Sequence record: NC_019718.1
DNA from: Enterobacteria phage vB_EcoS_Rogue1
Length of the DNA: 45,805 nt
Strand: one strand, 5' to 3'
A program made the position numbers and the translations under genes. Of this stretch, positions 1 to 45,805 are shown piece after piece; positions within the stretch are counted from its first letter, which is position 1, and each line of letters starts with the position of its first letter. A model generated the notes under the pieces. It saw only the letters and a program-made list of their open reading frames with translations, did no database searches and was not told the origin of the DNA.

Positions 1-114
1 ATTTCATCGAGTGCAACAGGTTTATTGATTGTTGCCAGTTTGGCAATGATGGATGGATGGATTGAATGAAAGGAGGTTTGGATCAAATGGTTGGTTGGTT
101 TTATCGCTCGCGGA

Positions 115-275
115 GAGACTTCTTTTATATACGCGTAGTCCGCCGTCTACCGATTGTCGACCGTATCCACATTTACAATTTATACGCCTTTATACAATCC
201 ATATACATTAAAATATCATTATATATAAAGGACTTAGACTATTATTATTATTATATATAGTATTATGTATATATA
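115..275. repeat. AT-rich imperfect direct repeat, copy A (core 217-273 with (TTA)4 microsatellite); paralogue at 26513-26672
   Basis: By-eye alignment: about 85% identity over the ~55-bp core (TTATATA..AAGG..TTAGA..TATTATTATTATTATATAT..TATGTATA), weaker similarity extending ~100 bp upstream (ATATACGCGTA, CGATTGTCGAC/CGATGTA, TTTATACGCC). Confidence 0.6.
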
Positions 276-329
276 GCGTATCCTATGTACGCCGCTATCT
301 GTGATGGGTTGCTTAATTTTCTATTTTTA

Positions 330-346
330 TTCCTACATTGTAGGAA
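330..346. repeat. perfect 8-bp-arm palindrome TTCCTACA-T-TGTAGGAA, with a partial second copy CCTTGTAGGAA at 355-365
   Basis: Read directly from sequence; lies in the noncoding leader region 1-554. Confidence 0.5.
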
Positions 347-492
347 TTGGACTACCTTGTAGGAAAATATAGGGGTATAGGCAGGAATGCACTAATAATT
401 TGGATACGGCGGGTACGCCATGACTACACCCAGCAATGACGCGGCATGCAGAGGAGAGAATGTAATTATTTATCGAATACATAAAAAATACC

Positions 493-521
493 TTGATATA
501 CACGTATCTACTTGCTATAGT
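493..521 (+). promoter_or_regulatory. sigma70-like promoter (TTGATA, 17-bp spacer, TATAGT) followed by conserved leader CATCGAAACG
   Basis: -35 TTGATA at 493-498, 17-bp spacer, -10 TATAGT at 516-521; RBS GAGAGG upstream of the ATG at 555/561. Confidence 0.6.
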
Positions 522-554
522 CATTCCATCGAAACGCGATAAACAACGAGAGGA

Positions 555-1103
555 ATGAAAATGAGCAAATCAACACTTGGCGAAGTAATTCGATTCATGG
601 CTAAAAAAGCACTCCAGTCAGAGAGCAAGGAGTGCATGGTTCCAGTTCGGTCGATATTTAAAGAGGTTCGTGGAGAGGATTACCCAGAGGTTGACGTTAA
701 CGAGAAGGATGGATTAACGAAAACAATTAAAAGTAGATCAATGAATGAGTTAAAAAACTCATATATTTACAATACTGTTTCACGGATGAATGAGCTGAGA
801 GAGGCAAATGTTAGAGCTAGATATAAATTCATCTGGCTTGATGAAGACAAAGAGGAAACAACCCCAGCTGCGTATGACGGTGACGGCGCAGATAAATACC
901 TGGTAATCTATATCGAAAATGGCTCAGTCGAACCTAGGGCGAAGCAAAAGGAGAAAGCTAAGCAGGAGCAGGCCGCAATCGATAGGTTTAAGGCTCGCTT
1001 GCTTAAGTTATCACCTAACGTACTGGATTTTGAAGGCGATGAGCTGAACGGCGCAGTTAAAGCTATCCGTATGTATCAAGAGATGATCAAGGAGTTTAAC
1101 TAA
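555..1103 (+). CDS. hypothetical early protein (182 aa; start may be ATG 561)
   Basis: Long ORF following the promoter and GAGAGG RBS; no motif recognised. Confidence 0.6.
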   Translation: MKMSKSTLGEVIRFMAKKALQSESKECMVPVRSIFKEVRGEDYPEVDVNEKDGLTKTIKSRSMNELKNSYIYNTVSRMNELREANVRARYKFIWLDEDKEETTPAAYDGDGADKYLVIYIENGSVEPRAKQKEKAKQEQAAIDRFKARLLKLSPNVLDFEGDELNGAVKAIRMYQEMIKEFN

Positions 1104-1189
1104 TGTTTGATTTCAGCGAAGATAAATTGACTGATGAGCAGATTGAGAAGCTAAAGCGGAAGAAAAAATATCTCCTGACCGGTAAATAG
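1103..1189 (+). CDS. small ORF (28 aa) whose N-terminus MFDFSEDKLTDEQ resembles that of the 530-aa protein at 41856-43448
   Basis: ATG overlaps the upstream stop (TAATG); the stop TAG is the first triplet of the palindromic box. Confidence 0.25.
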   Translation: MFDFSEDKLTDEQIEKLKRKKKYLLTGK

Positions 1190-1229
1190 CACTAATTGCT
1201 AAACAATAAATTGGGTAGTCAGCTATGAT
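1187..1229 (+). promoter_or_regulatory. palindromic box TAGCA-CTAAT-TGCTA (1187-1201), 22-bp spacer, -10-like TATGAT (1224-1229)
   Basis: Member of the repeated box family; downstream leader CAACCAAACGAGAGG precedes the ATG at 1261. Confidence 0.5.
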
Positions 1230-1260
1230 TGCCTTATCAACCAAACGAGAGGAATTAAAT

Positions 1261-1500
1261 ATGATTACCATCAACCTGTCAGAAGAGCACGCTGCCGAAA
1301 TTAAAACCGTGTTAATGCACTGCCTCAATCGCAAGTTGTTTAGTGCGTCAGAGTCGCTTACAGAGGTCGTGACCCAGATTCGCAATCAAGAGTTCGACGA
1401 TAAAGACGATCTTCCGTGGGATACAGATACCGCATGGAGCCGATACGAGCAGGTTTGCACGGCGCTATCAGGTTGCCAACTGGCTAGCCAATACAAGTGA
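1261..1500 (+). CDS. hypothetical protein (79 aa)
   Basis: Start refined to the ATG preceded by GAGAGG RBS; the ORF track start at 1225 lies inside the -10 element. Confidence 0.5.
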   Translation: MITINLSEEHAAEIKTVLMHCLNRKLFSASESLTEVVTQIRNQEFDDKDDLPWDTDTAWSRYEQVCTALSGCQLASQYK

Positions 1501-1726
1501 CAATCTACGAACACAAATTCAGCAGCAGGGGTATCGATATGCTCCTGCATTACGTAGACGAACAATACGCCATGTTGATGCAGAAGACGCATGGCGGCAC
1601 TATAACGAGGGTTGAAATATGTACTACTATATGATTCCTGTTGAAGATTTGATTCTTGATTACAATCACGGCTACATTGCTGTATGCGACGCTGATACAA
1701 TGACTGCATATGTTGACTTTGAATTT

Positions 1727-1754
1727 GAGGATTGAGATATGAGGATTGAGATAT
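1727..1754 (+). repeat. exact 14-bp tandem duplication GAGGATTGAGATAT x2, duplicating the RBS and start region
   Basis: 1727-1740 and 1741-1754 are identical; the second copy supplies the ATG at 1753. Confidence 0.7.
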
Positions 1755-2052
1755 GAGTAAGTACGAAAAAGAGATTATTGGCCTGGACGGCACCAAGACT
1801 ACGGTTGATGTATATCGCGTCATCGCAGCATTTGGCGTAACGGACCCGGCACTACAGCATGCCATCAAAAAGGTACTGTGCAGCGGCATTCGAACACGAC
1901 ATAAGGATTACCCTACCGACATCAATGAGGCCATTGTATCGCTTCAGAAGGCCATAGAATTCCATGATCAAAGGGGCGCACATGTCCAGGAACTTATAGA
2001 CAAGTATCGCAACGGACCTAAACATTATCTTGATAGCTGGAGCAACAAATAG
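1753..2052 (+). CDS. hypothetical protein (99 aa)
   Basis: ORF with GAGG RBS supplied by the tandem duplication; stop overlaps the next palindromic box. Confidence 0.55.
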   Translation: MSKYEKEIIGLDGTKTTVDVYRVIAAFGVTDPALQHAIKKVLCSGIRTRHKDYPTDINEAIVSLQKAIEFHDQRGAHVQELIDKYRNGPKHYLDSWSNK

Positions 2053-2092
2053 CACAAATTGCTAAACATCCATCGCAAGGATGCGTTACCAT
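2050..2092 (+). promoter_or_regulatory. palindromic box TAGCA-CAAAT-TGCTA (2050-2064) plus -10-like TACCAT
   Basis: Box begins on the stop codon of the upstream gene; leader TTTATCGAAATGAGACGAGG precedes the ATG at 2125. Confidence 0.45.
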
Positions 2093-2124
2093 TACTTTAT
2101 CGAAATGAGACGAGGAAAGATTAA

Positions 2125-2253
2125 ATGTGTGGATATGATGAGTTGCCAAGTGAATGGTGTAAAAAGATGATGGATAAGGCTAAAGATGGGGATGAAGTAA
2201 TGGCGTACTTTGAGTTGATGAACATGTGGCATGAGCGCGAGGAGAAGAAATGA
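2125..2253 (+). CDS. small Cys-containing hypothetical protein (42 aa)
   Basis: ATG after GAGG RBS; stop overlaps the next start (ATGA). Confidence 0.35.
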   Translation: MCGYDELPSEWCKKMMDKAKDGDEVMAYFELMNMWHEREEKK

Positions 2254-2543
2254 AGATTAACGTATTCACTGGCAACTTATTGGCAGCCAACGATTCTGAA
2301 GGTGGTGACGGCAAGCGAGCAATTCACATGGGGAGTAAGAAACAAAAAATGAGGCGCATATCTATTGATGAAGCAATTAAAATTGGTAGCTTCGTTTGCT
2401 TGTGGGTATGTGATGGTGAGCTTCAAGCGGAACAGGTTAGGAATGGTTACGTATATACTGGATATGATGAATATGACGATGAGAGAGAATTGTTTCAGCC
2501 TGCATTTTATCTCGACGCTGAATTTTACATCGCTGGAGAATAA
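2250..2543 (+). CDS. hypothetical protein (97 aa)
   Basis: ORF coupled to the upstream gene by ATGA overlap. Confidence 0.5.
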   Translation: MKINVFTGNLLAANDSEGGDGKRAIHMGSKKQKMRRISIDEAIKIGSFVCLWVCDGELQAEQVRNGYVYTGYDEYDDERELFQPAFYLDAEFYIAGE

Positions 2544-2546
2544 CCC

Positions 2547-2924
2547 ATGATATGGATTCACACGTACTACACTGGCAAGTTCAATAGCGTAATGCACAAA
2601 CGAATGTATGACAGCTATGAATCAGCAAAGGCACAGCAGGCAGTCCTAGGTGGCGATATTTCAATCTTACAAGAAGGCTTAATCATGTTCGGACTTACTC
2701 AACCACAATTTAATGCAGTTCGCGCCCAAGCTAAGAAACTTAACGAGGCAGTGGATAAGCTGACAAGCAAGCAGAAGCAGGATAATGACATCATGAAGGC
2801 GATTATCTGTGAGTTTCATAGCCCAGTCAGTACAATCATCGAGAAGATGAAGTTTGTTTGGGTTGCAGGCTATCTTGCTGGTCGCGTAGGTAAGCGTGAA
2901 GATGGGGAGCAGATTTATGACTAA
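2547..2924 (+). CDS. hypothetical protein (125 aa)
   Basis: ORF in the same early cluster; start uncertain. Confidence 0.45.
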   Translation: MIWIHTYYTGKFNSVMHKRMYDSYESAKAQQAVLGGDISILQEGLIMFGLTQPQFNAVRAQAKKLNEAVDKLTSKQKQDNDIMKAIICEFHSPVSTIIEKMKFVWVAGYLAGRVGKREDGEQIYD

Positions 2925-3111
2925 ATCACTAGGGAAAGTCAGATGTATTGTGTCTTACAATGATAAGAAGTTCAAAACTGGTAAATCTTACAGCATTTTG
3001 TCATCACCCGCATATGGTTGGGTTAAATGTGAGTCAGAAGATGGGTGTATAGAGATGGTTAAAGATGGCAATGACATTGAGTTTGGTTACTTTGAGGTAT
3101 TTTATGACTGA
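2917..3111 (+). CDS. hypothetical protein (64 aa)
   Basis: Start refined to an ATG overlapping the upstream stop (ATGA). Confidence 0.4.
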   Translation: MTKSLGKVRCIVSYNDKKFKTGKSYSILSSPAYGWVKCESEDGCIEMVKDGNDIEFGYFEVFYD

Positions 3112-3308
3112 GCTATCAATCTGGTTCCTGGCTGGCATGTTGACGTGGATTTATTTCGTCGTCATGGCTTGACGAAAATGTTAAAAGTGGTTAGTATTAA
3201 CCACGTAGACGGCAATGACCGTAACGCGCATCGCGGAGATGCAAGCCGATAGCCGGGCTGGATAAAGATACGAGGCAAATACCACTACACCAGCGCAAAT
3301 GGTGTATG

Positions 3309-3348
3309 CCGGACCTTTCCGAGGATTGGCCGGACCTTCCGAGGATTG
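3309..3348. repeat. tandem direct repeat CCGGACCTT(T)CCGAGGATTG x2
   Basis: Copies at 3309-3328 (20 nt) and 3330-3348 (19 nt) differ by one T; about 40 bp upstream of the tRNA. Confidence 0.7.
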
Positions 3349-3386
3349 TGAAACCTCCCCGCATTCGGTAAGCGGGACTCATTCTA

Positions 3387-3462
3387 GTTCTGCTGGCGTA
3401 ACAGGATAACGCAGAGACCTCCTAAGTCTCAGTTGCTGGTTCGAGTCCAGTGCGGAACACCA
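3387..3462 (+). tRNA. tRNA-Arg, anticodon CCU (reads AGG)
   Basis: Hand-folded cloverleaf: acceptor GTTCTGC/GCGGAAC (one G-U pair), D-stem GCGT/ACGC, anticodon stem GAGAC/GTCTC, loop CTCCTAA with U33 and A37, 4-nt variable loop, T-stem GCTGG/CCAGT, T-loop TTCGAGT, discriminator A, encoded CCA; 76 nt. Confidence 0.85.
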
Positions 3463-3478
3463 AACATGGAGCATCCTA

Positions 3479-3664
3479 GTGAATAACTACGAAGTCCGTT
3501 TAACTTCCCGCCTAATGGGTCGGCAATGCAAATCTTGCCAGCAATCCTACGAAGGTAGGTTCATTGCTAAAAGCCCTGAAGAAGCAGTTGCAGCCGCAAA
3601 GGCAGCATTTAAGATTGACCTGACAGTCCACAAAGTCAGCGTTGATAAAGTATCCCTCGTTTGA
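3479..3664 (+). CDS. hypothetical small protein (61 aa, GTG start)
   Basis: ORF with GGAG RBS, followed by a rho-independent terminator; weak. Confidence 0.3.
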   Translation: MNNYEVRLTSRLMGRQCKSCQQSYEGRFIAKSPEEAVAAAKAAFKIDLTVHKVSVDKVSLV

Positions 3665-3692
3665 GATTGGTCATCTCGCAATGCAGTACTTT

Positions 3693-3716
3693 GCCCTCCT
3701 TGTGAGGGCTTTTTTT
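3693..3716 (+). terminator. rho-independent terminator
   Basis: GCCCTC-CTTGT-GAGGGC hairpin followed by TTTTTTT. Confidence 0.7.
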
Positions 3717-3763
3717 CGTCCATAGTCATGGTACAATGACTTTTAAAACAGGAGGAATATCAA

Positions 3764-4279
3764 ATGTCAGAAGAGAAAAAAATTCACCAGAAGATTGGTA
3801 ACTTCAAGGAGCTTTACAATAAGAAGTATGGCGACATTGCCAATCTTAAGATTAACCACAGATACACTCCCGAGCAGGTATTCGACATGGCTGTAAGGTA
3901 TTTCAGCTGGGCTGAAGAGCAGGCAATTAAAGCTATCGAGACAGCAAGCTTTCAGGGTGTCGTAACGGAAAACCTTGTTCACAAGCCGAGGGTATTTACG
4001 ATAACTGGATTCCAGCTTTTCTGCGGCGTTGGTCATAATGCTATTAGCAAATGGCGCTCATCACCAGGATTCGATGAAGTTATGGAGTTCGTCGACTCAG
4101 TTATCTTTGAACAGAAGTACCAGTTGGGTGTTAACAACATCGTCAACCCTGGACTTATTGGCAAAGACCTTGGTATTGATAAGCCGCAAGAGGTTAACAT
4201 CAATAACGCTTCAAATGCCGTAGTAAACGATGAGGAAGCAATGAAGGCTGCTCTGGCTTCTGTAATGGATAAACTATGA
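3764..4279 (+). CDS. putative terminase small subunit
   Basis: 171-aa ORF with strong AGGAGG RBS directly upstream of, and overlapping (ATGA), the large terminase gene; assignment by position only. Confidence 0.45.
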   Translation: MSEEKKIHQKIGNFKELYNKKYGDIANLKINHRYTPEQVFDMAVRYFSWAEEQAIKAIETASFQGVVTENLVHKPRVFTITGFQLFCGVGHNAISKWRSSPGFDEVMEFVDSVIFEQKYQLGVNNIVNPGLIGKDLGIDKPQEVNINNASNAVVNDEEAMKAALASVMDKL

Positions 4280-5844
4280 AGACATTAGTTTGGGAAGAAA
4301 TGACGCCAGCCGAAAAGCTGGCAGTTAAAGCGCTGTCCACTCACAGCTTCGAGGCATTCCTTCGCGTGTGGTTTCAGCTAAGCCAGGGAGAGCGATACAT
4401 CCCTAACTGGCATCACAAGTACCTTTGCCGAATAATTGACGAGGTTATTAGTGGCGAGCGTAGGGATACCATCATTAACGTGGCTCCTGGGGCCGGGAAG
4501 ACCGAGATTACTTCAATACACTTCCCTGTATACTCAATGCTTAAGCTAAAGAAGGTGCGAAATCTGAGCCTCTCATTCTCTGACAGTCTGGTGAAGCGCA
4601 ACTCTAAGCGTGTTCGCGACCTTATAAAGTCAGCTGAGTTTCAGGAACTATGGCCCTGTAAGTTCGGCACGTGCAAGGATGACGAGATTCAGGTTCTTGA
4701 CGAGAGTGGAAAGGTTAGGTTCGAAGCGATATCTAAGGCAATTGGCGGTCAGATTACCGGCGCTCGTGGCGGTTATATTACTGAAACCTATAGCGGTTGC
4801 TTGATGCTTGATGACCCAGACAAGCCAGACGATATGCTCAGCAAGGTAAGGCGAGAAGCTGTCCACGTTTTACTTAAAAATACCATTCGCTCACGTAGGG
4901 CGAGTAGCGTTAAAGGTAAAGCTACGCCAATTCTGTCAATTCAGCAAAGGCTTCATACTCAGGATTCAACGTGGTTCATGACTTCTGGTGGTATGGGTAT
5001 CGACTTTGATGTGGTTAAAATACCAGCACTGGTCACTGAAGAATATGTGAATGAACTCCCTGACTGGATTCGTGAGCAGTTCGAGAAGGACGTGCTTTCA
5101 TCCGAGTACGTCGAGCGAGATGGTGTTAAGTATTACAGCTACTTCCCGCAGAAGGAATCTGTGCATGACTTGATGGCAATGTGGGACTCAGATCCGTACA
5201 CGTTCCTAAGCCAGTACCAACAATCTCCAGTAGCCTTAGGTGGAAACCTGATTAACGTAGATTGGTTCGTGAGGCTTGACGAGAACAACAGGCCGCCAGT
5301 CAAGTATGACTACCGCTTCATTACAGCTGATACTGCCATGACTACGAAGAGTTACAGCGATTATTCTGTGTTCCAGCTTTGGGGTAGAAAGGATAACAAG
5401 ATTTATCTTCTGGATATGGTTAGGGGTAAATGGGAGGCTCCAGAGCTTGAGCAAAACATTCTGGAATTTGAGAGTAAGCACCGAGCAACTAGTAAAACAG
5501 ATGGTATCTTACGTAAGGTTATTATCGAGAAGAAAGCATCTGGCATAGGGCTTATCCAGTCAGCAGGTCGAACGATGCGGACTCCTATCGAGCCTTTCGT
5601 TCCCGATACAGATAAGTTAACCAGGGTGATGAGCGCATTACCACAGATTAAGGCTGGTAACGTAGTTCTGCCAGACTCAGCGCCATGGCTTACATCTCTG
5701 CTAACTGAGTTCTCGGCGTTTACTGCGGACGATTCACACCCCCATGATGACATTGTAGATACAACAACGATGGCAATAAACTGTGAATTGAACTTGAGTG
5801 ACGACCCAAGAGCTAGGTTAATGCGACTAGCTGGAGTTAAGTAA
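4276..5844 (+). CDS. terminase large subunit
   Basis: 522 aa with an N-terminal ATPase-like region (VAPGAGKTE, acidic LMLDDPD) and an acidic C-terminal nuclease-like region; sits immediately before the portal gene. Confidence 0.8.
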   Translation: MKTLVWEEMTPAEKLAVKALSTHSFEAFLRVWFQLSQGERYIPNWHHKYLCRIIDEVISGERRDTIINVAPGAGKTEITSIHFPVYSMLKLKKVRNLSLSFSDSLVKRNSKRVRDLIKSAEFQELWPCKFGTCKDDEIQVLDESGKVRFEAISKAIGGQITGARGGYITETYSGCLMLDDPDKPDDMLSKVRREAVHVLLKNTIRSRRASSVKGKATPILSIQQRLHTQDSTWFMTSGGMGIDFDVVKIPALVTEEYVNELPDWIREQFEKDVLSSEYVERDGVKYYSYFPQKESVHDLMAMWDSDPYTFLSQYQQSPVALGGNLINVDWFVRLDENNRPPVKYDYRFITADTAMTTKSYSDYSVFQLWGRKDNKIYLLDMVRGKWEAPELEQNILEFESKHRATSKTDGILRKVIIEKKASGIGLIQSAGRTMRTPIEPFVPDTDKLTRVMSALPQIKAGNVVLPDSAPWLTSLLTEFSAFTADDSHPHDDIVDTTTMAINCELNLSDDPRARLMRLAGVK

Positions 5845-5856
5845 TCATGATAAACT

Positions 5857-5879
5857 GCCCCTTACTCAGGGGCTTTTTT
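5857..5879 (+). terminator. rho-independent terminator
   Basis: GCCCCT hairpin with AGGGGC, followed by TTTTTT. Confidence 0.65.
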
Positions 5880-5893
5880 ATTGGAGAAATTAC

Positions 5894-7168
5894 ATGGTAA
5901 AAGCAGACAGCTACGCAAACATCTTTCTTAGCGGTAGTGATGGTAGTGAGGTTTACGGAAAGTTTGGCAGCCTTGGCCTAACAGATCCAGCGCAGCTTGA
6001 GCAACTTTACGTCAGCAGCGCTCTAGTTCGTCGAATTATTGATATCGTTCCAGAGGTCGCACTTGGCGCAGGCTTTAGCATTGAAGGTATCGACGACGAA
6101 GGTGCTTTCTGGTCGCGATGGGATGATTTAGGCCTTTCAGATAACGTAATCGACGCACTAGCCTGGGCGAGACTATACGGTGGCGCTGCTGTAGTGGCAA
6201 TTGTGAAGGATGGAAGGGCGCTAACCAGCCCAGCTCGTGAAGGTGCGGAGCTTGAAACGGTTCGTGTGTACGACCGGCAGCAAATTAAGGTCCAGACTCG
6301 CGAGGAGAATCCACGTAACGCGCGTTTTGGTAAGCCATTAACTTACCGCATCACACCAAACGGGTCGGCAACGTTCTACGATGTGCACTATACACGCTGT
6401 CACATCATTGATGGCGAGCGAGTACCTAACAACCTACGTCGTAATAACGATGGCTGGGGCGCAAGCGTACTAACTGGTGACTTAATTGACGCGATTGACG
6501 ACTATCAGAACTGTGAGCGACTGGCTACTCAGTTACTTCGTCGTAAACAGCAGGCGGTGTGGAAAGCAAAAGGCCTTGCTGACTTATGTGATGATTCAGA
6601 TGGATTTGGAGCAGCTCGTTTACGTCTGGCTCAGGTGGATAATAACAGTGGCGTTGGTCAGGCTATCGGGATTGACGCGGATAGTGAAGAGTACAACGTT
6701 CTCAACTCAGATATTGGCGGTATTGATACATTTCTGAGTCAGAAGTTCGATCGAATCGTTGCTCTGAGCGGTATTCATGAGATTATCCTTAAGGGTAAGA
6801 ATGTTGGTGGTGTGTCAGCAAGCCAGAACACTGCTCTAGAGACTTTCTACGGTTATGTTGACCGTAAGCGCAAGGCTGAATTATTGCCTCTGCTTGAGTT
6901 CCTGCTGCCGTTCATCGTAACCGAGCAGGAGTGGTCAGTAGAATTTAACCCTCTATCGCAGGTTAGTGACAAGGATAAATCTGAGATTCTTGAGAAGAAT
7001 GTTAACTCAGTTGCTGCATTGATTGCAGCTGGAATCATTGACGCAGACGAAGCAAGAGATACGTTGCGCGCAATTTCAACTGAGGTTAAGATTGGTGAAG
7101 GCTCAATTCAAACGGAGGTTGTAATTAATGAATCAGAAGACCCGCTGGATGTATCCGCAAATAATTGA
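5894..7168 (+). CDS. portal protein
   Basis: 424 aa; GGAG RBS; position between the terminase and head-morphogenesis genes. Confidence 0.7.
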   Translation: MVKADSYANIFLSGSDGSEVYGKFGSLGLTDPAQLEQLYVSSALVRRIIDIVPEVALGAGFSIEGIDDEGAFWSRWDDLGLSDNVIDALAWARLYGGAAVVAIVKDGRALTSPAREGAELETVRVYDRQQIKVQTREENPRNARFGKPLTYRITPNGSATFYDVHYTRCHIIDGERVPNNLRRNNDGWGASVLTGDLIDAIDDYQNCERLATQLLRRKQQAVWKAKGLADLCDDSDGFGAARLRLAQVDNNSGVGQAIGIDADSEEYNVLNSDIGGIDTFLSQKFDRIVALSGIHEIILKGKNVGGVSASQNTALETFYGYVDRKRKAELLPLLEFLLPFIVTEQEWSVEFNPLSQVSDKDKSEILEKNVNSVAALIAAGIIDADEARDTLRAISTEVKIGEGSIQTEVVINESEDPLDVSANN

Positions 7169-7892
7169 GAGCCAGATTAATCGCAGCCTTTTGGTTGCGG
7201 TATCTGAACTTATTGAGCAAATGAAGTTATCTGCAAAGAGGCTAAAAATTGACACAGCGCAGGAGATTGAAGAGGAAGATTCAGACCTTTCAGATGTAAT
7301 CTCAGCGCTGCTATCTGGTTTTGTTTCCACTCTGCCTGCGCTGGCACTAGCAATATATCGTTATAACTCGGCGCAATTCCTTAAGGTGGCCAACAACTCC
7401 GGAGGTAAGAATAATCCTGTAGTTCTTGCGCTAGGATTGTATGGTATTAACGCGGATGAACCATGGTGGCTCGACACCAGGAACTCCTGGATTGTTGGCA
7501 CGCAGTTAAGTGCATCAAAGCTGCTAAACAACATCAAGGATGATTTCATAAACAACGCCATTACTGCGCAGGCTGGTAACACTGTTGACCTTGATGATAG
7601 ATACCGAATCTACAGAAAGAGAACAGCAAATATCGCTGCTGGAATTACAGGGTCTCTAAACTCAAACCTTATGCGGAGAAGGCTTGAAGATGCCGGTGTA
7701 TCTCAGTATGTTTGGCGTGGTAGACTTGACGACAAAGAGCGACCATCTCACGTTTTGCGTGAGGGGGTTAGCTTTAAATCAGATGGTTCAGACGCTGGAA
7801 AACTTGACGGCCTTGCGATATTCCCCGGTCAGCAATACGGGTGTCGTTGCTGGGCTGTTCCTAAATGGGAGAATTTAATTAATGAAGAGTAA
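7128..7892 (+). CDS. head morphogenesis protein (Mu F / SPP1 gp7-like minor head protein)
   Basis: Position after portal; C-terminal GQQYGCRCW motif resembles the conserved motif of F-like head proteins (from memory). Confidence 0.6.
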   Translation: MNQKTRWMYPQIIESQINRSLLVAVSELIEQMKLSAKRLKIDTAQEIEEEDSDLSDVISALLSGFVSTLPALALAIYRYNSAQFLKVANNSGGKNNPVVLALGLYGINADEPWWLDTRNSWIVGTQLSASKLLNNIKDDFINNAITAQAGNTVDLDDRYRIYRKRTANIAAGITGSLNSNLMRRRLEDAGVSQYVWRGRLDDKERPSHVLREGVSFKSDGSDAGKLDGLAIFPGQQYGCRCWAVPKWENLINEE

Positions 7893-8991
7893 AATGCGTT
7901 ATGATAGCGCCAAGGTAAAAGCCCGTTTCGATGAGAACGGTTTTCTCGTGGACACCCCAGTGGTTGCTCGCGTAGGTGTACAAACCTACTATATGCCAGA
8001 TGGTTCAGAGCGCCGAGAGTTCCGTCCGGCTTCAGAGGTTTTTAAAGCCGATTCGCTGCAAAGTTACCAGGGTAAGCCGCTTACTCTTGGTCACGTGGTT
8101 GTAAACTCTGAAAATGCTAAAGAGGTGGTTGTTGGTTCTGTATCTGGGTCAGCAATGCGTCAGGACTCGGCAGTGATTGTTCCTCTTACCGTTTACGACA
8201 AGGAAGCAATTGAGAAGGCCAAGTCTGGCGTTGCTGGTGAGCTCTCTGTTGGCTACAACACTGTTGACATTGAGTCTCCTGGCTGGGGTAGTAATGAAAC
8301 GGGTGAGTACAAGCTTGATGGAGAGTACGCAAGCCAGGATGAGATTCCTGCTGATTGGGTACGCTTTGATGCGCTACAGACGAATATCGTTGTTAATCAT
8401 ATCGCACTCGTATATAAAGGTCGCGCAGGTATTGCTAAACTCAATCTGGACGCGGAACAGGAAAACCCGTATACTGATACCGTTCAATCAAATAAAGAGG
8501 ATAAATTGATGATTAAGATTAAACTCGATGGCGAACAGGAGTTCGAAATCGCCCCGGAAGTTGCTAAGCATATCGAAGCTGTTAAGGCTGATGCGGAGCA
8601 GGCTAAAGCTAAAGCTGACACTCTGGAAGCTGAGCGCGACGCACTGAAAGCTAAAGTTGATGGCATCCCCGCTGAAATCGAAGCTGCTTTAGCCAAAGCT
8701 AAGACTGATGCTGACGAAATGGCTGCCCTGGTCGCAGTTGCCGCAGAAGCTGGCGTTAAATGTGATGGCCTGGATGCTAAAGCAATCAAAGTTGCTTACG
8801 TTAAAGAAGTGTCTGGTATTGAAGTTGCTGAGAAATCTGACGCATACATCGATGCAGCCTTTGATATCGCTAAAGATAGTGATAAAATGGCCGAAGCCCG
8901 CAAAGCAGTTGCTGCTGCGGATAAATCTGACGCAGCCGACGCGCCTAAGAAATTAGACCCGCGCGCTCGCCTCGCTAAATTGAAAAAATAA
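7882..8991 (+). CDS. scaffolding-like protein (Ala/Lys/Glu-rich coiled-coil C-terminal half)
   Basis: C-terminal half is low-complexity AKAKAD/AEAE-rich, typical of scaffolds; lies between the head-morphogenesis and capsid genes. Confidence 0.55.
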   Translation: MKSKMRYDSAKVKARFDENGFLVDTPVVARVGVQTYYMPDGSERREFRPASEVFKADSLQSYQGKPLTLGHVVVNSENAKEVVVGSVSGSAMRQDSAVIVPLTVYDKEAIEKAKSGVAGELSVGYNTVDIESPGWGSNETGEYKLDGEYASQDEIPADWVRFDALQTNIVVNHIALVYKGRAGIAKLNLDAEQENPYTDTVQSNKEDKLMIKIKLDGEQEFEIAPEVAKHIEAVKADAEQAKAKADTLEAERDALKAKVDGIPAEIEAALAKAKTDADEMAALVAVAAEAGVKCDGLDAKAIKVAYVKEVSGIEVAEKSDAYIDAAFDIAKDSDKMAEARKAVAAADKSDAADAPKKLDPRARLAKLKK

Positions 8992-9002
8992 GGAGTCTTA
9001 AT

Positions 9003-9470
9003 ATGGCAATTCGTCGTCAAGCTACTGCTGGTATGGTTGCAGATACCTCTCTGTACAATATTGATGGTGCCTGTGTAACATCTTCGGCTCTCGTGCGCAA
9101 TGTTGGCACTGCTGTTGGAGTTGATTCTGTTGTTGATGGTCACAAGGTGCTGGTAGCTCCGGCACCTGGTAATGTTTACGGCGTTCTGGTAAGGTCGCAT
9201 TACGAGTCTCCTAAAGGAACTTATGGCGGTTCTGCTGGTGATGTTGACAACTTCTCCGTGTCTAACGTAATGACTCACGGTCGAATCTGGATGGCAACTA
9301 GCCTTTCAGCAGCTCCTGCATTTGGTAGCGCCGTTACCGTTGATGCCAATGGATTAGCAACAAGCGGCGGCACCTTAACTACTAACTGGACATTCGCAGG
9401 TGGATTCCAGGCAGCTGATGCCGCATCTGGAGAGCCAGCACTGGTTGAGGTTCAGGTTATCCAAAAATAA
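9003..9470 (+). CDS. head decoration or other abundant capsid-associated protein
   Basis: 155 aa, Gly/Ala/Val/Thr-rich; strong terminator immediately downstream suggests high expression; position inside the head module. Confidence 0.45.
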   Translation: MAIRRQATAGMVADTSLYNIDGACVTSSALVRNVGTAVGVDSVVDGHKVLVAPAPGNVYGVLVRSHYESPKGTYGGSAGDVDNFSVSNVMTHGRIWMATSLSAAPAFGSAVTVDANGLATSGGTLTTNWTFAGGFQAADAASGEPALVEVQVIQK

Positions 9471-9488
9471 CTATAAACGCTTAATCAA

Positions 9489-9510
9489 ACCTCCTTCGGG
9501 AGGTTTTTTA
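9489..9510 (+). terminator. rho-independent terminator
   Basis: ACCTCC-TTCG-GGAGGT hairpin followed by TTTTTT. Confidence 0.75.
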
Positions 9511-9563
9511 TTGCTCTTTTTCTGTTAGACTGTCAATGATTATTAACCAATCAGGAGATAAAG

Positions 9564-11009
9564 ATGGCTTACACAGAAATTGCTATGGCAGTAGGTAATT
9601 CACCTGAAACCTTAGCCAGAAACGTAAAAATGATGATTTCATCAGGATTCCAGCCATATGGCGACGTGCAGATGCTGAGCGGTACCCTATTTGGCATGAA
9701 GATGGCAAAAGGAACAGCAAACAACGTTGAAGACTTCATGGTTACATCAGACACCACAATTCAGGGTTTAGTTAACAGGGTTAACCGATATCTAGCACAG
9801 GGCTGGCGAAGGTTTGGTAATGCCCACTTCGAGGATGGCGCTTATATTTCAGCTCTGGCGAAAGGTGATTTTGTAAGTGATGAGGGCGGAGGTTCAGGTG
9901 AAGCAGGTCCACAAGGTCCGGTTGGTCCAGCTGGCCCCGCAGGCGTAGCTGGTCCGCAAGGTCCGCAAGGTCCACAAGGCCCAGCTGGTGCTACCGGCCC
10001 GGCAGGCGCGGCTGGCGCTAAAGGTGACACTGGCCCCGCAGGCGTAGCTGGTCCGCAAGGTCCACAAGGTGAGACTGGAGAAGCTGGTCCACAGGGTTCT
10101 ATCGGCCCAACAGGCGCCACAGGTCCATCCGGACCAAAAGGTGATAAAGGTGATGCAGGTCCAGTTGGCCCTGCGGGATTGACTTTCCGCGGGATGTACG
10201 ACGCAGCGACAGCTTACGTTAAAGATGATGTTGTTACATTCAATAGCTCCAGCTGGTTTGCTACCACCGCTGTGACCGGAGAGAATCCAGATATTAGCGA
10301 TTCCTGGGAGTTGCTGGCCGCACAGGGCGCCCCGGGTCCGCAAGGCGCAACTGGTCCAACAGGTCCAACTGGCCCGGCAGGTCCGGCAGGTATTCAAGGG
10401 GCTCAGGGAGAGAGAGGGATTCAGGGTGAGCAAGGTCCGTCAGGCCCGCAAGGCTTGCAAGGTGCAGCTGGTCCAGTTGGACCTCAAGGCCCAGCAGGTC
10501 CGCAGGGTGAGCGAGGAATACAGGGTCCGGTTGGCCCTCAAGGTCCAATTGGCCCTAAAGGCGATAAAGGTGACGCAGGGATGTCAAGATCATTCCTTAA
10601 AGTTAGAACATCACCAAATACAGGCACTAATCACATGATTAGGCTTCCAGCACCTTTAAGCAATATTTCTATAGGGATAAGACTGGATTCAAACATTCGT
10701 TTTAGTATTAGGGCTTGGATTGATGATGGCACTACAGCTAGAACTATAAGGGGTAATATTGAAGCGTTCAATGAAACTGGAGTTTACACTAACACAACAG
10801 TAAGAACTTCGATATCTACATCAACAGAAACTGGCACAGTACTTCTTGGTGATATTGGAGAGTTCCAAGGTATCAGGCCATACACTCTTAGTTTTTATGA
10901 AACCACAACAGACACAATGTGGAGAGCAACCATAAATCTATTTACAGCTGGATACATTGTGAATGGAAACCAAGCCCTATGCATAGAGCTAGTAAGGCTT
11001 GATGCATAA
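9564..11009 (+). CDS. collagen-like (Gly-X-Y repeat) protein with non-collagenous N- and C-terminal domains
   Basis: Two long runs of [12 protein letters not shown] triplets (about 9880-10180 and 10320-10580); opposite-strand ORFs here are repeat artefacts. Confidence 0.8.
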
Positions 11010-11012
11010 AAT

Positions 11013-11037
11013 CAATAGAGAAATGATTACTCTATTG
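11013..11037 (+). other. perfect 8-bp stem hairpin (CAATAGAG, 9-nt loop, CTCTATTG) just after the collagen-like gene stop
   Basis: Inverted repeat read directly; no T-run follows, so a processing site or protein-binding site is as likely as a terminator. Confidence 0.4.
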
Positions 11038-11062
11038 TCCCAATCAAAATCTCGTGTATAAT
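11035..11062 (+). promoter_or_regulatory. sigma70-like promoter (TTGTCC, 16-bp spacer, TATAAT) upstream of the capsid gene
   Basis: Perfect -10 TATAAT at 11057-11062 with a 4/6 -35 hexamer. Confidence 0.4.
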
Positions 11063-11100
11063 TGACACGTAAACTCATAAACAAAAGGATGCATCTTAAT

Positions 11101-12048
11101 ATGACTATCAAACTTGACGCTTTCGAGCAAGAAAAGATTACTAACCACCTGCGAGCTATGGGCGTTGATAAGGCTGATGCGGCTGGTATCTGGACCGTGA
11201 AGCAGCTAACTGCAAGCCTGAATAAAGCTTACGAAACTGAGTACGACCAGAACTCCGTAGTAAACCTGTTCCCTGTAAGCAATGAAATTCCCGGCTATGC
11301 TAAGTACTTCGAGTATCCGGTATTTGATGGCGTTGGTATTGCTCAGATCGTAGCTGACTACACTGATGACCTGCCACTTGTTGACGCTTTAGCAACTGAA
11401 CGTCAGGGTAAAGTTTTCCGTTTTGGTAATGCTTTCTTGATTTCCATCGATGAAATTAAAGTTGGTCAAGCTACCGGTCAGTCACTATCTACTCGCAAGC
11501 AATCTCTTGCTTTCGAAGCTCACGATAAGCTGCTTGATAAACTGGTATGGTCAGGCTCTACTGCTCACGGTATCCCGAGTGTGTTCGACTATCCAAATAT
11601 CAACAACGTTGTTAGCGGTGGCTCATGGTCTCAACCAACTACAGCAGTAAGCGATATTACAAGTCTGCTGGATATTATCGAGACTTCAACCAATGGTCAG
11701 CACCGTGCAACTCACCTGCTTCTGCCTACTACCGCTCGTCGTATCATGCAGAACCTGGTTCCTGGTACCTCTGTTAGCTACGGTGAGTTCTTCCGCCAGA
11801 ACAACAGCGGAGTAACTGTTGAGTTCGTTCAGTACCTGAATGATTACAATGGCACTGGCACCTCTGCTGCTATTGCTTATGAGAAAGACCCTAACAACAT
11901 GGCCATCGAGATTCCTGAAGCGACTAACGCACTGCCAGCTCAGCCGAAGGATTTGCACTTCCGTGTTCCGGTAACTTCTAAAGCAACTGGTTTGATCGTG
12001 TTTAGGCCTTTAACGATGGCTGTAATGAAAGGCATTACTTTCGCGTAA
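11101..12048 (+). CDS. putative major capsid protein
   Basis: 315 aa (start refined to the ATG after AAAGGA RBS), flanked by strong terminators, positioned after the scaffold and before the neck genes. Confidence 0.65.
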   Translation: MTIKLDAFEQEKITNHLRAMGVDKADAAGIWTVKQLTASLNKAYETEYDQNSVVNLFPVSNEIPGYAKYFEYPVFDGVGIAQIVADYTDDLPLVDALATERQGKVFRFGNAFLISIDEIKVGQATGQSLSTRKQSLAFEAHDKLLDKLVWSGSTAHGIPSVFDYPNINNVVSGGSWSQPTTAVSDITSLLDIIETSTNGQHRATHLLLPTTARRIMQNLVPGTSVSYGEFFRQNNSGVTVEFVQYLNDYNGTGTSAAIAYEKDPNNMAIEIPEATNALPAQPKDLHFRVPVTSKATGLIVFRPLTMAVMKGITFA

Positions 12049-12063
12049 TAGCACTTTTTGATA
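12049..12063 (+). promoter_or_regulatory. palindromic box TAGCA-CTTTT-TGATA directly abutting the capsid stop, followed by a terminator hairpin
   Basis: Member of the repeated box family. Confidence 0.45.
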
Positions 12064-12069
12064 AGACAT

Positions 12070-12096
12070 AGCACCCTTCGGGGTGCTATTTTTGTT
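12070..12096 (+). terminator. rho-independent terminator
   Basis: AGCACCC-TTCG-GGGTGCT hairpin followed by ATTTTTGTTT. Confidence 0.75.
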
Positions 12097-12111
12097 TAAG
12101 GAGGAGCAAAC

Positions 12112-12597
12112 ATGAACTACAACGACTATTTCGCTTATGATGACGGAAAGATATTCTGGACTTCAAAAACAACAGATATGGCGCACAACATAAGACTTGG
12201 GGATGAGGCCGGGACTTGCAATGGTCTTGGTTACAAAAGGGTTATGTTGTTTGGTAAGCACACCATGGTTCATCACATAGTTTGGATCATGCATGGCAAT
12301 GAGATACCAAAGGGCATGGAGGTTGACCACTTGGATCATGATAGGCGCAACAACAGGATAGAGAATCTAAGGCTGGTAGACAGGGGTGTAAACATGAGGA
12401 ATAAGTCTACGTACAGGAACAGCAAGACCGGTCACCATGGAGTTACTATCAGGCCGGACAGTGGAAAGTATCGAGCTAAGATAACGATTAATAAGAAGGT
12501 TATCAACTTGGGTACTTTTGATTCAATAGATGACGCAATATCAGCCAGAAAGGATGCGGAAGTAAAGTATGGATTCCATGCCAACCACGGGGTATAA
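12112..12597 (+). CDS. HNH homing endonuclease with C-terminal AP2-like DNA-binding domain
   Basis: HNH core VDHLDHDRRNNRIENLRLV..N; C-terminal GVTIRPDSGKYRAKI...LGTFDSIDDAISARKDAEVKYGF resembles an AP2 domain; AGGAGG RBS. Confidence 0.85.
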   Translation: MNYNDYFAYDDGKIFWTSKTTDMAHNIRLGDEAGTCNGLGYKRVMLFGKHTMVHHIVWIMHGNEIPKGMEVDHLDHDRRNNRIENLRLVDRGVNMRNKSTYRNSKTGHHGVTIRPDSGKYRAKITINKKVINLGTFDSIDDAISARKDAEVKYGFHANHGV

Positions 12598-12625
12598 TCA
12601 AACAATCGAAACAAAGGAGGAAAGA

Positions 12626-12871
12626 ATGAAACTGTTACATAAAGGTGCTTGTGTTATCCGTCTTGGCGCAAAAGATTATCTTCCAGGCGACACTATCGAG
12701 GTTGAAGAGTTATCAGTTGGATTAAAGATTTTGGTAGCTGAAGGCAAGCTTGAGGTTGAGGATGACCATAAGGCAACTAAAGAAATCGAGCAGGAAGTTA
12801 AAGCCAAGGCTAAGCCTAAGAAGCAACCAAAGACTATTGATGAAGCTGAGAATGGCGGCGACTACAAATAA
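12626..12871 (+). CDS. hypothetical protein (81 aa, Lys/Glu-rich C-terminus)
   Basis: Start refined to the ATG after AAGGAGG RBS; followed by a terminator. Confidence 0.5.
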   Translation: MKLLHKGACVIRLGAKDYLPGDTIEVEELSVGLKILVAEGKLEVEDDHKATKEIEQEVKAKAKPKKQPKTIDEAENGGDYK

Positions 12872-12877
12872 ACCAAA

Positions 12878-12900
12878 AGGGCGCTTCGGCGTCCTTTATT
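12878..12900 (+). terminator. rho-independent terminator
   Basis: GGGCGC-TTCG-GCGTCC hairpin (one G-U pair) followed by TTTATT. Confidence 0.6.
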
Positions 12901-12915
12901 GTATGGAGATATCAA

Positions 12916-13317
12916 ATGAATGAAGAAGTAATTGCGTACATGCGCACGCTTTACCCGCCTCTTAAGAGTCAGCCTGATGATGTTCTTAACGCATGGATTG
13001 AGGTGGCCAGGCTATTTATCTGCTTAGATAAGTTTGGCGACAAGCAGGTTCAGGCATTGGCATTCTACACGCTTCACTTGCTTAGCCAGGATATCGCGCT
13101 TAAGACTGAGAATGATTCAAGCCAGACATCCTCTGAACGGGTCAAGTCCTACTCCCTTTCCGGTGAGTACACGATTAGCTACGATACAAGCACTGCCGCA
13201 GCGAGTTCATCTAACCTTGAAGCATCCTCGTGGGGTAAGCTTTACATTGATTTGATGCGTCGCAAGGTTGGTCGTTGGGGACTGATTACGGCTGGCGGCG
13301 CGAGGTGCTGCCGATGA
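12916..13317 (+). CDS. putative head-tail connector (gp6-like)
   Basis: 133 aa; first of four translationally coupled ORFs between the capsid and major tail genes; assignment by position. Confidence 0.45.
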   Translation: MNEEVIAYMRTLYPPLKSQPDDVLNAWIEVARLFICLDKFGDKQVQALAFYTLHLLSQDIALKTENDSSQTSSERVKSYSLSGEYTISYDTSTAAASSSNLEASSWGKLYIDLMRRKVGRWGLITAGGARCCR

Positions 13318-13682
13318 ATCATGCACTTTTGCAGCAGCAAATTAAAGCTGGTATCAATCTCCTGTCAGATGGTGATGGCGTTTTCGAAGCTACAACTCAA
13401 CCAACCATCTCGATCGTAAATGGCTACGAAGTGCGCACGCCTGGCACTTCATACACAGTGCGAGGTGTTATCCGTGAGTTTAAAGCGCGAGACATTGACG
13501 GTGAAATCATCAAATTTGGTGACCGTCGCGGAATTTTTACTGCTGATTCAGTTGTATCGGAAGGCGACCGCATCTACATTGACCGGGAAGCATATACAGT
13601 AATAGACCCGCGACCAGTGAAGCCAACAGGTACGGTAATCGCGTACAGGCCAGTGCTTAGGAGGGCTGCAACTTATGGCTAA
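13314..13682 (+). CDS. putative head-tail adaptor / head closure protein
   Basis: Start refined to an ATG overlapping the upstream stop (ATGA); position. Confidence 0.4.
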   Translation: MNHALLQQQIKAGINLLSDGDGVFEATTQPTISIVNGYEVRTPGTSYTVRGVIREFKARDIDGEIIKFGDRRGIFTADSVVSEGDRIYIDREAYTVIDPRPVKPTGTVIAYRPVLRRAATYG

Positions 13683-14103
13683 TGACGTTGTTATTTTCAG
13701 GAACTCAATTAACGCATGGATTGATGGCGTGACAGAGGGCGTAGAATTGATTGTGGAAGGCACGCTAACCAAGGCTACCAACGACATCGTTAAGCTATCT
13801 CCGGTTGATACGGGTCGATTCAGGGGCAACTGGCAGGCAACTGGCAACTCACCTGCCGCGCAGTCGCTGAATAATTACGACCCTGACGGCAATGAGACTC
13901 GTAACTCTCTTCGCAGGCAAATCTACGCACTGGCCAGGGATAACAATACGAAAGTAATTTACATTACCAACCGTCTTGATTATGCGCAATTTCTTGAGTT
14001 TGGTTCATCCAATCAGGCACCTTCTGGTGTTCTTGGAGTTGTCCAAAAGAGGCTTGGCCGTTACTTTGCTGAGGCGGTACAGGAGGCTAAACGTGCACTA
14101 TGA
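13675..14103 (+). CDS. putative neck protein (HK97 gp10-like)
   Basis: Contains DTGRFRGNW, resembling the conserved motif of gp10-like proteins (from memory); position. Confidence 0.5.
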   Translation: MANDVVIFRNSINAWIDGVTEGVELIVEGTLTKATNDIVKLSPVDTGRFRGNWQATGNSPAAQSLNNYDPDGNETRNSLRRQIYALARDNNTKVIYITNRLDYAQFLEFGSSNQAPSGVLGVVQKRLGRYFAEAVQEAKRAL

Positions 14104-14491
14104 AATGATGGTTGCAGCAAGGAAACTGGTTAGTGATGCGGCAGTTGATATTGCTGGCAGTCTACCAGTTGCTTACGAGAACTGCGGATTCACGCCACCC
14201 AAAAACGGAAGTTCATGGTTGAAGTTTGATTACACGGAGGTTGATAGTGTGACATGGGGATTGCAGCGAACATGCAGGTATTACGTAGGCATGGTTCAGG
14301 TCTCTATATTCTTTTCACCAGGTGAGGGGACTGATAGACCTCGCCAATTGGCTGGGCGATTGTCAGAAGCTTTCGCCGATGGTACAATGCTTGACAGCGG
14401 ATACATTTATGAAGGCGGATCCGTATTTCCTCCAGTGAAATCGCAATCCGGCTGGTTCATTCCTGTCCGATTCTACGTACGTATGGATTAA
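14093..14491 (+). CDS. putative tail completion / tail terminator protein
   Basis: GTG start 8 nt after AGGAGG (an ATG alternative is at 14105); position just before the major tail gene. Confidence 0.4.
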   Translation: MHYEMMVAARKLVSDAAVDIAGSLPVAYENCGFTPPKNGSSWLKFDYTEVDSVTWGLQRTCRYYVGMVQVSIFFSPGEGTDRPRQLAGRLSEAFADGTMLDSGYIYEGGSVFPPVKSQSGWFIPVRFYVRMD

Positions 14492-14505
14492 TTAAGGAGA
14501 TTTAC

Positions 14506-15156
14506 ATGGCCCATCTCAGCAATGGCACACAAATTTTTTTGCAAGGCTCTAAATCTGAATCGGTAGCCGTAACGGCTATCACTAACGCAGCTCAGCCAGT
14601 TATGACGGTAGCTGACGCTTCAACTTTCGCAGCTGGTGACTTCATTGTTGTTGAGTCATCTTCATGGTCTAAACTTTCAGAGAAACAGTTGCGAGTAGTT
14701 ACATCAACGGCTACAACAATTACCGTTGAAGGCATTGACACTACTGACCCGCTTCAGTTCCCAGCTGGCGGAACGGCATCGATCTACAAGGTTCTTACCT
14801 GGTATGAAATGCCTTGTGTTCAAGACGTTTCAACTGATGGCGGAGAGCAGCAGTTCGTTACTTATCAGTGCCTGGCTGATGACCGTGAGCAGCAGATTCC
14901 AACCTATAAGTCAGCGGTAAACACGACCTATACGTTTGCTCACGAGTTCACCAACCCGATCTACCCGGTACTCCGTAACTACGACGAGTCTGGCGCGCTG
15001 ATTGCGATTCGTGCATACGTTCCTAAAGCTGGCGAAGTTCGACTTTGGACTGGCACTATCGCGTTTAACGAAACTCCAAACGTTTCCGTTAACGAGATCG
15101 AAACTGTATCCGTAGCAATTACGGTACGTGGACGCTATAGCTTCCTGGCTGCATAA
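14506..15156 (+). CDS. putative major tail tube protein
   Basis: 216 aa; followed by a strong terminator; upstream of the chaperone pair and tape measure. Confidence 0.6.
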   Translation: MAHLSNGTQIFLQGSKSESVAVTAITNAAQPVMTVADASTFAAGDFIVVESSSWSKLSEKQLRVVTSTATTITVEGIDTTDPLQFPAGGTASIYKVLTWYEMPCVQDVSTDGGEQQFVTYQCLADDREQQIPTYKSAVNTTYTFAHEFTNPIYPVLRNYDESGALIAIRAYVPKAGEVRLWTGTIAFNETPNVSVNEIETVSVAITVRGRYSFLAA

Positions 15157-15162
15157 CAATCA

Positions 15163-15187
15163 AGCCCCTTCACAGGGGCTTTTTTTA
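15163..15187 (+). terminator. rho-independent terminator
   Basis: AGCCCCT-TCACA-AGGGGCT hairpin followed by TTTTTTT. Confidence 0.75.
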
Positions 15188-15229
15188 TGTTATAATTTCA
15201 ACTCAAACAAACACGAGAGGATTATTTAA

Positions 15230-15544
15230 ATGGCGAAATTCAAATTAAAATTAGGCGCGCTCCCTGATTTCAAGCTTCCGGTTAAGTTCCAGATGATCAA
15301 CGGCGAGGAAGCTGAGGTTATCTTCAATGCCAAGCACCGTAAGGCTAAGGAGATTCAGGAAGTATTCCAGACCGAAGGCCTTAAGGATTTTGACTTTGTT
15401 AAAGAGATTTGCAGCGGCTGGAACCTTGAAGAAGAATTTAACGACGAGAACATCGAAGAGCTGGTATCTCTGTTCCCCGCATCCGTTCTGGCACTGACTA
15501 ATGCTTACATGCAAGCTCTGGCGGGCCAGCGCGCAAAGGTCTAA
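15230..15544 (+). CDS. tail assembly chaperone (G-like)
   Basis: 104-aa acidic protein immediately upstream of the tape measure; canonical position. Confidence 0.6.
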   Translation: MAKFKLKLGALPDFKLPVKFQMINGEEAEVIFNAKHRKAKEIQEVFQTEGLKDFDFVKEICSGWNLEEEFNDENIEELVSLFPASVLALTNAYMQALAGQRAKV

Positions 15545-15861
15545 AGCGCGCAGTATATCTACAGTATCAAAGAGAGCCAACGGACGCCGAACTTGAAGCT
15601 ATTGGAATGCGGCGTTCCGATTACGAAGATGAGGATCCAGAGGAGTTACACTTCGATGATGACATGATGCTGGCATGGACTATTTATCAGGCGACCTCAA
15701 CTCAATGGCGTGTAGGTATGAACGGCGCTACCGGAATAGATTATTCAGTACTCCCTTTCCTCTTTGATGTGTATAATGTCAAGGACAAAGAGATGACTTT
15801 AAATGACTTGCGAATACTAGAGTGCAAAGCACTTGAGATGATGCAAGTAAGGCAAAAATAA
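15502..15861 (+). CDS. -1 frame extension of the tail assembly chaperone (GT-like frameshift product); downstream ORF lacks its own RBS
   Basis: The -1 frame is open from 15502 (after TAA at 15499-15501) through the chaperone stop (15542-15544) to 15861; the ATG at 15607 has no RBS. Confidence 0.4.
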   Translation, partial: CLHASSGGPARKGLKRAVYLQYQREPTDAELEAIGMRRSDYEDEDPEELHFDDDMMLAWTIYQATSTQWRVGMNGATGIDYSVLPFLFDVYNVKDKEMTLNDLRILECKALEMMQVRQK

Positions 15862-15862
15862 C

Positions 15863-15884
15863 CTCCCTTTGTGGAGGTTTTTTT
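15863..15884 (+). terminator. hairpin plus T-run (attenuator-like) immediately before the tape measure start
   Basis: CCTCC-CTTTGTG-GGAGG followed by TTTTTTT; the tape-measure RBS GGAGG lies just downstream. Confidence 0.45.
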
Positions 15885-15895
15885 ATGGAGGTTAC

Positions 15896-34429: not shown

Positions 34430-36373
34430 ATGGAAAACCGATTGAAAACAATACAAAAACAGATTGAAGAATTGGGCGAAGATAAGATTAAAGAGATTCA
34501 AACTAAATTCACCTCTTCTAACGGTATGGTTCCGTATAGCTATCAGTGTGTTATGTACAATGAGATTGCAAAGCGCATTAGTCGCTATGAGCATCCATTT
34601 ATCGCAATGGCTTCAGTTTCTGCTGGTAAGACTCTGGTTTTTGGTATGGTTGCTAAGCGTTGCTCTGAGCTTGGCTTGCCTATGCTTGTTCTTGCTCGTC
34701 AGGCAGAGCTGGTTAGCCAGAATGCTTCTGAGATTTCTGATTACGGGGTTCCTAACTCCATTTATTGCTCTGGGCTTGGAATAAAATCATCTTATTTCCC
34801 TGTGGTGGTTGGCTCTGAGGGCACAGTAGTTGGCGGGCTTAAGAAGTCACTTGGCGATTTCTGTCCTGCGGTAGTTGCTATTGATGAGTGTCACCATATT
34901 GATGACCAGGACATAGCGGAGGCAATTGATAACAATGAGACTGCGCAACAGGCATCAGATAAGGGGCGTAGCCAGTATACGGTCATCATCCTGACTTTAA
35001 TGGAGCGCTGCCGTGCTAAGTATGGCAAGAATCTTCGTATCTTTGGACTGACTGGTTCTCCTTTCCGTGGAACTACGCCAATAGTTGTTGAAAACAAAAA
35101 GGAGTTGGGATTTTGGCGTGAGACGGTCACAAATATCGATACAAACTACCTGGTCGAGTTCGGTTCCGTGGTTCCGACAAACTTTGGTGCTACTGATGGC
35201 GTTGGTTACGACCTCTCAGAGTTTGATGCATCATCTGAAGATGGTGTTCAGGATTACACTAAAGCCCAGCTTGAAGCCATGGATAAAAAGATTCAGGCAT
35301 CTGGAACAATGACAGCGGAGATAATGAAGAAAGTATGGCTTGCCGCGAAAAACAGGAATGGAGTTCTGGTAACATGCGCAGGTGAGCGCCATTGCCACGA
35401 AGCCGCAAGTTACCTTCCTGAAGGTGAAAAGTTCTGCATTATAACTGGAAAGACTGGCGAGAAGCAGCGCAAGGAGTTGCTTGATAAGTGCTTTAGCGGG
35501 GAGATTAAATATTGCTTTCAGGTTCAGGCGCTAACCACTGGCGTAAATGTGCCTACATGGGATACAAGCGTTATTCTGCGTAAGATTGGTAGCCTTACGC
35601 TCCTGGTTCAGCTACTTGGTCGAGGAATGCGTAAGCTTAAGAAGCTCCATGAAGATAAAGGAATGGTCAAGAATGACCATTTGGTACTGGACTTCGCAGG
35701 AACGATGGACTCTATGGCATCATTGTACTTCAATCCAATTCTTGAGCAGGCTCAATATCAGCTACGAAAGAGTAATGGCAAGGAGACTAAGCAGTGTCCA
35801 GTATGCGGAACAGAGAACAGCTTCTTTGCTCGACGTTGCATGCATATTGATGAGAATAATAATCGCTGCGAATATTTCTGGGTTAGTCGCACATGTGAAG
35901 ACCAGAAAGACCCACGAACCGGAAAGGTTATCGTTAAAGGCTGCGGAGTTCAGAATGACGTTGCAGCTAAGATTTGTAGGGGTTGCGATTGCACTTTGCT
36001 TGATCCAAATCTCAACTTAAGCGGCAAACATTACCGCAAGAACGACTGGTTTGATGTTGTTGACTTTAAGGTTGGGCTAACAAAGAACCAATCAGGAATC
36101 ATCTACAACTACATCCTTGATGATGGCATGGGTGGGACATTCAAAGCTCATGAGGTTTTCTTTGTAGAGTCTGACCATCGAGTATGTAAAACGCTCTGGT
36201 TGAACAATGGAATTAAAGGTCACGTAGTCGACATGAACGCTAAGCGATATATGGCTGCATATCGCAATGCTCGCAAGATTATGGAGTATGCGCAGTACAT
36301 CCATGCCCCTAAGAGGGTAACTCACCGCAAGACCGCTAAAGGTGGCGATAATATTGCTAATAAGGAGTTCTAA
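34430..36373 (+). CDS. superfamily-2 DNA helicase with C-terminal zinc ribbon
   Basis: Walker A SAGKTLV, DECHH box, QLLGRGMR arginine-finger motif, C-terminal CPVCG...C..C; start refined to the ATG at 34430. Confidence 0.75.
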   Translation: MENRLKTIQKQIEELGEDKIKEIQTKFTSSNGMVPYSYQCVMYNEIAKRISRYEHPFIAMASVSAGKTLVFGMVAKRCSELGLPMLVLARQAELVSQNASEISDYGVPNSIYCSGLGIKSSYFPVVVGSEGTVVGGLKKSLGDFCPAVVAIDECHHIDDQDIAEAIDNNETAQQASDKGRSQYTVIILTLMERCRAKYGKNLRIFGLTGSPFRGTTPIVVENKKELGFWRETVTNIDTNYLVEFGSVVPTNFGATDGVGYDLSEFDASSEDGVQDYTKAQLEAMDKKIQASGTMTAEIMKKVWLAAKNRNGVLVTCAGERHCHEAASYLPEGEKFCIITGKTGEKQRKELLDKCFSGEIKYCFQVQALTTGVNVPTWDTSVILRKIGSLTLLVQLLGRGMRKLKKLHEDKGMVKNDHLVLDFAGTMDSMASLYFNPILEQAQYQLRKSNGKETKQCPVCGTENSFFARRCMHIDENNNRCEYFWVSRTCEDQKDPRTGKVIVKGCGVQNDVAAKICRGCDCTLLDPNLNLSGKHYRKNDWFDVVDFKVGLTKNQSGIIYNYILDDGMGGTFKAHEVFFVESDHRVCKTLWLNNGIKGHVVDMNAKRYMAAYRNARKIMEYAQYIHAPKRVTHRKTAKGGDNIANKEF

Positions 36374-36762
36374 TGGTTAAGGTTTTTCACGACAAAACAA
36401 GCACGGACAAGGCTAAAGAGGTTGTTCACCAAATAAATTCAATAGCTTGGGTTCGCCACAACCATCCAGAGATATTTGCTTTTCACGTGAAGAATGAAGG
36501 TCTCAAGTCTATCGGCACAGCAATGAAGGACAAGCAGGAGGGAGTAATTAAGGGTGTATCAGATATTCTACTGATTGGACCAAATGGCTTTGCCGCAATA
36601 GAGCTTAAGCGAGCAATAAAATCAGATAGCAAGGTTTCAAAGGAGCAAAAGGAGTTCCTGGAAAAGGTATCAGAAACAGGAGGTTACGCGGCAATCTGTT
36701 ATGGGTTTGAAATGTTTAAGTTGGCAATTACAGATTATCTATCAAATAGCACGAATTGCTAA
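36373..36762 (+). CDS. VRR-NUC domain nuclease
   Basis: 129 aa with D-x(n)-IELK core (ISDILLIGPNGFAAIELKRA) typical of VRR-NUC/PD-(D/E)XK minimal nucleases. Confidence 0.6.
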   Translation: MVKVFHDKTSTDKAKEVVHQINSIAWVRHNHPEIFAFHVKNEGLKSIGTAMKDKQEGVIKGVSDILLIGPNGFAAIELKRAIKSDSKVSKEQKEFLEKVSETGGYAAICYGFEMFKLAITDYLSNSTNC

Positions 36763-36789
36763 AGAGATTTCGCAAGGATGCGATATAGT
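36747..36789 (+). promoter_or_regulatory. palindromic box TAGCA-CGAAT-TGCTA, 22-bp spacer, -10 TATAGT (36784-36789), leader CATCGAAACGAAGAGAGAGA
   Basis: Box overlaps the last codons of the VRR-NUC gene. Confidence 0.55.
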
Positions 36790-36820
36790 TACTTCATCGA
36801 AACGAAGAGAGAGAAACAAA

Positions 36821-37015
36821 ATGAATACTATCTACACTGAAAAGCTGTACAAGTCACGCAAAACTGGTTATGAATATGAATTAGCAATCACCCCTGAGGG
36901 TTATATTCTTGATGATGGAGACGGTTACTCATTCGAAGTTAGCCCAACATACAAAGATGATTTAGAGACTGTTAAAAACGCATTCGGCGAAAAATTTGAT
37001 GAGGTGTCAGAATAA
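36821..37015 (+). CDS. hypothetical protein (64 aa)
   Basis: Start refined to the ATG downstream of the promoter and leader. Confidence 0.5.
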   Translation: MNTIYTEKLYKSRKTGYEYELAITPEGYILDDGDGYSFEVSPTYKDDLETVKNAFGEKFDEVSE

Positions 37016-37233
37016 TGAAATTAACCTTTGATAAGCAATGGGAACTCTTTCAGGCAATGGTGGCGCAGGAGTTGAGTAAGGCTGGATATAAAAATGATGT
37101 TTGGGATTTAGCTTGGTGTCTTGATTATAGTTTCGAAGAGGATTATCTGAACACTGATATCGAAACATGGCGCGACCGAATGATTGCTGATATCGAAGAA
37201 ATGAAGAAAGATTGCCCGGAGGATTTTTCATGA
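37015..37233 (+). CDS. hypothetical acidic protein (72 aa)
   Basis: Translationally coupled (TAATG overlap). Confidence 0.5.
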   Translation: MKLTFDKQWELFQAMVAQELSKAGYKNDVWDLAWCLDYSFEEDYLNTDIETWRDRMIADIEEMKKDCPEDFS

Positions 37234-37430
37234 TTACTGCGACTTGCGTAATGACGAACGGCTCATTCACCCTGCTCAATGAGTATGAATTCAAACTTGA
37301 CCCGATTAATGACCAGGTTGAAATAGTTAGCGATGACGGATTTGCATGGAAGTTACATAATGAATTTGATGGGTACTACGGGTGTAATGATGCGAAAGGT
37401 AAGCATGTAAGTTTTCTTGTTTATGAGTAA
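37230..37430 (+). CDS. hypothetical protein (66 aa)
   Basis: Start refined to the ATGA overlap with the upstream stop. Confidence 0.45.
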   Translation: MITATCVMTNGSFTLLNEYEFKLDPINDQVEIVSDDGFAWKLHNEFDGYYGCNDAKGKHVSFLVYE

Positions 37431-37431
37431 A

Positions 37432-37474
37432 TAGCACTTTTTGTTAAAACTAAAATACAAGGATGGATTATATT
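37432..37474 (+). promoter_or_regulatory. palindromic box TAGCA-CTTTT-TGTTA, 22-bp spacer, -10 TATATT
   Basis: Box family member; leader with GAGAGGG RBS precedes the ATG at 37505. Confidence 0.5.
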
Positions 37475-37504
37475 AATTACATCAGCAAATGAGAGGGTTA
37501 AGAG

Positions 37505-37630
37505 ATGAAAATTATAGACAAAGAGATGTTCGAGATTGCGCAGTCTTTCGCAAATGACGCAGTTAAGACTGGATCTGAATATTGCTGGATGTGCGCTCGA
37601 GAATATTTAAAAATGGCTTACGGCCTATGA
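37505..37630 (+). CDS. small hypothetical protein (41 aa, Cys-x-x-Cys)
   Basis: ATG after RBS; stop overlaps the next start (ATGA). Confidence 0.4.
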   Translation: MKIIDKEMFEIAQSFANDAVKTGSEYCWMCAREYLKMAYGL

Positions 37631-37866
37631 TAGTTGAAACAGGACGCGCCGCTGTATGGGCGCATTGTGGAGAGGCGGGATTGCAGGATGACATCAAGAT
37701 GATAGGTAAATACTTTGATATTGATGACATATCTGTAGTTTTCAATGGGAAGTTTAGTTATATGAACCAGCGGCCACGCAAGTATGTAAGAGTTCCAGCA
37801 ACGCCTAGCCTCGCAATGTATCGTGAGGAAGGTAAGAAGATATTTAAGAAAGGTGCGAAGAAATGA
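37627..37866 (+). CDS. hypothetical protein (79 aa)
   Basis: Start refined to the ATGA overlap. Confidence 0.45.
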   Translation: MIVETGRAAVWAHCGEAGLQDDIKMIGKYFDIDDISVVFNGKFSYMNQRPRKYVRVPATPSLAMYREEGKKIFKKGAKK

Positions 37867-38120
37867 ATTTACCTGGTCTAGATTTTGATGAGAGTAAGTA
37901 TCAGGTTGTGTTTTTTGGTGAGAAGCCTTATCGGAAGATTCCTTTCTCTGAGTGGATTCCTCCGGACTACCTCGATGTACTGGTGCAAATTGAGATTGGT
38001 AAAGCTGAGTTGATGTACTATTCGCCAGGTTGCAATATGATGATGCCTAGTGAGTATTCACCAGCAATTTCTTCTCTAGAAACTGAGTTTCTTGATTACT
38101 GGCTAAAAGAAGTAAAATAG
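37863..38120 (+). CDS. hypothetical protein (85 aa)
   Basis: Coupled ORF (ATGA overlap); stop overlaps the next palindromic box. Confidence 0.5.
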   Translation: MNLPGLDFDESKYQVVFFGEKPYRKIPFSEWIPPDYLDVLVQIEIGKAELMYYSPGCNMMMPSEYSPAISSLETEFLDYWLKEVK

Positions 38121-38160
38121 CACTTTTTGTTAAAACACATCGCCATGGATGGCGTATAGT
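38118..38160 (+). promoter_or_regulatory. palindromic box TAGCA-CTTTT-TGTTA, 22-bp spacer, -10 TATAGT (38155-38160), leader CATCGAAACGAGAGA
   Basis: Box family member; a 22-codon hydrophobic mini-ORF (38188-38256) lies in the leader before the phosphoesterase gene. Confidence 0.55.
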
Positions 38161-38271
38161 GTGTTCATCGAAACGAGAGACGATTCAGATGAAAACATTA
38201 CTACCGTTGATGGCTATGCCATTAACCTTTATAATCATGTACTTCATAATCTGCTAACAGGAAATTAAATA

Positions 38272-39405
38272 ATGGCTATAGCTAAAATCACCAACGAAGA
38301 GTTAAAGCAAGAACTGGCTAACGGTATGACTAACAAGGCAATCGCAGAGAAGTACGGTATGAATATTCGTAACGTAGAGCTGCGTCGCAGCAAGTTGGCT
38401 AAGGCTGGGGATGGTCACGGTCGCGATGTGAGTAACCTAATTCCTCAGGGCTACATGGTTAAAGGTGTATCTAGCCTTGTTGATAATGATGGCAATGTGA
38501 AGTTGCAATGGGTTAAGTCCTCTATTGATGCAGAGAAGCTTGAGGAGATGATGAATCAAGCGCGAGAGGCATTCTCTAGCGAGCTACCAAAAGAAAAAGC
38601 AGTTAAATCTGAAGGTCTGAATTTTGATGAAGATACTTTAGCTATGTATCCAGTATTTGACCTTCACATTGGCGCAATGGCCCACAAGCATGAGTGCGGA
38701 GAAAACTACGACACAGCAACGGCAGAGAAAGTAATGAACGATTATTTTGACTACGCCGTACAGAAATCTCCAAATTCAAAGAATGCTGTACTAGTGCTAG
38801 GAGGTGATCTGCTTCATTATGATTCTTTGGAAGCCAAAACTCCAGCCAGTGGTCACATCCTGGACAGTGACAGTCGCTACGCCAAGATTGTTTATGTTTG
38901 CATTCGAGCGGTTCGCCGCGCAATTCGAAACATGCTTAGCAAACATGAAAACGTAGAGGTTAAAGTTATATCTGGTAATCATGATGAAAGTGGTATGGTT
39001 TGGTTGCGGGCTGCGCTTGCTGCATTTTATGAGGAAGAGCCACGCGTTAGTATTGATGTTAGTCCCGCGGCAATGATGGTAACTAAGTTTGGTTCTACAA
39101 TGCTTGGTTTCACTCACGGGCATCAAATGCGTAAAGCTGATACTCGCCTTTCGGTTATGGCTACTGACTGGCGACGTGACTTTGGTTTAAGTGATTATGT
39201 ATACACCCACTCAGGCCACTGGCATTCACAGAAGATTACAGAGACAAATCTTGGTATTGATGAGGTTCATGGTCAGCTTGGTTCACCAGATGCATATAGT
39301 GCGAATGGTGGATGGCGCTCACAAAGGCAGGCCGCGGTAATCATCTATCATAAAGAGTTTGGTGAGGTTGGTCGCTTTATCTGCCGTCCAGAAATGTTCA
39401 AATAA
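38272..39405 (+). CDS. calcineurin-like metallophosphoesterase with N-terminal HTH-like region
   Basis: Motifs FDLHIG (D-x-H), GGDLLHYD (GD-x-x-D), GNHDE and GHWH in canonical order; N-terminal LKQELANGMTNKAIAEKYGMNIRNVELRR resembles an HTH. Confidence 0.7.
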   Translation: MAIAKITNEELKQELANGMTNKAIAEKYGMNIRNVELRRSKLAKAGDGHGRDVSNLIPQGYMVKGVSSLVDNDGNVKLQWVKSSIDAEKLEEMMNQAREAFSSELPKEKAVKSEGLNFDEDTLAMYPVFDLHIGAMAHKHECGENYDTATAEKVMNDYFDYAVQKSPNSKNAVLVLGGDLLHYDSLEAKTPASGHILDSDSRYAKIVYVCIRAVRRAIRNMLSKHENVEVKVISGNHDESGMVWLRAALAAFYEEEPRVSIDVSPAAMMVTKFGSTMLGFTHGHQMRKADTRLSVMATDWRRDFGLSDYVYTHSGHWHSQKITETNLGIDEVHGQLGSPDAYSANGGWRSQRQAAVIIYHKEFGEVGRFICRPEMFK

Positions 39406-39420
39406 TATCACTTTTTGTTA
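39406..39420 (+). promoter_or_regulatory. degenerate palindromic box TATCA-CTTTT-TGTTA followed by a GC hairpin
   Basis: Abuts the phosphoesterase stop; downstream -10 unclear. Confidence 0.3.
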
Positions 39421-39470
39421 AAGCCCTTCGAGGCTTTTGAGATGCGTCAGCTACAGATATAGGAATCAAA

Positions 39471-39668
39471 ATGATTACAGAGATGATTTTAGTTGCAAGC
39501 CTTTCATCTCCATTGGTATCTCAACAGTATTGTGAACTTGGAAAAGAGATTTACCATGAAGGAGTGGAATTAAGAACGGTTGTTGATTGGCTTAATCACA
39601 GCACGATGAATATTGATGATAAAAAGATTGTCCTTGAGTGCTATATAGTGGAGTCAAATAAAGTCTAA
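39471..39668 (+). CDS. hypothetical protein (65 aa)
   Basis: ATG after AGGAA RBS. Confidence 0.45.
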   Translation: MITEMILVASLSSPLVSQQYCELGKEIYHEGVELRTVVDWLNHSTMNIDDKKIVLECYIVESNKV

Positions 39669-39711
39669 ATAGCACGAATTGCTAAAACGAAAATCAAAAG
39701 ATGGGGTATAG
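39669..39711 (+). promoter_or_regulatory. palindromic box TAGCA-CGAAT-TGCTA, 22-bp spacer, -10 TATAGT embedded in inverted repeat GATGGGG/CCCCATC
   Basis: Box centre is about 42 bp upstream of the predicted transcription start. Confidence 0.55.
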
Positions 39712-39744
39712 TTACCCCATCTAAACAAACGAGAGGATACAAAG

Positions 39745-39930
39745 ATGGCTAAATTCACACAATCAGATGCACAAATCGAAGTTAAAGATGTTGGTTTTGG
39801 TAAGACCTTTAAGATTGCGCAGGCATACGGCTCTAGCGAAGAAGATGTAAAAGTTGACACTATCAATCTTACTGCTAAGAATGCTCGTGAAATTGCCTAC
39901 GCAATCCTAGATGCACTTGGAGAGCGCTAA
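39745..39930 (+). CDS. hypothetical acidic protein (61 aa)
   Basis: ATG after GAGAGGA RBS. Confidence 0.5.
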   Translation: MAKFTQSDAQIEVKDVGFGKTFKIAQAYGSSEEDVKVDTINLTAKNAREIAYAILDALGER

Positions 39931-40118
39931 TGCTTCAAACAATTAAAGCCGACATGGTTAAGGTGGGTGATGAAGTTTTGTTCTTAAACTGCCCACCGCA
40001 GGTAGTTAAGGCTACAAGCCTTGAGTATTACCCTGGCTGTATTTTCGTAATGATTAAGACCATTGGTGGTAACTGCTTCCCAATTAATGTAAACACACTT
40101 ATTTGCGTAAACCGTTAA
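39930..40118 (+). CDS. hypothetical protein (62 aa)
   Basis: Coupled ORF (TAATG overlap). Confidence 0.45.
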   Translation: MLQTIKADMVKVGDEVLFLNCPPQVVKATSLEYYPGCIFVMIKTIGGNCFPINVNTLICVNR

Positions 40119-40130
40119 GAGATTATCAAA

Positions 40131-40304
40131 ATGACTAAATTATTCTGCGTTAGCAACAAATCAAAATCACTGCCTTTCACTGTAAACAACCCTTACAGTG
40201 GTGAGTACCAGGGGGATGGTAATTATAAGATTTATGGCGATGACATGACTTGGATCTTCGCTCCCATTGATGGAGAACTGGTGGAATTCATTATCGCAGA
40301 CTAA
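40131..40304 (+). CDS. hypothetical protein (57 aa)
   Basis: ORF below the track cutoff, found by manual translation; followed by a terminator. Confidence 0.35.
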   Translation: MTKLFCVSNKSKSLPFTVNNPYSGEYQGDGNYKIYGDDMTWIFAPIDGELVEFIIAD

Positions 40305-40331
40305 CTTATAAGAAACATCAACTTGCAAACA

Positions 40332-40356
40332 GGCGGCCTTTATGGCTGCCTTTTTT
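40332..40356 (+). terminator. rho-independent terminator
   Basis: GGCGGCC-TTTAT-GGCTGCC hairpin (one G-U pair) followed by TTTTTT. Confidence 0.6.
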
Positions 40357-40418
40357 CTTTTATGTCAAAGTTTAATATCTGGTATTATTTAATCAAATCA
40401 ACTTAAAGAGGCCGCAAC

Positions 40419-40634
40419 ATGAAGCATTTCTATGACGCAGCCGCCTTGTCCGGTAGCGGAGTAGCTATGGGTGGCGGTTTATCTGACAACACAATCATCG
40501 GCATTATTGGCTTAGTTATCGCCGTATGCTTTGGTATTTTTGGCGCATGGCTGCGCTGGCGTGACAGTAAGGCGCTCCATAAAGCACTTGAAGATGGGGA
40601 TATTCGAGAGGCAATGAGAATCAGGAGTAAATAA
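40419..40634 (+). CDS. holin (probable pinholin)
   Basis: 71 aa; Gly-rich weak TMD then strong TMD IIGIIGLVIAVCFGIFGAWL; charged C-terminus; directly upstream of a SAR endolysin. Confidence 0.55.
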   Translation: MKHFYDAAALSGSGVAMGGGLSDNTIIGIIGLVIAVCFGIFGAWLRWRDSKALHKALEDGDIREAMRIRSK

Positions 40635-41116
40635 TGAGCATTAAAAATAAGGTAATTGGTTCTGCTGTGGCTGGTGCCATGGCTCTGGCGGTTCCGTTCC
40701 TTAATGAGCATGAAGGCGTTGAGTGCAAGCCTTACAAGGATGTTGCTGGGGTATGGACTATTTGCGCAGGAATCACTGGTCCTGACGTTATTCTGGGCAA
40801 GGTTTACACACAGCGAGAGTGTGATGCACTACTTATGAAGCACTTGTCAATTCATCGTGCCGCTGTTGATAAAGCGTTAAAGGTTGATGTTCCAGTTAGC
40901 ACCAGGGCTGCCTTGTATAGTTTCTCATTCAACGTGGGAACTAATGCGATGCGCAAATCAACGGCAATGAGGAAGATTAATTCCGGAGATATCTATGGCG
41001 GTTGCAATGCCTTAAGGCTATTTAACAAGATTACAATTAATGGTAAAAAGGTTGTATCTAAGGGTTTGGATAATAGACGTGACGCGGAGGTGAAGCTATG
41101 CGTTTCGGAGTTGTAG
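40634..41116 (+). CDS. SAR endolysin (phage lysozyme, GH24-like)
   Basis: N-terminal signal-anchor-release segment (VIGSAVAGAMALAVPFL) followed by EGVECKPYKDVAGVWTICAG, resembling the catalytic E-x8-D-x5-T region of P21-type lysozymes. Confidence 0.75.
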   Translation: MSIKNKVIGSAVAGAMALAVPFLNEHEGVECKPYKDVAGVWTICAGITGPDVILGKVYTQRECDALLMKHLSIHRAAVDKALKVDVPVSTRAALYSFSFNVGTNAMRKSTAMRKINSGDIYGGCNALRLFNKITINGKKVVSKGLDNRRDAEVKLCVSEL

Positions 41117-41502
41117 TTCTGGCAATTATCTTGCTGACAGGGTGCTCTGCTATGTCAGCCATTTCTGATTTCTTACCAGCAAAGGATGGCGTAGAGGCAA
41201 CCGCGCAGGTTGGTGAGTCCAACCAGAAAACAGGAGTTGGATTGTCAAATCAAACAGACAAATCTAGCTCAACAGAAAGCGACATGCGCAACTCAACTAA
41301 CAGAGACGTAGATTCATCAAGCCAGAAAAAGACAGCCGCTACAGGACTATCAGCCAACACAATAACAGCTGAAAAGATTGAAATTCATAGCACTGAAAAT
41401 TCTGGCTTTGACTCTTTAGTCTGGGGTATTCTGGCTGGATTAGTTTCAGGTTTGCTAACTTACTTCGCTTTAAGATTCGCAGGAAACAAAAAAGGAGCCT
41501 AA
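41098..41502 (+). CDS. unimolecular spanin (N-terminal lipoprotein signal, C-terminal TMD)
   Basis: Lipobox LLTGC at the N-terminus; C-terminal TMD LVWGILAGLVSGLLTYFAL; overlaps the endolysin gene; architecture as in T1 gp11. Confidence 0.65.
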   Translation: MRFGVVVLAIILLTGCSAMSAISDFLPAKDGVEATAQVGESNQKTGVGLSNQTDKSSSTESDMRNSTNRDVDSSSQKKTAATGLSANTITAEKIEIHSTENSGFDSLVWGILAGLVSGLLTYFALRFAGNKKGA

Positions 41503-41517
41503 TGGCTCCTTTATTTT
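41494..41517. terminator. bidirectional rho-independent terminator at convergent junction
   Basis: GGAGCC-TAAT-GGCTCC hairpin flanked by AAAAAAA and TTTATTTT. Confidence 0.7.
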
Positions 41518-41851
41518 ACGCGAACAGTTGGTCGTCTGTCATTTCTTTTATGGTCATCATCTCATTGGTGTACTTATCACTCTCACCTCCGAGGCACCTA
41601 AAGCTAAAACCGAATGGTCGCTTCGTGCTTCCTTTGCTCCAGTAACTGCCATTAACTCCATCGATGTAACCTTCAGTCATGCATCTTGCCAGAAACTCCT
41701 TTGACGCAGATGATGCAAAGTAACGCGCATTAACTCCAGCTGCCTTAGCCATTCTTTCACATTCTTTGTGGCGGTAAATGAATACCGCCAGGTGCTGCCT
41801 GTTAAACTTTTCGTAGCTCTCGCAGAACTTGAACACATCAAGGATGAACAT
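41516..41851 (-). CDS. hypothetical protein (111 aa)
   Basis: ORF immediately downstream of the 530-aa gene on the minus strand. Confidence 0.5.
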   Translation of the reverse strand: MFILDVFKFCESYEKFNRQHLAVFIYRHKECERMAKAAGVNARYFASSASKEFLARCMTEGYIDGVNGSYWSKGSTKRPFGFSFRCLGGESDKYTNEMMTIKEMTDDQLFA

Positions 41852-41855
41852 TTAA

Positions 41856-43448
41856 TTACCCCAGCAGCCGTGGATTGATATATACCTTGTCACCAATCAG
41901 GCAGGTATAGTTTTTATCATCAAGCATCGGGAGTAAGTGGTCTTTAATTTTAGCCATAACACCAGCCTGTGACTCGAAAGGTCGAACCTTACGCGCAGCT
42001 TCATAAAGTGAACGCAAACCCACAACTCCTTTACTGTTCTTGCCTTGCTTGATAAGGATATCAATTAACTTGTTCATCTCAGCGTTATCGCCAGCATGAC
42101 CAGCTGCGTTAGCTGAGGATAAGTAAGTCTTACTAAGTTCTCCAAACATCAACAAAGCCTCTTGCATGGTTTCCAGTTCAATCTCCCTGGACTTCTGCGG
42201 ACTACCGCCATTGGGGTTAAACCAGTTACGGATAGTGTGAAGAACGGCAGCAAGGCGAATTACCTGTTTATCCATTTTACCTAACGCGCCGCGCAGCATT
42301 GTGTGTGAATACTTACCGCCATCTGCAAGGTGTGGCTCCATTTCCTGTCGAGCACGGTTAAGGTGCTTCATTGCTGAGTTACTAATAGTCAACTTCACAT
42401 CTTGCTCACTCATAATTTCATGAACAAGACGGAAGTAATCAGCCTTCAACGATCCGTCAATCGGCTCATATGTTGACTCGCCATTATCATCGACGAAAAC
42501 ACGCTCACCAAGGAATGACTTTTCACGCACAAGCAAGAAACGTTCGGATACACCAATACCGCGAGCACCAGCATTCATGATTGCGACTATTGTTTCATCC
42601 TGCGCAATTACAGAAATACACCCCAGAGCAATAAAGCTCATGTTGTTCTCTGCGTTCGCACGCGCGATAGATACGTTACCAGCATCCCAGGCCTTAAGTA
42701 CCAGTTCGCTGTTTGTTTTCTTTGTTCCATCACCATAGGTCATGCCCAGCAGTGAGTTGACGCTCGTCGCCTCATCCGAGATGACAGCGAAGCTACCCTG
42801 ACGATGGTTAATGCGTGCCAGACCTTCAGGAGTAGTATCAGATACAGGGAATACGATGTCGCAAAGTTTCTCGAGCTTATCTTCCAGCTCCTCCTTCTCC
42901 TCAAACAAACCAGCCATCTCAGAAGGCGACTTCTCCTGCTTCATTTCTTTAGCCAGAGCCGACAGCTTGGCCATGATCTTTTTACGGTCACGCTTACGCA
43001 GATCGTTTAGTCGCTCAGTCTCTGCAATCATTGGAGCCAGAGACAGCGAGTTAATGGCAGATTTACCAGTTGATGGAGGCTGGCTGGTCACTACATACAG
43101 TGATGTTGGTTGTTGAGTTCCGTGATACTCAACCGTAAAGCGACCCAACATAGCTGCCGAGATGCAACCAAGGAAGTGCATATAAGCAGATGATTCAGGA
43201 AACTGAACAGAACGAGCAATGTTGCTTGATAGTTTGCCAACTACATCATAGTCGTTACCAAGCGAGATAACAGGATACTTGTCGCCAGTAGAATCAATCT
43301 CAACCGGAGCTTTCCAGAATGATGCGCTCTGGCGATAACCGTTCGCATTAATAGCAACACGTAAAGGAGGTAATCCATCCTGAGCGGCAATAGTCATTAC
43401 TTGTTCAACAGTCAATTTGTCATCATTAAAATCAAACATTATTATCAT
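41856..43448 (-). CDS. hypothetical protein (530 aa) with P-loop-like motif PPSTGKS
   Basis: Long ORF; Walker A-like SQPPSTGKSAINS about 120 aa from the N-terminus; function not recognised. Confidence 0.55.
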   Translation of the reverse strand: MIIMFDFNDDKLTVEQVMTIAAQDGLPPLRVAINANGYRQSASFWKAPVEIDSTGDKYPVISLGNDYDVVGKLSSNIARSVQFPESSAYMHFLGCISAAMLGRFTVEYHGTQQPTSLYVVTSQPPSTGKSAINSLSLAPMIAETERLNDLRKRDRKKIMAKLSALAKEMKQEKSPSEMAGLFEEKEELEDKLEKLCDIVFPVSDTTPEGLARINHRQGSFAVISDEATSVNSLLGMTYGDGTKKTNSELVLKAWDAGNVSIARANAENNMSFIALGCISVIAQDETIVAIMNAGARGIGVSERFLLVREKSFLGERVFVDDNGESTYEPIDGSLKADYFRLVHEIMSEQDVKLTISNSAMKHLNRARQEMEPHLADGGKYSHTMLRGALGKMDKQVIRLAAVLHTIRNWFNPNGGSPQKSREIELETMQEALLMFGELSKTYLSSANAAGHAGDNAEMNKLIDILIKQGKNSKGVVGLRSLYEAARKVRPFESQAGVMAKIKDHLLPMLDDKNYTCLIGDKVYINPRLLG

Positions 43449-43460
43449 CTCTCTCTAAAT

Positions 43461-43474
43461 GCCCCCGAAGGGGC
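43461..43474 (-). other. GC hairpin GCCCC-CGAA-GGGGC between two minus-strand genes
   Basis: Read directly; weak T-run, possible attenuator. Confidence 0.35.
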
Positions 43475-43482
43475 TTGACTAT

Positions 43483-43662
43483 TTACTTGATACGAACTTC
43501 AATCATCTGACCTTTATGAGGAAGATACAGCTTTGCGCGACCTCTAATCATTACGGTGATGATATTCTCCTTAAGGTCAACGTGAAGTACTTTGCGGAAC
43601 AGCGGCCCCATTTTTACCATCATGCCAGGTTTGATGTTTTCGATAGTAGTCATGATATCCAT
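43483..43662 (-). CDS. hypothetical protein (59 aa)
   Basis: Found by manual translation downstream of a box-type promoter; below the track cutoff. Confidence 0.4.
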   Translation of the reverse strand: MDIMTTIENIKPGMMVKMGPLFRKVLHVDLKENIITVMIRGRAKLYLPHKGQMIEVRIK

Positions 43663-43700
43663 TTTTTAGCCCTTTTAATGTATTTCGTTTCGATGAAGAG

Positions 43701-43744
43701 AATATATCAATTTTTGTTGTTAAGTTCTTTAGCAAAAAGTGCTA
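43701..43744 (-). promoter_or_regulatory. palindromic box (43730-43744) plus -10 TATATT (complement of 43701-43706) and leader CATCGAAACGAAA
   Basis: Box family member in minus orientation. Confidence 0.5.
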
Positions 43745-43861
43745 TTAAAGACCAACCAGACATTTGCCAACTACAACAGCGATTGCGCCCATGAAGCCAA
43801 AGAAACCAAACTTAATTACTTGTTCCATTACCGCATCAACTGCTTTAGAGATGTTTTTCAT
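43745..43861 (-). CDS. small membrane peptide (38 aa; TMD FGFFGFMGAIAVVVG)
   Basis: Start refined to the internal ATG with AAGGTGA RBS; the longer track ORF starts inside the promoter box. Confidence 0.4.
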   Translation of the reverse strand: MKNISKAVDAVMEQVIKFGFFGFMGAIAVVVGKCLVGL

Positions 43862-43898
43862 TTTGTTCACCTTAGTTTTTGTCTTCTTGATGGAAACA

Positions 43899-43942
43899 AA
43901 TATACCCGCCGAAGCGGGTACTGTCATTAGCAAAAAGTGCTA
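43899..43942 (-). promoter_or_regulatory. palindromic box (43928-43942), terminator hairpin (43903-43920) in the spacer, -10 TATATT
   Basis: Composite terminator/promoter unit; hairpin TACCCGC-TTCG-GCGGGTA followed by a T-rich run on the minus strand. Confidence 0.5.
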
Positions 43943-44149
43943 TTTTTTTAAGTGCCCTGGCGCATAGCATTTTCCATCCTTCTTATGCAAAACCCACCCA
44001 GCATATTTAAGTTGCCTTGCACAATCAGAAAAGTTCTCGCCCGCAGCGTCCGTATAGTGTGGCATAAAATAAGAACCATCATCATTTGACTCAGTTGAGC
44101 ACTTCTTACAGTCGCAATAAACAGCGATGGAATAACCTGAAACAATCAT
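43940..44149 (-). CDS. hypothetical Cys-rich protein (69 aa)
   Basis: ORF with CDCKKC...C...C pattern; coupled to the upstream ORF. Confidence 0.45.
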   Translation of the reverse strand: MIVSGYSIAVYCDCKKCSTESNDDGSYFMPHYTDAAGENFSDCARQLKYAGWVLHKKDGKCYAPGHLKK

Positions 44150-44499
44150 TTGTAAGCCGCCTCAAACTTATACATCCCATAACCCACATCAAAGCCAACT
44201 TCTTCATCACGCGTCAACTGCCAGCCCTCGCCGTCTTCATCATAAATATACCCAGCGTTACGACCAAGTGATGCAGTCATTGATACCTGGTAACGCTTAC
44301 CCTTACTGAAACTCTTCTTGAGTGGTGACTTGTGGTTCACGAAAGTGCAAAGCAAAGTCTTTGTCTTGACGTAACGACCCCGGCCAGTGAGATTTTGCCA
44401 TTTACCATGAATCTTGATTTGCTCAATACCATCTTTAACGCGAGCTTTAAACAGATTGTTATCTGAGCTGATCCAGTTTTTAGTGATAGTGGTAGCCAT
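44146..44499 (-). CDS. hypothetical protein (117 aa)
   Basis: ORF with RBS on the minus strand. Confidence 0.5.
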   Translation of the reverse strand: MATTITKNWISSDNNLFKARVKDGIEQIKIHGKWQNLTGRGRYVKTKTLLCTFVNHKSPLKKSFSKGKRYQVSMTASLGRNAGYIYDEDGEGWQLTRDEEVGFDVGYGMYKFEAAYK

Positions 44500-44524
44500 T
44501 ACTATTTTCCTTTTTGGTTTGTTA

Positions 44525-44827
44525 TTAGTTAGCGTTATGACGTTCGATATAGTCGCGGATTGTTTCGCCTACGCTTTTAGCGGCACCAAAAGTGCCCTTT
44601 GCGTGGCGTGAATCGCGGTACGTCTGGAAGAATTTACGAGCGATGTTTGCGAACATTGAACCAGTCACGCGAGCATCACCGAAATTTGTTTCGATAGCGT
44701 TGCTAATGCCATCCTTGAACTCATTTTCAGTCATGAACATCTCTGCCATGCCAGCAGTCTCGAAAAGGTTAGCTAATTCATTCATGTTGTTATGGTCTTC
44801 GGCTGTAAACAGGTTCATGTTAATCAT
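44525..44827 (-). CDS. hypothetical protein (100 aa)
   Basis: ORF following a box-type promoter and conserved leader. Confidence 0.5.
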   Translation of the reverse strand: MINMNLFTAEDHNNMNELANLFETAGMAEMFMTENEFKDGISNAIETNFGDARVTGSMFANIARKFFQTYRDSRHAKGTFGAAKSVGETIRDYIERHNAN

Positions 44828-44861
44828 CTTCGTGATTCCTTAGTTTCGTTTCGATGAGATG

Positions 44862-44903
44862 AATATACAATAAAAGCCCCGAAGGGCTTTAGCAATTCGT
44901 GCT
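44862..44903 (-). promoter_or_regulatory. palindromic box (44889-44903, TAGCA-ATTCG-TGCTA), terminator hairpin (44875-44888) in the spacer, -10 TATATT, leader CATCGAAACGAAAC
   Basis: Composite terminator/promoter unit in minus orientation. Confidence 0.5.
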
Positions 44904-45054
44904 ATTTCTTTGCTGCTTTTGCAATTGCCTTCTGGACGATGTTGAAGCTCTCAATCAAATCTTCTTTGAAGTAGTCACCAACAGGCCAACCCTTACCGCT
45001 GTACTTTGCTATAGTTTCTAGATCGTAATAGTTCAAATCAGATGGTTTAAGCAT

Positions 45055-45294
45055 TTACCTCACCTCATCAAAAGTTGCGACACCAGGGATAAACATTCCG
45101 ACCTTCCAACCTGCGATAGCAATCCATCCAGAATCGTGCTTGTGCGGTCGCTCGGCGCCATTAATCACCCACTCGTTCGGGATTGTCTTGCCGTTAATGA
45201 TTAGCAGCTCAGCTTCGTATACAGAGCCTTTTACAAATGGCGTCAAAACCTTTTTGTCTGTACTGTTAATAACGTTTGTGCAGCGAATTTTCAT
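45055..45294 (-). CDS. hypothetical protein (79 aa)
   Basis: ORF with GAGG RBS. Confidence 0.5.
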   Translation of the reverse strand: MKIRCTNVINSTDKKVLTPFVKGSVYEAELLIINGKTIPNEWVINGAERPHKHDSGWIAIAGWKVGMFIPGVATFDEVR

Positions 45295-45306
45295 ATCTCA
45301 ATCCTC

Positions 45307-45483
45307 AAATAAATGGTAAACATTCGACGCAGCCAAGTCCATCGCAGCACAGAAATCCATCTTCTGACTGGAATTGCTTAGCCAAATCAATGTCCAGCTT
45401 TCCGCGCAGCACAAGGTTGGTGTAAACTTCGTTAAGTCCAATCAGTGCGCATTCGTGGCGCAAATCGTCTTTATCAATCTTCA
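45307..45483 (-). CDS. hypothetical Cys-rich protein (58 aa, CCDGLGCVEC)
   Basis: Found by manual translation; GAGGTAGAG RBS. Confidence 0.4.
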
Positions 45484-45668
45484 TAACGCTCTACCTCGAA
45501 GTTGTATACCATTACGTTTCTATCATGCTTGTTCTTTATCACCATTGACTCAAGCTCTTCGTATACAGCCACTACATTGTAAACACCACCAGGCTCAAGG
45601 CCGTAGAATTCGTATTCTTCATCGTCAAAACCATCCGTTTTACTTAGTGCTGTTATTTTTACCTTCAT
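45474..45668 (-). CDS. hypothetical acidic protein (64 aa)
   Basis: First ORF downstream of the promoter at 45696-45739. Confidence 0.5.
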   Translation of the reverse strand: MKVKITALSKTDGFDDEEYEFYGLEPGGVYNVVAVYEELESMVIKNKHDRNVMVYNFEVERYED

Positions 45669-45695
45669 ATCTATCTCCTCGTTGTTGATGAGTTT

Positions 45696-45739
45696 ACTAT
45701 AGCCTTGCCATCCCCATTTGTCTTTAGCAAAAAGTGCTA
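45696..45739 (-). promoter_or_regulatory. palindromic box (45725-45739) plus -10 TATAGT (complement of 45696-45701)
   Basis: Box family member in minus orientation with 23-bp spacer. Confidence 0.5.
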
Positions 45740-45805
45740 TTCGTCAGATTTATGGATTGTTGCAGGCATTGCGATGATTAGCATGACTATTACACATAAA
45801 GCAAT

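Follow-up and report, generated by a model that had tools for sequence, protein, structure and literature searches.

Predicted terminator-promoter units at gene junctions of a T1-like phage and their shared direct repeat

Judged from sequence, three gene junctions in the phage DNA analyzed here are real, compact stop-and-restart units, with predicted terminator and promoter activities. We consider it probable that these units are bifunctional junctions between co-directional transcription units, in which a terminator feeds into the next promoter. The window, that is, the whole stretch of 45,805 nt that was analyzed, comes from a Rogunavirus (Drexlerviridae, T1-like) and is 99.6% identical to Escherichia phage UDF157lw; an Rfam scan of all of it returned a tRNA at 3387-3459 as the sole match. 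Transcript 5' or 3' ends or transcript maps (Term-seq, RNA-seq) of T1-like phages were not found in the literature searched, and the SU57 and KanT1 genome papers added nothing on the elements described below.

Architecture of the units in the window

An earlier note on this DNA had described four sites at which a stop codon, a palindromic box, a GC hairpin, a T-rich -10 element and a conserved leader follow one another. The order from stop codon to -10 was found at 43942-43899 and 44904-44862 on the minus strand and at 12049-12097 on the plus strand (units 1, 2 and 3), but not at 39406-39437 (unit 4), where it has decayed. The conserved leader was found only at the two minus-strand sites and is missing from unit 3. 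The coordinates of all features are collected in Table 1.

Table 1. Predicted elements of the four units and other direct-repeat (DR) promoters in the window
Feature	Position	Strand	Sequence or remark	Basis
Unit 1 DR box	43942-43928	-	TAGCACTTTTTGCTA	sequence read, box search
Unit 1 -35-like hexamer	43927-43922	-	ATGACA, 17 nt 5' of TATATT	10/12 matches
Unit 1 terminator hairpin	43921-43902	-	GTACCCGC-TTCG-GCGGGTAT	terminator scan and fold
Unit 1 -10 hexamer	43904-43899	-	TATATT	overlaps stem base and U-rich tail
Predicted gene served by unit 1	43745..43861	-	38-aa hydrophobic ORF (MKNISKAV...)	ORF and relatives' annotation
Unit 2 DR box	44904-44890	-	TAGCACGAATTGCTA	sequence read, box search
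Unit 2 terminator hairpin	44890-44873	-	AAAGCCC-TTCG-GGGCTTT	terminator scan and fold
Unit 2 -10 hexamer	44867-44862	-	TATATT	22 nt from box
Unit 3 DR box	12049-12063	+	TAGCACTTTTTGATA	1 mismatch
Unit 3 terminator hairpin	12068-12089	+	ATAGCACCC-TTCG-GGGTGCTAT	terminator scan
Unit 3 weak -10	12087-12092	+	TATTTT	weak match
Predicted gene served by unit 3	12112..12597	+	HNH homing-type endonuclease	ORF
Unit 4	39406-39437	+	decayed copy of unit 2 cassette	sequence read, relatives
DR-less composite	15162..15196	+	after major tail protein gene; terminator AAGCCCC-ttca-CAGGGGCTT + T7, then TGtTATAAT	
DR promoter	1187..1229	+	box to -10 TATGAT	
DR promoter	2050..2092	+	box to -10 TACCAT; small spacer hairpin CGCA-agga-TGCG	
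DR promoter	19333..19375	+	box to -10 TACAAT	
DR promoter	26469..26512	-	divergent region; no strong hairpin	
DR promoter	28871..28913	+	hairpin enclosing -10 (GGGGTAtagtTACCTC)	
DR promoter	34351..34392	+	divergent region between Cro-like regulator and helicase genes; no strong hairpin	
DR promoter	36747..36789	+	small spacer hairpin TCGCA-agga-TGCGA	
DR promoter	37432..37474	+		
DR promoter	38118..38160	+	spacer hairpin CGCCA-tgga-TGGCG	
DR promoter	39670..39712	+	hairpin enclosing -10 (GATGGGGTAtagtTACCCCATC)	-20.9 kcal/mol, z -7.6
DR promoter	43701..43744	-	no hairpin; abuts small ORF served by unit 1	
DR promoter	45696..45739	-	first of leftward right-arm genes; no strong hairpin	

In unit 1, the stop codon TAG (43942-43940) of the upstream ORF 43940..44149 forms the first triplet of the box, and a scan placed a sigma-70-like promoter (ATGACA-17-TATATT, 10/12) and a terminator-like site on the same DNA. 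As RNA the hairpin reads GTACCCGC-UUCG-GCGGGUAU followed by the tail AUUUGUUUCC, and it folds at -18.7 kcal/mol (z = -3.89), a value reached by 0 of 200 dinucleotide shuffles. The predicted start lies at about 43892-43891, and the TAA of the 38-aa ORF downstream directly abuts the box of another DR promoter (43744). The cassette is found in relatives with five different upstream sequences and two downstream genes, its hairpin being kept despite these other flanks. In the GenBank record of AHS24, terminators called by TransTermHP and WebGeSTer at the unit 1 ortholog overlap a promoter annotation of the TTGACA-N17-TATAAT type, and the unit 1 promoter is annotated in the records of both AHS24 and AHP42.

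Unit 2 likewise has the stop codon TAG of its upstream gene (44904-44902, ORF 44902..45054) within the box. Its stem is followed by the tail TTTTATTG, so that the RNA reads AAAGCCC-UUCG-GGGCUUU + UAUUGUAUAU with UUU in the stem base, and only 1 of 200 dinucleotide shuffles folds as well (-13.2 kcal/mol, z = -2.66). Downstream of the -10 is the leader catctcATCGAAACGAAAC. Transcription is predicted to start at the A at 44855, from which ATCGAAACGAAAC and a Shine-Dalgarno sequence lead to the ATG at 44827. A TransTermHP terminator is recorded at the unit 2 ortholog in the AHP42 GenBank entry. Both minus-strand hairpins, including that of unit 2, are intact in relatives that have other flanking genes and no more than 74-78% identity in the neighbour protein; compensatory variation is scant, and the two hairpins are simply conserved. 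The earlier reading of a terminator hairpin between an upstream element and the -10, with its tail overlapping the -10 and a new transcript predicted to begin just beyond, is supported by sequence, comparison and the published predictions for AHS24 and AHP42.

Unit 3 follows the major capsid gene (11062..12048), the TAA of which (12046-12048) ends at the base before the box. The DNA 3' of its hairpin is TTTTGTTT; as RNA the element reads AUAGCACCC-UUCG-GGGUGCUAU, then UUUUGUUU (tail UUUUGUUUAA), and it has the strongest fold of the three at -23.8 kcal/mol (z = -5.58; 0 of 200 dinucleotide shuffles as good). Its promoter half is less convincing. The -10 is weak, the distance from box to start codon is atypically short (63 nt against about 76), and there is no conserved leader, a Shine-Dalgarno sequence coming immediately after; unit 3 may be a terminator with a vestigial promoter. 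The HNH endonuclease gene that it precedes is missing at this place in UDF157lw, otherwise 99.6% identical.

The stems of units 1-3 occupy the 22-23 nt between box and -10 and have 8, 7 and 9 pairs, respectively, with 4-5 GC pairs and UUCG loops. With 6-7 U in the 8 nt 3' of the stem, they pass the terminator scan, which requires 5 or more T in that stretch. The stems end at -13 to -10 with respect to the predicted +1, and the predicted end-to-start distance is about 1-8 nt. Unit 4, on the other hand, is a displaced copy of unit 2 with a degenerate box (TATCACTTTTTGTTA, TATCAC...TTGTTA), a mismatched stem (AAAGCC-cttcga-GGCTTT) and no -10 at the right distance from the box. Its fold was no better than that of dinucleotide shuffles (z = 0.06, 95 of 200 as good), and its tail UGAGAUGC fails the U-tract criterion. 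The DR-less composite after the major tail protein gene has a -35-like TTCACA in its hairpin loop, a promoter match of 11/12 plus TG, and a fold z of -4.19. Pfam gave no families for the small genes on either side of the units (43940..44149, 44146..44499, 44525..44827 and 39471..39668), so gene function offers no clue to why these junctions would be insulated.

The direct repeat and the promoter geometry

The palindromic box of the units is, by sequence match, the T1-family direct repeat aaATAGCACnnnTTGnTAAAA, to which the boxes of units 1-3 have 0-1 mismatches. This repeat was reported in the 2024 re-annotation of TLS, and for T1, Rtp and Rogue1 as well (PMC11447400). Allowing at most one mismatch, the window contains 16 matches, a number that none of the shuffles attained (2.4 +/- 1.5 expected). 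The match at 32293 (CAGCAGAGCTTGCTA) is intragenic and was set aside as a chance occurrence; each of the remaining 15 points the way the surrounding DNA is transcribed. The ATG lies 81, 77 and 63 nt from the start of the box in units 1, 2 and 3, and about 76 nt from it in the family.

Relatives sought through a 117-aa neighbour protein yielded only 5 loci, and this search was replaced by a DNA-pattern scan for the box, which gave a larger sample of 356 unique sites from T1, TLS, Rtp, the window and T1-like contigs in IMG/VR. A strong TAnnnT hexamer lies 21-23 nt from the box in 280 of the 356 sites, and exactly 22 nt from it in 239. The column consensus of these DR promoters is aAATAGCACgaaTTGCTAAAac-N-GgTATAaT-nacc-n-CAtcgAAAc, followed by a Shine-Dalgarno sequence; the conserved C(-1)A(+1) 7 nt after the hexamer is the putative start, and the leader tcgAAAc after it recurs in T1, TLS, Rtp, the window and the IMG/VR relatives. 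Because the box is followed at a fixed distance by TATAaT and then by the CA start and the leader, it is best described as a predicted upstream promoter element centred at about -42.

A -35 is less in evidence. The ATGACA of unit 1 has a 17-nt spacer, the best candidates in units 2 and 3 are TAAAGC or TAAGAC, and the family as a whole shows only TAAAac at this position. The lack of a recognizable -35 in units 2 and 3 implies that their predicted promoter activity depends on the DR box. Reading the TTGCTA of the box itself as a -35 was rejected, since the spacer would be 22-23 nt. An analogy with the MotA boxes of T4 was also rejected on position, those boxes being centred at -30 and the DR box at -42. 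Candidate proteins for binding the box are a conserved Cro-like helix-turn-helix protein (33864..34337) and host Lrp, the consensus of which (yAGhAwATTwTdCTr) is matched by the box at 11-13 of 15 positions.

The TLS authors left the function of the repeat open and listed stoperators, enhancer sites and UP elements as options (PMC11447400). This, together with the missing -35 of units 2 and 3, would fit a reading in which the hairpins are ordinary terminators and the box is a repressor or silencer site (stoperator-like), or a site for some other DNA transaction, with no re-initiation. We regard this as very unlikely: in 239 of 356 sites a TAnnnT stands at the same 22-nt distance, with CA, leader and Shine-Dalgarno sequence after it; the boxes always point toward the downstream gene; and very few consensus sigma-70 promoters are otherwise available for these genes. 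Matches to the sigma-70 consensus in the window were no more numerous than in shuffles, and only three consensus sigma-70 promoters were found in TLS (PMC11447400).

Hairpins across the promoter family

The hairpins of the units are part of a wider pattern. In about 75% of the 280 unique DR promoters, the sense strand of the core promoter encodes an RNA hairpin, mostly one enclosing the -10. Among 65 reference promoters, 54% fold at -10 kcal/mol or below, compared with 4.8% of random 36-mers, and the mean fold z is -2.26 (p about 5e-16). The better fold belongs to the sense strand in 182 cases and to the antisense strand in 49 (p = 2.5e-22); in the sense orientation the loops are UUCG, GAAA and other GNRA types, with an excess of G-U pairs on that strand. 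At least 6 of 7 pairs in one fixed register were found in 28.5% of promoters, versus 9.1 +/- 1.4% after column shuffling, and these fixed-register hairpins use 31 different arm pairs. The hairpins are a selected, RNA-level feature of DR promoters.

Where the hairpins are missing also follows a pattern. Promoters opening an arm, defined as having no co-directional gene upstream and assigned to this class by hand, lack the hairpin in 9 of 10 cases, compared with 13 of 55 for the others (Fisher p = 1.2e-4). This hand-classified test replaced an automatic one based on an upstream co-directional ORF, which misclassified tiny upstream genes and showed a weak effect (a strong fold in 81% with such an ORF versus 59% without; p = 0.024).

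Chance has to be weighed against these numbers, as short GC palindromes beside T-rich, -10-like sequence could arise in AT-rich intergenic DNA. Unit 4, with a fold no better than shuffled sequence, and the unremarkable count of promoter-like consensus matches in the window are what such a coincidence would produce. The fold z-scores of units 1-3, the family-wide statistics and the conservation across diverged relatives nevertheless reject it, and we assign it a negligible probability.

The strand asymmetry bears on another possibility, in which the inverted repeats would act as DNA hairpins or cruciforms in promoter recognition or melting, as with the virion RNA polymerase of phage N4. The hairpins do lie in the core promoter, with the -10 in the loop in the commonest class, and some sites have loops of the GCGAAAGC type, which also make stable DNA mini-hairpins. 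However, the sense strand is strongly favored and carries the G-U excess, UUCG loops stabilize RNA and not DNA, the hairpin varies in position relative to the -10, a quarter of the promoters have none, and hairpins are missing where there is no upstream co-directional transcription. The phage also encodes no RNA polymerase. A DNA cruciform or N4-like hairpin promoter was rejected on the strand asymmetry, and this explanation is highly improbable.

Termination is not the only RNA-level role that can be proposed. Most hairpins of the family have no U tract after the stem: of the 280 promoters, 130 have hairpins that enclose the -10 and 57 have hairpins that abut it without a T-rich tail. As a result, the label of intrinsic terminator cannot explain all of them. 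The lack of U tracts, together with the RNA-level, sense-strand selection on the hairpins, would suit a mainly post-transcriptional function, with the hairpins serving as landmarks for 3'-end protection or processing that set the stability of the upstream mRNA. We consider this quite unlikely as the main function at the units, since units 1-3 have U-rich tails and pass the terminator scan, and TransTermHP and WebGeSTer call terminators in the relatives; the two roles are in any case not exclusive. Annotated terminators of T1 also fall at DR sites (38973-39001, 39998-40024 and 41980-42007).

The same classes of hairpin can be accommodated if the DR-box promoters of Drexlerviridae are a distinct activator-dependent class, with the box read by the Cro-like protein or Lrp and a built-in RNA hairpin causing a promoter- or polymerase-dependent stop or processing event. 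The commonest hairpin, which encloses the -10 and has no U tract, would then be typical, and units 1-3 may be a subset with U tracts. We rate this reading as unlikely and continue to favor junctions at which a terminator feeds into the next promoter.

Finally, endpoints of BLAST homology between the window and its relatives fall in DR promoters about three times as often as expected from their share of the sequence (6.1% vs 2.0%), a figure uncorrected for the preference of breakpoints for intergenic DNA. Recombination at DR cassettes is only a suggestion.

Proposed function and relation to known systems

For the favored junction reading, the following sequence of events can be envisaged. RNA polymerase arriving from the upstream gene would transcribe the box, the GC-rich UUCG stem and the U-rich stretch encoded by the next -10 region. 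To judge from sequence and conservation, this would be a canonical intrinsic terminator, such that most upstream transcripts should stop between about -5 and -1 relative to the next promoter. The fixed geometry common to hundreds of sites indicates that the same DNA is probably a host sigma-70 promoter of a T1-family type, with TATAaT, often G at -14, and a -35 that is weak or absent (unit 1 having a good ATGACA). The 15-bp palindromic box TAGCA-N5-TGCTA, located 22 (21-23) nt 5' of the hexamer and centred at about -42, would occupy the position of a class II activator site or act as a UP-like element, and initiation would occur at the A of the conserved CA, 7 nt after the hexamer. Because the new transcript would begin 3' of the hairpin and not contain it, the terminator would affect only incoming transcription. 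The predicted outcome is an insulator, with expression of each small gene block set by its own promoter and not by the summed activity of upstream promoters. Intergenic space would be saved as well, the stop codon of the upstream gene even lying inside the box. By analogy with promoter-coupled terminators of bacteria, polymerase bound at the promoter may also raise termination efficiency. The earlier note had gone further in suggesting that readthrough versus re-initiation is regulated. The bacterial coupled units are the sole argument for this, no regulator or alternative structure could be identified in the sequence of the units, and the suggestion is not supported.

If both halves work as predicted, T1-like phages would be organized as chains of short insulated units, each with its stop folded into the next promoter. 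This would explain how a 46-kb genome with ~18-21 predicted terminators (relatives' annotations) and almost no consensus promoters is expressed, and it would give a function to the conserved 21-nt T1-family repeat left open in 2024. The units, being natural, sequence-diverse and only ~60 bp long, could also serve as test cases for promoter-terminator coupling and as compact insulator parts.

The design itself is already known, in T4-like phages as the PeSL cassette and in bacteria as the promoter-coupled terminator. PeSL cassettes were described in phages RB49, phi1, PST and nt-1 (Arbiol et al. 2010, PMC2839356; Comeau et al. 2014, PMC4122927); termination at their stem-loops, located between -35 and -10, is as good as at rrnB T1, and their promoters are very strong. 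The predicted DR cassette resembles them functionally but falls outside the PeSL sequence family. Both consist of a stop codon, an upstream element, a stem-loop (mostly between -35 and -10 or over the -10) and then the Shine-Dalgarno sequence and start codon of a small gene. Both occur in many copies per genome, clustered among small accessory genes, and persist although the flanking genes of relatives differ, and the role proposed for both is to halt accumulated upstream transcription and restart it. They differ in that the DR units belong to siphoviruses of the Drexlerviridae and PeSLs to T4-like myoviruses, with no sequence relationship. The DR units have a GC-containing palindromic box at -42 and a weak or absent -35, whereas PeSLs combine an AT-rich tract with consensus TTGACA/TATAAT; the DR units also occur in the late/structural region. 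PeSL activities were measured, while promoter and terminator activities of the DR units are predicted.

Promoter-coupled terminators have been studied in bacteria both in vitro and in vivo (Fletcher, ... Grainger, bioRxiv 2026, 10.64898/2026.08.19.745784), and termination there is more efficient when the promoter is occupied. As in the phage units, the terminator and the next promoter share DNA, with the stem-loop over the -35 or spacer and the T tract at or just 5' of the -10, and end and start sites lie within a few to ~10 bp. Such units are enriched between tandem genes and save intergenic space. The phage junctions fall within the definition of this class (an end at most 35 bp upstream of a start on the same strand, with shared DNA) by predicted positions only, and the DR-less unit at 15162-15196 fits the motif of Fletcher et al. 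almost exactly. The differences are a shorter end-to-start gap in the phage (~1-8 nt, both sites being predicted) and the additional conserved box of its promoter. The layout had been called unusually compact, a description that is not supported: it is the commonest one in the PeSLs of T4-like phages and is reported to be widespread in bacteria, and about three quarters of DR promoters contain a hairpin.

The 15-bp two-fold symmetric site at about -42, with a weak or absent -35 beside it and a good -10 after it, also recalls class II activator-dependent promoters, where CRP or FNR bind at -41.5 and lambda cI binds at -42 of PRM. The binding proteins are known in those systems, whereas here the Cro-like protein and Lrp are only candidates. 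With the published T1-family repeat, the box of the units shares the consensus, the three groups by central triplet (TTT, GAA and A-rich), the orientation and, approximately, the spacing to the start codon. That description (PMC11447400) does not include the constant 22 nt to the -10, the CA start or the hairpins between box and start, which are reported here. The general concepts are unchanged by these results, since the architecture was already described for T4-like phages and bacteria.

The direct-repeat box and its promoter

Over its last 2.8 kb, the window shares 99.6% identity with Escherichia phage vB_EcoS-UDF157lw and 96–98% identity with AHS24, AHP24, AHP42, AKS96, C119, phiKP26 and JK06, all of which are Rogunavirus members of the Drexlerviridae (T1-like siphoviruses). 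Phages of this type lack an RNA polymerase or sigma factor of their own and should therefore depend on that of the host (PMC11447400). No mapped transcript 5' or 3' ends for the family were found in the literature searched, and the promoter and terminator activities of all units described here are predicted from sequence.

The palindromic box of these units is the direct repeat (DR) aaATAGCACnnnTTGnTAAAA, which a 2024 study described in phage TLS, where 21 copies lie ~76 nt upstream of start codons. It was also noted in T1, Rtp and Rogue1, and stoperator, enhancer site and UP element were named as possible roles, with the function left open (PMC11447400). The window contains 16 matches to the pattern TAGCA-N5-TGCTA with at most one mismatch (2.4 ± 1.5 expected; no shuffle reached 16). 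Every box but one is oriented toward the gene that follows it, and the majority touch or overlap the stop codon of the preceding gene; the exception, the match at 32293, is intragenic and due to chance. With up to two mismatches, T1, TLS and Rtp contain 24, 22 and 20 boxes, respectively. Boxes on the minus strand of the late structural region in T1 (15085 and 18849) and TLS (15041) point antisense and may be antisense promoters; T1 18849 has a reasonable -10 and the other two have weaker ones. No counterpart was seen in the window.

A strong TAnnnT hexamer follows the box at 66 of 73 sites (at most one mismatch) in the window, T1, TLS and Rtp. It is most often 22 nt away (54 sites); the remainder have distances of 23 nt (7 sites), 21 nt (4) and 25 nt (1). 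Adding IMG/VR contigs by a box-pattern search brought the sample to 356 unique sites, 280 of which have the hexamer at 21–23 nt and 239 at exactly 22 nt. The gap-free column consensus of these 239 reads aAATAGCACgaaTTGCTAAAac - 16 variable nt - GgTATAaT - nacc n - CA tcgAAAc, and a Shine-Dalgarno sequence comes next. The hexamer thus occupies -12 to -7, the conserved CA falls at positions -1 and +1, and the box spans -49 to -35 with its dyad at -42. Taking the TTGCTA of the box as a -35 element would require a 22-nt spacer and was ruled out; only TAAAac stands at the -35 position. DR promoters therefore combine a good -10 (with G at -14 in some) with a poor -35, and their site of two-fold symmetry lies at -42; this is the layout of class II activator-dependent promoters. 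A UP-like role of the box is the alternative to an activator site.

Two leads concern the protein that might read the box. One candidate is a conserved Cro/YdaS-like helix-turn-helix protein (33864..34337), whose counterparts in T1, TLS and Rtp occupy the equivalent position and carry a transcriptional-regulator annotation. Host Lrp is another possible reader: half-sites and spacing of the box are those of the E. coli Lrp consensus yAGhAwATTwTdCTr (PMC5554404), with 13/15 positions matching in the TTT group (TAGCAC-TTT-TTGCTA, e.g. 43928-43942) and 11–12 in the GAA and A-rich variants. Separately, in the region 34351-34432 (+) a DR promoter runs into the helicase ORF annotated from 34379 (UDF157lw-equivalent coordinates). 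The -10 of this promoter ends at 34392, so the predicted transcript start lies 3' of that ATG, which makes the in-frame ATG at 34430 the likelier start codon.

Hairpins within DR promoters

A hairpin is the rule across this promoter family, well beyond three sites: only 71 of 280 promoters have a weak one or none. When the 36 nt from the box end to the predicted start were folded, 54% of 65 reference promoters reached -10 kcal/mol or below, compared with 4.8% of 36-mers drawn at random from these genomes, and the mean z relative to shuffles was -2.26 (t-test p ~5e-16). The stem-loop encloses the -10 in 130 of the 280 unique promoters (typical arms GGGGTAA/TTACCCC, AAGGCCA/TGGCCTT and AGGGGAA/TTCCCCT), lies entirely within the gap and abuts the -10 in 62, and extends its 3' arm into the -10 in 17. 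In a fixed register pairing gap positions 11–17 with the segment from the final T of the hexamer to -1, at least six of seven pairs form in 28.5% of promoters versus 9.1 ± 1.4% with partners shuffled between sequences, and the 31 different arm pairs in this register amount to covariation.

Folding favours the sense strand over its complement in 182 versus 49 cases (p = 2.5e-22), and the tetraloops occur in sense form (UUCG 13, GAAA 10, and other GNRA or UNCG types); their complements were never seen among DR promoter hairpins. The structure is thus selected on the sense strand. Arm-opening promoters, which have no co-directional gene upstream (classes were read by hand from annotations and the promoter table), are hairpin-free in 9 of 10 cases versus 13 of 55 for the others (Fisher p = 1.2e-4). 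The combined fold, covariation, strand and arm-opening results indicate that the hairpins act in RNA entering the promoter from upstream and not in promoter DNA.

The inverted repeat enclosing the -10, the commonest form, is found at 28871-28925 and 39670-39725 (+) and at T1, TLS, Rtp and IMG/VR loci. One example, GATGGGGTA-tagt-TACCCCATC, folds at -20.9 kcal/mol (z -7.6). The arms of these hairpins show covariation from one promoter to another, and a U tract is absent downstream of them. Another subgroup has a small spacer hairpin (2050-2092, 36747-36789 and 38118-38160 (+); Rtp 4028, 8426, 44965 and 38479). Spacer hairpins with AGGA or TGGA loops show compensatory arm changes (CGCA-agga-TGCG, TCGCA-agga-TGCGA, CGCCA-tgga-TGGCG) and, at about -5 kcal/mol, are too weak for terminators.

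Terminator-like units in the window

Terminator-promoter composites and related sites in the window
Feature	Coordinates	Strand	Sequence elements	Location
Unit 1	43942-43899	-	cac tta aaa aaa TAG-CACTTTTTGCTA ATGACA GTACCCGC-ttcg-GCGGGTAT ATTTGTTTCC ATCAAGAAGA ... AAGG ... ATG	
Unit 2	44904-44862	-	aag aaa TAG-CACGAATTGCTA-AAGCCC-ttcg-GGGCTTT TATTG TATATT catctc ATCGAAACGAAAC ... AAGGA ... ATG	
Unit 3	12049-12097	+	TAA TAGCACTTTTTGATA agac ATAGCACCC-ttcg-GGGTGCTAT TTTTGTTT AAGGAGG agcaaac ATG	after major capsid gene
Unit 4	39406-39437	+	degenerate box, mismatched stem	
DR-less terminator-promoter composite	15162-15196	+	hairpin AAGCCCC-ttca-CAGGGGCTT, then T7, then TGtTATAAT	3' of major tail protein gene
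Strong terminator, then extended -10	3693-3740	+	TGgTACAAT	
Strong terminator, then extended -10	9487-9535	+	TGtTAGACT	
Strong terminator, then extended -10	40331-40385	+	TGgTATTAT	
Strong terminator, then extended -10	32882-32835	-	TGaTACAAT	

The succession of stop codon, box, hairpin and T-rich -10 that the earlier note had described at four sites stands for units 1–3 and fails at unit 4, where the stem has a z of 0.06 and a -10 hexamer at the right distance from the box is absent; the leader is conserved only at units 1 and 2. Because 22 of the first 24 positions counted from TTG are identical to unit 2, unit 4 most plausibly represents a copy of it that was displaced and has decayed. The unit 1 box opens with TAG (43942-43940), which serves as the stop codon of ORF 43940..44149, and the TAG of unit 2 ends ORF 44902..45054. 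Independently of the earlier reading, a consensus scan found a sigma-70-like site in unit 1 (ATGACA-17-TATATT, 43927 to 43899, 10/12) and a terminator-like site at 43921 to 43902 (8 pairs, 4-nt loop); it also called the hairpins of unit 2 (44890 to 44873) and unit 3 (12068-12089). RNA folds of units 1–3 are -18.7, -13.2 and -23.8 kcal/mol (z = -3.89, -2.66 and -5.58 relative to dinucleotide shuffles).

Units 1–3 are predicted terminators. Among DR promoters they form the subset in which the stem stops at the hexamer or immediately short of it and the next 8 nt are U-rich, and their stem length and tail equal those of undisputed window terminators (e.g. 15162, 21729, 25196, 30071, 40331). Orthologous hairpins in AHS24 and AHP42 are called by TransTermHP and/or WebGeSTer; in AHS24 terminator feature 40162-40188 overlaps promoter feature 40167-40195 on the same strand, and the annotated T1 terminators 38973-39001, 39998-40024 and 41980-42007 fall inside DR promoters. 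The hairpins of units 1 and 2 are intact in relatives with the neighbouring protein at 74–78% identity. The unit 1 cassette is kept across relatives with the DNA just upstream in five different forms and either a small hydrophobic ORF or helicase downstream, and T1 has a near-identical stem (GTACCCGC/GCGGGTAT, GAAA loop) in one of its DR promoters, at a position that is not orthologous. The 38-aa hydrophobic ORF at 43745-43861 (-), between DR promoters 43942 and 43744, is an ORFan-type insertion bounded by repeated promoters; it is missing in two relatives (L009 and L010), where the cassette lies directly 5' of the helicase gene.

In unit 3 the promoter may be no more than a vestige beside the terminator. 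The arms of this capsid-gene terminator, ATAGCACCC and GGGTGCTAT (12068-12089, +), include the DR half-sites TAGCAC and GTGCTA, so the hairpin resembles a DR palindrome with a widened centre. The unit lies upstream of an HNH endonuclease gene (12112-12597, +) absent from near-identical UDF157lw, whose capsid gene is followed by a different terminator without a box. HNH genes with their own DR promoter upstream also occur in T1 (~41957-42510), Rtp (6317-6864, 21394-21979) and TLS (48194-47608, -), and thus free-standing homing endonuclease genes seem to travel with, or land behind, DR cassettes. In a readthrough transcript (12054-12105, +) the predicted fold lengthens the terminator stem, with box CUUUUUGA pairing to UUAAGGAG, a weak pairing with three G-U pairs. 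Speculatively, the extended stem would hide the HNH Shine-Dalgarno, and a DR-promoter transcript would leave it free.

Proposed mechanism and known systems

Most likely, an incoming polymerase would stop within the U-rich tract at the -10, only a few nucleotides short of the next start, and the geometry suggests that host holoenzyme, aided by the factor that reads the box, would start at the CA 7 nt past the hexamer. By its coordinates the new RNA would start 3' of the hairpin and so escape the terminator. The leftward right arm would be split into blocks. The first would begin at promoter 45739 and end at terminator 44873, the next would extend from promoter 44904 as far as terminator 43902, and the last would run from promoter 43942 to terminator 41512, taking in promoter 43744 and the helicase gene. 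One promoter, not the sum of all upstream promoters, would drive each. The earlier note's suggestion of a regulated choice between readthrough and re-initiation finds no direct support; the nearest evidence comes from the bacterial coupled units described below.

Composites also occur without a DR box. The one at 15162-15196, with a -35-like TTCACA in the hairpin loop (11/12 match, extended -10), is a textbook promoter-coupled terminator of the kind described in a 2026 preprint (10.64898/2026.08.19.745784). The 3693, 9487, 32882 (terminator to TGnTAnnnT ~20 nt) and 40331 (~27 nt) sites may be further coupled pairs. At three strong late-region terminators, 5857-5896, 15860-15898 and 19619-19657 (+), the T tract leads directly into Shine-Dalgarno and ATG; there is no room for a promoter, so the downstream genes must rely on readthrough, which would make these terminators attenuators within an operon.

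The fixed box-to-hexamer geometry of DR promoters, the prevalence of hairpins in them and the class of -10-enclosing hairpins without a U tract appear to be absent from the literature searched. The layout of the units is the same as that of the promoter-early stem-loop (PeSL) cassettes of T4-like phages, for which terminator and promoter activities were measured and for whose stem-loop the same block-wise drive was proposed (PMC2839356, PMC4122927). The phages and the upstream element differ, however, and the units therefore fall outside the PeSL sequence family. The PeSL analogy also suggests a possible role in recombination, which a test of homology breakpoints did not establish. Bacterial promoter-coupled terminators share the layout as well; there an active promoter cuts readthrough of the overlapping terminator by 25–58% in vitro, an effect that requires proximity (10.64898/2026.08.19.745784).
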